Positions 1 through 64,000 of a stretch of 64,000 nt of DNA are shown piece by piece. The position numbers and the translations under genes are program-made. The notes beneath the pieces are model-generated. The model did not search any database. It was not told the DNA's origin and saw nothing but the letters and a program-made list of their open reading frames with translations. Location: IMG/VR virus record IMGVR_UViG_3300042564_005549, positions 17,705 through 81,704 of that record, one strand, 5' to 3'. Position 1 is the stretch's first letter. Each line of letters starts with the position of its first letter. The DNA comes from a virus.

Positions 1-1
1 A

Positions 2-3000
2 CCGAAAAACAAATCATTATCAAACAACAGGTACTACCCTAATTTAGCTCAAAATTTAATTAATTATATTGGAGAGGAATATAGAGTAAATCTTTATCCA
101 TTCAATTCAACAGAATATAGTAATTTCTTATCACCATCTGGTTACACAAAAAATCAGATACACCTAAAAGGTATGGTAAGATTAAACACAACTGAAGATT
201 TTATTTCATCACCAATCGAACCCGAAATGTGGGTGTGGTCGGATGAAGTTGAATATGTTGTTGACATATCAGGAAGTACAGGAAGAAATACGAGAAAAGG
301 TAGAAACTTATTTGACAATCATATTAGTTTCGATACCATCGATTATCAAGGTGCACCAACCACCGAATTAAGAATGATGATTAATACTCCGTATTTCCAT
401 AAACAATTATATAACGACTATCAAAATAGAAAATCTAAGGGAAGATTTGCAGGTTCTGCTTACTTACTTTTAAACCAATTAAATTTCAAAGATTTATCAC
501 ATCAATTAACTGATAAGGTAAATCAAATTTTACAGGCAGTATCTCACATTCCACAAGATGGTGTATTAATGTCTTCAATGTTTAGAGAACTTGGAGCATC
601 ACACTATGTTCCGTATCATTTAGTACTAAAATGGGGAGCATTGTATCATAGATACAAAAGACATATATTAGAAGGTGTTGATATTTTATCAGGTATCACA
701 GAACCTATTAACACAAAGTTATTTTATGACCTTAATTTAGATAGAACATATACTTTGCCATTTACAGGTAGACAAGGAACCACAAGTATTAATATCTATA
801 GAGGAGCAAATCCAAATAGTCAATATGGTTTCTTCCCGTATTATCATTCTATATTTCATCAAATAGCGAATGATTATACTTTTTATAATCCATTTGCAAC
901 CACAGGAAATACGATGTATACTGAAATGGTAGATAAAGGTGTTGTAAAACCAATTTTTAAAATTGGGGGTGACGGAGGATGGAGTTGGAGTGTTATGGTT
1001 GATAACTCTAAATTCGATTCAAAAGACCAAAGATATACGTTATTACCGGGTTCAGGACACATCTATTCAAATATGTCCACAACCGGATATAGTAGAAATG
1101 AACAAGACAATTTTAAAACTTATTGGTCAAACTATGACCAAATTTATATGGGTAATGAATCACCACTTTATAGTGGAGAAACATTTAATCCATCGACCCA
1201 ATATATGGTAAGTAAAAAGAATTGGTTACCAACTTTATCATCCAACAATAGAAAAATTATAGATTTGATTGCAACATTCAAACCTGAAATTTTAGATGAG
1301 TTTGAAGATATGTTCCTTGAATTTGCGTCAGATACATTAAATGAAGAAGTTCCACAATCAAAATACAACTTCAAGTACAATACATTTAAGAAAATGCTCA
1401 AGGAGATTGTATCAGTTCCGAAATATTCGACCGATACATTTGACACTGTCAGTACTATGAATGACTTTATGATGAATATCTATTGGAGACAAAAAGAAAA
1501 ATTATTCCAAATCTCTAATGACATTTTAAGTAATGACAACTTAGTTAAGATAACTTTATCAAATCCAAAGGAAATCAATGCTCACGTATTAGGTGGATTC
1601 GCACAGGCAAACGTTGAGAGATTCTCAACGGGTGAAGACTTCGATGCCGGACAAATCAATACTGAAACACAAAATTATATAAAACTATATCTCGGAGAAG
1701 ATATGGACAATTACTATGAGGATTTCTTCAGGTATAATAATGTTGAGTTAAGTGTTGATAACATTAAAAGATTTAGATTTTTAATTTACATATATGCTGG
1801 ATTTAGAAAGGCCGGTAACGGAATAAGTAAAGCTGACTTTGTGAATTATTTAAGAAACAATATCATATTAAAAGATTCGGACCCCGTATCAAAAGTTGGG
1901 GGACAAGCAAACAGACTAGGTTTATTTTTAAAAGTATTGATTAGTCGATTTAACACACTTAAAGCGGACAATGTTGAACAAAGATTAAAAATAGACAGAG
2001 GTTATAATGATGATATAATTAAATTAGAATTATACAACTTCTTCAAATCGTTTAACGATAAATGGGTTGCAGGTAACTCAATTGGACAAAGAAATTTATT
2101 AGAGGAATTTTTATTCTTGGATAAAGCTAATGTCGATATTGGTGACTCGGTTTATATTGATATTAAAAAATTAATTGAGATTGGCGACCAAAGAAACTCT
2201 AAGAAACAAAATTTATATGGAACCATCTCAAATTTAATATCGAGAACCGGTTTCGATATGAGAGCAATGCCAGCTTATATTAATTTCTACGGAACGAACT
2301 ATAACAACAAAGCAAAAATAACTCCGTCAAAAACGGTTGCAAAAAATATATTCGGAACTTTCTTGGAGGTTGATTATCAGGATTCATCACCTAAAATCAT
2401 TTTACAATATACAGGACCAACTTCAAAATATTTGGAGATGAGTGAAGTGAATAAAAAAATGATGTTTAAGGACGATAGTTTTAATATTCAACAACCAAAT
2501 AACAATCCGGTATTAGTTGCTCCCGAAGTATTCAACACAATCGATTTCTTTAAATCAAATAAAGCGGTTGCGTTTGAGGTTAGTTTTGGTGACCAAAACC
2601 AAGGAATATTCAAGGGGATTGAATTAAATCAGTCTTCAGTTAAAAATACATCCGAATCATTTGCGGTGTTAGAAAGATTAGGTGCTAGTGAAACAGGTTC
2701 AAGTACTGCACAGGTGGATATTGGGTTGTTTGACATTTATAGGTCACAGTCCTACACTTGTGATGTTACTATGATGGGTAATGTAATGATTCAACCTACA
2801 ATGTACTTCTATCTTAAAAACATACCATTATTTAGAGGAACATATTGGATTCAAGAGGTTACACACAGTATTAGAAATAACACCATTGAAACAACCTTCA
2901 AGGGTACAAGAATACCTATTACTTCACTCCCTGACCCTAAAGACTCGTTTATGGCAAGTTATAGAGCGTTGTTTGATAAAATGGTTGCTAAGGCGGTGGC

Positions 3001-3649
3001 CAAAGTTAAAGATGAAAATCAAAAACTTGCAAATAAAACTAATAACGAAAAAGTAGTACAGGATAATAAAGGTAACACTTACGTTTATGACCCGGGTACT
3101 AAAACGGTTAGTGGTGAAAAAATAATTGAGAACGCTTCATCTACTCCATATGGTATTTCATATAATGGATTTAAGAATGAGAAGTATGTTCAATTAGTAA
3201 AATACAATGATGAAGAGTGGTTAAGAGGTAATGTTGTGACTATGGGAGGTACTAATTACCCAATTGGTAATGATATTGACTTAGGATTTGTTAGTAGATA
3301 TGAATTTACATCGGGAAGTACGAAAACTAGTAGTAGAGTTAAATGGGTTGAGGTTAGTCCAAACTCAGATAAAGATATGTTCTATTCAACTAAATTCTTA
3401 TTTGATAGTGTACTCACACCTAATACAATTTTAGAGGGTTCACCTAAAACTGAATTCTTTAATCCTGACCCTAAGAAAAATAAGAAATATACACTCGGAT
3501 ATAGTTACAATTTCGATACAAGAAGATTCGTCGGACCTGTTAACACAGGACCTGCAGATATACCTTATGGTATAGGTATGTCTAAAGCATTAATGAAAGA
3601 ACTTGATTTATATGATGGAGATATTGTTTATTTCCGATTAATAAAATAG
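2..3649 (+). CDS. Large virion protein with baseplate hub (gp27/GpD-like) C-terminal region; 5'-truncated
   Basis: The frame is open from position 2 through the listed ATG at 173. The segment TCDVTMMGNVMIQPTMYFYLKNIP...YWIQEVTHSI...TTFKGTR resembles the hub/late-control-D C-terminal barrel. Confidence 0.6.
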   Translation, partial: PKNKSLSNNRYYPNLAQNLINYIGEEYRVNLYPFNSTEYSNFLSPSGYTKNQIHLKGMVRLNTTEDFISSPIEPEMWVWSDEVEYVVDISGSTGRNTRKGRNLFDNHISFDTIDYQGAPTTELRMMINTPYFHKQLYNDYQNRKSKGRFAGSAYLLLNQLNFKDLSHQLTDKVNQILQAVSHIPQDGVLMSSMFRELGASHYVPYHLVLKWGALYHRYKRHILEGVDILSGITEPINTKLFYDLNLDRTYTLPFTGRQGTTSINIYRGANPNSQYGFFPYYHSIFHQIANDYTFYNPFATTGNTMYTEMVDKGVVKPIFKIGGDGGWSWSVMVDNSKFDSKDQRYTLLPGSGHIYSNMSTTGYSRNEQDNFKTYWSNYDQIYMGNESPLYSGETFNPSTQYMVSKKNWLPTLSSNNRKIIDLIATFKPEILDEFEDMFLEFASDTLNEEVPQSKYNFKYNTFKKMLKEIVSVPKYSTDTFDTVSTMNDFMMNIYWRQKEKLFQISNDILSNDNLVKITLSNPKEINAHVLGGFAQANVERFSTGEDFDAGQINTETQNYIKLYLGEDMDNYYEDFFRYNNVELSVDNIKRFRFLIYIYAGFRKAGNGISKADFVNYLRNNIILKDSDPVSKVGGQANRLGLFLKVLISRFNTLKADNVEQRLKIDRGYNDDIIKLELYNFFKSFNDKWVAGNSIGQRNLLEEFLFLDKANVDIGDSVYIDIKKLIEIGDQRNSKKQNLYGTISNLISRTGFDMRAMPAYINFYGTNYNNKAKITPSKTVAKNIFGTFLEVDYQDSSPKIILQYTGPTSKYLEMSEVNKKMMFKDDSFNIQQPNNNPVLVAPEVFNTIDFFKSNKAVAFEVSFGDQNQGIFKGIELNQSSVKNTSESFAVLERLGASETGSSTAQVDIGLFDIYRSQSYTCDVTMMGNVMIQPTMYFYLKNIPLFRGTYWIQEVTHSIRNNTIETTFKGTRIPITSLPDPKDSFMASYRALFDKMVAKAVAKVKDENQKLANKTNNEKVVQDNKGNTYVYDPGTKTVSGEKIIENASSTPYGISYNGFKNEKYVQLVKYNDEEWLRGNVVTMGGTNYPIGNDIDLGFVSRYEFTSGSTKTSSRVKWVEVSPNSDKDMFYSTKFLFDSVLTPNTILEGSPKTEFFNPDPKKNKKYTLGYSYNFDTRRFVGPVNTGPADIPYGIGMSKALMKELDLYDGDIVYFRLIK

Positions 3650-3667
3650 AATTTAAAAAATTCTTGA

Positions 3668-3674
3668 TATTTAT
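3668..3674 (+). promoter_or_regulatory. Putative late promoter motif TATTTAT (representative copy)
   Basis: The same motif lies upstream of genes at 13406, 15744, 23050, 29838, 31057, 34184, 35405, 38253, 47048, 52252, 54654, 59550, 62121 and 62935. Confidence 0.65.
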
Positions 3675-3684
3675 ATAAAAAGAT

Positions 3685-3888
3685 ATGGAAAACTTAAAAA
3701 TAAAAAACTCAGTAGACCAATTCTTGAATCCAAAATCAGTTAAGGGAGTATCTCAAGACGGAATGGAAAGAGAAGAGTGTGATTTAGTAACAGGGGAATG
3801 TTACATCATCAGGTCAAAAGACGGTATCGTTGAAAGAATCAATAAAAAATACATTACCGAAGACGGTAGACAATTATTACAAGACTAA
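3685..3888 (+). CDS. Small hypothetical protein (CDLVTGEC motif)
   Basis: ATG 10 nt after a TATTTAT motif; closely followed by the next gene. Confidence 0.7.
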   Translation: MENLKIKNSVDQFLNPKSVKGVSQDGMEREECDLVTGECYIIRSKDGIVERINKKYITEDGRQLLQD

Positions 3889-3892
3889 TACT

Positions 3893-4588
3893 ATGTTAGA
3901 ACAAAAATTAATGGAAGAGTTAAATCGTCACAAAGCGATTAACAAATACACAAAGACAATGATTATGGAACAAGATATGGGTGCGGATACCGCAACACCA
4001 GCAGTTCCACCGGCAGACCCATTAGCAGCACCACCAGCACCTGAAGGAGCTCCACTTGATGCTGCGGCCGACCCTGCAGCTATGGGAGCTGACCCAGCGG
4101 CTATGGGTGGAGACCCTGCAGCAATGGGGGCAGCACCTGAAGCACCTGCAGCTGACGCGGGTAGTACTGAAGAAATTGATATTACTGATTTAGTTAATAT
4201 GACTAAAAACATTAAAAATCAATTAGACCAATCAAAAGATAGTAGTGGTGACGTTATTCAAAAAATGGACGGTGTGTTTAGTAAGTTAACCGACTTAGAA
4301 CAAAAATTAGCACAGATGGACTCTGTAATGGCTAAAATTGATGAGTTAGGTTCACGTATCGAACAAGTAAAACCAAAAACTCCTCAAGAGAAATTGGAAA
4401 TGCGTTCTTTAGATTCTTATCCATTCAACCAACATCCACAAGATTTCTTCTCACAAAAACAAGACGAAATGAGACAAACAGGTAAAAACGAATATGTTTT
4501 AACTAAGGATGATGTTGAAAATTACGGAAAAGAACAAATAATGAAATCATTTAACCCAGACCAAGACGATAATGAACCTCAGTACTAA
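3893..4588 (+). CDS. Hypothetical Pro/Ala-rich coiled-coil protein, probably head-associated
   Basis: Likely start is ATG 3893 (MLEQKLMEE), just after the upstream stop. Contains DPAAMG x3 and a coiled coil. Confidence 0.7.
   Translation: MLEQKLMEELNRHKAINKYTKTMIMEQDMGADTATPAVPPADPLAAPPAPEGAPLDAAADPAAMGADPAAMGGDPAAMGAAPEAPAADAGSTEEIDITDLVNMTKNIKNQLDQSKDSSGDVIQKMDGVFSKLTDLEQKLAQMDSVMAKIDELGSRIEQVKPKTPQEKLEMRSLDSYPFNQHPQDFFSQKQDEMRQTGKNEYVLTKDDVENYGKEQIMKSFNPDQDDNEPQY
4070..4132 (+). repeat. Three imperfect 21-nt coding repeats (DPAAMG[AG])
   Basis: gaccctgcagctatgggagct / gacccagcggctatgggtgga / gaccctgcagcaatgggggca. Confidence 0.8.
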
Positions 4589-4946
4589 CGTTCAATTTCT
4601 ATTAGAAGCTCAAATACAATTCAAAATATTACATTGGCAAACCAAAGGATATTCTAGACATATTGCATTTGGTGACATATATTCATCTATGGATGAGAAT
4701 ATCGATTCATTTGTTGAGGTGGCGATGGGAAAATATGGTAGATTTACATTAGGTGATAACGAAAAGACACTTAATTTACAAAATTTATCAGAATTAGATT
4801 TGACAACATTTTTAAAAACCTTGAAATCAAACATAATCGGATTATCGAACGGTTTATCTCAAGAGAAAGACACAGACTTATTAAACATCAAAGACGAGAT
4901 TTTAGCAGACGTAAACAAATTATCGTATCTCTTAACTTTAGAATAG
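4572..4946 (+). CDS. Ferritin/Dps-like protein (DUF5856-type)
   Basis: LHWQT..Y..H.AF..IY......D.F.E motif and C-terminal N..DEI....NK..YLL, typical of phage Dps-like four-helix bundles. Confidence 0.75.
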   Translation: MNLSTNVQFLLEAQIQFKILHWQTKGYSRHIAFGDIYSSMDENIDSFVEVAMGKYGRFTLGDNEKTLNLQNLSELDLTTFLKTLKSNIIGLSNGLSQEKDTDLLNIKDEILADVNKLSYLLTLE

Positions 4947-4968
4947 ATTTACTAAAAAAAATCTTTAG

Positions 4969-4996
4969 AGCCGGGTTTGACAATCCGGCTTTTTTT
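4969..4996 (+). terminator. Rho-independent terminator
   Basis: agccgggtt-tgac-aatccggct hairpin followed by a T-run. Confidence 0.75.
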
Positions 4997-5005
4997 GTTT
5001 ATATT
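4977..5005 (+). promoter_or_regulatory. Sigma70-type promoter TTGACA-N17-TATATT upstream of the replication block
   Basis: TTGACA 4977-4982, 17-nt spacer, TATATT 5000-5005; overlaps the terminator. Confidence 0.65.
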
Positions 5006-5046
5006 TTTACTATAGACAATTATTATTTATTTAAAACCCAATTATT

Positions 5047-5901
5047 ATGTCAGTATTAGATTCGGTACTTGCTCAATATGAGAAGTCCAAAAACGCCGCA
5101 AGCGGCAGTGCAAGCAAAGTATCCCAAGAGGATAGAATGAAAAAGTATTTCACAACAATCTTACCAAAAGGTGTGAGAAGTGTGGAAAAACGTATTCGTA
5201 TTTTACCACCATCTGATGGTGGAACCCCATTCGTACCCGTTAAATTTCACGAAATTCAAATTGACGGTAAATGGACTAAATTGTATGACCCGGCACAAGA
5301 GGGTAAACGTTCACCATTAAACGAGGTTTATGATAGTTTGATGATGACAGGAGTTGCAGAAGACAGAGAACTTGCAAGAAATTATCGTTCTCGTGGTTTC
5401 TACATCGTTAAAGTTATCGACCGTGATAACGAACAAGACGGACCAAAATTTTGGAGATTTAAACACAATACAAAATCAGACGGTGTTTTAGATAAAATCC
5501 ACCCAATTTTCAGAACTAAAGGTGATGTATCAGACGCAAAAACTGGTCGTGATTTGATTCTTACTTTATCCCTAACTAAAGCGGGTAATGGTAAAGAATA
5601 CACAACAATCAGTTCAGTAATACCTGATGATTCTGCACCACTTCACACAGATGAGGCAATTGCTCAACAATGGGTTAATGATGAATTAACTTGGGCAGAT
5701 GTTTATTCTAAAAAAGGAGAAGATTATCTTGAAATGGTAGCAAGAGGAGAAGTACCTCGTTGGGATAGTGAAGCTAAAAAATTCGTTTCAAATTCAACAG
5801 GAGAAGCAACATTTGGAGGAACTTCAACCCCATCTACACCATCCACACCTGTGGTTGACCCACAAGAAGATGATGACGCTGACGGAGACTTACCGTTCTA
5901 A
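5047..5901 (+). CDS. Single-stranded DNA-binding protein (T4 gp32-like)
   Basis: RIRILP...F....FH, VIDR....G..FW.F and D...GRDL motifs; acidic C-terminus ending DLPF. Confidence 0.8.
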   Translation: MSVLDSVLAQYEKSKNAASGSASKVSQEDRMKKYFTTILPKGVRSVEKRIRILPPSDGGTPFVPVKFHEIQIDGKWTKLYDPAQEGKRSPLNEVYDSLMMTGVAEDRELARNYRSRGFYIVKVIDRDNEQDGPKFWRFKHNTKSDGVLDKIHPIFRTKGDVSDAKTGRDLILTLSLTKAGNGKEYTTISSVIPDDSAPLHTDEAIAQQWVNDELTWADVYSKKGEDYLEMVARGEVPRWDSEAKKFVSNSTGEATFGGTSTPSTPSTPVVDPQEDDDADGDLPF

Positions 5902-5911
5902 TTAATTCATA

Positions 5912-5939
5912 GGGGTGGTGAAATATCCACCCCATTTTT
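5912..5939 (+). terminator. Rho-independent terminator
   Basis: ggggtgg/ccacccc stem followed by ttttt. Confidence 0.65.
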
Positions 5940-5951
5940 AAAAACAACACA

Positions 5952-6932
5952 ATGGCAGGTATTAAAAAAACAGATTTCTCGGCAATTAAGAAGAAATTCT
6001 CAAAAGAGGCGGAATATAAACCAGACCGTTTCTTTGATTTAGGAGATGCTTTCTTAGAAGCCACAGGTTTACCGGGTCCAGCAATGGGTCACATCAATAT
6101 GTTATTAGGACATAGTGATACGGGTAAAACAACCGCATTAGTTAAAACTGCGGTAGATGCACAAAAGAAAGGAATTATTCCTGTGTTCATCATTACAGAA
6201 CAAAAATGGAGTTGGGAACACGCGGAATTGATGGGATTTGACAAAGAGGGTGATTACCTTTTTAACAGTGATTTTGAATATATCGAACAAATTACAGATT
6301 ACATCAATGATTTGTTAGATGCACAACAAAAAGGAGACATTCCTCACGATTTATTATTCCTTTGGGATTCGGTAGGTTCAGTTCCTTGTAAAATGACTTT
6401 CGATGGTAAAGGTGGTAAACAACACAATGCGTCAGTTTTAGCTGATAAAATTGGTATGGGTATCAATCAACGTATCGCGGGTTCAAGAAGAACTGACAAA
6501 CCTTACACAAGTACATTGGTTATTGTTAACCAACCTTGGGTAGAATTACCTGACAATCCTTTTGGACAACCAAAAATCAAAGCTAAAGGTGGTGAAGCCA
6601 TTTGGTTAAACTCATCATTAGTATTCTTATTCGGTAACCAAAAAGGTGCGGGAACTACTAAAATCTCTATCACTAAAGATAAGAGAAAAATCAGAATCGC
6701 TACACGTACCAAAATCTCAATCAGTAAGAACCACATCAATGGTGGTGGATATGAGGATGGTCGTATCTTGGTAACTCCACAAGGATTTATGCACGGTAAA
6801 GACGATACTGAAGAAAAACGTTCTATCGAAGAGTACAAACGTGACAACGGAGAGTACATCGGTAAACAATTAGGTGTTAATGTTACAGACATCGCAGATA
6901 CACAAGTTGTAACAGAGGAAAGTGATATATAA
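5952..6932 (+). CDS. recA: RecA/UvsX-like recombinase
   Basis: Walker A GHSDTGKT, Walker B LFLWDS, VIVNQ and GGEA motifs. Confidence 0.85.
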   Translation: MAGIKKTDFSAIKKKFSKEAEYKPDRFFDLGDAFLEATGLPGPAMGHINMLLGHSDTGKTTALVKTAVDAQKKGIIPVFIITEQKWSWEHAELMGFDKEGDYLFNSDFEYIEQITDYINDLLDAQQKGDIPHDLLFLWDSVGSVPCKMTFDGKGGKQHNASVLADKIGMGINQRIAGSRRTDKPYTSTLVIVNQPWVELPDNPFGQPKIKAKGGEAIWLNSSLVFLFGNQKGAGTTKISITKDKRKIRIATRTKISISKNHINGGGYEDGRILVTPQGFMHGKDDTEEKRSIEEYKRDNGEYIGKQLGVNVTDIADTQVVTEESDI

Positions 6933-6945
6933 TAAATTAATTTAA

Positions 6946-7959
6946 ATGTCCGTTCTACTTGTTGATGGAGACAATTTACTTACGATTGGTTTTTATGGTC
7001 TCAAAAACCACTACTATAAGGGTAAACATATTGGAGGAATCTATCATTTTGTTAATACTCTTAGCAGAGCGTTTGAGATATATGGATTAGACAAAATCGT
7101 AGTATTTTGGGATGGGGAAAATTCTGCAATCTTAAGAAAACAGATTTACCACCAATACAAAGAGAATAGAAAAAGTAGATTAAGAACTGAGGAGGAACTT
7201 GACAATTACAATTACCAAAGAGTCAGAATTAAGCAATACCTTGAGGAACTATATGTTAGACAAGGTGAATACCCAAATTGTGAAACTGACGATTGTATTG
7301 CGTATTATGTTCAAAATTCTCCAAATGAGAAAAAGATTATATATTCTTCAGACAGAGATTTAGCACAGTTAGTTAACGAGAATACTCAACTATTCAATCC
7401 TTCACACGGCAAAATCTACAAACCAAAAGATACAATTGAATACGACCACGAAACTATCTTAATTGAAAATGTAAAATTGATTAAGATACTTTGTGGCGAC
7501 CCTTCAGACAATATTTCAGGGATAAAGAATATGGGAATTAAAAGACTCATATCTCTTTTCCCCGAAATAAAAAACACTCCGGTCACACTTTCAGAAATAA
7601 AAGAAAAAGGTAATATGTTATTTGAGCAAGACAAAAATAATTGGCTTGTTAGGAATCTATTGACCGGTGTGACCAAGTACGGTGTTTTCGGGGAGGAGTT
7701 TTTCGACATCAATGACAGAATAGTTAATTTGGATATCCCATTTTTGGATGATAATGCTAAAACTCAAGTTACACAATTAATAAATGAAAATTTAGATAAA
7801 GAAGGTCGTTCATATAAAAATGCTATGAAAATGATGACGGAAGATGGTATACACCTACTATTACCTAAATCGGACGACGCTTGGAATAAATTCTTAAACC
7901 CATTCTTGAGATTAACAAGAAAAGAAAAAAATAAACACATTTTTAAATTAAAAAAATAA
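6946..7959 (+). CDS. 5'-3' exonuclease / flap endonuclease (T4 RNase H-like)
   Basis: LLVDGDNL, YKENR, ETDD, SSDRDL.QL and GDPSDNI.G motifs. Confidence 0.9.
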   Translation: MSVLLVDGDNLLTIGFYGLKNHYYKGKHIGGIYHFVNTLSRAFEIYGLDKIVVFWDGENSAILRKQIYHQYKENRKSRLRTEEELDNYNYQRVRIKQYLEELYVRQGEYPNCETDDCIAYYVQNSPNEKKIIYSSDRDLAQLVNENTQLFNPSHGKIYKPKDTIEYDHETILIENVKLIKILCGDPSDNISGIKNMGIKRLISLFPEIKNTPVTLSEIKEKGNMLFEQDKNNWLVRNLLTGVTKYGVFGEEFFDINDRIVNLDIPFLDDNAKTQVTQLINENLDKEGRSYKNAMKMMTEDGIHLLLPKSDDAWNKFLNPFLRLTRKEKNKHIFKLKK

Positions 7960-7962
7960 ACA

Positions 7963-8406
7963 ATGAACAATCAAGACGTAACAAAATTTGAATTCCTTTT
8001 AACCCTTGAAGGTAATTTCATTATTCAAAGATTCTTTAACGTAAAGGGATATAATCCTCAAGCAAGAAGGTCAATAGATTTACACTACACAGTAAAAAAT
8101 ATTTGTGACGAAATTGCGGAAGATTTGAAAATAAAAAGTTCCGATTATATGAGCGAAAATCAAAATTATTTCTTGTCTAACGAGAATGTGGAAGATAACG
8201 AAGCTCAAAAAGAAGAGTACTTTTTATTGGAAGTTAAGCTCAATGACGATGTATTTATTTCAAGAATCTTTCCCGCACATTTCTACCACCCAAAGGCTAG
8301 ATACGCGGTAGACATCAGACCAAAAGTTAGGAAAATTTTGTCAGAGTTAACAGACGTTTTGTCAGCTTATGAACTCGAGACGACTTACTTAGGTTACGAA
8401 CTTTAA
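7963..8406 (+). CDS. Hypothetical protein in replication operon
   Basis: 147-aa ORF tightly packed between the exonuclease and helicase genes. Confidence 0.75.
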   Translation: MNNQDVTKFEFLLTLEGNFIIQRFFNVKGYNPQARRSIDLHYTVKNICDEIAEDLKIKSSDYMSENQNYFLSNENVEDNEAQKEEYFLLEVKLNDDVFISRIFPAHFYHPKARYAVDIRPKVRKILSELTDVLSAYELETTYLGYEL

Positions 8407-8438
8407 TAATATTTTTAATATATAAACAAACACATCAA

Positions 8439-9824
8439 ATGAGCGAAAAGAACTTTGGACAACTTGGTCAGAATTTTCAAAAATCCTTAATTAAGGTAAT
8501 AATAGAGAACAAAAAATTCGCTGTTACCATAGTTGATGTAATCGAAAGTAAGTATTTTGATGGTCCATATTTTAGATATATTATCGAAAATGTGAAAGAA
8601 TTGTATGGTAAGTACGGTGAAATGCCGTCGTATGAGACTTTGGCACAAAAAATTATGACTGAAAATGTTAAAGACACAACATCTTCAATTCATATGGATA
8701 CACTTAAAGGTATTCAAGAACACGACTTAACAAATGAGTCTTGGATTATGGATACCGCAATGAATTTTTGTAAACAACAAGTATTAAAGAAAGAACTTAA
8801 AACTGTTGAGAAAATTATTGAAAATGGTGATTTCGAGGAGTATAGAAAAATTGAACAAATAATTCAAAAAGCACTACAAGTAGGAGCAACGGCGGATGAC
8901 ATTAGAGACGTTTTTGAGAACGTTTCAGGAGCATTGGAGAAAGATTCAAGAGTACCGGTTCCATTAGGAATTGTGGGTATTGATAATCTTTTAAAAGGTG
9001 GTTTAGGAATTGGTGAGTTAGGGGTAGTACTTGCACCGACCGGTACAGGTAAAACTACATTACTTACTAAAATTGCAAATAGTGCACACGCATCAGGTAA
9101 GAACGTACTTCAAATCTTCTTTGAAGATAACGTAACGAACATCCTAAGAAAACACTACACTATTTGGACAGGGATTGCACCTGACGACCAATTAGAGAAT
9201 AAGGAAGAGGTTATTGCAAGAGTAAAAGAAATCGAGGAGAATTCAAAAGGTCAATTAAAACTATTGAAGATGCCAAGTGATTCTGTTACAATTTCAGAAA
9301 TCAAATCTAAAATTAGAAAATTACATTCAGAAGGATTTATTGTTGATGTATTATTAATTGACTATGTTGATTGTATTTCACCTGAAAGGTCTACCTTTGG
9401 TGAAGAATGGAAAGGAGAAGGGTCAATTATGAGAAGTTTAGAGGCGATGACATCTGAATTTAATATCGCCATATGGACGGCAACTCAAGGTAATCGTGAA
9501 TCGATTGCGTCTGAAGTTGTAACTACAGACCAAATGGGTGGTTCTATTAAGAAAGCACAAATTGGACACGTGGTTATGTCAGTAGGTAAAACTATGGAAC
9601 AAAAAGAACACAATTTAGCAACTATGACGTTGTTAAAGTCACGTATCGGTAGAGATGGTGTAATTTTCCAAAACTGCACATTCAATAATGAAATGTTAAT
9701 TATTGATACCGATAGTCAAAACACACTACTTGGATTCGAAGAACAGAAAACACAAGAGAGAGCTAACAGAGCCGCTGAAGTGTACAAGAAAACCCAAGAA
9801 AAAAAACAAATACTAATTAACTAA
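8439..9824 (+). CDS. dnaB: Replicative DNA helicase (DnaB/T4 gp41 family)
   Basis: Walker A APTGTGKT, LLIDYVD, WTATQ.NR and K.R.G motifs. Confidence 0.9.
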   Translation: MSEKNFGQLGQNFQKSLIKVIIENKKFAVTIVDVIESKYFDGPYFRYIIENVKELYGKYGEMPSYETLAQKIMTENVKDTTSSIHMDTLKGIQEHDLTNESWIMDTAMNFCKQQVLKKELKTVEKIIENGDFEEYRKIEQIIQKALQVGATADDIRDVFENVSGALEKDSRVPVPLGIVGIDNLLKGGLGIGELGVVLAPTGTGKTTLLTKIANSAHASGKNVLQIFFEDNVTNILRKHYTIWTGIAPDDQLENKEEVIARVKEIEENSKGQLKLLKMPSDSVTISEIKSKIRKLHSEGFIVDVLLIDYVDCISPERSTFGEEWKGEGSIMRSLEAMTSEFNIAIWTATQGNRESIASEVVTTDQMGGSIKKAQIGHVVMSVGKTMEQKEHNLATMTLLKSRIGRDGVIFQNCTFNNEMLIIDTDSQNTLLGFEEQKTQERANRAAEVYKKTQEKKQILIN

Positions 9825-9839
9825 AAAAAAACTAAAAAG

Positions 9840-10814
9840 ATGACTGAGAAGATTTTACAAGAAAATCCTGGACGCTTTGTCCTTTTTCCAATCGAACATC
9901 ACGATTTGTGGAAGTTATATAAACAACAAGAAGCTTGTTTTTGGACAGCAGAAGAGATTGATTTATCACAAGATATTTCCGATTGGGAAAATAAATTAAA
10001 TAACGATGAACAACACTTCGTTAAACACGTGTTAGCATTTTTTGCGGCGTCTGACGGTATTGTAAATGAAAATATTGCAATGAATTTTGTTAACTCAGTA
10101 CAATATACTGAGGCGAAATTCTTCTATGGTTTTCAGATTATGATGGAGAACATTCATAGTGAAACTTATTCATTGTTAATCGACACATACATCAAAGACA
10201 AAGAAGAACAAAGTAAATTATTCAACGCAATTGAGACAGTACCGGCAATCCAAAAGAAAGCAAAATGGGCGATGAATTATATTGACAATGGTACATTTGT
10301 TGAAAGACTAATTGCATTTGCAGCTGTTGAAGGTATATTCTTTTCAGGTTCATTCTGTTCACTTTTCTGGTTAAAGAAAAGAGGATTGATGCCAGGTCTT
10401 ACATTTTCAAATGAATTGATTTCTCGTGATGAAGGTATGCATTGTGATTATGCTTGTCATCTATATAACAATCATATTGAAAACAAATTGAGTGAAAAGA
10501 AGATTAAGGATATCATTTGTGGAGCATTAGAAATCGAAAAGGAATTTATCCTTGAAGCACTTCCTGTTCGTTTGATTGGTATGAATTCAGATTTGATGTC
10601 TCAATATCTTGAGTTTGTTACTGATAGACTTTTAGTTGCTTTAGGATGTTCTAAAGTATACAATACCACAAATCCTTTTGATTTTATGGAGAACATAGCA
10701 ATCCAAGGGAAAACTAACTTTTTTGAAAAGAGAGTTGCTGAATACCAAAAGGCAGGAGTACATAATAAATCAGATGAAGAACTTGATAGTGCATTCTCTG
10801 ATATGGATTTTTAA
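9840..10814 (+). CDS. nrdB: Ribonucleotide reductase class Ia beta subunit
   Basis: [30 protein letters not shown] and NFFEKRV motifs. Confidence 0.97.
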
Positions 10815-10835
10815 TATTTAAAAGTTTTTATAAAG

Positions 10836-13253
10836 ATGAAAGTTAAAAAGAGGAATGGTGAACTGGAAGAAATGAGATATGACAAAATCACTAAACGTAT
10901 TAGTGCTTTATGTCACGATTTGAATATGGATTATGTTGACCCTACATATATTACATTAAAAGTAACACAGGGAATTTATGATGGAATATCTACAATTGAG
11001 TTAGACAAATTAGCAGCGGAAACCGCGGCACAGATGACATCTACTCACCCCGACTACGCAAAATTAGCGGGTAGAATTTCAGTATCTAATTTACATAAAT
11101 CAACCCCAAAAAAGTTCTCACAATGTATTAAAGAGTTATATTCTTTCATTGAACCAAAAACTGGTAAAGAATCTACTTTAATTTCTGACGAAGTATATGA
11201 GTTCGTAATGGAAAATAAAGAAGTTATCGACGGTGCAATTGATATGAACAGAGATTTGGATTTTGATTATTTCGGATTCAAAACATTAGAACGTTCATAT
11301 CTTTTAAAGATTGGTAATAGAATTGTGGAAAGACCACAATATATGTATATGAGAGTTGCGGTGGGTATTTGCAAAGGAGATGTTGAAATGGCTTTGAGAA
11401 TCTACGATGACTTATCACAACACTTTTATACACACGCCACTCCAACACTATTCAATGCAGGAACACGTAGAGCCCAAATGTCTTCTTGTTTCTTAATTGG
11501 AAACAAAGGTGACGATATCGATGGATTGTTCGATACAATCAAAGACGTTGCAAAGATTTCTAAGTGGGCTGGTGGTATCGGATTACACGTACACGATGTT
11601 CGAGCTAAAGGTTCTTACATTAAAGGAACCGGTGGAGAATCTGATGGTCTAATCCCAATGATGAAAACATATAACGAAGTTGCTCGTTGGATTAACCAAG
11701 GTGGTAAACGTAAAGGTTCGTTCGCAATTTATCTTGAACCTTGGCACGCGGATGTATTTGAATTTATTGATTTGAGAAAGAATCACGGTAAGGAAGAAAT
11801 GAGAGCAAGAGATTTATTCTTGGCTATGTGGACTCCTGATTTATTTATGAAACGTGTGGAAGAGGATGGTGATTGGTCTTTATTCTCACCTGACGAAGCT
11901 CCGGGTTTATCGGATGCATATGATAGTCCTGAAGACAAAGCGTTTACACGTTTATATGAACAATATGAACAAGACGGTAAAGCAAGAAAAGTTATTAAGG
12001 CAAGAAAGTTAATGGATGCAATATTAACTGCACAAATTGAAACAGGAACTCCTTATATGTTGTATAAGGACCCTGCAAACTATAAATCAAATCAAAAGAA
12101 CTTAGGTACAATTAAGTCATCAAACTTATGTACTGAAATACTTGAGTATTCCTCTCCAACAGAACAAGCCGTTTGTAATTTGGCATCAATCGCATTACCT
12201 AAGTATATTCTTAATGGTGAGTTTAACCACGAACTATTGTACGAATATACCTACCAAGTAGTAAAGAACTTGAACAACGTAATCGATTTAAATTTTTATC
12301 CAACCGAAGAAACAAAACGTTCAAATTTCAAACATCGTCCTGTTGGATTAGGAGTTCAAGGATTGGCGGATGTGTTCTGTATGTTGGGTATTCCATTTGA
12401 GAGTGAAGATGCCGATAAATTACAAACTGAGATTTTTGAAACTATCTATTTTGCGGCGTTAACATCGTCAAAAGATTTATCTAAAACTTTTGGTCCATAC
12501 GAGAGTATAGTGGGTTCCCCGATTGAAAAAGGGATATTTCAATATCAGGTATGGGACAAAACAGATAAAGATTTATCAGGTCGTTGGGATTGGAAATCAT
12601 TAAGAAAAGAGGTGGTTAATTACGGTGTTAGAAACTCACTATTAGTTGCTCCAATGCCAACAGCTTCTACTGCACAAATATTAGGTAATAACGAGGCGTT
12701 TGAACCATTCACCACCAATCTTTACCTTAGAAGAACATTAGGTGGAGAATTTGTTGTAATTAACAAACACTTGGTTAATGACCTATTAAAAGTGGGTATG
12801 TGGAATGATAACATCAAAAACAAATTAATTTTTGAAAATGGGTCAGTTCAAAATATTCCTGAAGTACCAACCGAAATAAAAGAGATATATAAAACTGTTT
12901 GGGAAATGTCACAAAAGAGAATTCTTCAAATGGCGGCAAACAGGTCAGTTTTCATTGACCAATCCCAATCTTTGAATTTATTTATTGACAATGTAACCAA
13001 ACCAAAATTATTGGCCGCACATATCTATGGATGGAAATTAGGATTAAAAACGGGTATGTATTATTTAAGAACAAGAGCTGCGGTGGACGCTATCAAAACT
13101 TTAGGTGTTGAAATGTCCGCTCCTCAAAAAGTGGAGACCACCACTCAAAACGTGGATTTACCAACTAAATCTATATTGTTCGAACAAAATGAAACAGCGT
13201 TAAGTATGAAACCTACAGACTCACCATTTGAGTGTGAGGGATGTGGTTCATAA
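10836..13253 (+). CDS. nrdA: Ribonucleotide reductase class Ia alpha subunit with ATP cone
   Basis: N-terminal VKKRNG ATP cone, TPTLFNAG, SNLCTE, PTAST, GMYY and C-terminal CEGCGS. Confidence 0.97.
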   Translation: MKVKKRNGELEEMRYDKITKRISALCHDLNMDYVDPTYITLKVTQGIYDGISTIELDKLAAETAAQMTSTHPDYAKLAGRISVSNLHKSTPKKFSQCIKELYSFIEPKTGKESTLISDEVYEFVMENKEVIDGAIDMNRDLDFDYFGFKTLERSYLLKIGNRIVERPQYMYMRVAVGICKGDVEMALRIYDDLSQHFYTHATPTLFNAGTRRAQMSSCFLIGNKGDDIDGLFDTIKDVAKISKWAGGIGLHVHDVRAKGSYIKGTGGESDGLIPMMKTYNEVARWINQGGKRKGSFAIYLEPWHADVFEFIDLRKNHGKEEMRARDLFLAMWTPDLFMKRVEEDGDWSLFSPDEAPGLSDAYDSPEDKAFTRLYEQYEQDGKARKVIKARKLMDAILTAQIETGTPYMLYKDPANYKSNQKNLGTIKSSNLCTEILEYSSPTEQAVCNLASIALPKYILNGEFNHELLYEYTYQVVKNLNNVIDLNFYPTEETKRSNFKHRPVGLGVQGLADVFCMLGIPFESEDADKLQTEIFETIYFAALTSSKDLSKTFGPYESIVGSPIEKGIFQYQVWDKTDKDLSGRWDWKSLRKEVVNYGVRNSLLVAPMPTASTAQILGNNEAFEPFTTNLYLRRTLGGEFVVINKHLVNDLLKVGMWNDNIKNKLIFENGSVQNIPEVPTEIKEIYKTVWEMSQKRILQMAANRSVFIDQSQSLNLFIDNVTKPKLLAAHIYGWKLGLKTGMYYLRTRAAVDAIKTLGVEMSAPQKVETTTQNVDLPTKSILFEQNETALSMKPTDSPFECEGCGS

Positions 13254-13261
13254 AAAATAAT

Positions 13262-13347
13262 GGGAGACTCCCTCAAAGTATGACTGTCGACAAGGCGTAC
13301 CTTGGTCTTCCAGGTTTTGAGAATACAGGGGGTGAATATCAAGACAC
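13262..13347 (+). ncRNA. Candidate structured RNA downstream of nrdA
   Basis: GC-richer intergenic segment with several complementary pairs (actccct/agggggt, ctcaaa/tttgag, caagg/ccttg, gtctt/aagac) just before a terminator. Confidence 0.4.
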
Positions 13348-13353
13348 TACATT

Positions 13354-13379
13354 AAAACCCATCTTCGGATGGGTTTTTT
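13354..13379 (+). terminator. Rho-independent terminator with cUUCGg loop
   Basis: aaaacccatc-ttcg-gatgggtttttt. Confidence 0.85.
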
Positions 13380-13416
13380 ATTTATTACCATTTTGTATTA
13401 GTTTATATTTATTGAT

Positions 13417-13872
13417 ATGGCGACAACATCATACGGAATTGATTATCCATTTAGGGATAGTAGATACGGAGATTACTTAAAAACAACGGAATCTCCACAA
13501 AGAGAAGTGAGAGCGAATATCATACACCTACTCCTAACGAGAAAGGGTACAAGATATTATTTACCCGATTTTGGAACAAGACTATATGAGTATATTTTTG
13601 AACAAAATGATGTGGTTACATTCAACCATATAGAAGAGGAGATAAGAGAAGGAATTAGGAAATTTATCCCTAATGTGGAGATTAAATCCTTAAACATTAT
13701 GTCTGCAGAAAATGACCCTGACGAAACAAAAACATATAGTGAGGATGAGGACGAAAGATTATTTAGAGTTTCGGATTACTCAAGTAAACCATACACCGCA
13801 AAGGTGAAACTTGAATATACAGTAAATAACGGAGCATTTTCGGTATCAGACTTTATAATTATTAACATATAA
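13417..13872 (+). CDS. Baseplate protein gp25-like
   Basis: LLLTRKG.R...PDFGT.L..YIFE motif. Confidence 0.9.
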   Translation: MATTSYGIDYPFRDSRYGDYLKTTESPQREVRANIIHLLLTRKGTRYYLPDFGTRLYEYIFEQNDVVTFNHIEEEIREGIRKFIPNVEIKSLNIMSAENDPDETKTYSEDEDERLFRVSDYSSKPYTAKVKLEYTVNNGAFSVSDFIIINI

Positions 13873-13873
13873 G

Positions 13874-15703
13874 ATGGCTAAAGAAATATCATACGCAACG
13901 AGGGATTTTGCCGGTTTAAGAGACGAATTAGTTTCACTAACCAAAAAATATTACCCTGAATTAATAAGTAACTTCAACGATGCATCGATTTACTCGGTGT
14001 TACTTGATTTAAACGCTGCGGTTGCAGATAACTTACACTTTCACATTGATAGGGTTTGGCAAGAAACAATGTTGGATTTTGCACAACAAAGACAATCATT
14101 ATTTCATATTGCAAAAACATATGGTATTAGATTACCCGGTTTAAGACCATCAGTTGCTTTGTGTGATTTCTCAATTAATGTACCTGTAAGAGGTGATAAA
14201 GACGATGAGAGATATGAAGGTATATTGAAAGCCGGTGCTCAAGTTTCAGGAGGAGGACAAATATTTGAAACATTGGAAGACATCGATTTCTCAAATCCTT
14301 TCAACAGTAAGGGTGAACCTAACAGATTAAAGATTCCTAATTTTGATAATAACAGTAAGTTAATATCATATACGATTACAAAAAGAGAGGCGGTAGTTAA
14401 TGGTACCACAAAAATATTCAGAAGAGTAATTAACGATGTTGACCAAAAACCGTTCTTAAAACTTTATCTACCTGAAAAGAATGTGTTAGGTGTTGTGGGA
14501 ATGATTCATAAATCAGGAACCAATTATGTTACCAACCCAACGTATGATGAATTTTCAACAGGTAATAAATGGTATGAGGTGAAATCATTAATGGAAGATA
14601 GAGTTTTTATCGAAGACCCGACAACCATTTCAGATACGGACAATTTTAAATCAGGTGATTATCTTAGAGTAGATAATAAATTTATCACAGAATACACACC
14701 TGAAGGATATTTCAATATCACTTTCGGTTCAGGAAATGTTGACCCAATGGATAATTTGGACAACTATATGAACGGAACAATGAAGGTTAATATTGCAACT
14801 TTCCTAAATAATAACTCATTAGGAAATATTCCGAGAGCAAATACCACGTTATTCATCAAATATCGTGTAGGTGGGGGTAAAGAATCGAATTTAGGAGTTA
14901 ATGTAATCACATCTGTAGATACAATTGATTTTGCTTTAAACGGTCCAAATTCAACAATAAACGACCAAGTTTATCAATCATTAAGAGTTACCAATATTAC
15001 ACCGGCAGTTGGTGGAGCAGATTCCCCAACAATCGAGGAAATTAGAAATATGGTTGCGTATAATTTCGCAGCACAAAATAGAGCGGTTACATTAAACGAC
15101 TACAAATCTTTGATTGAGACAATGCCATCAACATACGGAGCACCTGCGAAGGTTAGTGTGATGGAAGAAGATAACAAAGTAAGAATCAAATTATTATCAT
15201 ACGATAGTGATGGTAACTTAACTGACATTGTTTCTAACACATTAAAGAATAACGTATTAAATTATTTGGCTAAGTTTAGAATGTTGAATGACTTCTTAGA
15301 CATTATGAGTGGTGAGGTCATTGATTTAGGTTTAGAAATTGACTTGGTAGTTAACAAAAACGAAAGTCAAAGTGATGTACTTAAAGAAACAGTTAATACG
15401 GTTACAAGTTTCTTCGCAATTGACAAACGTAAAATGGGTGACCCATTATTCGTAGGTGATTTAATGAGAGAAGTTGGTAATGTTACAGGAGTAGTAAACG
15501 TTGTTGAAATCAGAGTCTTTAATAAAATTGGAGGGAAATATTCATCTGCTGAGATATCTCAAGCGTACAAAGATGACATAACTAAAGAGATTTTACAGTT
15601 TGATTCTACCATATATATGAAATCAAATCAAATCTGTCAAATTAGGTTCCCACAATCAGATATTAAAGTTAGGGTAAAAACTTTAACTTCGGCTACATAT
15701 TAA
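13874..15703 (+). CDS. Baseplate wedge subunit (T4 gp6 / baseplate J-like)
   Basis: RDF..LR..L, I.FG.G, YRVGGG..SN, GGAD...IEEIR and QNRAVT..DY motifs; follows gp25. Confidence 0.88.
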   Translation: MAKEISYATRDFAGLRDELVSLTKKYYPELISNFNDASIYSVLLDLNAAVADNLHFHIDRVWQETMLDFAQQRQSLFHIAKTYGIRLPGLRPSVALCDFSINVPVRGDKDDERYEGILKAGAQVSGGGQIFETLEDIDFSNPFNSKGEPNRLKIPNFDNNSKLISYTITKREAVVNGTTKIFRRVINDVDQKPFLKLYLPEKNVLGVVGMIHKSGTNYVTNPTYDEFSTGNKWYEVKSLMEDRVFIEDPTTISDTDNFKSGDYLRVDNKFITEYTPEGYFNITFGSGNVDPMDNLDNYMNGTMKVNIATFLNNNSLGNIPRANTTLFIKYRVGGGKESNLGVNVITSVDTIDFALNGPNSTINDQVYQSLRVTNITPAVGGADSPTIEEIRNMVAYNFAAQNRAVTLNDYKSLIETMPSTYGAPAKVSVMEEDNKVRIKLLSYDSDGNLTDIVSNTLKNNVLNYLAKFRMLNDFLDIMSGEVIDLGLEIDLVVNKNESQSDVLKETVNTVTSFFAIDKRKMGDPLFVGDLMREVGNVTGVVNVVEIRVFNKIGGKYSSAEISQAYKDDITKEILQFDSTIYMKSNQICQIRFPQSDIKVRVKTLTSATY

Positions 15704-15756
15704 TTTGTTTTTTAGTTATCTTATAAGAAAATCATTGAGTTTCTATTTATTATAAG

Positions 15757-18700
15757 ATGATACAAAAACATAGAATTCATACAAACATAGGGGAAGACCA
15801 ATACATTAAATTCGAAGTCAAACAAGATTTCGATTTATTGGAGGTATTGTCGTTAAAATTATCCCAAAGAGACGTATACACTTCGTTGTGTGCGGATTAT
15901 GGTGTTGTTTGTGGTAGACTTACTGTAAACAACGGATTCGGTGTTCCAAACGCAAGAGTTTCCATTTTTATTCCATTAGACGACGACGATGTTAACGACC
16001 CGGTAATATCAGCATTATATCCATACACAGAAGTAACCGATAAAGACGATAATCATTATCGTTATAATTTATTACCCGCAAGAAAACAACATAGTGGTCA
16101 CGCGGCGACGGGTACATTCCCCGACCAAACTGATATCTTAGATAGAGAAGAGGTTTTGGAGGTATATGAAAAATACTACAAATACACTGTAAAAACGAAT
16201 AGTGCTGGTGACTTTATGATTTGGGGAGTTCCTCTTGGAGAACAAATCATTGTATGTGATGTTGACTTGTCAGACATTAGTTGTTTTTCACTAAGACCGG
16301 ACGATTACCTAAGAAAAGGTTTTGGATTAGAAGAATTCCAATCAACATATGAGTTTAAAGCTAGTGTTGATATTGACTCACTTCCACAAATTAAAACATT
16401 CAAAAAAACAATTGAAGTTTATCCTTTTTGGGGTTCAGAAGATTTATGTGAGATTGGTTTAACAAGAACCGATTTTGATTTATCCGACCAAGGAGTTAAG
16501 ATAGAACCAAAGGCTTATCTGATTGGTGGAACATATACAGATGGAAGACCAGGACTTAAGGCAAACTGTAGTGTTAAAAGAGATAGTAACAAAAAATGTG
16601 ATTTAACAACTAAGGCAGGTAAAATCGAAATGATTAGAATGACCGCCGAGTATGATGAAAATAACAGACCAAAATTAGAATTATATGATGTAAAAGAAGA
16701 TATCTTAGATGACGGTTCATTTATTGTTTCGTTACCTATGAATATGGACTTTGTTTATACAAATGAATTTGGTGAGAATGAATATTCAAACGACCCAAAT
16801 AAAGGTATACCAACATCAGGTTGTTATCGTTTTAAATTCAAAACATTACAAGAAGGAACTGCAGAATTTTTAGTACCTAATATTAGAGAATACACAACAA
16901 ATGTGGATAAGTCATATGCTTGGTCTACATTGTATGATGATTATCCTTCAGAATCTTTGAGTTTAATTTTGAACACATCTGATGGATTTTACACACCCCA
17001 AGATTATTTTTATAGGTTTACCTACAATAAAGTTTTTACGGTGTCATCATTTCATAATTCATTCTTTAAAAATTCTTTGTCTACATTATCGGGACAATTA
17101 TTAGGACTAAAAGAATTAGCACCACCAAAAGAATCAGATTGTGAAAATGCTATCGTTACTCCACCGGTTAACTTTGGTTTTAGAAATTATACAATTAAGT
17201 TATTAATTGCAGATATATTATTGTTCTTTGAACAATTATCAACAGTTTCTGGTTTTATATTTAATAATTCAGTAGCAAAAATATTTCATAGATTTTCAGA
17301 TGCGACTAATTTCTGGCCGATTAAATCAGTTAGTAGAGCATTAAGAAGATACGCTTATGGCATTCAAGATTCGGGACAAAGAGAATTATTTTTAATTGAT
17401 TTTCCTTCTTGTCTTGAATGTAATAAAGATAATGAATACGGTACCGTCGGTGGTTTAGGTAACTCAGTAGATTTTTGTGAAGTCGGTACAGTTACAATTC
17501 AAGGTACTTCAGTAGAATCCCCAAGAACAGTAATTGCAACAAATTTTGTATTTAATAACCCAGACCCAGTTACTTGTTCGGGAGCAACTACACCTGCAGA
17601 TTTAACTTACTTTATAAATAATCAAACAAATTATATTTTAACAACAGGAAGTAATGGAGTTCTTTTAACAGGAACAACAATTTTTACTTCGGGAGCTACG
17701 ATTACATTTAATGACACATTAGGTATGTTTAACGAAAGTATAACATATAGTGCAGTTATTAGAGATAAAAATGCGTCAACTGTAGGTTCAGAACAATTAG
17801 CTGCGTTAGAAGAAGGATGTGCACTTTATGATACACCATATGATGAAGCGTTAGTTCAAAAATATTACATAGTACCAAATAGAACTGAAATATTACCAAC
17901 GTCATATACTGCAGGAATGGATGTAATGGCAACATTAATATCTGACGTGGATTCGAGCAATAAACCATTACCGGCATCATACGATGGAGAAACGTACACA
18001 CCAAGAACGACATCAGGTCAATCTGAATTTAGTAATGGAATATTTGCAATGATTCCTGGTACTATGACGAATAGAAGAGTTGTTGCGATTATGAAAGAAT
18101 ATAGAAGACGTAGACGTATGGCTAAGTTATTCTGTTCGGGAGTTGTGAATTATTCTTTCGTTGATAATTGGTTATCAGGTTCACTTTATTTTATTTCATT
18201 TGAGACTCAAAAAAGATTTTTATTTTGGACAAAATCTGCGTGTTGTGAGAACATCATTAAGAGAGTCACACAAAAAAACATAAAAACAAATGAAAATGAA
18301 CCTCATTATTACTATAGAAGCACAACTTATAATAATGGTACAGGTGAATGGGGTGTAGCATTTAACGGTTCGAAAAAAAGATTAAATAGACCAACAACAA
18401 TAGTTGATTTAGGACCAAGAGATGAATTCATTAGAGAAATTTGTGTGGACCCTAATTTAGACCCTAACTGCTCAGTATCGAGAGAAATAGGTCCATCATC
18501 ATTTAAAGATTTTGGAGAAATTCTTGGTATGGCGATTAACTATAGAATGGATGTTAGTAACTCGAATTTTGACGTTAGAAACTTTTTCGATAACAATGGA
18601 TTTTATTCTAACGGAATTAGAAGTGCGTTAGACGGTGATTTATTACAATTAATATCAATCAACAGTGAAGTCGGTATTGAACAATTCGATTTACAAAGTC

Positions 18701-19500
18701 CGAAATACATTGGTTACAGTTATCAAATATTAGACCCTGAATTATATCCGGATGTTTTCAAAAAGAATAACGTATGGGGACCGTTACCAATAACTATGGA
18801 ATTTTCTGAAGATGGTGAAAGAGTTCGTGCGTGTTTAAATGAACCAACACATATTGCAAATGACGGAGTTACACAAGTTCAAGGTAGATTAACTGAATCG
18901 TCACAACCGGTACCGTTCTTTTTATGGGATAAGAAAGGAACAGGATTTGGGGCATATAATACAGAAACATTAGATGACCAATCTTGGGACATTGTTAACG
19001 TTCAAGTACAACCATTACAGGGTATGACATATGCGTATAATGTAACAGGTTCAACAGACGATTCATCCGACAAATACTTGTTATTACCAATCACATATGA
19101 TTTCACAGGCACATCAGTATCAACATTGAATGTTGTGGATGACGAAGGTTTCGCTTACGATGCGGTAATATCAGGAATTACAGGAAACGAATACCATCAG
19201 TATGATTCACAATATCCTGGTTACACAGTTTTACAAGTAACATCGGGAACTTTAGGTAATCCATCGGCGGGTATGTTATATACTCGTTATGGTAATGCGG
19301 GAACTTGGAACGGTATCCCTTGGACAACATCAACCGATTTCTTTATTAGAAGAACACAAGATTATTATAACGGAACTAAACAAATACTGTCAACACCATT
19401 TATGTTCCACTTTGGATTAAGACCGGGTAAAACAGGTCTTGATAAATTTATTGATAGGTTCGGACCTAAAGGTGCATTTAAATCATCGAACTTGACATAA
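15757..19500 (+). CDS. Large virion structural protein (baseplate/tail block)
   Basis: 1247-aa ORF with a TATTTAT motif upstream; N-terminal GVVCGR....GFGVPNARVS beta-sandwich-like segment; Cys-rich. Confidence 0.65.
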   Translation: MIQKHRIHTNIGEDQYIKFEVKQDFDLLEVLSLKLSQRDVYTSLCADYGVVCGRLTVNNGFGVPNARVSIFIPLDDDDVNDPVISALYPYTEVTDKDDNHYRYNLLPARKQHSGHAATGTFPDQTDILDREEVLEVYEKYYKYTVKTNSAGDFMIWGVPLGEQIIVCDVDLSDISCFSLRPDDYLRKGFGLEEFQSTYEFKASVDIDSLPQIKTFKKTIEVYPFWGSEDLCEIGLTRTDFDLSDQGVKIEPKAYLIGGTYTDGRPGLKANCSVKRDSNKKCDLTTKAGKIEMIRMTAEYDENNRPKLELYDVKEDILDDGSFIVSLPMNMDFVYTNEFGENEYSNDPNKGIPTSGCYRFKFKTLQEGTAEFLVPNIREYTTNVDKSYAWSTLYDDYPSESLSLILNTSDGFYTPQDYFYRFTYNKVFTVSSFHNSFFKNSLSTLSGQLLGLKELAPPKESDCENAIVTPPVNFGFRNYTIKLLIADILLFFEQLSTVSGFIFNNSVAKIFHRFSDATNFWPIKSVSRALRRYAYGIQDSGQRELFLIDFPSCLECNKDNEYGTVGGLGNSVDFCEVGTVTIQGTSVESPRTVIATNFVFNNPDPVTCSGATTPADLTYFINNQTNYILTTGSNGVLLTGTTIFTSGATITFNDTLGMFNESITYSAVIRDKNASTVGSEQLAALEEGCALYDTPYDEALVQKYYIVPNRTEILPTSYTAGMDVMATLISDVDSSNKPLPASYDGETYTPRTTSGQSEFSNGIFAMIPGTMTNRRVVAIMKEYRRRRRMAKLFCSGVVNYSFVDNWLSGSLYFISFETQKRFLFWTKSACCENIIKRVTQKNIKTNENEPHYYYRSTTYNNGTGEWGVAFNGSKKRLNRPTTIVDLGPRDEFIREICVDPNLDPNCSVSREIGPSSFKDFGEILGMAINYRMDVSNSNFDVRNFFDNNGFYSNGIRSALDGDLLQLISINSEVGIEQFDLQSPKYIGYSYQILDPELYPDVFKKNNVWGPLPITMEFSEDGERVRACLNEPTHIANDGVTQVQGRLTESSQPVPFFLWDKKGTGFGAYNTETLDDQSWDIVNVQVQPLQGMTYAYNVTGSTDDSSDKYLLLPITYDFTGTSVSTLNVVDDEGFAYDAVISGITGNEYHQYDSQYPGYTVLQVTSGTLGNPSAGMLYTRYGNAGTWNGIPWTTSTDFFIRRTQDYYNGTKQILSTPFMFHFGLRPGKTGLDKFIDRFGPKGAFKSSNLT

Positions 19501-21299
19501 TGGAAAAAAGAAAAATTATATTACCAGAGAAGAGGTATCATAAAGCATCTTCAGAAGACCAAATCCTCCAAATAAATTTTGAAGAGGGTAAGAGTTTATT
19601 AACAAACGACGACAGAGATGTTATTTTGGACATAAATGAGTTATTCGGTCAAGAGAGAAACGATAGTAAAAGATATAAATTATATGGTAAACTAAAAGTT
19701 GTATTTAGAAATATGTACAGTGGGTTATCAAGTTACTTACCATTGTCAGAAGAATTGGCATTGGTTGGTGACGGAGATGACGGTGAATTTGATGGGTACT
19801 TACCATACAATGAATTTGCTTTTTTAAGAAATGATGTGTATCGAGAAAAGTCTAACGATATCGATGTTGCAGATTTAAGTACGTTCACGGGAATTACAGT
19901 AACAAAAACAGGTGACATTACACACCAATTGATTACACCGATGAATGCTCCTTATCACAATTGGAATTTATACGTATCATACGTTTATGACCACGATGAA
20001 AGTTATCCGATGAAGTACACGTTGTCAGGAAACACAACGATGAGTTTTGTGAGTGGAGATGGTATTCCTTTTAGAATTTCAGATAACAACGCAAGTTATA
20101 GATTAACAAGCCCTGTTGACCACGGAATGAGTGAAGGTGAATATGTTATACTTGGAGGTTACCCATATTATATTAATTCTATCGGTAATGAATATTATAA
20201 TTCAGAACTATATGTTTTAGATATTTTAAAATCACAAATACCTTCAGGAACAACAACATTCAACAATACGTTAGTAACAGGTAAAAGATGTATTGATACA
20301 AAAAATATATCAGGAACCACATCAACATATTATGTTCATAAACATAAAACCGCAACTAATACTAACGATTATATTTTAGATAAAGCAGGATTTGAAAGTC
20401 CGATTTTTGAAGATGAGAGAAAATTAGTATTTGAAAATATATCAGGAACTAATGATGTATTAGTTGAGAGAAATAGAATGGAGGCCGTTCTTTATGATTT
20501 TAAAGAACCCTTTGTATTAACAGGATTAACAAATAATTTAAATTATGAACCAACTGATTTATATCTATCGGTTTTATTTAGAAATGGAAACGGGTATTTT
20601 GATTACCCACCTAAAGTAGGTTGGAAATTTAATTTACACAATACTTGGATTGATAACCATTTTAATGGTTCAAATAAATCATTACCTCCATATGAAACAG
20701 GTATGGGTACAGGTACACAATTTGTAAAAAGTGGAATCACATTTACAAGCGGTAGTACATTACCAGTTGGTACTGTATTAACAGGTGCTTTTATAGAATA
20801 TAGTCCTTCACAAATTAAAGAAAGGGTAATATCGGAATCGATGTATAGGTTATCAAATCCTACAAATATTTTTAATTATAATCAATCAGTAACAGTTGAA
20901 GGATTTAGTGGAGCAACATCTACAAATATGTATGGTGTAATTTATCAACCACATTATAGAGTTAAAATTAGAGAGTTGTCACCATACGTCGAGGCGTCAT
21001 CAACGGCAGATATAGATAATCTACCACAAAACGCAAGATTTTTTCCATTCGAGAATGTATGGAAATGGAGAGACGTCTATGATTATGGATACACAGATGA
21101 TTTAGGATATGGAGTTGACTATCCGTTTTTAAATAATACACATTATGTAAGAACCGATATTAATTTCTATATGAGAAATGAAAAAAATTATCAACATAAA
21201 GCTGATGGAATTTTTGATTTCAACGGATTTATCAATAGATATAATAATAAAAATAATAGATTGGATAGAAATAATTCAAACACAAGTAAAAACTGTTAA
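19500..21299 (+). CDS. Putative virion structural protein
   Basis: 599 aa; start overlaps the upstream stop (TAATG); rich in [ST]G.T. Confidence 0.65.
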   Translation: MEKRKIILPEKRYHKASSEDQILQINFEEGKSLLTNDDRDVILDINELFGQERNDSKRYKLYGKLKVVFRNMYSGLSSYLPLSEELALVGDGDDGEFDGYLPYNEFAFLRNDVYREKSNDIDVADLSTFTGITVTKTGDITHQLITPMNAPYHNWNLYVSYVYDHDESYPMKYTLSGNTTMSFVSGDGIPFRISDNNASYRLTSPVDHGMSEGEYVILGGYPYYINSIGNEYYNSELYVLDILKSQIPSGTTTFNNTLVTGKRCIDTKNISGTTSTYYVHKHKTATNTNDYILDKAGFESPIFEDERKLVFENISGTNDVLVERNRMEAVLYDFKEPFVLTGLTNNLNYEPTDLYLSVLFRNGNGYFDYPPKVGWKFNLHNTWIDNHFNGSNKSLPPYETGMGTGTQFVKSGITFTSGSTLPVGTVLTGAFIEYSPSQIKERVISESMYRLSNPTNIFNYNQSVTVEGFSGATSTNMYGVIYQPHYRVKIRELSPYVEASSTADIDNLPQNARFFPFENVWKWRDVYDYGYTDDLGYGVDYPFLNNTHYVRTDINFYMRNEKNYQHKADGIFDFNGFINRYNNKNNRLDRNNSNTSKNC

Positions 21300-22105
21300 T
21301 GAAAGTTTTAAAAAATATTAGAGATGGTATAGTCTTAAATTTAGAATCCAACTTCAAACCAGATTTAGGTAGAGAAGAGGCGTTAGAACAATTTGAGAAC
21401 GAAACCATAAGAACCATTATCAATCCTGCGGAAAATTACGAAACGATGAGGTATATTCATAAACCTTATTCGGGTATCACTTCAAACCCAACGGACACTC
21501 AATCAGATATTTGGTTTTATTTTTATTTCTATAATCAAAGTGGAACTCACGTTGGTGGTTTAGATTATTCTTTAATTGGTATTGACCATATCGAGAATGC
21601 TAAACAACTTAGACAAACTACTAAAACATTTTTTAGATTAGAATTTTTTATGGTTCCTGATGGTGAAGTTCCCGATAGAACAAATAGAAAATTAGTATTT
21701 GCTAAAAATCTTTCATTACCACTTGGAGAAAAAGTTTTTTACACCGGATTTAACGATTACATAAGTGTACCCATTTTTAATGGTTCAAATTATAGAAACA
21801 AAGAAAATATGTATCTGTTTTGGTTCCAAGAGGATGACGCATTTGTCGGTACTATGTTAACGGGTACAACTTTTTATATGACTGCAAGATTTTTTAATGG
21901 AGAAGACGGAACTGTTTTAAACTTTTCAAACACATCTTTATCCACTAACACTTCAGTTTTGGAGTATAGAGATTTATATTATAAGGTAACGATAGACAGG
22001 TCAGATTATTCATATCAAGTATTCAGATATTCAGGAACTACAGGAACAAGAATCGGAGAATCGGGTGACCCCATAAAATTTTATGAAATAGTATCTGGAG
22101 GATAA
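21299..22105 (+). CDS. Putative virion structural protein
   Basis: 268 aa; TAATG coupling within the structural operon. Confidence 0.65.
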   Translation: MKVLKNIRDGIVLNLESNFKPDLGREEALEQFENETIRTIINPAENYETMRYIHKPYSGITSNPTDTQSDIWFYFYFYNQSGTHVGGLDYSLIGIDHIENAKQLRQTTKTFFRLEFFMVPDGEVPDRTNRKLVFAKNLSLPLGEKVFYTGFNDYISVPIFNGSNYRNKENMYLFWFQEDDAFVGTMLTGTTFYMTARFFNGEDGTVLNFSNTSLSTNTSVLEYRDLYYKVTIDRSDYSYQVFRYSGTTGTRIGESGDPIKFYEIVSGG

Positions 22106-23043
22106 TGGATAAAATACAACATACAATATTAAAAACCACAACAGGTCAAACATTTAACCTACCAGTATTCTTAGAACAGAGTATTAAGGATTTAGGTATT
22201 ATGGTGGGATTTGATGGTGATATTGGACAAACCCAACAAATCTGCAACTTCACATATAAAGGTAACGGTAGTTCGGTTACAGTATATAATACGGTTAACA
22301 CCACGAGATATGGTGCATTAATCGATGCAATTTTTACTATTAATTGGGGTGACGGAGCAACAAGTACACTTACAATGCCGGTTATGAATATCGATAATGT
22401 AAGTTTACCATCCGCATCACACACATACTCAACTAACGGAACATATGTGATTGAAGTTACGGTGAATTCACCTTGGGATGTTAGAAAAGTTAAAAAAACT
22501 ATTGAAATACCGTTCGTCCAATCTTTTGGTTATCCAACGGATTTAGGTGAATTAACATTTGATGTTCCATATTCCGACCCTGTTACTGCTCACACACAAA
22601 CATACTTACAAGATTATAGAACATTGACGGGAGCAACTAACAGTACTACCGTTACTTTTTTAGGTATTGGAAAGAGTAGAGTTGATGAGAAAAAATTATA
22701 CGGGACCAATGCGGGTTATACGGGGGTGACAGTCACCTCAGAATATACAGGTTACACCATCGATGGGTTAGCCTACAGGGACTATGAAGATGGGTACACC
22801 CACATTTCAGGTGTCACTTCAGGAACGACTGAAACATTTTTTCAGGATGAAATATACAATGGGATGATTACAAGAAATGAACATTTTTTAGGATTTGTGG
22901 ACGACCCACAAATTTTTTCAGATGTTTTTGTAGAAAGAGGACAGATGAGTGTTATGGAAAAAAACTTTAGATTAACCGAAATTGACAACACAGGAGAAAT
23001 TGATGTGTATGGAAATGGATATTTTAAAGTACGAAAACAATAA
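22105..23043 (+). CDS. Virion protein with PKD domain
   Basis: INWGDG...SHTY...GTY.I.V.V PKD signature. Confidence 0.7.
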   Translation: MDKIQHTILKTTTGQTFNLPVFLEQSIKDLGIMVGFDGDIGQTQQICNFTYKGNGSSVTVYNTVNTTRYGALIDAIFTINWGDGATSTLTMPVMNIDNVSLPSASHTYSTNGTYVIEVTVNSPWDVRKVKKTIEIPFVQSFGYPTDLGELTFDVPYSDPVTAHTQTYLQDYRTLTGATNSTTVTFLGIGKSRVDEKKLYGTNAGYTGVTVTSEYTGYTIDGLAYRDYEDGYTHISGVTSGTTETFFQDEIYNGMITRNEHFLGFVDDPQIFSDVFVERGQMSVMEKNFRLTEIDNTGEIDVYGNGYFKVRKQ

Positions 23044-23072
23044 AAATTATATTTATAGATAAATAAAAAAAG

Positions 23073-23981
23073 ATGGCAGTAGGAAGTTACGGAACTATAA
23101 GACCGGCAGACGTTTCACCAGCAGATGTTGATATATATTATCACTTTGTTTCAGGTAGAACTGCAAGTACTGAAGTTCAATTTGAAAAACTCGATAATTC
23201 CCAAGATGTATTGACACCGGTTTACCATAATGACACAACAGGAGGTAATTCAGGTACGGAAATATTGGGCGGGATGTATAATTTAAAATTAGAATCTTCG
23301 AGATTTTCGGATTTAGGTATATATACACTTTATCTAAGACCCAAACAAATTAGAACAATCGTCACTGATTGTGGTGTATTATCTTCTTTGCCGTCAGTAA
23401 GAGGTTTGATTATTGATATTTCACAAATTGATAGTTCGGATGCTAACAAATTCACACCACAAGGATTAGTTGGTTACAGAATTGAGTATTTGGATGATTC
23501 AGGGGCTAAAATTCCTAATTTCTTTAGGGTAGTGACTTCTTCATTCTATTGTGAACCAGTTTTATCTAATTTAACGAATTCATCACAGAAAGCGATTAGA
23601 TACAGATATTCAGATATAACAACAAACTTAATGTTTTTGACATTAACACCTAGCTCTTCGCCGTCTAGTAGACCTAATACCATACCGTTTATTGGTCAAC
23701 CAAACCAAAATATCATTTTGACAAACACTCATTTCAATCCGGTTATGTTGGAAATTGAAATGGTTGAACACGATGCTACCACATTGGCACACGCACTTTA
23801 TGGTAATCAAAGTAAGTCAGTTAATGATGGTATTTACACAATTTATGACCAAAATAATCAAATCTATAAGCAGTTTAACTTATACGAAATTAAAGACGAT
23901 ATTAACGAAACACTATACGAGATTAGAGAAAAGAATGATAATATCGACGAAACATTAAACTTTGATGTTATAACTCAATAA
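23073..23981 (+). CDS. Putative virion structural protein
   Basis: 302 aa; TATTTAT motif upstream; coupled to the next gene. Confidence 0.65.
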
Positions 23982-26900
23982 TGGCTAAAATAACAAGAAA
24001 GGTCCCATATCAGGCGGCTAGTGGTGGTGAAACGTTCAATGACAAACTCATCGGTTTACAAATAACCGATGGTAGTTCTCAATTGGCCAATACTCAATTT
24101 CTTATCGACAGAGTAATTCCTGAAAAAGACAGTAAGACTTTTCATACCCAACCATTTTCTGATTTCTTAACATTAGATACATTACAGGAAGAGAAGAATT
24201 CAATTTATGATGATAACTCAATGGGTAGTACTCTACCTGAGAGAAGTAAGAAAATTAAATTCCACGATTCTAAAAACGATGCAACAAAATCGTTATTCGG
24301 TTCGTTATCGACAAGATTAAATGGTGCAGTTGCGAATATCATTGAAAGTTTTCCTGCTGCGTTATTAGTCGATGTTGATTCACCTTCATCATCAACAAGT
24401 GTCAGTGCGGTATTAACAGGTGTAACTTACGGTTATGACCAATTATCGAATACCACAAGATTTAAATTTAAAAAGTCATTAATTTATAATCCGTTTGATA
24501 TAGTAATTCAAAAACCGGAAGGAATTGAAATATTACAATCAACTAACACATATAGAGATTTTTATTCATCATATACCAAATATGTAATAGATAACCTTAT
24601 CGGTTCAACATTTGAAATTGTTTCCTATGATGAACCTGACAATGACGGTTACGCATCGATTAAAGTTAATGGTCGTTGCTTTCCGGGTTACAATGAATAC
24701 ACCGACAATTATTTAATCAGACCAAATAATGCAGTTACTGAAGAATTCTTCAATAGTTTAGATGAATTAGAAACTGTTTTATTAGATAGAGAATCTACAC
24801 CAAAGTACACTGCGGCGTTTAAAGTTCCAACTGATTTATATGATGGAGCGGTTAGTGAATTGCAAAATGAATATGCAACTTGGCCAATTAGTAGAGATGG
24901 ATGGAACTTACAGATTGTTGGTCTTGATTATGAATCATACGTATCGACATTAAGTAACATTGGTAATATTGTGGATGATTATAAATCTAATTTAATTATT
25001 AGATTCTTAACGTCACCACAACTTTACGAATTCGATACCGAAGAGAAAAAGGCGGAAGCCATTTTCCAATTATACGGACAAAGTTTTGATAAGATAAAGA
25101 AATTTATCGACAACATTGCGTTTATGAGGAATGTTAGTTATGACAAAGCTAACAACGTACCTGACGTATTATTAAAAAACTTAGCCGAAACTTTAGGATT
25201 ATCAACAGTTAACTTGTATGATGAAAAATCATTACAAGAAATATTATATACAAGACATAGCCCACAATACGAAGGTGTTGGAATGGGTGTTAACTTATTA
25301 GAAGGTGAATATGAATTCTACAGAAGATTAATCGTCAATCTTGCACATTTATACAAATCAAAAGGTACAAGATTAGCCATTGAATTCTTTTTGAAATTCA
25401 TAGGTGCACCAGAGCCGATGATTAGATTGGATGAATATATCTATCGTGTTGATAGTTTATTACCAAAATCAACGTATGAAAATGACATCAGAGAAGTTAT
25501 CAGTGGAGTTAAAGAATTCAATCACGTTGAATTTGTTCCATTTGCAACAACAATTGACGGAGTCGATTACAATGCCTTTACTTACAGATTAGTAACCACA
25601 TCAGGCTCAACAGTATTATCAAGAACTGAATACCCTGTAACAACAGATGGTTTACCAAGAGCATTGAAAAGCTCTGATGGTTCATTGTACTTTGCAATGG
25701 GTGCGGGTTGGTATAGAAAAACATTAGACCATAGGTCTGGTGACATTTTAGATAGAGAAAATTCTATATTAACAGGTAACACAAAAGTACTTAAGACAAA
25801 ATCAAAACCATTCACATATGGTGAAGATTACTTCAACAATTATAGACAATTACCAGGTTTAGATTACGGTTACGATTTAAACATCGAAATCGATAATAAA
25901 AAAACTGAGGTGTTGGATGATGATGGTAACTTCACATATAAATTAAACAGAAAAAATATTAATGTTTTCTTAGATGGTTCACGAGCAATTGATTATGACA
26001 TCTATAGAAAGAGTAGAAACTTAACATTAGACTTTGGTACATTACCTCCACAGGAAAAACCATCATTTGCCGAGTTTTTAAAAGAGGCGGTTAGTCAAGT
26101 TATTAGAAACTCAAATACTATAAAGTATAAAAAAGAGTATCGTTTATTAAAACAAGTGTATGAAGCTTATGTTAATAGTGTTTCATTCACCCCATACAAC
26201 TATATTAAAATAAATGAATTCATTCAAAGAATGAGTCCATATTGGGTTAATGTGATTGACCAATTTGTTCCTGCAACCACACAATGGTTAGGAGGTAACT
26301 TAATTGAGAACGGTACATTTGGAAGGTCTAAGTTTCAATACAAACAACCTTGTACACCAAAAGAATTTGTTGAGGTATTATATCCTGATTTTGAAACTGT
26401 AATTGAAGAAGATTTAGAAACAATTATAGGTGGAGGAACAACGACATATGAGAACGCAACTAACGAAGATAGTTTAAGAGGTTTATTCTCATTAAGTGGA
26501 TTAACCTATACAATTTACTTAAACATCAATGGAAACATCTATTCAGGAACAAGTTCTAATTTACGTTCAGAACTTTTTACAGGATACACCCCAACAGTTA
26601 ATTGTACATCATTAACAAATACTACGAGTTCAATTCCATTAATTTGTGAATATAAAAATTGGATTAATTTAAACTTACCGTTAATTAAAAATGAATGGAA
26701 AGAAACATTAACCGATTTAGTACAGACAATCAATACACAAATAACCCAAGACAATTATGGTTGTATTGATGATTATGCACCATACACTGCAAAGACTCAA
26801 ACATCTAACTGTTCACAAGTTTATAAAAAGACACTTTCATTAGAGTACTTTTTAGATATTGACGGAGTTGAAAAAGTAAGATTCACGTTAGATACTACAG

Positions 26901-29806
26901 ATTGTAGAAATGGTGAAAGTATTGATTTTTATTTTGAACCGAATTATGGTTTAGATAAAGATGAATGTAATTTAAGAGTTGAGTTATCAGGACCAGCAAT
27001 ACCGTACCAAGGTTCAACAACTAATTGTCAATTAGTTGAAGATGTTTACATAACGGTTACGGGTACAACGACCGGTGTTGAAAATAATGGAATTTGGGAT
27101 TTAAACATTTATATAACCAGTGGTACAACTTGTAACACCGGAGTATGTACTGATTGTGATTTCATAGAAATCAATGACCCAAAACCAATTAAGAGAGCGA
27201 TATATGCGGATGATTTAGAATTAGTTACTTGTACGTATATTATCCCTAATGTTAAAGAAACAGATGTTTACGATATCATTATTTCCGATGCTGCAAACTG
27301 TGAACAAAAATTCAGAATTGAGGGATTACAACAAAAGGTAGTCCAAATTTCTGATGAAGTAAGTGGATACACTATAAATCCTAAAGTACAATATAAAACT
27401 TCTTTTGATTATGGTATAAAGAAAGGAACTGAAATTTACAAATATGTTTCAGGTTCGGTTCCAACAACTTGGCAAGGTCTACAAAGTAGTCTTGTGTCTG
27501 GAAATGTTATTGAAGCATTTATTGAAGATATAGAAATAGGGGATAGAATTTTAAGTATAAGTCAAAAAGATTGTAATCTACAACCAACTGAAATGTTTAA
27601 GTTTGTTGAGGACAATGGATATCAATTTACTTTTGATTACTCGTTAGTTACAGTTGGAAGAAAAGAATGTTTAAGTTCTATTAAGAAAGATGTTATTAAC
27701 GGTGAGTTTGAAGTGTTACCAACAAGTAAAATATTGGTTTACACTAATATTAATGAATACTTAGAAACGGTTCCATATCATTTTACATACAAATATCCTG
27801 AAGATTTATTTGTAAGACCCGAACAACCTGAAATGCCTTGTTGTGAATATCCTGAAGGATATTTCCAGAGTGGTGACTTTATGATAAATCAATTTGGTTT
27901 TCCTATTGAGGTAACAAGTGTTGATTTAAACTATTGTAATAGAGGAATTTACTACACGTTAGTAACATCTGGAACTTCAATTAATTCAGATACTATTTTA
28001 TTTAATGGACCTTCAAGTGGAGTTAATCGAATTATCATATCAACTAAAAATGATTCGGCCTATATTAGTCCGTTTACAGGAAATAAGTTTGAGTGTTTAG
28101 ATATTGACACCCAACAATATTATTTAGGTTATGAATGTGATACGGTTCCAAGTGTTGCAAGTCTAACAAGATTAACAGGATGTACTGATGGTGACTGTAC
28201 TCAAGTACAGGCAGGTCCAAATGCTCAAAGGTCATTTATTGCCGAGGATACAACTCCAACACCAACCCCTACGCCGAGTCCAACACCAACACCTACCCCA
28301 ACACCGACAGGAACTCCAACCCCTACACCAACTAGTACACCGACACCAACAAGTACACCTACGCCAACTGCGACTGGTACACCTACACCTACACCAACTG
28401 AAACACCGGTACCACCAACGGCAACACCTACACCTACACCGACCCCAACACCGACAGGTACACCAACGGCAACACCAACAGTAACCCCAACACCGGTTTG
28501 TGAATTCAACATATCTGTGGATGTTGTTATACCAACTGCAACACCAACACCAACGCCAACATCGACACCAACACCTACACCTACACCGGTTTGTGAATTC
28601 AATATTGGTGTAGATATCATTGCGTCTACCCCAACACCAACGCCAACATCGACACCAACACCTACACCTACACCGGTTTGTGAATTCAATATTGGTGTAG
28701 ATATCATCGCATCAACTCCTACACCTACCCCGACACCAACACCTACGTCAACACCAACTGCAACTCCTACACCTACACCGGTTTGTGAATTCAATATTGG
28801 AGTGGATATAATTGCATCAACTCCAACACCAACACCTACACCGAGCCCAACGCCTACAGGTACCCCAACTAATACACCTACAGCGACTCCAACCCCAACA
28901 CCAATTTGTGAGTTTGGTATTACTGTAGATATTATTGCGTCAACACCAACTCCGACTCCGACTCCAACACCTACAAATACTCCGAGTCCGACACCTACAA
29001 ACACACCAACTAATACTCCAACTGCGACACCTACACCGACTCCAATTTGTGAGTTTAATATTGATGTTGTGGTTGTACCTTCTACACCAACACCAACACC
29101 TACGTCAACACCAACATCAACTCCTACAAGTACCCCAACAAGTACTCCGACTAACACACCTACACCTACACCAACGGCAACTAACACACCTACACCTACA
29201 CCGACAGCAACTCCAATTTGTGAGTTTAATATTGATGTAGTGGTAATCGCGTCAACTGCAACACCAACACCTACCCCAACACCTACCCCAACCGCAACAC
29301 CGACTAACACACCAAGTCCAACACCTACTAACACTCCAACCGCAACACCGACTAACACACCAAGTCCAACACCTACAAGTACACCAATACCTTGTGAGGC
29401 AACAATTACAAATACAAGTAACCCAACAAGTTGTGGTAACAATGCTGATGGTTCATTAACATTGAATGGTTCGGGTGGTGTCGGTCCATATTCGTACTAC
29501 TTATATGAAGATACTTCATTCCCTTATGAGACATCAGGTGGTACTGTATATCCAGGATTCCCAGTTCATAATCAAACAGGAGGTTACAATGTAACAGATT
29601 TAGTACCGGGTGGTTATTACTTAAGAATTGTAGATGCGAATGAATGTGAAGACTTTAGTGAAGTTGTGGTATTACCATATGACGACACTACTTGTGTAAC
29701 ACCACCATCATCATATTTCTGTAAGGAAGATAATTTTAGCCCTTGTCTTGAACAACTAAACCCTTGCGGACCTAGTCAAATAGTATGTACAGAATTTGAA
29801 GTATAA
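23981..29806 (+). CDS. Giant baseplate wedge (gp7/P2 gpI-like) protein with degenerate Hint-like domain, Pro-Thr repeats and C-terminal SprB repeat
   Basis: LYKSKGT..AIEF.L and IDQFVPA wedge-type motifs; Hint-like segment ~27413-28050; PT tract; SprB-like SC....DGS.....SGG..PY.Y...L..G.Y...I.DAN.C. Confidence 0.65.
28250..29390 (+). repeat. Pro-Thr low-complexity coding repeat with seven interspersed P[VI]CEF.I.V... spacers
   Basis: Seen in the translation; includes an exact 77-nt duplication (28544-28620 = 28631-28707). Confidence 0.9.
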
Positions 29807-29867
29807 TAAGGCTTGAAAATAATAATAAAAAATAAGATATTTATATAAAACAAAACAAACACTAAAA

Positions 29868-30371
29868 ATGGAAACAAATCAAAAAGGATGTTTAGTCCAA
29901 GGAACATTAATCTCAATGGCTGACGGAACTTCAAAAGTTATTGAAGACGTTGTTGTTGGAGATTTAGTTAAATCAGTAGTTTTAAATCAAGAGGAAGGTA
30001 TTTTTGAAGAAACTGTAGGTACCGTTGTAGAATTACAACAAGAAGAAACAGAATTAGTATACTCATTAAATGAAGGTTTACTAATTGCATCTGAAGACCA
30101 CAAACATATTGTTAGACAAAAAACACCTGAAGGTGATGCATATACTGAAAGATGGATTGTATGTAGTACAACTTTTGTTGTTGAAGACGATAAAATGATG
30201 GGTGCTGATGGTATTGAAATCACAATAACATCAAAAGAAGAAGTAACAGGAACTAAAACAGTTCATAACTTAGTAATAGAAAACCATAACACATTTATTG
30301 CAAATGGTGTTATTACTTATAACGAAATATTACCTGAAGTAACGGAAGAAGAAACTCCGGCTGGAGAGTAA
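29868..30371 (+). CDS. Stand-alone Hint (intein/BIL-like) domain protein
   Basis: G|CLVQGTLISMADGTSKVIEDVVVGDLV (block A), SEDH (block B) and VHNL...NTFIANGVITYN|E (blocks F/G). Confidence 0.85.
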   Translation: METNQKGCLVQGTLISMADGTSKVIEDVVVGDLVKSVVLNQEEGIFEETVGTVVELQQEETELVYSLNEGLLIASEDHKHIVRQKTPEGDAYTERWIVCSTTFVVEDDKMMGADGIEITITSKEEVTGTKTVHNLVIENHNTFIANGVITYNEILPEVTEEETPAGE

Positions 30372-30389
30372 TTTAAACAAAATTAAAAT

Positions 30390-30968
30390 ATGTTAGCAAC
30401 ATTTTATTTAACAGGACCATTTTCAGCATCGACATTATCGACTGAATTTACCATTACAGGAGAACCAGGAGGTATAGTTCACCCTGGTGTGACAAAAGCA
30501 CAATTATTAACAGGACACACAATTGTTTTTGTCGATTCGGTAACCGGAGGAACAGTTACGGCAACCAATGAAACTTGTGAAGGAACACAAAAAAGTTGGG
30601 CAGTAATTCAATCTACTCCAACGCCAACTCCTACTCCAACAATTACATCAACACCATTACCTCCACTATATGGATTCTTCCGTAGTAATCCATCAGTAGA
30701 AGCTCTTGGACATTGTGAGCAAAATCAAATAACAAGTGCATTATTCTACAGTACATCAACAACAATTTCGGGTATGTTAGGTACAACGGTATATGACGGT
30801 AATCAAGACCCTTGGGTTGGTGGAGATTTCTATTATGCGGTTTCTTCAGACGATACATTTAACACTAACGACCAACCATATTCGGTTATTGAAGTTGATA
30901 ATTATGGTATGGTTACTGATGTTCAATATATCACGGATTGCGGCGGTGGCGGCGGTGCAATAGTATAA
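30390..30968 (+). CDS. Pro-Thr linker virion/adhesin-like protein
   Basis: PT linker, shared C-terminal domain and Gly-rich tail CGGGGGAIV. Confidence 0.7.
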   Translation: MLATFYLTGPFSASTLSTEFTITGEPGGIVHPGVTKAQLLTGHTIVFVDSVTGGTVTATNETCEGTQKSWAVIQSTPTPTPTPTITSTPLPPLYGFFRSNPSVEALGHCEQNQITSALFYSTSTTISGMLGTTVYDGNQDPWVGGDFYYAVSSDDTFNTNDQPYSVIEVDNYGMVTDVQYITDCGGGGGAIV

Positions 30969-30996
30969 AATAAAATATTTTTAAATAAATTAAATT

Positions 30997-31024
30997 AAAC
31001 CCCTTCACAAAAAGGGGTTTTTTT
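30997..31024 (+). terminator. Rho-independent terminator
   Basis: aaacccctt/aaggggttt stem followed by a T-run. Confidence 0.75.
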
Positions 31025-31068
31025 ATGGTTTATTTTTAATAAAAAAAAGGATATACTATTTATGTATT

Positions 31069-32472
31069 ATGGGATTAGTAATTAGACTGCACGATATTGT
31101 ATCACCGAACCAATTTAAGGTTTACTACAAGCAAGCAACATCACCATATCCAATGAATAGTGGGTATAGTTTGTATGGGACTTTTAGTGCCGGTACAACA
31201 ACTGTAAACGTTAGCGGAATTACAATTAATTTTAATTCAAATTATTGGTTTAAAATAGAAGACCAATCAACCGGTCGATATATTATTGAAAATATTGAGA
31301 CAAACGACCCGATTGCATATATGGACTGTTGTCCACAACCGGTATCGTTAGGCGCAGTTTGTTATCATAGTTGTTACCCACCAACAATTAATAGTATTAG
31401 TTGTGTTGGACTTGCGGACCCAACTCCAACTCCAACACCAACTCCTACAAGCACACCAACTCCAACACCAACTGCAACATTAGTTGCCCCGACAGCTACA
31501 CCAACTCCTACACCTACATCAACATTACCTGGACCAACAGCAACACCAACGCCTACACCAACAAGTACACCTACACCAACACCAACAATTACACCAACAC
31601 CATTACCTGGGTGTAGTTCTATTGTAACGGGTGAGTATAGTGGTTCAGATTTCTATAACTACCCTGATAATCAATTAAATTTTACAGGAGTCCCTAATGG
31701 TGCAACAATTAACTTTACTTGTACAGCAAATGATAGACCAAATAATATTTCAATTAGAACAGCGTTAACTGTACTTGAAAGTACAGGATGGTTTGGTAAT
31801 TCTTCAGGATATGATTCGGGAGATTATTGGTATCCAACCGAAGGAACTGGTCCTATAACATTATCAATCACGTATGATAATACTAAAACATATTATATAG
31901 ACGCATTAACAGCGCCGGCTTTAGCTGCACCTAACGAAGTGAACGATTATTGGGAAGTAAGTATACAGTGTTTAGGTGTACCTACACCAACACCAACAAT
32001 TACACCAACACCAACAAATACTGCAACACCTACACCAACACCTACACCAACGGACCTACCTATTTATACATTCTATAGAGCTGCTGAAGTAATTGATGAT
32101 AATATCTCAACAACTTATTGTAACAATTTCCCTGGCGGTCAAGGTTATAATATTAGTTCACCATTCTATACAACAGATTCAATGTTAATTCCGGGTTCAA
32201 CTGTAATCTATAGTGACCCTGCTTTAGTAAACGAGATTGTAGGTTCTTGGTCATTAAGTAATGTAACTAGAATGGCTTACATTACTCAGACTGAATATCA
32301 AAACGCCTCTGTTACTCCGACAACAACTAACCCTGAAGGTGATACGTTATATGATGGTGGCATATATAAATGGATGAGAGTAAATTCAGATGGAGTTGTA
32401 ATGTCTACAGGTACCGACAGTTGTACTGATGGTGGAGGTGGAGAAGGACCTGAAGGACCGAATGTAGAATAA
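31069..32472 (+). CDS. Multi-domain Pro-Thr linker virion/adhesin-like protein
   Basis: Beta-rich domains separated by two PT tracts; C-terminal domain paralogous to that of 34196-35380. Confidence 0.7.
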   Translation: MGLVIRLHDIVSPNQFKVYYKQATSPYPMNSGYSLYGTFSAGTTTVNVSGITINFNSNYWFKIEDQSTGRYIIENIETNDPIAYMDCCPQPVSLGAVCYHSCYPPTINSISCVGLADPTPTPTPTPTSTPTPTPTATLVAPTATPTPTPTSTLPGPTATPTPTPTSTPTPTPTITPTPLPGCSSIVTGEYSGSDFYNYPDNQLNFTGVPNGATINFTCTANDRPNNISIRTALTVLESTGWFGNSSGYDSGDYWYPTEGTGPITLSITYDNTKTYYIDALTAPALAAPNEVNDYWEVSIQCLGVPTPTPTITPTPTNTATPTPTPTPTDLPIYTFYRAAEVIDDNISTTYCNNFPGGQGYNISSPFYTTDSMLIPGSTVIYSDPALVNEIVGSWSLSNVTRMAYITQTEYQNASVTPTTTNPEGDTLYDGGIYKWMRVNSDGVVMSTGTDSCTDGGGGEGPEGPNVE

Positions 32473-32502
32473 AATTAAAATTAAAAAAGAATATAAATAA
32501 AA

Positions 32503-34170
32503 ATGGCGGCAGCAAGCATAACGGTTAATTACACAGCAGGTTGTACAGGATGTACTCAAGAATATAGATATGTTGTCAGTACTGGCGACATTAACACTGC
32601 AACTGTTATACCATATTCAGGTTCATCACCTTTAGTGATTACCGGTTTAACAACTGGTAATTCATATACCGTACAAATGAGAAATGTATGTGAATTAATC
32701 TCAAGTGATTGGACATCTACACAAACCGTTACTTGTAACGCAATCATCACGCCAACCGCAACACCAACACCAACTCCTACAAGTACACCTACACCAACCG
32801 CAACAGCTACACCAACTCCTACACCAACATTACCTGGACCAACCGCAACACCAACACCAACTCCTACACCAACATTGAATATAATTGACCCTGAAGACCC
32901 AACTGTTTATTATTATTATGCATTGGGAGATTGTAATGATATGAGATATTCATATACTGCAATTACTATTACAGGATTTAGTGCCCCTATACAAATACCA
33001 GGTTGTGCAACATTAACTGAAATTGGTACGTTATCATTACAAAATCCCGCAACAACATCAATTGTATTATCTGACCCATTAGACCCTTGCGGTTTTGGTG
33101 AAAGTTATTCAGGAGTCGCAATTGGTAGAAGTACATCATCATTAACTGAAGGTACGGTATATCTTGTTGGTGACCAATGTTTATCTATCATTGCGGTAGA
33201 AACTCAATATGTTGAAAGTTGGAGTGTTAACTTAGATGGTATATCACCAATTGCTGGTGATAATCCTTGCGGAGCTTGTGACCCACCATTTACAGGTTTC
33301 CAAATATCAGGATTTAGTGGTACAACTTGTGACACAGGTGAAAATATAATTGCTTATTCCTTAATTACTCCTGGAGTGTTAGGTAATGTATATGGAATAC
33401 AAATGTATAGTGGTGGTACTGCGGTAGGTTCTGCAAAATGTGCAACTTTAACTACAAATTTAGGTGTACAATTTGTTATAACTGACCCTGAAACTGAAGG
33501 TATTACAGGATATGGTATAAGTGATTTGGGTCCATTTGAATTAGGTCAACCGATGTTCCAAGGATATGAAGATTGTGCAACTTGTGAGGGTGTTGAACAA
33601 AAATATATGATTGTAGGTGAAAGATGTGATACCACGGGTAGTGTGACAATTTGGTCAGATACACCACCAACAGTCGTAAGTGGAGATACTATTTCGGTTA
33701 ATATTTTTGGTACAATAGCGTGTTTCCTTGTAACACAAGCAGACCAATTTACATCCGTTGTTTATAATGATATTGGAAATACAATAGTAGAAACAGGTTG
33801 TGATTGTAATGGAAATAGTGGAGGTGCAAATGTAAACGTTGCAAGTATTGTTGCAGCACCGATGGATAGTAGTAGTACATATAGTGAATGTCAAGGTTCA
33901 ATGGGGCAATATTACAATGAATATTACGAATATGATATAGAATTAATATTCAAAGATTCAAGTAATAATTCAGTTATACCTAATCAACCGGTTGAGTATC
34001 GTATTAATGGAGGTTCTTGGGTACCTACAACAGCAAATTCCACTACAATAGTGATATCGACTACATTAACATATTATGATAATACCGCTTGTGGTGGTGG
34101 ACCATATGCAGATACTTTAGATGTTAAAGTTGGCACAATAACAGTTCTTAATTACACTGCAGGAAGTTAA
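32503..34170 (+). CDS. FN3-like + Pro-Thr linker + Cys-rich protein
   Basis: N-terminal ITGLTTGNSYTVQMRNVC...SDW (fibronectin III-like), a PT tract and Cys-rich modules. Confidence 0.7.
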   Translation: MAAASITVNYTAGCTGCTQEYRYVVSTGDINTATVIPYSGSSPLVITGLTTGNSYTVQMRNVCELISSDWTSTQTVTCNAIITPTATPTPTPTSTPTPTATATPTPTPTLPGPTATPTPTPTPTLNIIDPEDPTVYYYYALGDCNDMRYSYTAITITGFSAPIQIPGCATLTEIGTLSLQNPATTSIVLSDPLDPCGFGESYSGVAIGRSTSSLTEGTVYLVGDQCLSIIAVETQYVESWSVNLDGISPIAGDNPCGACDPPFTGFQISGFSGTTCDTGENIIAYSLITPGVLGNVYGIQMYSGGTAVGSAKCATLTTNLGVQFVITDPETEGITGYGISDLGPFELGQPMFQGYEDCATCEGVEQKYMIVGERCDTTGSVTIWSDTPPTVVSGDTISVNIFGTIACFLVTQADQFTSVVYNDIGNTIVETGCDCNGNSGGANVNVASIVAAPMDSSSTYSECQGSMGQYYNEYYEYDIELIFKDSSNNSVIPNQPVEYRINGGSWVPTTANSTTIVISTTLTYYDNTACGGGPYADTLDVKVGTITVLNYTAGS

Positions 34171-34195
34171 AAATAAAAAAACGTATTTATAATAA

Positions 34196-35380
34196 ATGGC
34201 ACAATTAATATTAACTTGGTCGGCACCTTCGGATTGTAGTGGATGTACTTTTGAATATAGGTACAAACTTAGTAGTGCATCAACATATGTAACAGGTGCA
34301 ACAAGTAATACTATTGTAACAATTAATAATTTAATTGACGCTCAAACATACAATTACAGTGTTAGGACCGTATGTCCTGATGCTGGAGGTAATTTAAGAA
34401 GTAGATGGTTAAATGGAAGTTCAGTTACTTGTAACACGAATCCACCATTACAACCAACACCCACACCTACAATTACCCCTACACCTACATCAACACCAAC
34501 TAGTACTCCAACACCGACACCAACGGCGACCGTATTAACACCAACCGCAACACCTACCCCAACTCCTACACCTACAACAACCGTAGGGTCTTGTTTAAGT
34601 GGTGATTTGACATCTTCAGGTAATTGTAGTAGTTCAGATTTGGCATCGTTTACATTATCTAGTGGTTATCAAGCAACGATTACACCAAGTGGATTTTTCT
34701 ATAGTGGTACAGGAACTAGATATGCTTATGCATATTTAAGGACAAGTACAGGGACTAACATCCAACAATTTACATTAACGCAAGTTAACAGCACCACACC
34801 AACATTCTCACCAAGTACGTATACAATTACGACACCAGGTTCATATCAACTTTACGTACAACAAGTTGATTGTAATCAGGGAGGCACAGGAGGTTCGGGT
34901 ACAATGAGCCTTACTGTTGGTAATTGTCAAGTTTATACTGCACCGACTCCTACTCCTACCCCAACTCCAACAGCACAGCCAATTTACACTTTCTATGCCG
35001 CGAGTCAAATACTTTGGGATAATGTAGGAACAACATATTGTAGTGAACCGGGATATATTATGTCAGGTCCATTATACTCTCTTGACGCAACACTCACACC
35101 GGGCTCAACAGTATTATACACTGACTATACTTTAGAAACGGAATATGTTGGTGGATGGACTAATAGTTCAAACTATCGATTTGCGTATATTACCTCAACG
35201 GACCATCAATTATATACAAATTATCCGAGCTATCCAAACACCATTGACCCTGACGCAGATGGAAATATGGGAGGGATATTCAAATTTGCCGGCGTAGATG
35301 AAAATGGTGTTGTACAAACAACAGGAATATATAGTTGTAGTGGTGGAGGTTCAGGTGGAGGCGATGGTGCCATTGAATAA
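34196..35380 (+). CDS. FN3-like + Pro-Thr linker protein
   Basis: LTW.AP...YRYK...INNL....YNYSVRTVC FN3 signature; Gly-rich C-terminus. Confidence 0.72.
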   Translation: MAQLILTWSAPSDCSGCTFEYRYKLSSASTYVTGATSNTIVTINNLIDAQTYNYSVRTVCPDAGGNLRSRWLNGSSVTCNTNPPLQPTPTPTITPTPTSTPTSTPTPTPTATVLTPTATPTPTPTPTTTVGSCLSGDLTSSGNCSSSDLASFTLSSGYQATITPSGFFYSGTGTRYAYAYLRTSTGTNIQQFTLTQVNSTTPTFSPSTYTITTPGSYQLYVQQVDCNQGGTGGSGTMSLTVGNCQVYTAPTPTPTPTPTAQPIYTFYAASQILWDNVGTTYCSEPGYIMSGPLYSLDATLTPGSTVLYTDYTLETEYVGGWTNSSNYRFAYITSTDHQLYTNYPSYPNTIDPDADGNMGGIFKFAGVDENGVVQTTGIYSCSGGGSGGGDGAIE

Positions 35381-35416
35381 CGATAACATAAATTCTAAAA
35401 AGAATATTTATAACAT

Positions 35417-37573
35417 ATGAGTTTTTTACACGAAAATGAATCAGAACATATAGCTGCGAGAATCACCAACGAAGGTAGACAAAAAATTGCTGAAGGTAAT
35501 TTCAATATTGTCTATTTCCAAGTCGGAGATTCCGAATATGACTATAATTTCGAAGAGTATGATGGTACTTCAGGTACCACAAACCCATCTCAAAAGGTAT
35601 TCACACCTTTGGATAAAGATTCTATTGTAAAATACCCATACAAGTTATCAGAATCAACAGTTACAGGTACAACATTTGGTAACCCAATTCAAGTAGCTCA
35701 AATAGAAACTATTAGAAATGAAATGGGCGCTGCGGGATTTGTTTCGGCTTATTTAGAATTTGATGATACAACAGACCCTTGTACAGGAACAACCGTTGAA
35801 TGTTCAAATGAAAAGATACCGGTTTCGGCTTTATCAGGAACCACAACATTATATCTAACAGGAAACACATTTTCTGATTGTCAATATATAACAATTGCAT
35901 TTACTGAATTAATCGGTGCAGATGCGGTGATTTCAGGAACATCAACAAGTTTAATTTATAGAGTAACTAATTTTGTTTCAGGTTCATCTGTTAATACATT
36001 AACATTGGATAGAGCGACTCCAAATATGTCAAATATATGTTCAGGAGGTTTTGCAACTGTTATGTGTAACAAATGTAACCCATTTTTTCCTGGTCCATAT
36101 GAAACAGATTTAACTTGTTTACCAAACACACAAAACCCTGAAGACCAACAAGACCCTTGGACATTGAACATTGTGTGGAGTGAAAGACCTGCCGGTGTTA
36201 AAAACCAAGGTTCAGAAATTCAAGAATATGTTAGTGGTTACACAAGTAACGTATTCGTTTCAACAAAAGAATTTTTAGGATACGGTTCGTCATCGGGACA
36301 AACTGTAAACACAGGAACAACAATTACCAATTCATTTGGTGATTCGGTTGTTGTATTTCCTGAAGAACAACATAGTATAGCGATTATACATTATTCGGAA
36401 TTGAATACTGAAAGAGAACCTGAAAAATTCTTTAAGTATGAAGATTATATTAGTACTAATAATAGTCTTACTGATGCGTTATTATATGACACAGACGACC
36501 AACCAGTTACTGATTTAGATTACTTTGAGGTTTATATTCCATTTATTTATTATAATAGAAATACCGGTACCACAATAGGTGCAACATTCACAATGGATAC
36601 TACAGATTATTTTGTGAATTCAACCGCAATGGATACTAAATTAAATAAAATAAAGTACAGATACCTAATTGACGAAAGAGGATATAGAGTAGGTAGAGTT
36701 TATTATAATAACAAAATAATTGTATTTGATGACCAAGAGATTGTTGCAGTTTTAGATTACAAATCTAATAGAAAATATACATTACCAATTCCAAGAGTTT
36801 CTCAAGTTCCTGTTGATACTAAATGTAGCACCAATGGTAACCCATTAACACCACTTATGAGTGGAACTACAGGTCAAACTGTATTTGTTACATATCTTTT
36901 AGAATTTAGTGGGTCAACATCTTTACATTGTAACCACTATTCAAAAATAACAGGTACATCGTTAAATGCTGATATATCATTAAGATTCTCTGATGATGAT
37001 TGGGGACATATGAAATCTACAAAATGTGGATTTAAAGATGGTTACATTGCTGACAAATTATATGCATTAGTTCAATTGGTAGACACTGGTGACCAACCAC
37101 AAACTAATTTATGGACAAAGATTAATATTACATCGGACATCCCTAACCATACTACAGGATTAATTGACCCTGATAATTTAAAAGGTGCACGTTTTGTTAT
37201 CACAAATGATGATTATGATAATGGTACGATATATGACATTGAAGACCATTTAGGTGAATTACCCGACCAACCAGCACCATATGCAAACGGTAGTTTTTAT
37301 CAAACAACTCCTCAATTTGGTGACGAACAACCATTCCCTGGTAGTGTAAAATTGATTAGAGCTTCCGACTTAACTGTTATGAGATTCTTAGTTAATTTAC
37401 CAAATGGTGAATTTACAACAACACAAAACCCAAGTTATACCACAGGTAAAACTAAAAGAATTACTGAAGTTGCTTTACTTAACAGTAATAAAGAAGTTTT
37501 AGTAATCGGTAAAACACCAAAACCAATTCACAGAGTAGGAACTCAAGTATTTGCAGTTAAAATTGACCTCTAA
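35417..37573 (+). CDS. Tail/baseplate fibre-attachment protein (tail-collar DUF3751-like termini)
   Basis: N-terminal ITNEGRQKIA.G......F..GD and C-terminal ITEVALL......L.IGK..KPI.......KID motifs flank a large insert. Confidence 0.6.
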   Translation: MSFLHENESEHIAARITNEGRQKIAEGNFNIVYFQVGDSEYDYNFEEYDGTSGTTNPSQKVFTPLDKDSIVKYPYKLSESTVTGTTFGNPIQVAQIETIRNEMGAAGFVSAYLEFDDTTDPCTGTTVECSNEKIPVSALSGTTTLYLTGNTFSDCQYITIAFTELIGADAVISGTSTSLIYRVTNFVSGSSVNTLTLDRATPNMSNICSGGFATVMCNKCNPFFPGPYETDLTCLPNTQNPEDQQDPWTLNIVWSERPAGVKNQGSEIQEYVSGYTSNVFVSTKEFLGYGSSSGQTVNTGTTITNSFGDSVVVFPEEQHSIAIIHYSELNTEREPEKFFKYEDYISTNNSLTDALLYDTDDQPVTDLDYFEVYIPFIYYNRNTGTTIGATFTMDTTDYFVNSTAMDTKLNKIKYRYLIDERGYRVGRVYYNNKIIVFDDQEIVAVLDYKSNRKYTLPIPRVSQVPVDTKCSTNGNPLTPLMSGTTGQTVFVTYLLEFSGSTSLHCNHYSKITGTSLNADISLRFSDDDWGHMKSTKCGFKDGYIADKLYALVQLVDTGDQPQTNLWTKINITSDIPNHTTGLIDPDNLKGARFVITNDDYDNGTIYDIEDHLGELPDQPAPYANGSFYQTTPQFGDEQPFPGSVKLIRASDLTVMRFLVNLPNGEFTTTQNPSYTTGKTKRITEVALLNSNKEVLVIGKTPKPIHRVGTQVFAVKIDL

Positions 37574-37576
37574 CTA

Positions 37577-37605
37577 TTTACAAAACAAATAATATTATTT
37601 ATATA
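37577..37605 (+). promoter_or_regulatory. Sigma70-type promoter TTTACA-N17-TATATT
   Basis: Same architecture as the promoters at 4977 and 56645. Confidence 0.5.
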
Positions 37606-37612
37606 TTATTTT

Positions 37613-38224
37613 ATGGAGAACAATTTAAAAAACAAAGCAAAGATTTTGGGATTGGATATCTCAACCAAAACTATTGGCTGGGCATTATTCGATATTAATA
37701 GTTCCAAACTATTGGAGTTAACACACTTCTCACCAAAAATCAAACCACAACCGGAAGATAAAATTGAAGAATTGTTGTTAAAGGCTGAAGCTTTTAAAAA
37801 ACATCTTGAAGCTTATAGGAATATGGGTATCACGAGAGTGGTCATTGAAGAACCGTTATTACAATCAAATAACATTTATACCGTTGGTACTTTATTACGT
37901 TACAATACTTTGATTTTAAAGAATTGTTATGACGTGTTAGGAATCGTTCCAACATTCATCTCAACATATAATGCAAGAAAATTTGCCTTTCCTGATTTGG
38001 TTGGCGCAAATGATAAAGGTCGTAATGTGTTATTTGGTGGATACCCAAAAGACATCGACAAGAAACACGTAATTTGGGAGCACGTTAATAACGTATGTCC
38101 TGATGTTAAGTGGTTGTATGGTAAAACAGGAGCACTTAAAAAAGAAAATTACGATATGAGTGATGCCGCAACTGCTGTGATTGGATATGTTAATATGGTG
38201 AAGACAGAAAAATCCGGCAACTAA
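37613..38224 (+). CDS. RuvC-like Holliday junction resolvase
   Basis: ILGLD.S....GWA, VVIEEP and D..DA catalytic motifs. Confidence 0.8.
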   Translation: MENNLKNKAKILGLDISTKTIGWALFDINSSKLLELTHFSPKIKPQPEDKIEELLLKAEAFKKHLEAYRNMGITRVVIEEPLLQSNNIYTVGTLLRYNTLILKNCYDVLGIVPTFISTYNARKFAFPDLVGANDKGRNVLFGGYPKDIDKKHVIWEHVNNVCPDVKWLYGKTGALKKENYDMSDAATAVIGYVNMVKTEKSGN

Positions 38225-38262
38225 TATTTCACTTTTAAATAATTAAATAATATATTTATTAA

Positions 38263-38337
38263 TAGGACGGGACGTGAGCCTTAAAATTCACGTTTGGTTG
38301 GTGTTCCCTCGGAGTGGTGTCCGAGGGATTTTTTTTT
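38263..38337 (+). ncRNA. Candidate small RNA with its own promoter motif and terminator
   Basis: TATTTAT at 38253, hairpin acgtga/tcacgt, then the terminator hairpin; no credible ORF. Confidence 0.4.
38305..38337 (+). terminator. Rho-independent terminator
   Basis: Perfect 9-bp tccctcgga/tccgaggga stem followed by T9. Confidence 0.85.
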
Positions 38338-38364
38338 GTCCTTTTTTTTACTTATATTTTCCAT

Positions 38365-39306
38365 ATGGGTATATCTATCGACGATTACGAACCGATTATT
38401 GAGATTTTAGAAGATATTCTAGGGGACTATAGAATGCACAATGACTATAAAGGTCAAATGTCATTTGATTGTCCGGTTTGTTCGTATGAGTTAAAAGGAT
38501 TAGACCACGGAGACGGTAAAGGTAATTTAGAAGTAAACTACAGACATAACGTTTATAAATGTTGGGCTTGTAGTGAAGTTAATAATACTCACGGTTCTTT
38601 ACATAAATTAATTAAGAAATATGGGACAACCAAACATTTAAAAAGATATGAATTGTTGGTTCCCGAAGAAAGTTTTGAAAATGGAAAACCAAATTTTAAG
38701 GTTGTTAAATTACCCGAAGAATTTGTACCATTTTCTAAAGTTAGTGCCGGTTTAAAATTAACACACTACTATAAGACTGCGTTAAATTATGTCCGTAAAA
38801 GAAATATAACCGATGAGATGTTATACAAATATAACATTGGATTTTGTTATAGGGGACCATATAGCAATAGAATTATTATCCCTTCATATGATTCAGAAAA
38901 TAGGTTAAATTACTTTATTGCAAGGTCATATGAGGCAAACACTAAGTTTAAATATAAAAACCCTGAGGCACAAAAAGAAATAGTAATCTTCAACGAAAAT
39001 TTAATTGATTGGTTTATGCCAATCTATATTGTTGAGGGAGCATTTGATAGTATTTTTCTACCTAACTCAATTCCGATGTTAGGTAAAGTGATGGGTGAAA
39101 AATTATTTAGTTTATTATATGAGAAGGCATTAGAAGTTGTTGTGGTATTGGATGGAGATGCTTGGGAAAATTCTAAAAAAATATATCATAAGTTAAATGG
39201 TGGTAGATTATTTGGGAAAGTTTGGACAATAAAATTACCGTTAGATAAAGACATTGCTGACCTCCAAGGTAAATTAGGTGAATACGAAAAAATACAATTA
39301 GATTAA
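38365..39306 (+). CDS. DNA primase (Zn finger + TOPRIM)
   Basis: CPVC...CWAC, RIIIP, KYKNP, IVEGAFD and LDGDA motifs. Start moved to ATG 38365 because the listed start lies inside the terminator. Confidence 0.85.
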   Translation: MGISIDDYEPIIEILEDILGDYRMHNDYKGQMSFDCPVCSYELKGLDHGDGKGNLEVNYRHNVYKCWACSEVNNTHGSLHKLIKKYGTTKHLKRYELLVPEESFENGKPNFKVVKLPEEFVPFSKVSAGLKLTHYYKTALNYVRKRNITDEMLYKYNIGFCYRGPYSNRIIIPSYDSENRLNYFIARSYEANTKFKYKNPEAQKEIVIFNENLIDWFMPIYIVEGAFDSIFLPNSIPMLGKVMGEKLFSLLYEKALEVVVVLDGDAWENSKKIYHKLNGGRLFGKVWTIKLPLDKDIADLQGKLGEYEKIQLD

Positions 39307-39307
39307 T

Positions 39308-40165
39308 ATGAATTTAGTAGAAATCTCAAAAGAGATAAACAATTTATTAGAAGAGAGAAGAAAGGATTTAGAACTTACTTTTATTGAGGAAGAACACATT
39401 TATTATATGAAAGATATGAATGGTGTTTTGAGAAAAACATTTCCATCAGTATCTAAAGTAGTAAAGAAATTCCATAAAGCATTTGATGCTGAAGGTACCG
39501 CACTAAGAATGTGTAACGGTGACCCAATTGCTGCTCGAGAGTTACAGGAACAATGGAAAGCAACCGGACAGTATGCTACCAATATGGGTAGTCGTGTTCA
39601 CTTTGAATTAGAGAGTGATTTAGTACAAAGACACGAAGACTACAAAGAAGTTCGTAGACCAATTTTTGAATGTGACGAAACACAACTTACCAAAAGTGAT
39701 AATATGATTATTGCAGGTAAACAGTTTCTTGACTTAATGTTAGAAAGAGGTGCGATTCTTATTGATACAGAAATAGTGTTAGGTGATAATGAATTAGGAT
39801 ATACGGGTCAGCCGGATAAAATATGGTTGATGTCGAATAAAGAAGGTACTGACTTTGGTATTGTTGTTACCGATTGGAAAACCAATCAACCAAAAAACTT
39901 TGAAGTCCAACACTACACAGGTAGATTGTACCCACCATTCCAAGAGTATCACGATACTGCGTTAGGTCATTATTACATACAACTTCCACTTTACGCAAGA
40001 TTGTTGATAAAGATGTTAAAAGGAACCAAGTACGAAAATTTAAAATTATTAGGTTGTGTGATTGTATTATTAAAAGAAGATGGTACATTCGTAGAGTACA
40101 AAGTTCCGCCACAAATTAACAACACAATCCTTCAAATGGATTTAACAAAATATACAAAGAAATGA
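39308..40165 (+). CDS. PD-(D/E)XK exonuclease (RecB/Cas4-like fold)
   Basis: SV, G..VH, GQPD, DWKT and Q..LY motifs. Confidence 0.8.
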   Translation: MNLVEISKEINNLLEERRKDLELTFIEEEHIYYMKDMNGVLRKTFPSVSKVVKKFHKAFDAEGTALRMCNGDPIAARELQEQWKATGQYATNMGSRVHFELESDLVQRHEDYKEVRRPIFECDETQLTKSDNMIIAGKQFLDLMLERGAILIDTEIVLGDNELGYTGQPDKIWLMSNKEGTDFGIVVTDWKTNQPKNFEVQHYTGRLYPPFQEYHDTALGHYYIQLPLYARLLIKMLKGTKYENLKLLGCVIVLLKEDGTFVEYKVPPQINNTILQMDLTKYTKK

Positions 40166-40986
40166 TAAAGAAAATAATTCACATTGCTGATTTACATATT
40201 CGTACAATTCAAATGCACGAGTTGTATAAAAAACAATTTGATAGATTAATTGATGAGATTAAAGAACACTCAATTCAATGGACATCAGAAGGTATTGGAT
40301 GGGACGAAATTCGAATAGTAATCGCTGGTGACATTGCACACCAAAAGATTAATATATCTAATGAACAACTATTATTAACAAGTTGGTTCTTAAATAAATT
40401 ATCAGGATATGGTAAAGTAATTATCATACCGGGAAATCACGATTTCTTAGAAAATAATACAGAACGTATCGATAGTATCACACCTATCGTGGAATTATTG
40501 GATAACAAAAACATTACATACCTAAAAGATAGTGGTGATTACGTTGATACCGAAGGTAATGTCCAATGGGTTGTTTATTCATTATATCAACACAATGTTA
40601 GACCTGAATTCACTAAACAAGAAGGGTTATTAACAGTCGGATTATTTCACGGACCGATTCAAGGATTGTCAACTGATTTAGGTTTTGAGTTTGAGGATGC
40701 ATATGATAGATTAAACTTTGTTGATTTAGATTTATTATTATGTGGAGATATTCATAAGAGACAACAATGGGATTTACCTAACGGAGGAAAGGCGGTTATG
40801 GTTGGAAGTCTAATCCAACAAAACTTTGGCGAAACTATTAAACATCACGGATATGGAATCTACGATGTTAATACCAAGGATTATACATTCCACGATTTAC
40901 CAAACGACCAACCATTTATGCATTTTAAAATAACAGATATTAACGATATTGAAAATGAGCAAGAGGAACTTATTAACCTTGGGTGA
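40162..40986 (+). CDS. sbcD: Mre11/SbcD-like metallophosphoesterase nuclease (gp47-like)
   Basis: ADLH, AGD, GNHD, FHG, GDIH and GS..Q..FGE motifs. Confidence 0.85.
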   Translation: MIKKIIHIADLHIRTIQMHELYKKQFDRLIDEIKEHSIQWTSEGIGWDEIRIVIAGDIAHQKINISNEQLLLTSWFLNKLSGYGKVIIIPGNHDFLENNTERIDSITPIVELLDNKNITYLKDSGDYVDTEGNVQWVVYSLYQHNVRPEFTKQEGLLTVGLFHGPIQGLSTDLGFEFEDAYDRLNFVDLDLLLCGDIHKRQQWDLPNGGKAVMVGSLIQQNFGETIKHHGYGIYDVNTKDYTFHDLPNDQPFMHFKITDINDIENEQEELINLG

Positions 40987-41404
40987 TGAGTTTCTTGAGT
41001 ATTGCCGATTAAACGAAATTAAAGACGTTGAAAAATTGGCTAAAGAAACATTTCAAAGGGGTTTCACTATATTGAAGTATGGTGAGACCCCATACGGTAT
41101 TAAGGGTACCGATAAAGTTGTTGAAAAAGAAATTATCAAAGAGGTTGTTGTTGAAAAAATCGTAGAGGTAATTAAAGAAGTTCCCGTTGAAAAAATTGTG
41201 GAGGTGATTAAAGAAGTCCCTATTGAAATAGTCGGAGATACACAAATCATCACTAAGGAAGTTATAAAAGAAATAACTGTGGTGGATAATACCGAAATAG
41301 AAAAATTAAGAGAAGAGAATAATAAGTTAAACGAGGCTTTAAATAAATTTAATAAGGCAACGTTTATGAAAAATAGTGATTTGAATAATTTATATGGCGA
41401 ATAA
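40955..41404 (+). CDS. Hypothetical protein with VEKIVEVIKEVP repeats
   Basis: Charged Val/Ile repeat seen in the translation; probable ATG start at 40955. Confidence 0.65.
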   Translation: MSKRNLLTLGDEFLEYCRLNEIKDVEKLAKETFQRGFTILKYGETPYGIKGTDKVVEKEIIKEVVVEKIVEVIKEVPVEKIVEVIKEVPIEIVGDTQIITKEVIKEITVVDNTEIEKLREENNKLNEALNKFNKATFMKNSDLNNLYGE

Positions 41405-42635
41405 ATTTAAAATAGGATTTATTGGTTTAGGTAAGTTGGGTTTACCTTGTGCATTGGCAATTGATAATAAGGGACACGATGTGTGGGGTTATGATATTGA
41501 TAATACCGTCGAGGAAATTCTTAATGGTAAGAAACTACCTTACCTTGAAGAAGGGGCTGAGGATTTATTAAAGACTCACAATATCAAATACGGAACAGTA
41601 AAAGATGTTGTGAATCATTCTGATATAATATTTGTCCCAATCCAAACTCCTCACGATTATAAATTTGAAGGGTGTACAAGAATACCCGATGAAAGGTCAG
41701 ACTTTGATTACGAACCTTTAAAAAATGGAATTAAAACTCTATCTGATGAAATACTAAAACAGGATGGAGAAAAGATTGTGGTAATCATATCAACAGTTTT
41801 ACCCGGTACTATTGAAAGAGAAATAATGCCGATAATTGAAAGAAATGAAAATTTTATATTGTGTTATAACCCGTACTTCATTGCTATGGGAACAACAATA
41901 AACGATTTTTTAAATCCTGAATTCATATTATTTGGTTCTAAAGATAAAAGAGCATCGAAGTATGTTAAGAAGTTTTATGAAACATTACACGATAAACCAT
42001 TTTATCAAACGTCAATCAAAAATGCAGAATTAATTAAAGTTTCCTATAATACCTTTATTGGTATGAAGATAGTATTTGCTAATACGATTATGGAAATTTG
42101 TCATAAAACCGGTGCGAACATCGATGAAGTTATGGGTGGTTTGAAATTGGCAACGAACAGATTAATTTCCACCAAATATTTAAATGGAGGGATGGGAGAT
42201 GGAGGAGGATGTCACCCAAGAGATAACATAGCAATGAGTTGGTTGGCTAATAAATTAAACCTATCCCACAATTTTTTTGAAGATATTATGGAAGCAAGAG
42301 AAGAACAAACAGAATTCTTAATCGAATTATTAACACAACAACCAGGACCATATACAATCTTGGGTAAGACGTTTAAAGAAAATACCAATTTAACTTTGGG
42401 TTCACCATCAATGTTATTGGCTAATATGTTAACGGAGCAAGGAGTTACATTCCAACACTACGACCCATTTGTCGACACGGTTGAACCATATTTTGAAAAA
42501 GGAACATATATTGTAACCGTACCTCACGAACAATTTATAAATTTTATTTTCCCTTCAGGTTCGATTGTTATTGATGTTTGGAGAATCTTAGACATCAACG
42601 ACTCAACAGTTACACATATTAAAGTAGGTAACTAG
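41394..42635 (+). CDS. UDP-glucose/GDP-mannose dehydrogenase family protein
   Basis: GFIGLGKLGLP Rossmann motif, STVLPGT, AELIK...N, catalytic GGGCHPRD and LGKTFK. Confidence 0.9.
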   Translation: MANKFKIGFIGLGKLGLPCALAIDNKGHDVWGYDIDNTVEEILNGKKLPYLEEGAEDLLKTHNIKYGTVKDVVNHSDIIFVPIQTPHDYKFEGCTRIPDERSDFDYEPLKNGIKTLSDEILKQDGEKIVVIISTVLPGTIEREIMPIIERNENFILCYNPYFIAMGTTINDFLNPEFILFGSKDKRASKYVKKFYETLHDKPFYQTSIKNAELIKVSYNTFIGMKIVFANTIMEICHKTGANIDEVMGGLKLATNRLISTKYLNGGMGDGGGCHPRDNIAMSWLANKLNLSHNFFEDIMEAREEQTEFLIELLTQQPGPYTILGKTFKENTNLTLGSPSMLLANMLTEQGVTFQHYDPFVDTVEPYFEKGTYIVTVPHEQFINFIFPSGSIVIDVWRILDINDSTVTHIKVGN

Positions 42636-42686
42636 TTTTGATTTATCCATTTTTTTAGTTATATTTTTATAACAAAGAATATTATT

Positions 42687-42998
42687 ATGGATAAAATTTT
42701 ATTATGGTCACTCGCCGCTTATGGAATGACCTCAATTATTGTATGGGGTTCTATCTTTGAATCAACAAGAGAATTTATAAAAAGAAACTCAAAGTTTTTT
42801 GGGGACTTAGTTAGTTGTACTTTATGTACAAGTACTTGGGTTGGTTTTTTTATGTCATTAGCCTTAGGTGGATTAACAACTAAATTCTTCGATATACATT
42901 GGGTATTCGGAATCTTTTGGGACGGTATGTTCACGGCAGGTATTGTGTGGTCAATAAATGCAATCATCGAATTTTTTGAAGAAAGTAGATTAAAATAA
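42687..42998 (+). CDS. Small membrane protein with CxxC (DUF1360-like)
   Basis: Hydrophobic helices and an LVSCTLCTSTW motif. Confidence 0.65.
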   Translation: MDKILLWSLAAYGMTSIIVWGSIFESTREFIKRNSKFFGDLVSCTLCTSTWVGFFMSLALGGLTTKFFDIHWVFGIFWDGMFTAGIVWSINAIIEFFEESRLK

Positions 42999-43001
42999 TC
43001 T

Positions 43002-43961
43002 ATGAAATTACTTAAAGTAGGTTACAAGGTAATTGATTATTCAATAATCAAGGAACTTTATTATTACGTAACCAAAGAGTATTTTTTACGTGAACCAAAA
43101 TTATTTGAGTCACTAAAAATAAAGAATGGTGGTGATAAAAAGAATGCCACGTATGTTGAAGTAATCAAAGGTGATAAAGATAGTTTCTTCGATTTAACAC
43201 CTAACAGAAAAGATGAATGGGATTCAATTATCGATTATCTAAACGATAAATACAAGTCCCATATCAAACCGCCGAAAGAAGAGTCTTTTGATGATGAGGA
43301 TAAGAGGGTTAAGTTTTTTAAAAACCTAAATAAAAACGCCAAACCAGAATCAATCTTAGGAAGACTTTTACATTTCAATCCAATTAATGAGGATGGTGTT
43401 AGTGAGTTACTGACATTCGATGAACTAAAAAAACACCCTGATTTTGGTAAAACAAATAAAGATGATAGTTGTATTCCAAATAACGGAACGGGATGGAATA
43501 GGACAGTTGGGAAGTATTTTAAGTTCACATTAGTAAGAGATAAAGGAAAAACAACCGCATTTAAATTTGATGGGTATAATTTTGATTATTCTCACAAAAA
43601 TCGATATATTCGTAAAGATATACGAAAGGCATTAGAACACAGTAGATGTGCTCATTGTGGTGTGAAAGGTAAGAAGATGGAAATCGACCACAAAAATGGT
43701 AGATACAATGACGATAATGTGTTGAGTTCAGATACTCAAAACCTATCCGATTTTCAACCATTGTGTGGTAATTGTAATAAATTAAAAAGAAGTGCTTGTA
43801 AAAAGTGTAAAGAGACGGGACTTAGATATGACGCACAATTCTTAGGTTATCCGTTTTCACAATTAGATGGTGACGCCGTTTATAACGATGATTTAGGTTG
43901 TTCCGGTTGTTACCTTTTTGATTGTATGGTTTGGAAATTCAGTTGCGTAAAAAATATTTAA
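43002..43961 (+). CDS. HNH endonuclease of the IceA/NlaIII restriction family with N-terminal extension
   Basis: P..DG.S, NG..W.R, IRKDI, EIDHK.GR, Q..SDFQPLC...N..KR..CK.CKETG.R and GC.GCY..D match the IceA1/NlaIII pattern. Confidence 0.8.
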   Translation: MKLLKVGYKVIDYSIIKELYYYVTKEYFLREPKLFESLKIKNGGDKKNATYVEVIKGDKDSFFDLTPNRKDEWDSIIDYLNDKYKSHIKPPKEESFDDEDKRVKFFKNLNKNAKPESILGRLLHFNPINEDGVSELLTFDELKKHPDFGKTNKDDSCIPNNGTGWNRTVGKYFKFTLVRDKGKTTAFKFDGYNFDYSHKNRYIRKDIRKALEHSRCAHCGVKGKKMEIDHKNGRYNDDNVLSSDTQNLSDFQPLCGNCNKLKRSACKKCKETGLRYDAQFLGYPFSQLDGDAVYNDDLGCSGCYLFDCMVWKFSCVKNI

Positions 43962-43962
43962 T

Positions 43963-46299
43963 ATGGCAAATCCTTTTATAAAAGTAGAGTGGGAAGATAC
44001 ACCAGAAAATCTTACCCAAGAAAGAATCAAGAGAGTTAAAAGTTATTTCGAAAAGAAGTACAACTCCACCAGTGTTAAAATCATAACCAAGATATCCACA
44101 AACACACTTAATACACAATTAAGAACACTTGAGGCAACTGATAGTATTTTAGACCATCAGTATCAGAAGAAAATTGTTAAAGAATTTGTTACTGAAAACG
44201 ACCTTAACGTTAAGTGGGATTTACTTAATAGATTGGACGATAAAGTTAACGGTGAGATTGATAAATTAAATCAAAATAAAGTACGTTACAATAAATGGTT
44301 CATAAAGAAAATAGAGTTTTCTAATTTCTTATCATTTGGTGAAGACAATGTAATTGAATTTGAGAACTTAGATGGTATTACTGTTATTGAATCAACCCCA
44401 AGAAACTTTGGAGGTAAGTCTACCGCAACTGTTGACCTACTAATGTTCTTGTTCTTCAACGCAACCACAAAAACAAAAACCAATATTGAGGTATTCAATA
44501 AGTTTTCAGATAAAGACGAGGTAAAAGTAAAAGGATATGTGACAATTGACGGAGATAGTTACATCATATCAAGAACAATTACGAGAAAGAAAACAAAGGT
44601 TGGAGAATATAACGTTAAGAGTGATTTGGAATTCTTCAAAGTAACTGAAGACGGTACAATATCAAACTTATCGGGAGAACAAAGAAGAGAAACTGAAACA
44701 TTTATTGCATCTGCGATTGGTAGTCAAGAAGATTTTTTATCAACGATATTAACAACCGGTTATAACTTAGAAGAACTAATTGAATCTAAACCAACCGCAA
44801 GAGGTCAGATTCTTACAAAGTTTTTAGGGTTAGAAAGTTTAAAACAAAAAGAAGACATCTGTAAAGAGATGTATAATGACTGGTCTAAAAAATTAATTTC
44901 AAATACTCATAACGTAAAAGACTTAGAAGATACTAATGAAACTTTAACGGAGAGTATCGGTAATTCTGAAAATGAGATTTTAAGACTAACCGAAGTATTA
45001 TCCGATACTGAAAGGGCACTTACGATGTTGGAGGAAAGGAGAGACAATGCACTTAGTTCTAAAAATAACGATGTTGACCAAGAACTAATAAGAACTAACC
45101 CAACATTGTTGAAAGGTGAGATTGATGCATTAATACTTAAAAGGAATCAAAGTAAATCAAGTGCTGATAGTGTTGACCTTAAAGAACCATCGAAGTATTA
45201 TCACGAAGATGAACATAAAGAGTTGAGAGGTCAAATGGCGGACCTACAGGGCATTGAGTTCGCATACAAATATGAAAAAACTGAAAAGGAAAAGTTAATC
45301 AAACAATTAACAGAAGGAACAATTTGTCCTACTTGTAATAGAGCGTTGGATGAGGTTGACCATACTGAAGAAATTGAAAAGATTAAAAAAGAAATTGAGG
45401 ACATCATAAAAAACATTGAAACCAATAAATCTGAATTTGATAAATTAAAAGTTAAGTCAGATGAATTGGATTCTTTAAAAAGTGAGTTCGACAATTATGA
45501 AAGAGATAAACTTCGTAAAGCGAGATATGAATTGGAAGTTGAGCAAAGACAACTTGAGATTGATTCAAAACAGTCAAAATTAACTAACTACGATAATAAC
45601 AAAAAGAAATTAGAACACAACCAAAGAATTGATTCAGAAGTTGTTGCTTTAAGGACTAAGATTGAAACTGCAAACGCCGATATCCGTATCACTAATCAGT
45701 CAATCGAAAAACACAAGAATAATATCACCACGTCAAAAGAAAAGATTGGGGTTAATAACGATTTAATTACAAAAATTAAATCCGAAGAAGAATTGATTTA
45801 CGTGTTCAAAACATATCTAACCATATTTGGTAAGAATGGTATTTCTAAAGTTATTATTAAAAATATGATTCCATTATTAAATCAGGAGTTGTATCGATTA
45901 TTATCTGACAGTTGCTACTTTACATTGGAGTTAAACATTAATGATAAGAATGAATTAGAATTCTTAATGATTGATAATGAAACTAGAGTTGTTAAATCAT
46001 TATCGAGTGGTTCAGGTTACGAAAGAACCATCTCATCATTGGCTATCAGAAGTGTATTGACTAAGATATCATCATTACCTAAACCTAACATTGTGGTTAT
46101 GGATGAGGTCTTCGGTAAAATTGCCGACGACAATCTCGAAATGGTAGGGGAATTCTTTAAGAAAATCAAAAATTATTTTGAACATATATTAGTAATTTCT
46201 CATAACCCATTAATAAGAAACTGGTCGGACAATATCATTATGGTTAAAAAAGATGAAAATATATCCTCAGTTGAATATATTAACACCAAAATTTCTTAA
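43963..46299 (+). CDS. sbcC: Rad50/SbcC-like ATPase (gp46-like) with ~110-aa N-terminal extension
   Basis: IEFSNFLSFG, N.GGKST, coiled coil with CPTC zinc hook, SGSGYE signature, MDEVF and ISH. Confidence 0.9.
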   Translation: MANPFIKVEWEDTPENLTQERIKRVKSYFEKKYNSTSVKIITKISTNTLNTQLRTLEATDSILDHQYQKKIVKEFVTENDLNVKWDLLNRLDDKVNGEIDKLNQNKVRYNKWFIKKIEFSNFLSFGEDNVIEFENLDGITVIESTPRNFGGKSTATVDLLMFLFFNATTKTKTNIEVFNKFSDKDEVKVKGYVTIDGDSYIISRTITRKKTKVGEYNVKSDLEFFKVTEDGTISNLSGEQRRETETFIASAIGSQEDFLSTILTTGYNLEELIESKPTARGQILTKFLGLESLKQKEDICKEMYNDWSKKLISNTHNVKDLEDTNETLTESIGNSENEILRLTEVLSDTERALTMLEERRDNALSSKNNDVDQELIRTNPTLLKGEIDALILKRNQSKSSADSVDLKEPSKYYHEDEHKELRGQMADLQGIEFAYKYEKTEKEKLIKQLTEGTICPTCNRALDEVDHTEEIEKIKKEIEDIIKNIETNKSEFDKLKVKSDELDSLKSEFDNYERDKLRKARYELEVEQRQLEIDSKQSKLTNYDNNKKKLEHNQRIDSEVVALRTKIETANADIRITNQSIEKHKNNITTSKEKIGVNNDLITKIKSEEELIYVFKTYLTIFGKNGISKVIIKNMIPLLNQELYRLLSDSCYFTLELNINDKNELEFLMIDNETRVVKSLSSGSGYERTISSLAIRSVLTKISSLPKPNIVVMDEVFGKIADDNLEMVGEFFKKIKNYFEHILVISHNPLIRNWSDNIIMVKKDENISSVEYINTKIS

Positions 46300-46338
46300 T
46301 TTCGTTTATATTTTGTAACTTTATCCAAAACACTTATT

Positions 46339-47016
46339 ATGACCGCAAAGGAATACAACAGCTTTGGTCTATACGCTAAAGACCGTGGAATTAGCTCATT
46401 AACCTTACATAATTTCAACAAAGGTATTGAGAATAGTTTAACTCCATATATCTTGGAGGAAAGACAAATGAATGTAACTGCAATGGACGTTTTCTCTCGT
46501 TTGATGATGGAACGTATCATTTGGGTTGCTGGTGAGGTTAACGACCATATGTCAACAGTCGTACAGGCTCAGTTGATGTTCTTGGATAGTATTGACCACA
46601 ACGACATCACGATGCATATTGATAGTCCGGGTGGTTCTGTTAAATCAGGACTATCAATGGTAAATGTTATGGATTACATCAAATCTGACATCAGAACTAT
46701 TTGTACGGGTATGGCGGCGTCTATGGGTTCAGTACTATTAGGTGCAGGAACTAAAGGTAAACGTAGTTCATTGGAAGATTCTGAAATTATGTTACACCAA
46801 TCATCAGGTGGAGCGGTTGGGAATATCCAAGACGCTGAAATCACTATGGTTTGGTGGAAAAGAAAAAATGATAGATTATTTGAACTTTTGGGTGAATATT
46901 GTGGGAAGACCGCAGAACAGGTTAAAAACGACGCCTCGAGGGATTTATGGTTATCTGCTCAAGGAGCTCTCGATTACGGACTAATCGATGAGGTAGTTAA
47001 AAAGAAACAAAAGTAA
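46339..47016 (+). CDS. clpP: ATP-dependent Clp protease proteolytic subunit
   Basis: DVFSRL..ERII, SPGGSV, AASMG (Ser), MLHQ (His) and RD.WL (Asp). Confidence 0.95.
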   Translation: MTAKEYNSFGLYAKDRGISSLTLHNFNKGIENSLTPYILEERQMNVTAMDVFSRLMMERIIWVAGEVNDHMSTVVQAQLMFLDSIDHNDITMHIDSPGGSVKSGLSMVNVMDYIKSDIRTICTGMAASMGSVLLGAGTKGKRSSLEDSEIMLHQSSGGAVGNIQDAEITMVWWKRKNDRLFELLGEYCGKTAEQVKNDASRDLWLSAQGALDYGLIDEVVKKKQK

Positions 47017-47021
47017 GATAA

Positions 47022-47045
47022 AAGGGGACTAAATGTCCCCTTCTT
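47022..47045 (+). terminator. Hairpin, probable terminator
   Basis: aaggggac/gtcccctt stem after clpP; short U-tract. Confidence 0.55.
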
Positions 47046-47068
47046 CATATTTATAAGAAAACCCAAAT

Positions 47069-47413
47069 ATGAAGATTAATAAGACCGACATTCTATTGAT
47101 TTTGATTGTATTCCTGGCGGGGTATAGTATCTTCCAAATGAAAGGTATTAAAACTGACGTTGCAGGATACAATGCAAAGATTGATTCAATCCAAAATGAG
47201 ATTGATTCGGTTCAGTTGGAAAATGTAAAAATAACTGAACAAATTACTACAATTGATAAGGAAATTGATGTAGTAGATAAGAACATAAATAATGTTACAA
47301 AAAACATTACAATTATTAAAAAACAAACCGATGAAAAAATTGATTCTGTTAACAATTATAACTTTAGTGACCTTGAAAAGTTTTTCACAGACCGTTACAA
47401 AGACCAACATTGA
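47069..47413 (+). CDS. Membrane-anchored coiled-coil protein (i-spanin-like architecture)
   Basis: N-terminal TM helix followed by a coiled coil; TATTTAT upstream. Confidence 0.65.
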   Translation: MKINKTDILLILIVFLAGYSIFQMKGIKTDVAGYNAKIDSIQNEIDSVQLENVKITEQITTIDKEIDVVDKNINNVTKNITIIKKQTDEKIDSVNNYNFSDLEKFFTDRYKDQH

Positions 47414-47747
47414 TACTATAGTTCCGTTAAAAGTACCGGTTGCAAAATTGGTAATTAAAGACCTAATCAAAGGAGATGGTGCAGTTGTAGAAATCAAGGA
47501 ATTAAATAAAGTTATCGGACTTAAAGACGAACAATTAAACTTGTTCAAACAAAAAGATACACTTAAAGACCAAAAGATTTCTAACCTTGAATTGATTATC
47601 ACTAAAAAGGATGAACAATTTGGTTTAGAACGAGCTAAATCTGAAAGTTTATTAAAAGAACTTAAAGGACAAAGAAGAAAGACATTTTTATATAAGGTAG
47701 GTTCTTTTGTTGGTATAATTGCAACATCAGCATTATTATTAAAATAA
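47331..47747 (+). CDS. Secreted coiled-coil protein with C-terminal hydrophobic helix
   Basis: MKKLILLTIITLVTLKSFS|Q signal peptide from ATG 47331; overlaps the upstream gene by 83 nt. Confidence 0.65.
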   Translation: MKKLILLTIITLVTLKSFSQTVTKTNIDTIVPLKVPVAKLVIKDLIKGDGAVVEIKELNKVIGLKDEQLNLFKQKDTLKDQKISNLELIITKKDEQFGLERAKSESLLKELKGQRRKTFLYKVGSFVGIIATSALLLK

Positions 47748-47748
47748 A

Positions 47749-48390
47749 ATGAAGAAATATCTCGATATTAGAAATATTGTAATTGTCATTTTAATACTCA
47801 TAGCCCTTTTGGAATTCTTAAATCCAAAAGGGTTTATGCCTAATAGAACTAAGTTAGTTGTACAAACAGATTCAATACCATATGCAGTTCACGACACCAT
47901 CCCTGAAGAAGTTGAGGTTGAAGTGGAAGTTGAAGTGCCGGTTGAAGTAGAAGTTGAAAGAAGAGTAGAAGTACCCGTGATTCAACAAGTCGACACTACT
48001 GAAATACTAAAAATATATTTTGCAAAAGTTCCACATAAAGAGGTCCTAACATTACCAAATAATCAGGGTACAGTTACTATTACAGATACTATATCTAAAA
48101 ATAGTGTAGTGAATAGAAAGTTTATTGCTGACGTTAAGAAGATGATTATAAACGACACCATTTATACTCCTGAACCTCGTAAAACACAACTTTATCTTGG
48201 TTTTGATGCTAAGTTTGATAAACCAAACGTAGTTAACTTGATGGGGTTGGGAATGGTACTAAAAACCAAAGATGAGAAGTTATATAAAATTGGTGTCGGG
48301 TTAGCGAATAATGTAACTGATGGTACAAATGGTAAACTTTCTCCGTATCTTGGTGGTGGTGTATATTGGAAAGTTAGACTAAAAAAGTAA
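47749..48390 (+). CDS. Membrane-anchored protein with EV repeats and C-terminal beta strands
   Basis: N-terminal TM helix, EVEVEVEVPVEVE and C-terminal YLGGGVYWK. Confidence 0.65.
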   Translation: MKKYLDIRNIVIVILILIALLEFLNPKGFMPNRTKLVVQTDSIPYAVHDTIPEEVEVEVEVEVPVEVEVERRVEVPVIQQVDTTEILKIYFAKVPHKEVLTLPNNQGTVTITDTISKNSVVNRKFIADVKKMIINDTIYTPEPRKTQLYLGFDAKFDKPNVVNLMGLGMVLKTKDEKLYKIGVGLANNVTDGTNGKLSPYLGGGVYWKVRLKK

Positions 48391-48407
48391 AACATTTATT
48401 AATTTAT

Positions 48408-48863
48408 ATGAATACGTACATTTTATTCATATACGGTAATTTTGAAGACCGAGAGGATATCGAATTTTTCTGCGCGGAAGTGTTTCCGAGTGAATCAATA
48501 GTTTCCGTTAAGTATATAATTGAAAATAATCAGAACATTATTATTATATTTGATTCAGATAAAGAAAAAATGGAATTGGCAAAAGAACTTTTTTCATTTT
48601 TAACTCCTGAACATATTAAATTTTATTTTCTTTTTGAGAGGGAAAAATTAGTTACCGCCCACATACCTGAGAGTATGAAGGATTTTATTTTTAAACCGGC
48701 GGAACTTGACGAAATAAATGTTATGAAAATAGACTTTCACAGAACCTCAAAAGAAGACCCCCCATCCTTTAGTCTTGATGACATATTAGAAAAAATTGAA
48801 TCTATGGGGGTTTCAAGTTTGACCCCCGAGGAAAAAAATTTTCTTGATAATTTTGAAAATTAA
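48408..48863 (+). CDS. Hypothetical protein with C-terminal DUF6576-like helix pair
   Basis: LDDILEKI...G..SLT.EEK.FL motif. Confidence 0.6.
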   Translation: MNTYILFIYGNFEDREDIEFFCAEVFPSESIVSVKYIIENNQNIIIIFDSDKEKMELAKELFSFLTPEHIKFYFLFEREKLVTAHIPESMKDFIFKPAELDEINVMKIDFHRTSKEDPPSFSLDDILEKIESMGVSSLTPEEKNFLDNFEN

Positions 48864-48904
48864 AAAAATTTGCGTATCTTTAGAGTATCTAAACTTACTA
48901 ACAA

Positions 48905-49714
48905 ATGCGCAAAAAACACATCATCATCAACACGGAGGAGATACAACAGTATCTTAAAGATTTAAAGAAAATCCCTGTTATTACTCATCAAAGACAAGAT
49001 GAAATTTTTGAACAATTAATCAAAAACGAACTTCCAAAAAAAGATTTGGAGGGTATGAAAGAAGAATTAGTTGTAGGAAATTTAAGATTTGTAGTATCAG
49101 TTGCGAAGTCTTATCAGAATCAAGGATTAGATTTACTCGATTTAATTTCAGAAGGTAACATTGGCTTATTAAAGGCTATTGAAAGATTTGACCCCACATC
49201 GGGAGTTAAGTTTATTTCGTATGCCGTATGGTGGGTGAAACAATCAATTATGGCATCACTTAACGAGTATGCAAGAACGATTAGAATTCCTTCAAACCTT
49301 GTACAAGAAGCACAGAAAGCTAAGAAAGAATTTAGCGATGAGGAAAGTTACTACATCAAATATAGTGACGAACCAAACGGAACTAGTTTACCGTATTGTG
49401 TTGGGTTGTATGATGAGATTAATGAAGAGGGAGACCAACTAATCGATATCATCAGAAATCCAAACGAAGAGAATCCTGAAAATATTCTTAATACAAAAGA
49501 AGAAATCCGTAAACGAGTTAATCGTGTTTTGAGCGTGTTAGATGATAGAGAAAAAGTAATTATTGAGAAGTACTTTGGGTTGAATGGTGTTGAATCCAAC
49601 TTAGAAGACCTCGGAGAAGAATTTAATTGTACTAAAGAACGTATTAGACAACTTAAAGATAAAGCAATAAAAAAATTGAGAAACGAGAGTTATTCTCTAA
49701 TAAACTATTTATAA
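48905..49714 (+). CDS. RNA polymerase sigma70 factor (Bacteroidota RpoD-like, no region 1.1)
   Basis: NLRFVVSVAK.YQNQG, DLISEGNIGL.KA.ERFD, KFISYAVWW and region 4 ERIRQ...KA..KL. Confidence 0.92.
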   Translation: MRKKHIIINTEEIQQYLKDLKKIPVITHQRQDEIFEQLIKNELPKKDLEGMKEELVVGNLRFVVSVAKSYQNQGLDLLDLISEGNIGLLKAIERFDPTSGVKFISYAVWWVKQSIMASLNEYARTIRIPSNLVQEAQKAKKEFSDEESYYIKYSDEPNGTSLPYCVGLYDEINEEGDQLIDIIRNPNEENPENILNTKEEIRKRVNRVLSVLDDREKVIIEKYFGLNGVESNLEDLGEEFNCTKERIRQLKDKAIKKLRNESYSLINYL

Positions 49715-49723
49715 AAAGAAATT

Positions 49724-50002
49724 ATGAAAAAATTTTTAGAACAAAACTTTACCATAATCATATTGGTAATTGCGGTATTAACATTTTTTAAAAGCTGTAG
49801 TGATAGTCGAGAATTGTCAAAAGTAAGAAAAGACATTCAAGCTATTAAAGATTCAACTTATACAAAGGATGAACTAAACCAAGAATTAAAAATTATGGGT
49901 TTAGAGGCTGAGAAAAGAATGATTCAAGCAACGGATAGAAAAATATTAGACGTTCAAAGACAAACTCAAATTGAGGAAGAAATAAAGAAATTAAGAAAAT
50001 AG
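49724..50002 (+). CDS. Small membrane-anchored or lipoprotein coiled-coil protein
   Basis: Hydrophobic N-terminus ending FKSC, then a coiled coil. Confidence 0.6.
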   Translation: MKKFLEQNFTIIILVIAVLTFFKSCSDSRELSKVRKDIQAIKDSTYTKDELNQELKIMGLEAEKRMIQATDRKILDVQRQTQIEEEIKKLRK

Positions 50003-50005
50003 TAA

Positions 50006-51493
50006 ATGAAGAATTGGATTAATAAAAATTATAAAACTTTAATCATTGCGGCGTTTTTGATACCAATCATTACCGTGGCAATCGTTTCAATTTCACACGT
50101 AACTAAATGGTATGGTATTTCCAATCCGGTAACTTGGGCGGTATACTTATCCATCGGTGTTGAGATTGCGGCATTATCTGCGTTAGCAGCAATATCTGCC
50201 AATATGGGTAAAAAAGTATATTTCCCATTTATGATTGTAACCATAATCCAATTCATCGGTAATATCTTTTTTGCTTATTCATATATTGATGTGAACGGTC
50301 AATCATTTAGAGATTGGGTTGGTTTAGTTTCACCATTGGTTGAATTTATGGGTGTTGAACCTACTGACTTTATTGGACATAAAAGATTTTTAGCATTTTT
50401 TGCAGGTGGTATGTTACCAATCATTTCATTATCATTCCTTCATATGTTAGTTAAGTTTACTGAAGAGGATAGAATGAAGGGTGTTGAAGATGTTAAGGAA
50501 GAAATAGACCCAAGTGAAATCGCAAGAGTTCATTTATCTGAGAACGACCTTAAGAAACTTGAAGAGGTGTTATTAAATCCACCATCACCAAATGAAGCAT
50601 TGATTAATGCAGCCCAAAAATATAAAGAACTAACCGACGAGGAGATTTTAAAAAAGGCGGAACAAATTAAACTACAAAGAACTTGGGACATTGTTACAAA
50701 AATAACTCAAGATAGAGAAGAAAAGTTTGGTCCAATGAATCCTGAAGACGAACCGGTCGGAGCTTTGGCTAATAGTGAGTATAGAGAAAAGGAGGAACAG
50801 AGAGAAGCGTTGGTTGAAATTATGAAACTTGACCAAGAGTTAGGTCTTTATGATGAACCATTTGATAATCCAATGATTAAGGAAGAACCAAAACCAATTG
50901 ATGATGATATTTCAGATTGGGACTCAACTCTAATGGATGGATTAGAAGAGGAAGAATTTTCCACAATAGAACCAACAGAAGAGGAAGAAAGTCAAAATTT
51001 TTCCACTATAACCCCTGAATCGACAAATATTTTCCAAGATGAGTATGTTCCATCATTATCTGACGAAGAAATAATGGAAATGAATCAAGATGAGTTTGAA
51101 AGAAAGCTTGATATGGATGATTTCATTACCGAAGCAATAAATGAATTCAACCAATCAACTATCGAAGAGGAAGGTTGGACTGAAGAAATTCAAGAACAAT
51201 ACTGGGAAAATGAAAGTAACGAACATATCCCACCAACGATTGAGGAACCACAACCTTTTGATATTTCAGTTGATATTGTAAAAGATGATGAACCTGTTTA
51301 TCAATCAGATAATAAAGAAATTGATGACATTAATCAAATAATGAATGATGTTATCAATGCAGTAAACATACCACCAATCGTTGAAGAGATTCAAGTCTCA
51401 AACGAGTGGATGGAACCAACCACAGAACAAATTGATATCCCTTCCGAAGTTAACGAAGAAGAGGAGTTAAAAAAAAAAGTTCAGAAAAGTTAG
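50006..51493 (+). CDS. Multi-TM membrane protein with long acidic tail
   Basis: About four N-terminal hydrophobic helices and an E/D-rich C-terminal region; ends just after an A10 run. Confidence 0.7.
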   Translation: MKNWINKNYKTLIIAAFLIPIITVAIVSISHVTKWYGISNPVTWAVYLSIGVEIAALSALAAISANMGKKVYFPFMIVTIIQFIGNIFFAYSYIDVNGQSFRDWVGLVSPLVEFMGVEPTDFIGHKRFLAFFAGGMLPIISLSFLHMLVKFTEEDRMKGVEDVKEEIDPSEIARVHLSENDLKKLEEVLLNPPSPNEALINAAQKYKELTDEEILKKAEQIKLQRTWDIVTKITQDREEKFGPMNPEDEPVGALANSEYREKEEQREALVEIMKLDQELGLYDEPFDNPMIKEEPKPIDDDISDWDSTLMDGLEEEEFSTIEPTEEEESQNFSTITPESTNIFQDEYVPSLSDEEIMEMNQDEFERKLDMDDFITEAINEFNQSTIEEEGWTEEIQEQYWENESNEHIPPTIEEPQPFDISVDIVKDDEPVYQSDNKEIDDINQIMNDVINAVNIPPIVEEIQVSNEWMEPTTEQIDIPSEVNEEEELKKKVQKS

Positions 51494-51741
51494 AAGAAGG
51501 GTCGGAAACCACATTTTTATCGACACCATCCCCTACGACCTTGGAGGAATTTGAGTCTGATGAACTTTATTTAGAGTCAGACGATGAAAATCCTTTACAA
51601 ATAATATACGATTTAGATAACGATAAGGTCATCGTACCAACATCAGACGAAGAGTCTGTGATTGAGGAGCAAACGCTAAATCCAGCAAGAAAAACATTTA
51701 GAAGGAATGTTGGAAATTCAAGACGTAGAAATTCTCGATAA
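51469..51741 (+). CDS. Probable -1 frameshift extension of the 50006 gene
   Basis: The -1 frame is open from the A10 run to TAA 51739-51741 and has the same acidic composition; it has only a TTG start of its own. Confidence 0.5.
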   Translation, partial: KKKSSEKLEEGSETTFLSTPSPTTLEEFESDELYLESDDENPLQIIYDLDNDKVIVPTSDEESVIEEQTLNPARKTFRRNVGNSRRRNSR

Positions 51742-52324
51742 GGAAAATCTTAATATAGTCAAAAAACGTAGTAAAAAAACCCAAATCTTATTATATGACA
51801 CCCAAAGACGGGTGGATAATTTCATCTCGAAATTAAAATATAGAAGAAACGGTAAGTACGAGAATATCCCACACTTCGTTATAACCAAAATGGGGGTGGT
51901 TTACCAACTGTTTGATACAAAGTATAGCTCCAATACTTTTAACGACCCTAATACCGATAAGAAACAGATTAAGATAGCTATTGAGAATCTTGGATGGTTG
52001 AATAAAAACACCATAACCGGATTTCTCAATAATTGGATTGGGGACCCTTATAGGTCAGAACCTCATATTCGTAATTGGAGAAACCATTATTTTTGGGACA
52101 AGTACACGGATGAACAAAAATCCTCCCTTGTCAAACTATGTTCCCTCCTATGTGAGGAACACAAAATTCCATACCACACCGTACCGTCGCAGGGTTATAT
52201 TGAAAACTTAACAAAATTCAGGGGAATTGTATGTAAATCCAACTTTCTGAATATTTATACAGATATAAACCCATCATTCGATTTTAGAATATTTTATAGC
52301 GATGCAAAACAAAACAACAAATAG
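51707..52324 (+). CDS. N-acetylmuramoyl-L-alanine amidase-like protein (Amidase_2 fold, Zn ligands apparently degenerate)
   Basis: HFVI...G.VYQL, IAIEN.G, YT.EQ..SL..L and D..P motifs; the His ligand positions read Y and K. Confidence 0.7.
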   Translation: MLEIQDVEILDKENLNIVKKRSKKTQILLYDTQRRVDNFISKLKYRRNGKYENIPHFVITKMGVVYQLFDTKYSSNTFNDPNTDKKQIKIAIENLGWLNKNTITGFLNNWIGDPYRSEPHIRNWRNHYFWDKYTDEQKSSLVKLCSLLCEEHKIPYHTVPSQGYIENLTKFRGIVCKSNFLNIYTDINPSFDFRIFYSDAKQNNK

Positions 52325-52841
52325 TTACGATGAGATGAAAGGAATGTTGAATACAATGAGAAGATTCAACAAACCAAACTCATATTCAAACCTTAGAGAA
52401 CAACCCGAATTAAACGGTACTCCAATTACAGATAACCCACAACAACCAGAACAAAGTGGGGAGGAAAAGAAAGACTTCACAATCGTGAATGGTGTAGAAA
52501 TACACTTTAACTCAACAGATTCCGAGGATTTACAAATGAAGGATGATGAGAAAACAAAAGTCTCAGCACTTATTGATGCTTTCCGTAATGAGGTTTCAGA
52601 AATTGCAGAACTTGGTAAAATGATGGTTTATGCTGATAGTGTTAAATTGGACGGTGTAATTGGTAACTTTAACATCAGTTTCACACTTTCAGCTGGAGAT
52701 GATAATGGGGTTTATGTTACAAACTCTTCTATGTTAAAATTAAGTAATGAAGTTATGGAAGTTTTAAACAAGTTGAAGAGATTTGAAATGAAATTCACAG
52801 ACGAAATGAATAATTTGATATTAACAAGAAGACAAAACTAA
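52302..52841 (+). CDS. Hypothetical late protein
   Basis: TATTTAT upstream; N-terminal segment ending LRE. Confidence 0.7.
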   Translation: MQNKTTNSYDEMKGMLNTMRRFNKPNSYSNLREQPELNGTPITDNPQQPEQSGEEKKDFTIVNGVEIHFNSTDSEDLQMKDDEKTKVSALIDAFRNEVSEIAELGKMMVYADSVKLDGVIGNFNISFTLSAGDDNGVYVTNSSMLKLSNEVMEVLNKLKRFEMKFTDEMNNLILTRRQN

Positions 52842-52842
52842 T

Positions 52843-53082
52843 ATGCCACTTACAGCAGCAGACAAGGCGGAAGTTGAAAGAATTGCCAGAAAGGAAATGA
52901 AAGACTTTTTGGATACAACACAAGCACATAATATCGTAATCAAAGTTATCCAAAAAGAATTGGGTACAAAAAAGATTGATGATAAAATCGTGGACTTATC
53001 TAGCAAGGTTGTTGTGGAACTATTCAAGACCTTATGGCAAAGAAAGTCTTTTTGGGAAACCTCATTAAAAAATGTTAGATAA
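52843..53082 (+). CDS. Hypothetical protein
   Basis: 79-aa ORF packed within the operon. Confidence 0.65.
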   Translation: MPLTAADKAEVERIARKEMKDFLDTTQAHNIVIKVIQKELGTKKIDDKIVDLSSKVVVELFKTLWQRKSFWETSLKNVR

Positions 53083-54664
53083 TTTAAAATATAAAAAACC
53101 CAACTTTAGATACGAATGGTTAGAAGCCGCTCGTTATCCTGAATTCCAAGAATTGGGAAAGGCGGGATGGTTACAACTTGCACCAACCGGGTCAGTTGTA
53201 AAATATTCACAAATTAAAGACGTTCTTGAAAACGTTAATTTGGATTTTGAATCTTTAGATAGAGATAAAAGACAAAGATTTATTGAGTCATATAAAGAAG
53301 GTGTGGTGGAAACGCCAATTGCGGTTAAATTTAATGATTTTGAATATGATTTATTAGGTGGTAACACCAGATTGGCGGGATTAATTAGAATAGGTCACGA
53401 CCCTAAGATTTGGGTAATCCAAGCACCGGGTTGGGATAGTGATGAATCTGACGATACTATGAACGAATCCCTTAAAGGTGGGAAGGCCGATAATATGACA
53501 TTATTGGACATTGCTAAGAAATTTAACAAAAAAGGTTACTATGATATGGACGATATGTTAAAATCTTTGAAAAAAGAATTACATCTCGGTATGAAAGTGG
53601 AATTGGAACACTCTAAAAGTAGAGCGATGGCAAAAGAAATTGCAATGGACCACTTGAGTGAAAATCCAAGTTACTACAGTAAATTAAAAAAGTCTGAAAT
53701 AGAAGAAGGTTGTTGGAAAGGTTATAAACAAATCGGTGGTAAACTAAAGAACGGTAAACAAGTACCTAACTGTGTACCAATAGATGAATCTAAAGAAGAT
53801 TTAGAAGAAGGTGAAAACCAACCAACAAACCCATCCCTTTGGTCAAGAGCTAAATCATTGGCCAAATCTAAATTTGATGTTTACCCAAGTGCTTATGCAA
53901 ATGGTTGGGCGGCTAAATGGTATAAATCTAAAGGTGGTGGATGGAAGAAAAAATCAAAAAACGAATCAACCGAAGAAATAAGTGAAGACCTTAGAAGATG
54001 GTTTAAAGAGAAGTGGGTTGATGTCAGTAAAAAGGTTGATGGGGAACATCCTCCTTGTGGAAGAAAAGACGCCGACGGTAAGTCATACCCTAAATGTAGA
54101 CCATCAAAAAAGGTATCTAAAGAGACACCTAAAGTTGCGTCATCATATGATAAAGACGAAAAGAAGGCAATGACACAACAAAAAAGAAGAGCGGAGAAAG
54201 AAGAACCTAAAGTTGGTAAAGGTAACAAACCAACAATGACACATTTCGACGAAATGACCGGAGCAGCATCTGCAGGAGCATTTTCTGCACCAATGTCATT
54301 TAATAAGAAAGATGTACAAGAGGCGATGGATTCAGGAATATCTGCAGCGGCCGCTTTCGATGTACCATTATTTGGAGCAACAACTAAAGGAGGTAGAAAG
54401 AACCCACTTAAGATAGATGGTCCTGAAAGTATAGGTAAAAGTAGAGCAGTTAAAGATAAGAACTTCCCGAAATTCGGAGGACCGGGTGGAATATATGTCA
54501 AAATTAAAGACAAGTGTAAAAAGTTTCCTTATTGTAATCAAGGAGACATAAACGCAATTGAAGTTCTAAGAGAATCTATTGAGGAATCCGCAAAAAAACA
54601 CGGATTACCGGTAGAAGAAGTGGAGAAAATTGTATTAAAAGGAATTAAAGATATATTTATTTAG
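53072..54664 (+). CDS. Modular protein (ParB-like, DUF5661-like, CW.GY...VPNCV, DUF5872-like modules); probable internal head protein
   Basis: LLGGNTR ParB-like motif; G.KVE.EH......A.EIAMDHL.E.P.YY; YPSAYA and L.RWFKEKWVD..PCGR...YPKCRP modules. Confidence 0.65.
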   Translation: MLDNLKYKKPNFRYEWLEAARYPEFQELGKAGWLQLAPTGSVVKYSQIKDVLENVNLDFESLDRDKRQRFIESYKEGVVETPIAVKFNDFEYDLLGGNTRLAGLIRIGHDPKIWVIQAPGWDSDESDDTMNESLKGGKADNMTLLDIAKKFNKKGYYDMDDMLKSLKKELHLGMKVELEHSKSRAMAKEIAMDHLSENPSYYSKLKKSEIEEGCWKGYKQIGGKLKNGKQVPNCVPIDESKEDLEEGENQPTNPSLWSRAKSLAKSKFDVYPSAYANGWAAKWYKSKGGGWKKKSKNESTEEISEDLRRWFKEKWVDVSKKVDGEHPPCGRKDADGKSYPKCRPSKKVSKETPKVASSYDKDEKKAMTQQKRRAEKEEPKVGKGNKPTMTHFDEMTGAASAGAFSAPMSFNKKDVQEAMDSGISAAAAFDVPLFGATTKGGRKNPLKIDGPESIGKSRAVKDKNFPKFGGPGGIYVKIKDKCKKFPYCNQGDINAIEVLRESIEESAKKHGLPVEEVEKIVLKGIKDIFI

Positions 54665-54665
54665 T

Positions 54666-56150
54666 ATGAAATCAACAGAAATTACCAATATAATTGAAAG
54701 TATTTTAGCAGAAGAAGTTAAAAATGCTATCACAACTGAGGCAGGTACCACTAAAAGAGTGAAATATCACGTTACTTGTGAGGGAGAACCATTAGCATCA
54801 TTTGATAGTATTGATGAGGCTAAAGACTATGTTGAGAAAAATAAAGATGGTGAATTGAAGGGTAAAAAGAAATTACTTATCGATAAGAAAACTTACGGTT
54901 CGTATCAAGAAATGATAGACCATCTTGATGAGATTGCACAATCATTAGAAGAAAAAGAAACTCCTGCAACTGAAATAAATGAATATGGAAATATGCAAGA
55001 CCCATATGAATATTATGACGAGACAATGGAGGAGGTAAAAGCTAAAGTGGACGAATGGCTTGATGCAGGTAAAATTGATGAACAAGAACATTATGAGATG
55101 TACTTTAAAATTGATTCATCAGATTATGAATGGGATTATAACCGTGGTAGTGGAAACAAAGCAAAACACATACTTATCCAATTAGCAAAAGAATGTGCAC
55201 CTCATTTATTAGTAAAAAAGAAAAAAGAAACAGAAAATATGGAAAATCAAGAACCAATGGAAGGTAATGCATACATTAAAGCAATGTTAGATGCTAAAGA
55301 AAAGGGTGAAGAGTCATTCGAAGTTGATGGGGAAACTCACAACGTTAAGGAATCTTGGAAACAATTAGAGGAAGAAGAAGGTATGTGTGAAGGTGCGGGT
55401 TGCTCTGGTGAAATGATGGAAGACAGTGAAAACTGTGAAGAATGTGGTGACAACGCTAATGAAATGTTAGAAGGTGGTAAAGGTACGTGTTCTGAATGTG
55501 GTACAATGTTACAAGAAGATGGTAGTTGTAATGAATGTGCTGGTAAAATGAACGAATCTAAAAAAGTAAAAATAAGATTAAGTGAATCTGAGTTAACAAA
55601 ACTAATTAGTAAATTAGTTATGGAGGCAATACCAGGTTTAGAAGCAGTTAAAAAATCACACAGTCAATCATCTGGTCAAGACTTAAAAGACAGTAACAAA
55701 AAAATTGATGACTATTTGAAAGGTGTTTCAGGTTCAACAAAACCTGAATTTCCTAACCAAGAAGGAACTGAAAAAGAAAAAGAAGCTTATAGAAATACAA
55801 GTGACGAAGAAGAATTTATAGACACTTACAGAGGTAAAGGTTTACAGGACTTAGATTATGATAACAAACCTTCAAAAGAGTTTATCGAAAGACTAAGAAT
55901 GGCTTTAGAAGGTGACCCTAAAATGGGTAACGGTCAAAAAGATACTGCAAACACTACACCAAGTAATGTAGGTAAAGACTTATACAAATCAATAGATAAA
56001 GAAAAGAAAACAAGACACGCTGAGCCAGCATACAAGAAGGACCCAGCACCTACTAAAGAGGTGAATGAGTCTGTAAAAAAAGATTCTGTAGTTTTAGAAG
56101 AAATGAACAGAATTAAAAATATGGCTAACTATAATAAGAAAACTCAGTAA
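54666..56150 (+). CDS. Acidic hypothetical protein with CxxC pairs; probable internal head protein
   Basis: TATTTAT 5 nt before the ATG; many hydrophobic-X-E motifs; KIRLSESEL.KLI..LV.E motif. Confidence 0.65.
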   Translation: MKSTEITNIIESILAEEVKNAITTEAGTTKRVKYHVTCEGEPLASFDSIDEAKDYVEKNKDGELKGKKKLLIDKKTYGSYQEMIDHLDEIAQSLEEKETPATEINEYGNMQDPYEYYDETMEEVKAKVDEWLDAGKIDEQEHYEMYFKIDSSDYEWDYNRGSGNKAKHILIQLAKECAPHLLVKKKKETENMENQEPMEGNAYIKAMLDAKEKGEESFEVDGETHNVKESWKQLEEEEGMCEGAGCSGEMMEDSENCEECGDNANEMLEGGKGTCSECGTMLQEDGSCNECAGKMNESKKVKIRLSESELTKLISKLVMEAIPGLEAVKKSHSQSSGQDLKDSNKKIDDYLKGVSGSTKPEFPNQEGTEKEKEAYRNTSDEEEFIDTYRGKGLQDLDYDNKPSKEFIERLRMALEGDPKMGNGQKDTANTTPSNVGKDLYKSIDKEKKTRHAEPAYKKDPAPTKEVNESVKKDSVVLEEMNRIKNMANYNKKTQ

Positions 56151-56200
56151 TCTACTTTTTTTTCTATTCTTTTATCTGTATATTTTATGATAACAAAGAT

Positions 56201-56656
56201 ATGGAGAATAGAGAAGGTTATATTGAGTTTTTAACGTCAGAAAGTAATAAGAATCAAATAGATATTTGGTATAAAGCATATAATATAACTCTGGAAAAAA
56301 CAGAGTTATATTATGACTTTTTAATCTCATTGTTAGACATCATCGAAGAAACCTATTTGGGTTATGATGTCTTGGAAAAACAGGAGGATATTCAGAATCA
56401 CTTCACTTGGTGTTTCGATAAATTACTTAACAACTTCAAAAAAGAAAACATTGAATTTAAGGAAAGGGGTTCTCATTATGAGTACCTTTGGTTATTCTTT
56501 TACGAGGCGTTCTATATCACTGATTCTGAAGGTGGTATAATAAGAATACGTGAATACTTTTATAAACTCTTCAATTTCACATATAAGAAGACTCGGTCTG
56601 AGTTGGATATGTTGACAGAAATTTACAAAATGTTAGACCAAAACTTGAAAAAGTAA
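56201..56656 (+). CDS. Hypothetical protein
   Basis: 151-aa ORF. Confidence 0.7.
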   Translation: MENREGYIEFLTSESNKNQIDIWYKAYNITLEKTELYYDFLISLLDIIEETYLGYDVLEKQEDIQNHFTWCFDKLLNNFKKENIEFKERGSHYEYLWLFFYEAFYITDSEGGIIRIREYFYKLFNFTYKKTRSELDMLTEIYKMLDQNLKK

Positions 56657-56673
56657 ATTTTTTCCTCTATATT
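56645..56673 (+). promoter_or_regulatory. Sigma70-type promoter TTGAAA-N17-TATATT
   Basis: TTGAAA 56645-56650 and TATATT 56668-56673. Confidence 0.55.
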
Positions 56674-56697
56674 AGTATTAAAAACCGAATAAATAAT

Positions 56698-56886
56698 ATG
56701 GAGACTTTAAAAAAAATCAAAGACTTGGTCGAAAAAATGTCTGTTGATACCCAAAAGGTTTATGAAAAGGGTAATCGAAGTGCGTCTATTAGGGCAAGAA
56801 AATATGCACAAGAAATCAAACAATTGATTGGTGTGTATAGAAGAGAAGTTTTAGAAGAAATTAAAAAATATGATGATAAAGATTGA
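56698..56886 (+). CDS. Histone H1-like Hc1 family protein
   Basis: KGN.SA..RARK...EIK.....R core of the Chlamydia/Bacteroidota Hc1 family. Confidence 0.7.
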   Translation: METLKKIKDLVEKMSVDTQKVYEKGNRSASIRARKYAQEIKQLIGVYRREVLEEIKKYDDKD

Positions 56887-57061
56887 GTTGTATCTACTCG
56901 TGTTAAGTGTTGTTTATATCTCAAAGTTTTTGTTTGAGTTCATATTAACACTTAGAGAAGAGGACCCGGAACCAATGAATGTTTCTAAAACAAATCAAGT
57001 GTTTTTGTATTTTGCAATTGCATATATACTAACATCAGTAATAAACGTTTTTATAAATTAG
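56870..57061 (+). CDS. Small two-TM membrane protein
   Basis: Two hydrophobic stretches. Confidence 0.6.
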   Translation: MMIKIELYLLVLSVVYISKFLFEFILTLREEDPEPMNVSKTNQVFLYFAIAYILTSVINVFIN

Positions 57062-57067
57062 AAATTA

Positions 57068-57523
57068 GTGTACGAAAACATAAAAGGATTAAGACCCTAC
57101 TTTTTTTCACTTCGTGAAATTGATAATAATGTCAGTCTTGACATTAAATTTCCATTGACTTGGAAATATGAAAATATCATTTCTCAGTATAAATTAGTTA
57201 AGGCTAAAGTTCAGGACAAGAATGATAAATTTCATTTGGTATCCTTGATATCAACAGCAACTCAAGAAGGATATGATGTAGTTTTTGCTTGTGCTGGAGA
57301 AGTGGTAGTTGTAAACAAAGAAGAGGAAGAAAAACAAAGACTATTCCACGCAAAAGTTAAAGAGTTACAGGCATTATTCCAAAACCAGTCATTAGACAAA
57401 TTAAAAGAAATTAGTTTTATTGATACTTATGGACAAGAAGATTCAACAGGGATTAGAATGGTTGGAGAAAGAGCAGACGAAGGATTTGAAGGAGATACAG
57501 GAGCACAAGAAGAAGATGATTAA
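57068..57523 (+). CDS. Hypothetical protein
   Basis: 151-aa ORF with a GTG start. Confidence 0.65.
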   Translation: MYENIKGLRPYFFSLREIDNNVSLDIKFPLTWKYENIISQYKLVKAKVQDKNDKFHLVSLISTATQEGYDVVFACAGEVVVVNKEEEEKQRLFHAKVKELQALFQNQSLDKLKEISFIDTYGQEDSTGIRMVGERADEGFEGDTGAQEEDD

Positions 57524-57632
57524 AGAGGTAATCTCTTTCGATAAAAATAAAATGTTCGAACCCAAACCAAAAAATAAAGTATCGTTCTTAAAAAAAATAC
57601 TTTTAGTGTTAGGCTATGGAAAAAAAAGGTAA
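57429..57632 (+). CDS. Small hypothetical protein overlapping the upstream gene
   Basis: ATG 57429 (MDKKIQQ); helical and basic. Confidence 0.5.
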   Translation: MDKKIQQGLEWLEKEQTKDLKEIQEHKKKMIKEVISFDKNKMFEPKPKNKVSFLKKILLVLGYGKKR

Positions 57633-57849
57633 TTTTTTTAATCAAATTGCAATTATATCTGACTTATTAGAAAAAATAAATTTAGAATCGGAATCAAGAA
57701 CCGTAATCTTCGAATTAAAAGAAGAAGAGTTCAATAGAGTATATGGATTGGTTACCGATAAAACAAAACAGAATATAAAATCTGTTAAAAATAAATTTTC
57801 AATAACTATAGGGGAAGTTAATGTTATCTTTAGTAAGAATAGTGTCTAA
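57616..57849 (+). CDS. Hypothetical protein
   Basis: 77-aa ORF. Confidence 0.6.
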   Translation: MEKKGNFFNQIAIISDLLEKINLESESRTVIFELKEEEFNRVYGLVTDKTKQNIKSVKNKFSITIGEVNVIFSKNSV

Positions 57850-58468
57850 ACAACTCAGTTCTTTTATATCCCTTAGCAACTAACAAATCGTACAACATCC
57901 TTCTCTGGTGTGTTGTAACATCTTTCACAAAAATAAAGTTGTTCTTTTTTCTCTTTAACAAATCCTCTCGGATTATATTGAACAAACGAAGTGAATCGTC
58001 AATATTTTTATTACCGAACATTCTTACATCATTATCAACCTGCACAAATATTTTGTTATTTAATGTGAAGACCTGTGCAACGTCATTTACCGTCATAATG
58101 TAATTCATCATTTCGTGATAACGGATTCTTTTTTTACTATCAAAATCGTAGATTAGTTCCTCCACCCAATAAGGAATGATTTCTTTAACCCTTTCCTTTT
58201 CATTACTCAATATCACCTCTTCATTCCTACCTAATTCATCTTTAACATATGTTTTGGTGGACCATCTGGTTGTTGGATATATTAATGCCAACTCATATTT
58301 TGTTGAGGTTCTTTTTTTACCCGAATTGGTCTTTACGTAAGGTGGCTTCTTTTGGGTTTTCAATTCCTGCCATATTTCAGTTATCGTACTTCTTTTGGCG
58401 GATTTGTGGATTAGTTTTTTTCTTTTTCTATTACAAAAAAGTACTATGAAATATTTGTAATTAATCAT
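57830..58468 (-). CDS. Basic hypothetical protein
   Basis: Long minus-strand ORF filling a gap in + strand coding; ATG 58468 overlaps the upstream TGA (ATGA). Confidence 0.7.
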   Translation of the reverse strand: MINYKYFIVLFCNRKRKKLIHKSAKRSTITEIWQELKTQKKPPYVKTNSGKKRTSTKYELALIYPTTRWSTKTYVKDELGRNEEVILSNEKERVKEIIPYWVEELIYDFDSKKRIRYHEMMNYIMTVNDVAQVFTLNNKIFVQVDNDVRMFGNKNIDDSLRLFNIIREDLLKRKKNNFIFVKDVTTHQRRMLYDLLVAKGYKRTELFRHYSY

Positions 58469-58617
58469 AATAACCAACTAATTAAGGATATCACCCCATA
58501 AATCGCAAGAGCACCAACCACGATAACACCATAGAAAACTATTTTAGCGATTCTATCAGTTTCATCATAATAGTTTTTTTCCTCCTCACGTAATTTTTTA
58601 CATTCTGAACAAGCCAT
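58465..58617 (-). CDS. 50-aa protein with CxxC and C-terminal TM helix (not in the ORF track)
   Basis: MACSECKKLREEEKNYYDETDRIAKIVFYGVIVVGALAIYGVISLISWLL*, coupled by ATGA to the next minus-strand gene. Confidence 0.6.
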   Translation of the reverse strand: MACSECKKLREEEKNYYDETDRIAKIVFYGVIVVGALAIYGVISLISWLL

Positions 58618-58708
58618 ATTAAAATATAACTATTTCTCAGATAAAAATCAAACCAATTTCTTTTTCTCATTTTTTTTACTTATATTTTTTTATATAACCT
58701 AAATTTTT

Positions 58709-59545
58709 ATGATATCGTATATTGGAGGAAAAGCAAGAATTGGTAAGTGGATAAAAGAATATATCCCACAGGACATCGAAACGTATGTGGAGGGATTTTC
58801 AGGTATGTTCTGGGTCTTTTTTAATATGGACTTAGAGAAGTATCCAAACCTTAAGACCGTCGTATATAACGACTATAATAGGTTAAATCATAACCTAATG
58901 AAGTGGGCTAAAGACTATGATGTATTATGGGAAGGTTTATCTCACTATCCTTGCCAACAGTTGGGTGTGGTTGACACACCGCCTCAGTATGAACAAATGT
59001 TCAATCAATACCAACAAGAGATATTTGATGAGAACTTAGTCATTACTGATGAGAATAGTTTAGAGATTGCTTGTAAATACGTTTATGTATTAGGTCAGGT
59101 GTTCTCCGGTTCTAAACCTGAAACCGCATCCTATATGGACTACAAGGGAAAATACAGATGTAAGGTTTTAGTTTTTATGGATAAACTAAAAAATCCAAAG
59201 TATCGTGAACACTTCGATAAAATAACATTTGTCGAAAATAAAGACTTCCAAGAAGTGGTTGAAAAATATGATTCACCTACAACTTATTTCTATATGGACC
59301 CACCATATTGGAAAACTGAGAATTACTATTCTAATCACGATTTTGATGTAAATGACCATACAAGACTTGCGGAATGTATCAAAGGTATTCAAGGTAAATT
59401 CAGTCTATCATATTACGATTTTCCACAATTATCTGAGTGGTTCCCTAAAGACCAATATCGTTGGGAACAAAAGGATTTCAGTAAAGCGGCATCAACCAAA
59501 AAGGAAAAGAATGTGGGTACCGAACTCCTAATAATGAACTATTAG
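58709..59545 (+). CDS. DNA adenine methyltransferase (D12/Dam class)
   Basis: YIGGK, YVE.F.G, V.ND, YMDPPY, LSY and ELLIMNY motifs. Confidence 0.9.
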   Translation: MISYIGGKARIGKWIKEYIPQDIETYVEGFSGMFWVFFNMDLEKYPNLKTVVYNDYNRLNHNLMKWAKDYDVLWEGLSHYPCQQLGVVDTPPQYEQMFNQYQQEIFDENLVITDENSLEIACKYVYVLGQVFSGSKPETASYMDYKGKYRCKVLVFMDKLKNPKYREHFDKITFVENKDFQEVVEKYDSPTTYFYMDPPYWKTENYYSNHDFDVNDHTRLAECIKGIQGKFSLSYYDFPQLSEWFPKDQYRWEQKDFSKAASTKKEKNVGTELLIMNY

Positions 59546-59570
59546 TTCATATTTATAAAATAATTTATTT

Positions 59571-60095
59571 ATGAAGACAAGTTGGTATTTGGTAAAAGTT
59601 TTACCCGGTAAAGAGAGACAATTAACTGAACAATATAACAAAGAAATTTCTTTGGGTACTATCAAAAATATCCTTAGATTTGTGTGTCCTTTAGAAAAAA
59701 ACTTAGTTGTTGTAAAAAACAAAAAAGTAATCAGAGAGAAAGTTCTTTATAGTGGATATCTTTATTTCGAAACACAGGAAAAATTAAACGACGATGACCT
59801 TAAAGTGATTGCACATCAGCAATCAATTATGGGTTTACTCGGAGATAAAACACCCATTCATTTAAGAGAGAGTGATGTTGCAAGAATATTAAAAGATGAT
59901 GTTCTTGATGAACACATTCAGTCTAAAAAAGTAACATTGAATGTTGCGGACATTGTCACAATATCTGATGGTGCGTTTAACGGATTCAACGGAATCGTAT
60001 CAGCAATTAAAGGTGACAAGGTTGATGTTGAAGTAAAGGTATTCGGTAGAGGAACAATTGTAACCGTAGGTATTGAACAGGTAGAAAAAGTATAA
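59571..60095 (+). CDS. nusG: NusG family transcription elongation factor
   Basis: WY...V.PGKE and L..GYL NGN domain; KOW domain I.DGAF.GF.G.V and V.VFGR.T.V...QVEK. Confidence 0.9.
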   Translation: MKTSWYLVKVLPGKERQLTEQYNKEISLGTIKNILRFVCPLEKNLVVVKNKKVIREKVLYSGYLYFETQEKLNDDDLKVIAHQQSIMGLLGDKTPIHLRESDVARILKDDVLDEHIQSKKVTLNVADIVTISDGAFNGFNGIVSAIKGDKVDVEVKVFGRGTIVTVGIEQVEKV

Positions 60096-60373
60096 TGAAT
60101 TTTAAGCCGGAGGTTTTAATTTATTTGAATCAAGTTAAATCGTTCTTATCAAAAAACGAAGAGGCTCGTTCATACTTTATGTCAAATACAAATCCTGATG
60201 ATTTTTACACAAAACTTTGTGAGATGTCTGAAAAAAATTTTGATTCATCAGGTGAACCAAGTTTAACACAAGAACAATTTGAAGAATTAAGATTGGAAAT
60301 TATCAAAGAACCGGAGAAAAAAGTCTTTGACCCTATTGTTTACACAAAATTTGGTCACTACTCTCTAAATTAA
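60095..60373 (+). CDS. Hypothetical protein
   Basis: 92 aa; TAATG-coupled to nusG. Confidence 0.65.
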   Translation: MNFKPEVLIYLNQVKSFLSKNEEARSYFMSNTNPDDFYTKLCEMSEKNFDSSGEPSLTQEQFEELRLEIIKEPEKKVFDPIVYTKFGHYSLN

Positions 60374-60409
60374 CTTCTATTTCTCACAAAATTTAATTAT
60401 ATTACTACT

Positions 60410-61480
60410 ATGATAAGAATATTACCTTCTGAGTTAAAATTATATGACTCAGTATATGCCAACGATTTCCCTGATAGTCAGTATTTCATTGTTTTGTTTG
60501 GTGATATGCCATCAAAATATAGTAGTAGGACTTATTACGACCCGAAAATACTCGAACACTTTAAAAGTTTGGGGTATGAAGCGACTCATAAAATTGAGAA
60601 CACGAAAAAGAACTACGATATTTCAATCGAGACTTTGTTAATTAACAAAGAAAAGGAAATAATGATTAGAGTTGATTTATCAACACAAAAGAAAACCGAA
60701 CTCGTAACTATTGATATTCTTTATAACTTAAAAAATGGTGAGATTACTAACCAAATAGATTTTGAATCACTATCGGTATTAGTTAAAGAAAAGAAAAGAG
60801 CGAATATCCATTTGGTTAAGAGTGAAATGGGTCATTTAGACACTCAAGAGTATGATTTACCTGTACCGGATATGGACTTAGAGTTAAATTATGGTCCTGA
60901 ATTTAAAAAGATACACGACATTATCATTAAGAGATTAAATAAGACAAATGATAAAGGTATCATTCTTTTACACGGAGACCCTGGCACCGGTAAAACATCT
61001 TATTTAAAATATATTACAAAGTTTGTAGAGGATAAGGATATTTTATTTATCCCACCATCAATGGCGGAGATGTTATCAGAACCATCCATAATTCCATTCT
61101 TAATGGAAAATAAAAATTCAATTTTAATTATTGAAGATGCTGAAAGGGTTATTTCAGATAGAGAAGGTAATGGTTCACCAGCAGGAGTTTCGAATATTCT
61201 TAACTTAACTGATGGAATTTTAGGTGATTGTTTAAATATACAGGTAATTGCCACGTTCAATATGAAAAGAGAAAGAATCGACCAAGCATTACTTAGAAAG
61301 GGTAGATTAATCGTTGAACATAAATTTGAAAAATTACCAATAGAAGAAACCAATAAATTATTAAAACATTTAGGTAAAACCTACGATGTTAAAGAGGCAA
61401 TGAGTTTGGCTGATATATATAATGTGGACTCAGACGAAGTCAGAATAACTAAAGAAAAAAAATCAATAGGATTTGTATGA
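60410..61480 (+). CDS. AAA+ ATPase
   Basis: LLHGDPGTGKT, IIEDAE, LN.TDG and D.ALLR.GR motifs. Confidence 0.9.
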   Translation: MIRILPSELKLYDSVYANDFPDSQYFIVLFGDMPSKYSSRTYYDPKILEHFKSLGYEATHKIENTKKNYDISIETLLINKEKEIMIRVDLSTQKKTELVTIDILYNLKNGEITNQIDFESLSVLVKEKKRANIHLVKSEMGHLDTQEYDLPVPDMDLELNYGPEFKKIHDIIIKRLNKTNDKGIILLHGDPGTGKTSYLKYITKFVEDKDILFIPPSMAEMLSEPSIIPFLMENKNSILIIEDAERVISDREGNGSPAGVSNILNLTDGILGDCLNIQVIATFNMKRERIDQALLRKGRLIVEHKFEKLPIEETNKLLKHLGKTYDVKEAMSLADIYNVDSDEVRITKEKKSIGFV

Positions 61481-61791
61481 AACAATTAACAACAGAACAA
61501 TTAACAGAAAAACTAAATAATAATGAAAAAGTGTTGGTGGACTTTTTTGCCACTTGGTGTGGACCTTGTAAGGCTTTAGTACCGACATTGGAATCAATCC
61601 AAGATAATTATAATGGAGTAGAGTTTGTGAAAATTGACGTAGACCAAAACCAAGATTTGGCAATGTCAATGGGTGTTAGAAGTGTACCAACAGTTATACT
61701 TTTTGAAGGTAAGAAAGAAGTTTTCAGAACAACAGGGGCCAACACTAAAAATTTCTATGATAAAGTGATAACAGAGTCATTTAATTTATAA
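61477..61791 (+). CDS. trxA: Thioredoxin
   Basis: VDF.ATWCGPCK and VRSVPT motifs. Confidence 0.93.
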   Translation: MKQLTTEQLTEKLNNNEKVLVDFFATWCGPCKALVPTLESIQDNYNGVEFVKIDVDQNQDLAMSMGVRSVPTVILFEGKKEVFRTTGANTKNFYDKVITESFNL

Positions 61792-61792
61792 T

Positions 61793-62065
61793 ATGAGTAA
61801 TACTATTGTTATTTTTACTTTAAAAACTTGTGGACATTGTGCCGACCTTAAAGAAAAATTAACTGAACTTTCAATTCCATATGAAGAATTGGAAATAAAT
61901 CAAAATAGACCTATTTGGGACCAAGTGGTTAGTCAAACAGGTCATAATTTACTTCCAACCGTCTTTATAAAAAAAGAAAATGATGACACGGGACCTATTT
62001 TTATCCCGGGCAGAGACTTCCAAAGTCGAGATGAGGTCATAGAAATTATAAAAAATTACGTTTAA
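61793..62065 (+). CDS. Glutaredoxin-like protein
   Basis: CGHC active site and LPTVFI. Confidence 0.8.
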   Translation: MSNTIVIFTLKTCGHCADLKEKLTELSIPYEELEINQNRPIWDQVVSQTGHNLLPTVFIKKENDDTGPIFIPGRDFQSRDEVIEIIKNYV

Positions 62066-62068
62066 AAC

Positions 62069-62097
62069 AAAAAGGGATTAAAAAAATCCCTTTTTTT
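62069..62097 (+). terminator. Rho-independent (possibly bidirectional) terminator
   Basis: aaaaagggatt/aatcccttttt stem flanked by A- and T-runs. Confidence 0.75.
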
Positions 62098-62147
62098 ATG
62101 CTGACATCTCAAATAAAAAGTATTTATGTAAAAGACTTTACTTTTAG

Positions 62148-62921
62148 ATGGCTTTACAACAAATTAATTGGTCGCAAATTGACACAAGGAATGTCCCGTC
62201 AGGTTCTCAAACAGATTTGGGAACCATTTCTGGTTCGTTACATTCAATATATGCTGACCACATATACATCTCAGGACAATTATTATCAAATAGTGATGAA
62301 CTAAATCAATGGTCCGCATCTATCAAAGAATCAATCGAGACCACAGGTTCTAATCTCACAGTAAAAGGTAATTTATTAGTAAAGGGTACAACAACCGCAA
62401 TTAATTCAACCACAGTTTCAATTGGAGACAATGTGATTGAGTTAAATGGTACTGAAGCGGGTTTTGGAGGTTTATTAGTTAAAGACCCTACTGCACCAAA
62501 CACAATTTCAGGTTCATTACTTTGGGATACTGCCAACGATAAGTGGATAGGTGGTCCGTTGGGTGATGAAGAAGGGTTTATTCAGGAAACTGAATTTACC
62601 AACTTTTCAAGTTCAGTTAGTACAACAATCGATGAAATTGGAATTTGGAGAGAAACGGGTTCATTCTACGCAACTACTCACGATTTACAGGTGACAGGTT
62701 CAATGAGAATCAAAGGAGATTTATTTGTTGAGGGAAAAACAACCTTAATACAGAAATTAGACCCGAATGTGGAATCTTTAGTGGTATCAGGGGCAATGAA
62801 TATCGTTCAAAACCAAATAAGTTCCCAAGTGATTGCCGCGTCTCTTAAAATACAGGGGTTAGGTGAGTTAGCAGATGTCAGCAAATTTGCGATAATTGAT
62901 TGTGGAGACGGATTTTTTTAA
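62148..62921 (+). CDS. Tail-fibre-like virion protein
   Basis: GNL.V.GTTT.INST.V.IGDN.I.LN fibre motif; TATTTAT upstream. Confidence 0.65.
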   Translation: MALQQINWSQIDTRNVPSGSQTDLGTISGSLHSIYADHIYISGQLLSNSDELNQWSASIKESIETTGSNLTVKGNLLVKGTTTAINSTTVSIGDNVIELNGTEAGFGGLLVKDPTAPNTISGSLLWDTANDKWIGGPLGDEEGFIQETEFTNFSSSVSTTIDEIGIWRETGSFYATTHDLQVTGSMRIKGDLFVEGKTTLIQKLDPNVESLVVSGAMNIVQNQISSQVIAASLKIQGLGELADVSKFAIIDCGDGFF

Positions 62922-62963
62922 ACGAAAAATAAAGTATTTATATAAAACAAAGTAAAACACATT

Positions 62964-64000
62964 ATGGCACAAATAATTAAACATAGAAGAGGTGGTATAT
63001 CAACCCTTAAAGATGTTACTGCTAGAATAGGTGAATTGGTGATGACTACAGGGTCAATTAATGACCTCAATGGACCAATGGTGTTCATTGGTGAAACTGA
63101 AGGAGTTGCCGGTGCTTACAGACCCGTATCTAAAATCTACCAAGGTGCAACAGCACCAACAATTTCGGTTGGTTCATATGGTTCGGTTGTTGATGGTACT
63201 CCCTTCTACGCTTCAGGTAATAAATCATTATACGTTTTAAGTCAGGCAGGAAATAATAGACTTGATTTAACGGGTAATATTGAAGGTAACACGATTAGTG
63301 GATTAACCATCAATAGATTAAATGGTAATTTAGAACTTAACGGTGATTTATTCATTACCGGTAGTACTTACCAAACAGGTTCTATCGATTTAACAGGTAA
63401 TGTTAAATTAGGTGGAAATATTACTGTCGGTGATTCAACAACTGATTTCGTTGCATTCGGTGCTGAGATTAGTTCATCAATAGTACCTGATATTCATAAT
63501 GCGTTTGACTTAGGTTCTACTGATAAGAATTGGAGAAATTTACACGTTAGTGGTACTGCGTATATTAACACGTTAGAGGCTCAAACTATATCACTTGATG
63601 GTATCACAGTATTTGATGACTTAATAGTTCAAGGAGACACTTACTTAGGTAATGGTGCAGGTGATGAAGTTTTCATTACAGGTAACACATATGTTGGTAA
63701 CTTAACTGATAATAGAGTTGTAATTGCGGGTACAAATGGATTGTTAGAAGACAGTGCTGATTTCACATTTGACGGAACAACTTTAAAAGTTGGTTCAGGA
63801 CATTTTGAAATTGCACAATCATCTGGTAACGTTAGAACTTCAGGTTCAGTATATGCTGAAGGATTGGGTACATTCCACAATGGATTATCGGTAAGTGGTG
63901 TAACAAATCTTTATGGAACTTTAGAAGCACATAGTACTTCTGAACTTAAAGGTTCTGTGGGTATCAACTCAACATTAGATGTTACAGGTTCTGTATATTT
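62964..64000 (+). CDS. Long tail-fibre-like protein, 3'-truncated (not in the ORF track)
   Basis: ATG 62964 starts MAQIIKHRRGG...IGELV (Mtd-N-like start); G/S/T-rich beta-repeat sequence, apparently open to the window end; TATTTAT at 62935. Confidence 0.75.
   Translation, partial: MAQIIKHRRGGISTLKDVTARIGELVMTTGSINDLNGPMVFIGETEGVAGAYRPVSKIYQGATAPTISVGSYGSVVDGTPFYASGNKSLYVLSQAGNNRLDLTGNIEGNTISGLTINRLNGNLELNGDLFITGSTYQTGSIDLTGNVKLGGNITVGDSTTDFVAFGAEISSSIVPDIHNAFDLGSTDKNWRNLHVSGTAYINTLEAQTISLDGITVFDDLIVQGDTYLGNGAGDEVFITGNTYVGNLTDNRVVIAGTNGLLEDSADFTFDGTTLKVGSGHFEIAQSSGNVRTSGSVYAEGLGTFHNGLSVSGVTNLYGTLEAHSTSELKGSVGINSTLDVTGSVY

What the first reader, a model, noticed from the sequence alone, without database searches (positions are those of the whole stretch)
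27413..30371. Hint pair in the tail locus: degenerate Hint fold inside the giant wedge protein, followed by a stand-alone Hint gene
Seen: 29868-30371 is almost only a Hint domain, with a 7-aa N-flank (METNQKG), Cys1, block-B His (SEDH), terminal Asn (ITYN, Tyr replacing the usual penultimate His), +1 Glu and a 15-aa acidic tail. It has its own TATTTAT motif. Also seen: the 1941-aa gene just upstream has a segment that lines up with it block by block (GIKKGTEI ~ CLVQGTLI; [12 protein letters not shown] ~ IEDVVVGDLVKS; [15 protein letters not shown] ~ LNEGLLIASEDHKHIV; [18 protein letters not shown] ~ DDKMMGADGIEITITSKE; IYYTLV...DTILFNG ~ VHNLV...NTFIANG) but lacks Cys1 and the block-B His. Established: Hint domains normally act in cis, and +1 Glu rules out canonical splicing. 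Inference: a Hint with almost no exteins could act in trans by thioester transfer, cleavage or cross-linking, or could dock on the dead Hint as an assembly module for Pro-Thr appendages. That would be an undescribed virion-decoration system.
Basis: partly seen in the sequence, partly recalled or inferred. Interest (0 to 1): 0.8.

Follow-up and report, generated by a model that had tools for sequence, protein, structure and literature searches.

The report
Passenger-less Hint gene beside dead Hint
An uncultured giant freshwater phage carries a small gene that encodes only a self-cutting intein-like (Hint/BIL) domain, next to a huge tail protein holding an ancient, inactivated copy of the same fold; both are real, but nothing shows that they work as a pair.

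Summary
Both observations hold. The 167-aa gene (29868-30371) is a bona fide Hint domain. Its model matches the Tetrahymena BIL2 domain (Z 20.4, rmsd 1.9 A), and a profile of the family hits BIL2 at E 5e-12. Gly-1, Cys1, S-x-D-H and the terminal Asn are invariant across lineages only 46% identical. dN/dS is 0.21, and an invariant promoter-like motif lies upstream.

Residues 1141-1361 of the 1941-aa protein also model as a Hint fold (Z 15.0). This copy is dead: Gly replaces Cys1 in 81 of 81 relatives, and the His and Asn positions drift.

The pair idea is not supported.
- The two domains show no significant sequence similarity to each other (BLASTP E 0.6).
- The free Hint branches inside a clade of C-terminal "cap" Hints found on phage adhesin-like proteins, not with the embedded domain.
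- The dead Hint occurs in at least 80 relatives. The free gene occurs only in one freshwater subclade, always in a cassette of giant-protein tip, promoter motif, Hint gene and fibre gene.

The +1 Glu/Gln is normal for type-A BIL domains. Function is untested. The most likely activity is self-cleavage of a passenger-less cap within the host-range cassette.

This scan already found the same family on another genome (e1-5636227). Verdict: a new variant of a known kind, of moderate interest.

The parts
23981..29806 (+). 1941-aa giant tail-locus protein (P0001). It has a conserved trunk (about residues 1-1400), a Pro-Thr/Cys-bead stalk and a variable distal tip.
   Evidence: ORF. 25 homologues of 1344-2383 aa and at least 246 IMG/VR relatives. 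It lies five genes downstream of a gp6-like baseplate wedge gene (phrog_219). There is no PHROG, Pfam or PDB sequence match outside the PT region, so the name 'wedge' is unverified.
27401..28063 (+). Catalytically dead Hint-fold domain (P0001 residues 1141-1361), with about 70 aa of insertions.
   Evidence: AF2 model m8cfc9d1929ef. VIA-align gives Z 15.0, rmsd 2.2 A over 140 aa to 6y75, and Z 14.8 to 2lwy. Foldseek's top 20 hits are all Hint folds. Hint HMM E 7e-5. Gly1145 replaces Cys1 in 81 of 81 loci. The block-B His position (H1267) and the terminal-Asn position (T1355) vary.
28250..29386 (+). Pro-Thr stalk of the giant protein with repeated Cys-containing 'CEFNI(G/D)VD' beads.
   Evidence: Read directly from the translation. 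GC skew inversion at 28001-30000. Not analysed further.
29387..29806 (+). Distal tip domain of the giant protein (residues about 1803-1941).
   Evidence: Homologues at 55% identity or more occur only in the 10 loci that also carry the free Hint gene immediately downstream.
29837..29845 (+). Promoter-like motif ATATTTATA, 22 nt upstream of the Hint start codon.
   Evidence: 7 copies in the window, all on the + strand, 6 just upstream of ORF starts. AAGATATTTATATA is invariant upstream of the Hint gene in 11 loci whose Hint proteins are only 46% identical. Promoter function is inferred.
29868..30371 (+). Stand-alone Hint / type-A BIL-like gene (P0002, 167 aa). Cys8 is encoded at 29889-29891, His78 at 30099-30101, Asn152 at 30321-30323 and Glu153 (+1) at 30324-30326.
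   Evidence: dN/dS is 0.21 against L001 and L002.
30390..30968 (+). 192-aa fibre-like protein (P0003). It has a conserved N-terminal module of about 75 aa, a PT linker and a swappable tip ending in DCGGGGGAIV. It is always the next gene after the Hint gene.
   Evidence: The gap to the Hint gene is 16-21 nt in all Hint-bearing loci, and at least 4 different tips occur on the same N-module.
30997..31020 (.). Terminator-like hairpin (AAACCCCTT...AAGGGGTTT followed by a T-run) that closes the putative Hint-P0003 transcription unit.
   Evidence: It is a pattern match only.

Best explanation
There are two separate things.

1. The 167-aa gene
It encodes a catalytically competent Hint domain of the bacterial-intein-like type A kind (Cys1, terminal Asn, no +1 nucleophile) that has lost its passenger. 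It descends from the self-removing C-terminal Hint 'caps' carried by adhesin- or fibre-like proteins of related phages. In one clade of giant freshwater phages it is kept as its own late gene, inside the recombining host-range cassette: tip of the giant protein, promoter motif, Hint gene, fibre gene.

Most likely mechanism (inferred):
- The protein cuts itself.
- An N-S acyl shift at Gly7-Cys8 makes a thioester that is hydrolysed, shedding the heptapeptide.
- Asn152 cyclises and sheds the acidic tail. This step is probably slower where Tyr replaces the penultimate His.
- What remains is a core of about 145 aa with an N-terminal Cys.
- That core, not the peptides, is the working product. It is probably an accessory in assembly of the neighbouring fibre or tip.

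2. The Hint fold inside the giant protein
It is an independent and much older fossil. It sits at the junction between the conserved trunk and the variable distal part, in the position where polymorphic toxins carry an active pre-toxin Hint. It has lost the nucleophile, so it can only be structural.

Shown: the folds, the residues, selection, synteny and phylogenetic placement.
Inferred: self-cleavage (about 0.6) and an assembly role (about 0.25).

The overall confidence of 0.6 applies to the identity of both domains, their independence and the cap origin. It does not apply to the biological role.
For: Fold and family
- P0002; embedded domain.

Catalytic conservation
- Gly-1, Cys1, S-x-D-H-K and (Y/H)-N-(E/Q)-I-L are invariant in 11 stand-alone genes down to 46% identity.
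- dN/dS is 0.21.
- The upstream motif is invariant.

Type-A BIL character of the wider family (198 domains)
- Cys1 in 196.
- An HN end in 176.
- +1 Lys in 113, and +1 Cys/Ser/Thr in only 16.
- Type-A BIL chemistry without a +1 nucleophile is described in PMC4031507 and PMC7765530.

Origin from caps
- The stand-alone clade is monophyletic (0.99). It nests at support 1.0 in a 41-tip clade. Of the 29 other tips, 24 are C-terminal caps.
- One of these is L003. Its 704-aa PT-linker protein ends ...GCTSGGC|LIKG...THN|KALPTA, directly upstream of the g718/g203 homologues of a related 236-kb phage contig.
- Cap passengers carry fn3, BACON, DUF5977 or VWA domains.

Cassette
- The Hint gene is always found between a giant-protein tip (55% identity or more) and the P0003 N-module.

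Independence of the dead Hint
- Gly at position 1 in 81 of 81 loci.
- The free Hint gene is present in only 1 of the 80 IMG/VR loci, and about 20 of those have at least 1.5 kb downstream.
- Trunk homology mostly ends at residues about 1330-1440, just after the dead Hint.

Expression
- Weak hints only: RNA-library contigs at 29841-29991 and 30278-30428.
Against: - No activity has been measured.
- The penultimate residue is Tyr, not His, in the window lineage, so C-terminal cleavage may be weak.
- A 7-aa passenger has no obvious use. Conservation of the catalytic residues therefore lacks an identified beneficiary.
- The cassette association may be shared descent rather than function, because all Hint-bearing loci belong to one subclade.
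- I found no sequence link between the Hint-capped passengers and this phage's fibre proteins.
- The RNA evidence consists of contigs from RNA libraries, which can contain DNA.
- A 150-aa domain tree has limited resolution.
Confidence: 0.6

Rival explanations
1. First reader's model. The free Hint and the dead Hint are a functional pair. The free domain either docks on the dead one, or transfers a thioester in trans, to cleave, cross-link or attach Pro-Thr appendages.
For: - The two lie about 1.8 kb apart and are the only two Hint hits in the window.
- The giant-then-Hint order is conserved in 10 loci of a subclade, although the Hint protein has diverged to 46% identity.
- The catalytic residues are kept without an obvious cis substrate.
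Against: - The dead Hint is present in all 81 relatives tested, whereas the free Hint is absent from the more distant ones with sequenced flanks.
- The two are not paralogues.
- The Hint gene tracks the giant protein's tip domain and the next fibre gene, not the dead Hint.
- Hint domains are single-turnover enzymes acting on their own covalently linked substrate (PMC4031507).
- No interaction test was possible.
Confidence: 0.08
2. Non-canonical (type-A BIL) splicing. Asn152 cyclisation frees the amine of Glu153, which attacks the Gly7~Cys8 thioester. The product is a 22-residue peptide (14 residues in the sister lineage).
For: - This mechanism is proposed for type-A BILs that lack a +1 nucleophile (PMC4031507).
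- Both flanks are kept at a fixed short length, with the conserved motifs M-x-x-x-x-x-G and (E/Q)-I-L-P.
Against: - Cleavage products dominate over splicing in type-A BILs (PMC4031507).
- The x-x-L/P-P tail is a feature of the whole cap subfamily (KALPTA, KIAPPIE, AKPLP), so it is not a specific extein.
- The tail length differs between lineages, 15 aa versus 7 aa.
- Tyr replaces the penultimate His here.
Confidence: 0.07
3. Functionless relic. An orphaned domain was left behind when module shuffling in the fibre cluster detached a cap Hint from its passenger, and it is drifting towards loss.
For: - The gene lies in a hypervariable region where modules are swapped.
- One relative (L172) carries a recombinant Hint gene.
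- The Hint protein diverges faster (46%) than the giant trunk (64-72%).
Against: - dN/dS is 0.21.
- The reading frame is intact in all 11 loci.
- All catalytic residues and the upstream motif are invariant.
- By contrast, the truly inactive embedded Hint has lost its catalytic residues.
Confidence: 0.1
4. A degenerate mini-intein. Its host gene has been destroyed or split, and the short flanks are extein remnants.
For: The fold and blocks A, B, F and G are intein-like. Inteins score nearly as high as BILs: Z 19.1 for the Ssp DnaB mini-intein variant M86 (6frh).
Against: - There is no +1 nucleophile in any lineage.
- There is no homing endonuclease.
- There is no neighbouring gene fragment: the flanks are only 7 and 7-15 aa, and an in-frame stop lies 18 nt upstream.
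- The nearest relatives are caps on non-conserved adhesin-like proteins, not inteins in conserved enzymes.
Confidence: 0.03

Closest known systems
Type-A bacterial intein-like (BIL) domains, for example BIL2 of the Tetrahymena thermophila BUBL1 locus (PDB 6TMM, 6Y75) and the Clostridium thermocellum BIL (PDB 2LWY)
   Same: - Best sequence and structure matches: E 5e-12, Z 20.4 and 19.1.
- Cys1, the block-B His and the terminal Asn are present, and there is no +1 nucleophile.
- It lies in a hypervariable, non-conserved context.
   Different: - Known BILs sit inside or between passenger domains. This one has only 7- and 15-aa stubs and its own promoter-like motif.
- The penultimate residue is Tyr in this lineage.
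- It is encoded by a phage.
C-terminal Hint 'caps' on phage adhesin- or fibre-like proteins (uncharacterised; for example L003, P0074, P0092, P0165)
   Same: - They belong to the same Hint subclade, with support 1.0.
- They share the Gly-rich junction before Cys1 and the HN-x-x-(L/P)-P tail.
- L003 lies in the same genomic region of a related jumbo phage.
   Different: The caps are fused to a passenger of 100-800 aa that they presumably release. Here the passenger is absent.
Pre-toxin HINT (Pfam PF07591) of polymorphic toxins
   Same: - Close relatives pass the PT-HINT threshold: P0074, P0089, and P0011 by precomputed annotation.
- In the giant protein the embedded Hint sits just before the variable C-terminal part. 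PT-HINT sits the same way, just before the variable toxin domain (PMC3482391).
   Different: - P0002 itself scores below every Pfam Hint threshold and has no toxin domain.
- The embedded copy is catalytically dead, so it cannot release the distal part.
Hedgehog C-terminal autoprocessing domain (PDB 1AT0, 6TYY)
   Same: - The fold matches: Z 17.8 for P0002 and Z 13.4 for the embedded domain.
- Its C-terminal position and N-terminal-cleavage-only logic resemble those of the cap relatives.
   Different: There is no sterol-recognition region, and a terminal Asn is present.
Self-cleaving C-terminal intramolecular chaperone domains of tailspikes and fibres (Peptidase_S74). This comparison comes from my own knowledge, not from a tool result.
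   Same: The logic is analogous for the cap relatives: a C-terminal domain that removes itself from a fibre protein.
   Different: The fold and chemistry are unrelated. No evidence here shows that the Hint caps act as chaperones.

Membership tests
HINT superfamily (P0002) | Hint horseshoe beta-fold | tested here: met
   AF2 model with pLDDT 85. Z 20.4, rmsd 1.9 A over 141 aa to 6y75, and 86 chains at Z 8 or more (those listed are BIL, intein or Hedgehog entries).
HINT superfamily (P0002) | N-terminal nucleophile (Cys/Ser1) and block-B (T/S)-x-x-H | tested here: met
   Cys8 aligns with intein residue 1. S75-E-D-H78 is present, and Cys and D-H-K are invariant in 11 lineages.
HINT superfamily (P0002) | Autoprocessing activity | not testable with these tools
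   This needs expression and mass spectrometry.
Canonical (class 1) intein (P0002) | +1 Cys/Ser/Thr on the C-extein | tested here: not met
   +1 is Glu in the window lineage and Gln in the sister lineage.
Canonical (class 1) intein (P0002) | In-frame insertion in a host protein whose exteins form a functional protein | tested here: not met
   The flanks are 7 aa and 7-15 aa. An in-frame stop lies 18 nt upstream and the gene has its own promoter-like motif.
Canonical (class 1) intein (P0002) | Penultimate His plus terminal Asn (block G) | tested here: inconclusive
   Asn152 is invariant. The penultimate residue is Tyr in the window lineage and in L168-L171, and His in L162-L166.
Type-A BIL domain (P0002) | Cys1, an intein-like C-terminal (H)N, and no +1 nucleophile | tested here: met
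   In the wider family, 196 of 198 domains have Cys1, 176 of 198 end in HN, and 16 of 198 have +1 Cys/Ser/Thr. The definition is taken from PMC4031507.
Type-A BIL domain (P0002) | Embedded in hypervariable regions of non-conserved proteins | tested here: not met
   It lies in a hypervariable gene cluster, but as a separate ORF without a passenger. Its relatives do meet this feature.
Type-A BIL domain (P0002) | BIL-specific sequence motifs (Amitai et al. 2003) | not tested
   No BIL-specific profile is at hand. The best PDB matches are BIL2 and the C. thermocellum BIL.
Pfam PT-HINT PF07591 (P0002) | Score at or above the gathering threshold (27.7 bits) | tested here: not met
   P0002 has no PT-HINT hit, and its best Pfam Hint hit is 19.4 bits against a 32.1-bit cut-off. 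Relatives P0074 (32.2 bits) and P0089 (29.2 bits) pass, and P0011 carries the annotation.
HINT superfamily (embedded domain, P0001 1141-1361) | Hint fold | tested here: met
   Z 15.0, rmsd 2.2 A over 140 aa to 6y75, and 67 chains at Z 8 or more (those listed are Hint folds). Foldseek E 5.7e-5. HMM E 7e-5.
HINT superfamily (embedded domain, P0001 1141-1361) | Catalytic Cys/Ser1, block-B His and terminal Asn | tested here: not met
   Position 1 is Gly in 81 of 81 loci. The His position is H/F/Q/R and others. The terminal position is T/H/G/F or a gap.
Hedgehog Hog domain | Sterol-recognition region after the Hint module | tested here: not met
   Only 15 low-confidence residues follow Asn152.
T4-type baseplate wedge protein (giant protein) | Sequence or profile similarity to gp6, gp7, gp8 or gp10 | tested here: inconclusive
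   There is no PHROG, Pfam or PDB-sequence match outside the PT stretch. The only support is its position downstream of a gp6-like gene. The N-terminal 1100 aa were not folded.

The most novel reading that the evidence does not exclude
The free Hint is a trans-acting covalent assembly factor. After shedding its heptapeptide it exposes an N-terminal Cys (a 1,2-aminothiol). Alternatively it holds a thioester. Either form is used to ligate or cap a partner in the cassette: the giant protein's tip, the P0003-type fibre, or the fibres' Cys + poly-Gly tails. That would be the first Hint-based protein-ligation step in virion assembly.
Probability: 0.07. Interest if true: 0.85.

Novelty: new variant of a known kind. 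Interest (0 to 1): 0.45.

Why it matters
Hint domains are understood as cis-acting, single-turnover enzymes that exist to process the protein they are fused to. Here the domain has almost nothing fused to it. Yet its catalytic residues, its reading frame and its upstream motif are all conserved under purifying selection.

- If it self-cleaves, the product of interest is the domain itself or its reactive end. That would widen the known uses of Hint chemistry and could provide a very small natural self-cleaving tag.
- The family of C-terminal Hint caps on phage adhesin- and fibre-like proteins appears to be undescribed. No paper was found. It suggests a Hint-based maturation step for phage receptor-binding proteins.
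- The dead Hint shows that this fold can be kept for a long time as a purely structural module in a virion protein, at the trunk/tip junction where modules are exchanged.

None of this changes a major paradigm unless trans activity is shown.

Tried and rejected
- Paralogy of the two Hints. BLASTP gave E 0.6 and hhalign 2.8%. No sequence-level relation was found beyond the shared IEDxxVGD motif.
- GenBank phages. No match for P0002 or P0001, so no cultured relative is available.
Context was obtained instead from IMG/VR and JGI scans.
- Lead from earlier notes: the fibres' Cys + poly-Gly tails (DCGGGGGAIV and similar) might be the linker that precedes Hint caps elsewhere.
  - Many caps are indeed preceded by Cys-x-Gly-rich junctions.
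  - BLASTP and an HMM of the three fibre tails against 149 Hint-bearing proteins found nothing (best E 0.017).
  - The database search with the g394 tail found only 366-411-aa proteins without a Hint domain.
  - The resemblance is therefore motif-level only.
- P0003 N-module versus the N-terminus of the Hint-capped P0145. Pairwise E was 0.021, but a 10-sequence profile of the module did not recover P0145. Rejected.
- Another Hint domain or intein elsewhere in the window or contig. None was found.
- Readthrough or frameshift fusion with the giant gene. The two are in different frames, there is a double stop TAATAA, and 61 nt of AT-rich spacer separates them. Rejected.
- PDB profile search with the full giant-protein alignment. 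It hit only low-complexity PT matches.
- Literature. Searches for stand-alone or free-standing Hint domains, and for Hint domains in tail fibres, found only ordinary inteins in terminase, helicase and similar genes.
- RNA evidence. Only 151-nt contigs from RNA libraries were found, which is too weak to claim transcription.


Full report
**Setting**

The window is part of an 81.7-kb IMG/VR contig that CheckV rates 24% complete, which implies a genome of roughly 340 kb. Relatives lie on contigs of 210-350 kb. It carries replication genes: NrdA, DnaB-like, UvsX-like and SbcC-like. It also carries a gp6-like baseplate wedge gene at 13874-15703.

Downstream of that gene lies a syntenic block: g599, g268, g312, g302 and the 1941-aa giant gene. 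A hypervariable stretch of fibre-like genes follows, then g718 and g203. Neither the giant protein nor the small Hint protein has a match in GenBank phages. Near-identical DNA occurs in 17 lake, freshwater or crustacean-associated metagenome runs from at least 13 studies.

**The small gene**

The gene at 29868-30371 encodes 167 aa: METNQKG, then Cys8, a 145-aa core...ITYN152, then Glu153 and an acidic tail.

- Pfam Hint models hit only below threshold.
- A profile of ten homologues hits the BIL2 domain of the Tetrahymena BUBL1 locus at E 5e-12, over both halves of the domain.
- phmmer against 1.8 billion representatives finds 905 relatives.
- The AF2 model (pLDDT 85, with both flanks disordered) superposes on BIL2 at Z 20.4, rmsd 1.9 A over 141 aa. 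It superposes on the C. thermocellum BIL at Z 19.1. Residue 8 falls on intein residue 1 and residue 152 on the last residue.

**Is it alive?**

Eleven stand-alone genes from IMG/VR and JGI contigs fall into lineages that are 100, 87, 80 and about 46% identical to the window protein. All of them keep the following:
- Gly-1, Cys1 and CL(V/I)QGTLI;
- S-x-D-H-K;
- F-x-A-N-x-x-x-T-(Y/H)-N-(E/Q)-I-L.

dN/dS against the 87% relatives is 0.21. The 14 bases AAGATATTTATATA upstream of the start are invariant in all eleven, so they are better conserved than the coding sequence. ATATTTATA occurs seven times in the window, always on the + strand, and six copies lie just upstream of ORF starts. A terminator-like hairpin follows the next gene. 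RNA-library contigs touch the 5' end of the Hint gene and the Hint-P0003 junction, but that is weak evidence. One relative (L172) carries a Hint gene whose N-half is of one lineage and whose C-half is of the other.

**What kind of Hint?**

I examined 198 full-length domains in the 150 best representative proteins.
- Cys1 is present in 196.
- 176 end in HN.
- +1 is Lys in 113, and Cys/Ser/Thr in only 16.
- 48 are followed by at most 25 residues (34 by at most 10, often a single Lys). Those are C-terminal caps.
- Many stand in tandem arrays.
- Only 3 have an N-flank of at most 15 aa.

This is the signature of type-A BIL domains. Those lack the +1 nucleophile, mainly cleave, and can ligate through the freed amine (PMC4031507). 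They lie in hypervariable regions of non-conserved proteins (PMC7765530). The +1 Glu is therefore ordinary for this family.

In a FastTree phylogeny the stand-alone genes form one clade (support 0.99). That clade nests at support 1.0 in a 41-tip clade. Of the 29 other tips, 24 are C-terminal caps. Their passengers carry fn3, BACON, viral BACON, DUF5977 or VWA domains.

One such cap is in L003. It sits on a 704-aa PT-linker protein that ends ...DKGCTSGGC|LIKG...LLTHN|KALPTA. That protein lies directly upstream of the g718 and g203 homologues of a related 236-kb phage contig, in the same hypervariable slot. The free gene is therefore best read as a cap that lost its passenger. BFVD also holds Hint-only phage proteins of 132-172 aa, for example in Lactobacillus phage P1. 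Passenger-less Hints are thus not unique to this clade. I found no paper about them.

**The embedded domain**

By pairwise sequence the resemblance to the small protein is not significant: BLASTP E 0.6 and hhalign 2.8%. Both find only the IEDxxVGD stretch.

Structure settles it. An AF2 model of residues 1090-1400, built on 25 homologues (pLDDT 75, and above 80 over most of residues 60-190 of the segment, with dips further on), retrieves only Hint structures.
- Foldseek's top 20 are all BIL, intein or Hedgehog entries.
- VIA-align gives Z 15.0, rmsd 2.2 A over 140 of 153 residues to BIL2, spanning P0001 1141-1361.
- About 70 aa of insertions account for the greater length.

My 198-domain Hint HMM also finds the site: P0026 6e-7, P0014 7e-6 and P0001 7e-5. 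In a six-frame scan of the whole window this is the only hit besides the small gene.

Segment residue 56, which is G1145, falls on intein residue 1. This position is Gly in 81 of 81 loci. The HMM places the block-B His on H1267 of VPYHF, which is H, F, Q, R or other residues in relatives. The terminal-Asn position (about T1355) also varies. Its block-B register is about 15 residues off. The domain is a dead Hint, and it is dead in the whole family.

Trunk homology among relatives mostly stops at residues about 1330-1440. The fossil therefore marks the boundary with the variable distal part. Polymorphic toxins carry an active pre-toxin HINT in the same position (PMC3482391).

**Are they a pair?**

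Of 80 IMG/VR loci with a giant-protein homologue, about 20 have at least 1.5 kb of sequence beyond the giant gene. Only the 91%-identical relative has a Hint gene. In relatives at 57% identity or less, the slot between the giant gene and g718 holds other fibre genes.

A metagenome scan with the 49%-identical stand-alone protein P0011 changed my first impression. It recovered loci in which a giant protein 64-72% identical to P0001 is followed by a 151-153-aa Hint gene and then by a P0003-like gene. The arrangement is therefore conserved within one subclade. There the Hint gene always sits between a giant-protein tip that is at least 55% identical to residues 1796-1941 and the conserved 75-aa N-module of P0003, whose distal tip is swapped at least four times.

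The dead Hint exists without the free one, so it does not depend on it. Whether the free Hint needs the giant protein's tip or the P0003-type fibre cannot be told, because all carriers share descent. No multimer prediction was available.

**Leads that failed**

Earlier notes of this scan pointed to the Cys + poly-Gly tails of three fibres. Cap Hints are often preceded by Cys-x-Gly-rich junctions. I found no homology between those passengers and this phage's fibres. A marginal P0003/P0145 match (E 0.021) did not survive a profile test.

**Verdict**

The free gene is a new variant (passenger-less, and expressed on its own) of a known kind, the type-A BIL/Hint domain. An earlier follow-up of this scan reached the same description on another genome (e1-5636227). 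The dead Hint is a separate, older structural fossil. The most likely activity of the free domain is self-cleavage.

Noticed in passing
window 3667, 23049, 29837, 35404, 47047, 52251, 59549 (+ strand): ATATTTATA occurs 7 times, all on the + strand, and 6 copies lie 13-51 nt upstream of ORF starts. It is probably a phage (late?) promoter element. Upstream of the Hint gene, the extended form AAGATATTTATATA is invariant in 11 relatives.
   Followed up: partly
L172:110-610: This is a recombinant stand-alone Hint gene. Residues 1-58 match the P0011 lineage and residues 59-167 match the window lineage, so there has been exchange inside the gene between co-circulating phages.
   Followed up: partly
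window 30390-35380; L129, L002, L162-L172: The fibre genes are modular. A conserved N-terminal module of 75-116 aa and a PT linker are joined to freely swapped tips. The P0003 N-module carries at least 4 unrelated tips in relatives, and P0003's own tip sits on a different gene in L129.
   Followed up: partly
L011:8513-10468, L021:8135-10477, L061:8129-10423: Phage proteins of 650-780 aa share an N-terminal region of about 450 aa (LLEINTDT...). It is followed by one to three tandem Hint domains, each running C...HN(K/R), with the last ending the protein.
   Followed up: no
L017-L022 (e.g. L017:9794-10498), L072:5130-5840, L005:9812-10900: These are small proteins of about 235 aa. A 55-65-aa N-terminal domain (MAL..G.I.....IHVEAGG...NDSDIR) and a Gly/Ser linker precede a Hint domain with a short tail. 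L005 has two Hints. The arrangement looks like a small domain that is released or activated by a Hint.
   Followed up: no
window 28490-29255: Seven repeats of a short Cys-containing strand (P(V/I)CEF(N/G)I.VD) are strung on Pro-Thr linkers in the giant protein. The same bead type (DCSFDVNVD, CDFGIDVN) occurs in homologues P0014, P0015 and P0029.
   Followed up: no
window 29387-29806: The giant protein's tip reads C.G..DGS.T....GG.GPY.Y, which resembles adhesin repeats of Bacteroidota as I recall them. Weak copies (26-35% identity) occur in other downstream genes of L098, L127 and L159. No Pfam hit was obtained.
   Followed up: no
window 29300-31100 (runs X1-X17): Near-identical DNA is found in lake-water, freshwater and crustacean-associated metagenomes of at least 13 studies from 2017 to 2025. 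This is a widespread freshwater phage lineage without a cultured relative.
   Followed up: partly
window 29860-29870 and other gene starts: There is no Shine-Dalgarno-like sequence before the Hint gene or P0003. The leaders are A-rich. Together with 33% GC and the PT linkers this hints at a Bacteroidota host, but that was not tested.
   Followed up: no

What the first reader, a model, noticed from the sequence alone, without database searches (positions are those of the whole stretch)
43002..43961. NlaIII/IceA-type restriction endonuclease with no adjacent methylase, in DNA that appears purged of CATG
Seen: the C-terminal ~200 aa match the IceA1/NlaIII motif series. Established: NlaIII cuts CATG. 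Seen: I found no CATG in the stretches read closely (the first ~5 kb and spot checks elsewhere). In the cases checked, His before a G-starting codon is CAC and His-Met is CAT ATG. No methylase gene is adjacent. Inference: the phage may use a restriction enzyme against host or competitor DNA and protect itself by site avoidance. The ~120-aa N-terminal extension is unexplained.
Basis: partly seen in the sequence, partly recalled or inferred. Interest (0 to 1): 0.75.

Follow-up and report, generated by a model that had tools for sequence, protein, structure and literature searches.

The report
Methylase-free CATG nuclease, CATG-free phage
A giant lake-water phage carries an NlaIII-type (CATG) restriction nuclease with no partner methylase and has no CATG anywhere in its DNA, so the enzyme should cut host or rival-phage DNA but not its own.

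Summary
ORF 43002-43961 is an ICEA/NlaIII-family HNH nuclease (Pfam 3.3e-30) with conserved catalytic residues, under strong purifying selection (dN/dS ~0.05-0.07). The whole 81.7-kb contig, about 24% of a ~330-kb jumbo phage, has 0 CATG against ~213 expected.

- GATC is also absent (0/244), with no GATC nuclease found.
- A D12 adenine methylase lies 15 kb downstream. It is conserved in relatives that lack ICEA and keep CATG, so it is not the partner.

Among ~90 related contigs, the gene lies in one hypervariable slot between the DUF1360 and Rad50-like genes, in four separate clades. Three clades carry it alone and have zero CATG. One carries it with an adjacent PF01555 methylase and keeps a few sites (6/170). 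Relatives without the gene keep CATG at O/E ~0.4-0.85, with two exceptions (L087, L097).

Complete purges of other 4-bp palindromes also occur in this family with no visible nuclease, so I could not tell whether the purge preceded the gene or followed it.

This is a new variant of a known kind: restriction without modification. Earlier reports of this scan noted the same thing on other DNA.

The parts
43002..43961 (+). Long-form ICEA/NlaIII-family restriction endonuclease gene (319 aa), with no partner methylase
   Evidence: Pfam PF05315 at 3.3e-30. The residues D229, H230, N259, K262, R263, C266, C269, C300 and C303 are invariant in 79 homologues. dN/dS is 0.05-0.07. The AF2 model has pLDDT 90.
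43002..43301 (+). N-terminal domain (about residues 1-100) found only in the long form; function unknown
   Evidence: It is conserved in all long-form homologues (G7, Y21, K25, F35, W73, L80, Y84) and has dN/dS 0.04-0.09. It has no Pfam, Atlas or convincing fold match. It is absent from short forms and from bacterial genomes.
43281..43583 (+). Winged-helix-like middle domain (about residues 94-194), shared with short-form NlaIII-type enzymes; probably the DNA-recognition part
   Evidence: VIA-align gives Z 3.5-4.4 to many winged-helix DNA-binding domains. These matches are weak but consistent. Short forms align from about residue 100-130.
43596..43958 (+). HNH / His-Me finger catalytic domain with Cys-rich zinc sites (about residues 199-319)
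   Evidence: VIA-align gives Z 4.0-5.1 to Cap5, phage GVE2 HNH, McrA, Cascade-HNH and T4 endonuclease VII. The Pfam HNH match is sub-threshold. The motif C216-x2-C219 ... D229-H230 ... N259 is conserved.
42687..42998 (+). DUF1360 membrane-protein gene; conserved upstream border of the variable slot
   Evidence: PF07098 at 3e-5. It is present upstream of the slot in 79 of 80 relatives.
43963..46299 (+). Rad50/SbcC-like (T4 gp46-like) ATPase gene; conserved downstream border of the slot
   Evidence: Weak Pfam matches to SbcC_Walker_B and the Rad50 zinc hook. It shares 61-88% identity with more than 90 related contigs.
40162..40986 (+). Mre11/SbcD-like phosphoesterase gene (gp47-like partner of the Rad50-like protein)
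   Evidence: PF00149 Metallophos at 2.4e-11.
58709..59545 (+). D12-class N6-adenine DNA methyltransferase; a conserved family gene, not the nuclease's partner
   Evidence: PF02086 at 1.3e-19. It is present at 69-94% identity in 28 of 40 relatives whether or not they carry ICEA or keep CATG.
1..64000 (.). CATG-free (and GATC-free) genome sequence: the proposed self-immunity
   Evidence: 0 CATG and 0 GATC in 81.7 kb, against 213 and 244 expected. Avoidance is synonymous at the codon level.

Best explanation
The gene encodes an active type IIP restriction endonuclease of the NlaIII/IceA1 family that recognises CATG. It is carried by a ~330-kb freshwater jumbo phage without any cognate methyltransferase. 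The phage genome is immune because it holds no CATG at all, and selection keeps it that way.

The gene sits in a hypervariable cargo slot between the phage's Mre11-like and Rad50-like nuclease genes and is probably co-transcribed with them. During infection the enzyme would cut any unmethylated CATG-bearing DNA in the cell. That means the host chromosome and, above all, co-infecting relatives, which carry about 2 CATG per kb. The Mre11/Rad50-type exonuclease could then process the fragments.

Shown here: family membership, conserved catalytic residues, purifying selection, absence of sites, absence of a partner methylase, and the gene-site association across clades.

Inferred: CATG specificity of this particular protein, its activity, its targets, and whether the purge preceded or followed acquisition of the gene.
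For: 1. Family. Pfam ICEA at 105.7 bits. The family is defined by R.NlaIII and IceA1 (PMC5714182), and iceA1 is reported as a functional CATG enzyme (Xu 2002, cited in PMC2816704).

2. Intact and selected. The HNH and Cys residues are invariant in 79 homologues. dN/dS is 0.05-0.07 in all three domains, while dS is about 1 to the closest relatives.

3. No sites. CATG counts are 0/213 in this contig and 0/200, 0/512 and 0/222 in three other ICEA-bearing contigs. Despite near-saturated synonymous divergence, no CATG has arisen in any member of the window clade (0/433 pooled). The purge is therefore actively maintained.

4. Association on a 92-row Rad50 tree. ICEA occurs in four clades, always in the same slot.
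- Three solitary clades have 0 CATG: the window clade; L059; and L177/178/180 (0/57, 0/41, 0/53, with GATC only mildly reduced).
- The clade with an adjacent PF01555 methylase (L004/L175/L193) keeps 2-6 sites per ~58 expected.
- ICEA-less neighbours keep CATG: L040/L049 have 46/68 and 43/65; L039/L113 have 35/60 and 26/36.
- None of the other 72 related records searched has the gene.

5. Outside the family. Most short-form viral ICEA genes have a small [DS]PPY methylase within about 200 bp. L020 lacks one and has 0 CATG, while L014 and L017, which carry a >=70%-identical nuclease, are paired and keep CATG (14/45, 10/48).

6. The distal D12 methylase is conserved in ICEA-less, CATG-rich relatives, so it is not the partner.

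7. Precedents. PacI is a solitary HNH enzyme in a bacterium whose genome lacks its site (PMC3488263). Chlorovirus restriction enzymes are reported to degrade host DNA within minutes of infection (PMC7019647).
Against: - No biochemical data exist for this protein, and no structure of any family member is solved, so specificity rests on family and genomic correlation.
- L087/G072, the sister of ICEA-positive L059, has 0/141 CATG with no ICEA on its 55-kb contig (only 17% of that genome). L097/G080 has 18/251.
- Complete purges with no cognate nuclease found are common in this phage family. GATC is purged in at least 4 lineages including this one, ACGT in 2, plus AGCT and TCGA. Host restriction could therefore have removed CATG first.
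- If hosts carry a CATG R-M system, host DNA would be methylated and resistant, which narrows the useful targets.
- With only four independent contrasts the formal sign test cannot reach significance (median p 0.25).
- The broad solitary-versus-paired comparison across unrelated loci is noisy (Mann-Whitney p 0.10, Fisher p 0.047).
Confidence: 0.6

Rival explanations
1. Host restriction came first. Hosts of these lineages carry CATG-specific R-M systems that purged CATG from the phage, just as GATC, ACGT, AGCT and TCGA were purged in relatives. The ICEA gene is later cargo of a recombination hotspot. It can be tolerated only in genomes that are already CATG-free, and it may add little function.
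For: - Total purges occur without any matching phage nuclease: GATC is 0 in this clade and in L054, L083, L090, L091, L098 and L110/111; ACGT is 0/110 in G080; AGCT is 0/87 and 0/68 in G029 and G037.
- No DpnII or MutH family gene was found, even in the 93%-complete G093.
- L087 is CATG-free without ICEA on its contig.
- The slot carries many kinds of cargo.
Against: - The gene is under strong purifying selection in all domains, so it is not a neutral passenger.
- The clade with ICEA plus a methylase is also strongly depleted (6/170), which fits a purge that follows acquisition of an R-M pair.
- CATG loss in L177-180 is specific to CATG, with GATC at 15-24 of 44-62.
- This rival concerns the order of events only. 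It still requires the enzyme's compatibility with a CATG-free genome.
Confidence: 0.25
2. The protein is not a CATG-cutting restriction enzyme. It is a diverged HNH nuclease with another job, such as a free-standing homing endonuclease, a nickase, a DNA-packaging or repair factor, or an enzyme of altered specificity. Under this view the CATG-free genomes are coincidental.
For: - It lies between conserved genes in a variable slot, as free-standing homing endonuclease genes do.
- The long form has an extra N-terminal domain of unknown function, found only in this phage family.
- Identity to short-form enzymes is only 30-45%.
- No biochemical data exist.
Against: - It scores 80 bits above the ICEA gathering threshold.
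- The three solitary-ICEA clades (four with the near-purged methylase-paired clade) all fall on (near-)CATG-free genomes, while only 2 of the ICEA-less lineages in the Rad50 tree do.
- The one clade with an adjacent methylase keeps residual CATG, as expected for a true R-M pair.
- The other occupants of the slot include R-M pairs rather than homing genes.
Confidence: 0.08
3. This is a separated R-M system. The D12 adenine methyltransferase 15 kb downstream is the cognate CATG methylase and protects the phage.
For: - A D12-class methyltransferase is present at 58709-59545. From my own recollection, not checked here, M.NlaIII belongs to this class.
- Separated R-M systems are documented (PMC3488263).
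Against: - The methylase is present at 69-94% identity in 28 of 40 relatives regardless of ICEA, including CATG-rich ones.
- It is 94% identical between the window and G004, while their ICEA proteins are about 40% identical, so the two genes have different histories.
- Where an ICEA-linked methylase is seen, it is a PF01555 beta-class enzyme or a motif-identified [DS]PPY / C5-type gene rather than D12; the one nearby D12 gene, in L015, lies about 2 kb away.
- With a protective methylase there would be no reason to remove all ~860 expected sites.
Confidence: 0.04

Closest known systems
R.NlaIII (Neisseria lactamica) and IceA1/HpyI (Helicobacter pylori); Pfam PF05315; His-Me finger family 27 of PMC5714182
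   Same: Same protein family by HMM. Same HNH/Cys-rich catalytic core. By inference, the same 4-bp CATG target.
   Different: The known enzymes are about 200-230 aa and sit beside a cognate methylase. This one has an extra ~100-aa N-terminal domain, has no partner methylase, is carried by a phage, and relies on the absence of sites.
PacI (Pseudomonas alcaligenes), a solitary HNH restriction enzyme (PDB 3LDY; discussed in PMC3488263)
   Same: An HNH restriction enzyme with no methylase, whose carrier genome lacks the recognition site.
   Different: PacI has an 8-bp AT-only site that is rare by base composition in its bacterial host. Here a 4-bp site expected about 860 times per genome has been removed by selection, in a virus.
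Chlorovirus R-M systems such as CviAII of PBCV-1 (PMC7019647)
   Same: A virus-encoded restriction enzyme used offensively against host DNA. From my own recollection, not from a text read here, CviAII also recognises CATG.
   Different: Chloroviruses protect their own DNA with cognate methylases and package the enzymes in the virion. Here there is no methylase and nothing is known about packaging.
Restriction-site (palindrome) avoidance in phage genomes (PMC6286503)
   Same: A complete or strong lack of short palindromic sites, achieved through synonymous codon choice.
   Different: Avoidance is normally read as escape from host enzymes. Here the matching enzyme is encoded by the phage itself.
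T4 host-DNA breakdown: endonucleases II/IV followed by the gp46/gp47 exonuclease (my own knowledge, not tested here)
   Same: A phage endonuclease spares phage DNA and cuts other DNA, and is encoded with Rad50/Mre11-type nuclease genes.
   Different: T4 tells self from non-self by hydroxymethylcytosine. This phage would do so by lacking the sequence.

Membership tests
ICEA / NlaIII restriction endonuclease family (Pfam PF05315) | Match to the family HMM above the curated threshold | tested here: met
   105.7 bits against a cut-off of 24, E 3.3e-30, residues 160-318. 534 homologues were found in the 1.84-billion-protein library.
ICEA / NlaIII restriction endonuclease family (Pfam PF05315) | HNH / His-Me catalytic residues and zinc-binding cysteines intact | tested here: met
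   D229, H230, N259, K262, R263, C266, C269, C300 and C303 are invariant, and C216 nearly invariant, in 79 sequences.
ICEA / NlaIII restriction endonuclease family (Pfam PF05315) | beta-beta-alpha-metal fold of the catalytic domain | tested here: inconclusive
   The AF2 model has pLDDT 90. The best matches are HNH nucleases, but only at Z 4-5 and Foldseek E > 0.3. No family member has a solved structure.
ICEA / NlaIII restriction endonuclease family (Pfam PF05315) | Cleavage at CATG | not testable with these tools
   The evidence is indirect only. Solitary carriers have 0 CATG, methylase-paired carriers keep a few sites, and non-carriers keep many.
Type II restriction-modification system | A cognate methyltransferase of the same specificity, normally adjacent | tested here: not met
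   There is no room in the slot: the gaps are 3 nt and 1 nt. No PF01555 match exists on the contig. The distal D12 enzyme is a family gene that is independent of ICEA. Relatives L004, L175 and L193 do have an adjacent PF01555 or SPPY-motif methylase.
Free-standing HNH homing endonuclease | A long asymmetric target in the cognate empty allele; presence or absence between conserved genes | tested here: inconclusive
   The presence/absence pattern between conserved genes is met. However, the family is a type IIP restriction family, the slot also holds R-M pairs, and the CATG association argues for a 4-bp target.

The most novel reading that the evidence does not exclude
Restriction without modification may be a recurrent evolved strategy of large phages. 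R-M cassettes land in a recombination hotspot between the Mre11-like and Rad50-like genes. The phage then purges the site from its several-hundred-kb genome, and the methylase is discarded. What remains is a pure weapon against hosts and, above all, against co-infecting relatives. If so, part of the palindrome avoidance in phage genomes that is attributed to host restriction is self-inflicted.
Probability: 0.35. Interest if true: 0.8.

Novelty: new variant of a known kind. Interest (0 to 1): 0.68.

Why it matters
If the enzyme is active, self/non-self discrimination here is written into the genome sequence itself rather than into a DNA modification. That would be a minimal one-gene weapon that a virus can use against host DNA and against closely related competitors.

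It would also change how site avoidance in phage genomes is read. A missing palindrome could point to the phage's own nuclease, not only to host defences.

The phage family offers a natural series for testing how such a state evolves:
- an empty slot;
- nuclease plus methylase, with few sites left;
- nuclease alone, with no sites.

The long-form enzyme is also a candidate new CATG-specific reagent with an extra domain of unknown function.

Tried and rejected
Contexts of the database homologues P0006-P0019 were recovered only in part, through the search for related loci.

Searches that found nothing or could not run:
- tblastn of the protein against 50,697 GenBank phage records found no match.
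- PDB sequence search found no relative.
- Foldseek gave nothing at E <= 0.001.
- The ESM Atlas gave no usable hit for residues 1-125.
- Folding the N-terminal 100 residues alone gave pLDDT 42, too poor to search with.
Contigs were fetched and counted locally instead.
- No RNA holder was listed among public runs, so expression was not examined.
- Phrase searches of the paper library found no report of a phage-encoded solitary restriction enzyme protected by site avoidance. This is a limited search.

Ideas tested and rejected:
- GATC loss caused by a phage DpnII/MboI-type or Sau3AI/MutH-type nuclease: no match in five GATC-free contigs, one of them 93% complete.
- A PvuII-fold nuclease explaining the CATG-free, ICEA-less contig G072: no match, and that search's controls did not ring either. 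The contig-specific ORFs of G072 are a GIY-YIG-type gene and a fibre-like protein.
- The 'cluster 8' slot protein as an AGCT nuclease: L040 and L049 have 0 AGCT, but L088 carries the same protein without the purge, and it has no Pfam match.

Other limits:
- The loosened motif scan for methylases is noisy. It reclassified the L210 cluster, so the broad solitary-versus-paired statistic is only indicative.
- The sigma-70 promoter scan was no better than shuffles.

Full report
**What is at the coordinates**

The ORF at 43002-43961 (+) encodes 319 aa. It matches Pfam ICEA (PF05315) at E 3.3e-30, 105.7 bits against a gathering score of 24, over residues 160-318. A sub-threshold HNH match covers residues 216-262. 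PF05315 is the family of the type II restriction enzymes NlaIII and IceA1 (PMC5714182, family 27), and iceA1 is cited as a functional CATG enzyme (PMC2816704, citing Xu et al. 2002).

No PDB entry is related by sequence. An AlphaFold2 model built on a 79-sequence alignment is confident (pLDDT 90) and shows three parts:
- An alpha/beta N-terminal domain (about residues 1-90) with no convincing structural match.
- A winged-helix-like domain (about residues 94-194; Z 3.5-4.4 to many DNA-binding winged helices).
- An HNH domain (about residues 199-319; Z 4-5 to Cap5, McrA, GVE2 HNH and T4 endonuclease VII). These Z scores are low, so they are only consistent with the HNH fold and do not prove it.

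The catalytic and zinc-binding residues are conserved: D229, H230, N259, K262, R263, C266, C269, C300 and C303 are invariant, and C216 nearly invariant, across 79 homologues. dN/dS against orthologues is 0.05-0.07 in each of the three parts, while dS is about 1. The gene is therefore functional and constrained.

**The site purge**

CATG is absent from the 64-kb window, against 231 +/- 14 matches in dinucleotide shuffles. It is also absent from the whole 81.7-kb contig, against 213 expected by a second-order Markov model. The contig is an IMG/VR virus record that CheckV rates 24% complete, which implies a genome of about 330 kb and about 860 expected sites.

Avoidance works through synonymous codon choice:
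- His before a G-starting codon is CAT 0 times and CAC 65 times; elsewhere it is 136 and 89.
- No codon ending in C precedes Met in 444 cases; in an ICEA-less relative the figure is 37 of 261.
- NCA|TGN never occurs.

**Methylases**

The gene has no adjacent methylase. It starts 3 nt after the DUF1360 stop and its stop codon ends 1 nt before the Rad50-like start. No PF01555 gene is on the contig.

A D12-class adenine methylase lies at 58709-59545. It occurs at 69-94% identity in 28 of 40 related contigs, including all three that are nearly complete. Its presence does not depend on ICEA or on CATG content. It is 94% identical between the window and G004, whose ICEA proteins are only about 40% identical. 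It is a conserved gene of the phage family and not the nuclease's partner. Its target is unknown.

**The phage family and the slot**

The neighbouring Rad50-like gene recovers more than 90 related contigs of up to 335 kb. The DNA is held in lake-water and freshwater metagenome runs from many studies.

In these contigs the stretch between the DUF1360 gene and the Rad50-like gene varies from 11 to 2595 bp. It holds interchangeable cargo:
- nothing at all;
- an unknown 170-240-aa protein, in 38 loci;
- several apparent R-M pairs, including an EcoRI-like nuclease with a DPPY methylase, and N6_N4-type or NPPF methylases next to small unknown proteins;
- the ICEA gene.

An Mre11-like phosphoesterase gene lies 2 kb upstream of the slot. 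No terminator-like site appears until after ClpP.

**Does CATG loss track the gene?**

Yes. Of 75 related viral records searched over their whole length, only three carry ICEA. A metagenome scan added more carriers. On a 92-row Rad50 tree the gene falls in four separate clades, always in the same slot:

| Clade | Methylase beside ICEA | CATG observed/expected |
|---|---|---|
| Window clade (9 rows) | none | 0/433 pooled; 0/512 in the 160-kb contig G002 |
| L059/G004 | none | 0/222 |
| L177, L178, L180 | none | 0/57, 0/41, 0/53 (GATC 18/62, 15/44, 24/60) |
| L004, L175, L193 | 311-aa PF01555 methylase (1.7e-32) | 6/170 over G003; 2-6 per ~58 in the loci |

ICEA-less neighbours on the tree keep CATG: L040/L049 have 46/68 and 43/65, and L039/L113 have 35/60 and 26/36. 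ICEA-less loci in general have O/E of about 0.4-0.85.

Because dS to the nearest relatives is about 1, CATG would have reappeared many times if it were neutral. The purge is therefore being maintained.

With only four independent contrasts the sign test cannot reach significance. The effect is nevertheless all-or-none.

**Beyond the family**

Most short-form ICEA genes in viral contigs have a 230-260-aa [DS]PPY methylase within about 200 bp. L020 lacks one and has 0 CATG, while L014 and L017, which carry a >=70%-identical nuclease, are paired and retain CATG. A dereplicated comparison of 26 clusters gives zero CATG in 3 of 7 solitary and 1 of 19 paired clusters (Fisher p 0.047). The motif-based calling of methylases is noisy, so this is only indicative.

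The long form is monophyletic (support 98), with the methylase-paired clade nested inside it. It makes up about 9 of 534 family clusters in 1.84 billion representative proteins. It was not found in about 185,000 species genomes, where only short forms matched.

**What limits the interpretation**

- L087/G072, the sister of ICEA-positive L059, is CATG-free (0/141) with no ICEA, no PvuII-fold gene and no other candidate on its 55-kb contig, which covers 17% of that genome. L097/G080 is strongly depleted (18/251).
- Complete purges of other palindromes are common in this family with no matching nuclease found: GATC in at least four lineages, ACGT (0/110 in G080), AGCT (0/87 and 0/68 in G029 and G037) and TCGA. 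No DpnII or MutH family gene turned up, even in a 93%-complete GATC-free genome.

Host restriction can therefore erase a 4-bp site in these phages, and CATG may have been erased before the gene arrived. The methylase-paired clade with few remaining sites fits the opposite order just as well: an R-M pair is acquired, the sites are purged, and the methylase is lost. I cannot decide between the two orders. Either way the solitary enzyme can exist only in a CATG-free genome.

**Mechanism proposed**

The protein is a CATG-specific type IIP nuclease made during infection together with the Mre11/Rad50-type nuclease genes. It would cut unmethylated CATG in host DNA and in co-infecting phages; relatives carry about 2 sites per kb. 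The phage is spared because it has no sites. This resembles three known cases:
- chlorovirus restriction enzymes that degrade host DNA, where the virus protects itself by methylation (PMC7019647);
- PacI, a solitary HNH enzyme in a bacterium whose genome lacks its 8-bp site (PMC3488263);
- T4 endonucleases II/IV with gp46/47 (my own knowledge, not tested here).

The role of the N-terminal domain is unknown. It is conserved, it evolves under constraint, and it is specific to this phage family.

**Earlier notes of this scan**

One search lists earlier reports of the same pairing on other DNA (e1-5852046, e1-5765227, e1-5392425). It also lists analogous cases with other nuclease folds. I used these only as leads. 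The PvuII-fold lead was tested on G072 and found nothing.

**Verdict**

This is a new variant of a known kind.

Noticed in passing
window 1-64000 (whole contig G000): GATC is as completely absent as CATG (0/244 expected), also through codon choice: Asp before a C-starting codon is GAT 0 times and GAC 155 times. No DpnII/MboI or MutH/Sau3AI family gene was found in five GATC-free relatives, one of them 93% complete.
   Followed up: partly
G029/G037 (L143-L148), G080 (L136-L139), L112, L063/L065/L066: Different lineages of the same phage family have each fully purged a different 4-bp palindrome. AGCT is 0/87 and 0/68 in G029 and G037. ACGT is 0/110 in G080 and 0/21 in L112. TCGA is 0-1 per 12-24 expected in L063/65/66. 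No matching nuclease was identified.
   Followed up: partly
window 42999-43962 and the same position in L037-L116: The gap between the DUF1360 and Rad50-like genes is a cargo hotspot of 11-2595 bp. It holds apparent R-M pairs (an EcoRI-like nuclease with a DPPY methylase in L061/81/82; NPPF or N6_N4 methylases with small unknown proteins), an HNH/zinc-finger-like gene in L073, or nothing.
   Followed up: partly
L101:9271-9999 and 37 other loci (slot 'cluster 0'): The commonest slot occupant is an unknown 170-240-aa protein with no Pfam family. Its sequence hints at a PD-(D/E)xK-like nuclease motif, judged by eye only.
   Followed up: no
window 58709-59545: A D12 adenine methyltransferase is conserved at 69-94% identity across the family, yet it sits in a genome with neither GATC nor CATG. 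Its target motif and purpose are unknown. The clade of relatives that lacks it has normal GATC content.
   Followed up: partly
L210, L212, L221, L240 (metagenome contigs): Contigs that look like bacterial chromosome (HAD hydrolase and transaldolase neighbours) carry a short-form ICEA gene and are CATG-free (0/114 pooled) with normal GATC. A C5-type methylase lies 1.3-2.5 kb away in three of them. This may be a CATG-free bacterium.
   Followed up: partly
L019:9905-10771, L224:4586-5380: ICEA homologues of 264-288 aa lie next to an NCLDV-type major capsid protein gene in giant-virus-like contigs. CATG is only moderately depleted there (O/E 0.30-0.47).
   Followed up: no
G003 (L140-L142), G072 (L133-L135): GTAC is over-represented (429 against 258 expected, and 309 against 202) in two CATG-depleted contigs.
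   Followed up: no
window, whole contig: CCAG and CTGG are at about 40% of Markov expectation (58/151 and 67/153), but CCWGG itself is not depleted (16/19 and 14/17). CTAG is at 34/129.
   Followed up: partly
window 41394-42635: A UDP-glucose/GDP-mannose dehydrogenase gene lies just upstream of the slot. A close homologue is found at this position only in L037, L038 and L039 (L063/65/66 give only a distant, ~28%-identical match), so it is further variable cargo between the Mre11-like and Rad50-like genes.
   Followed up: no
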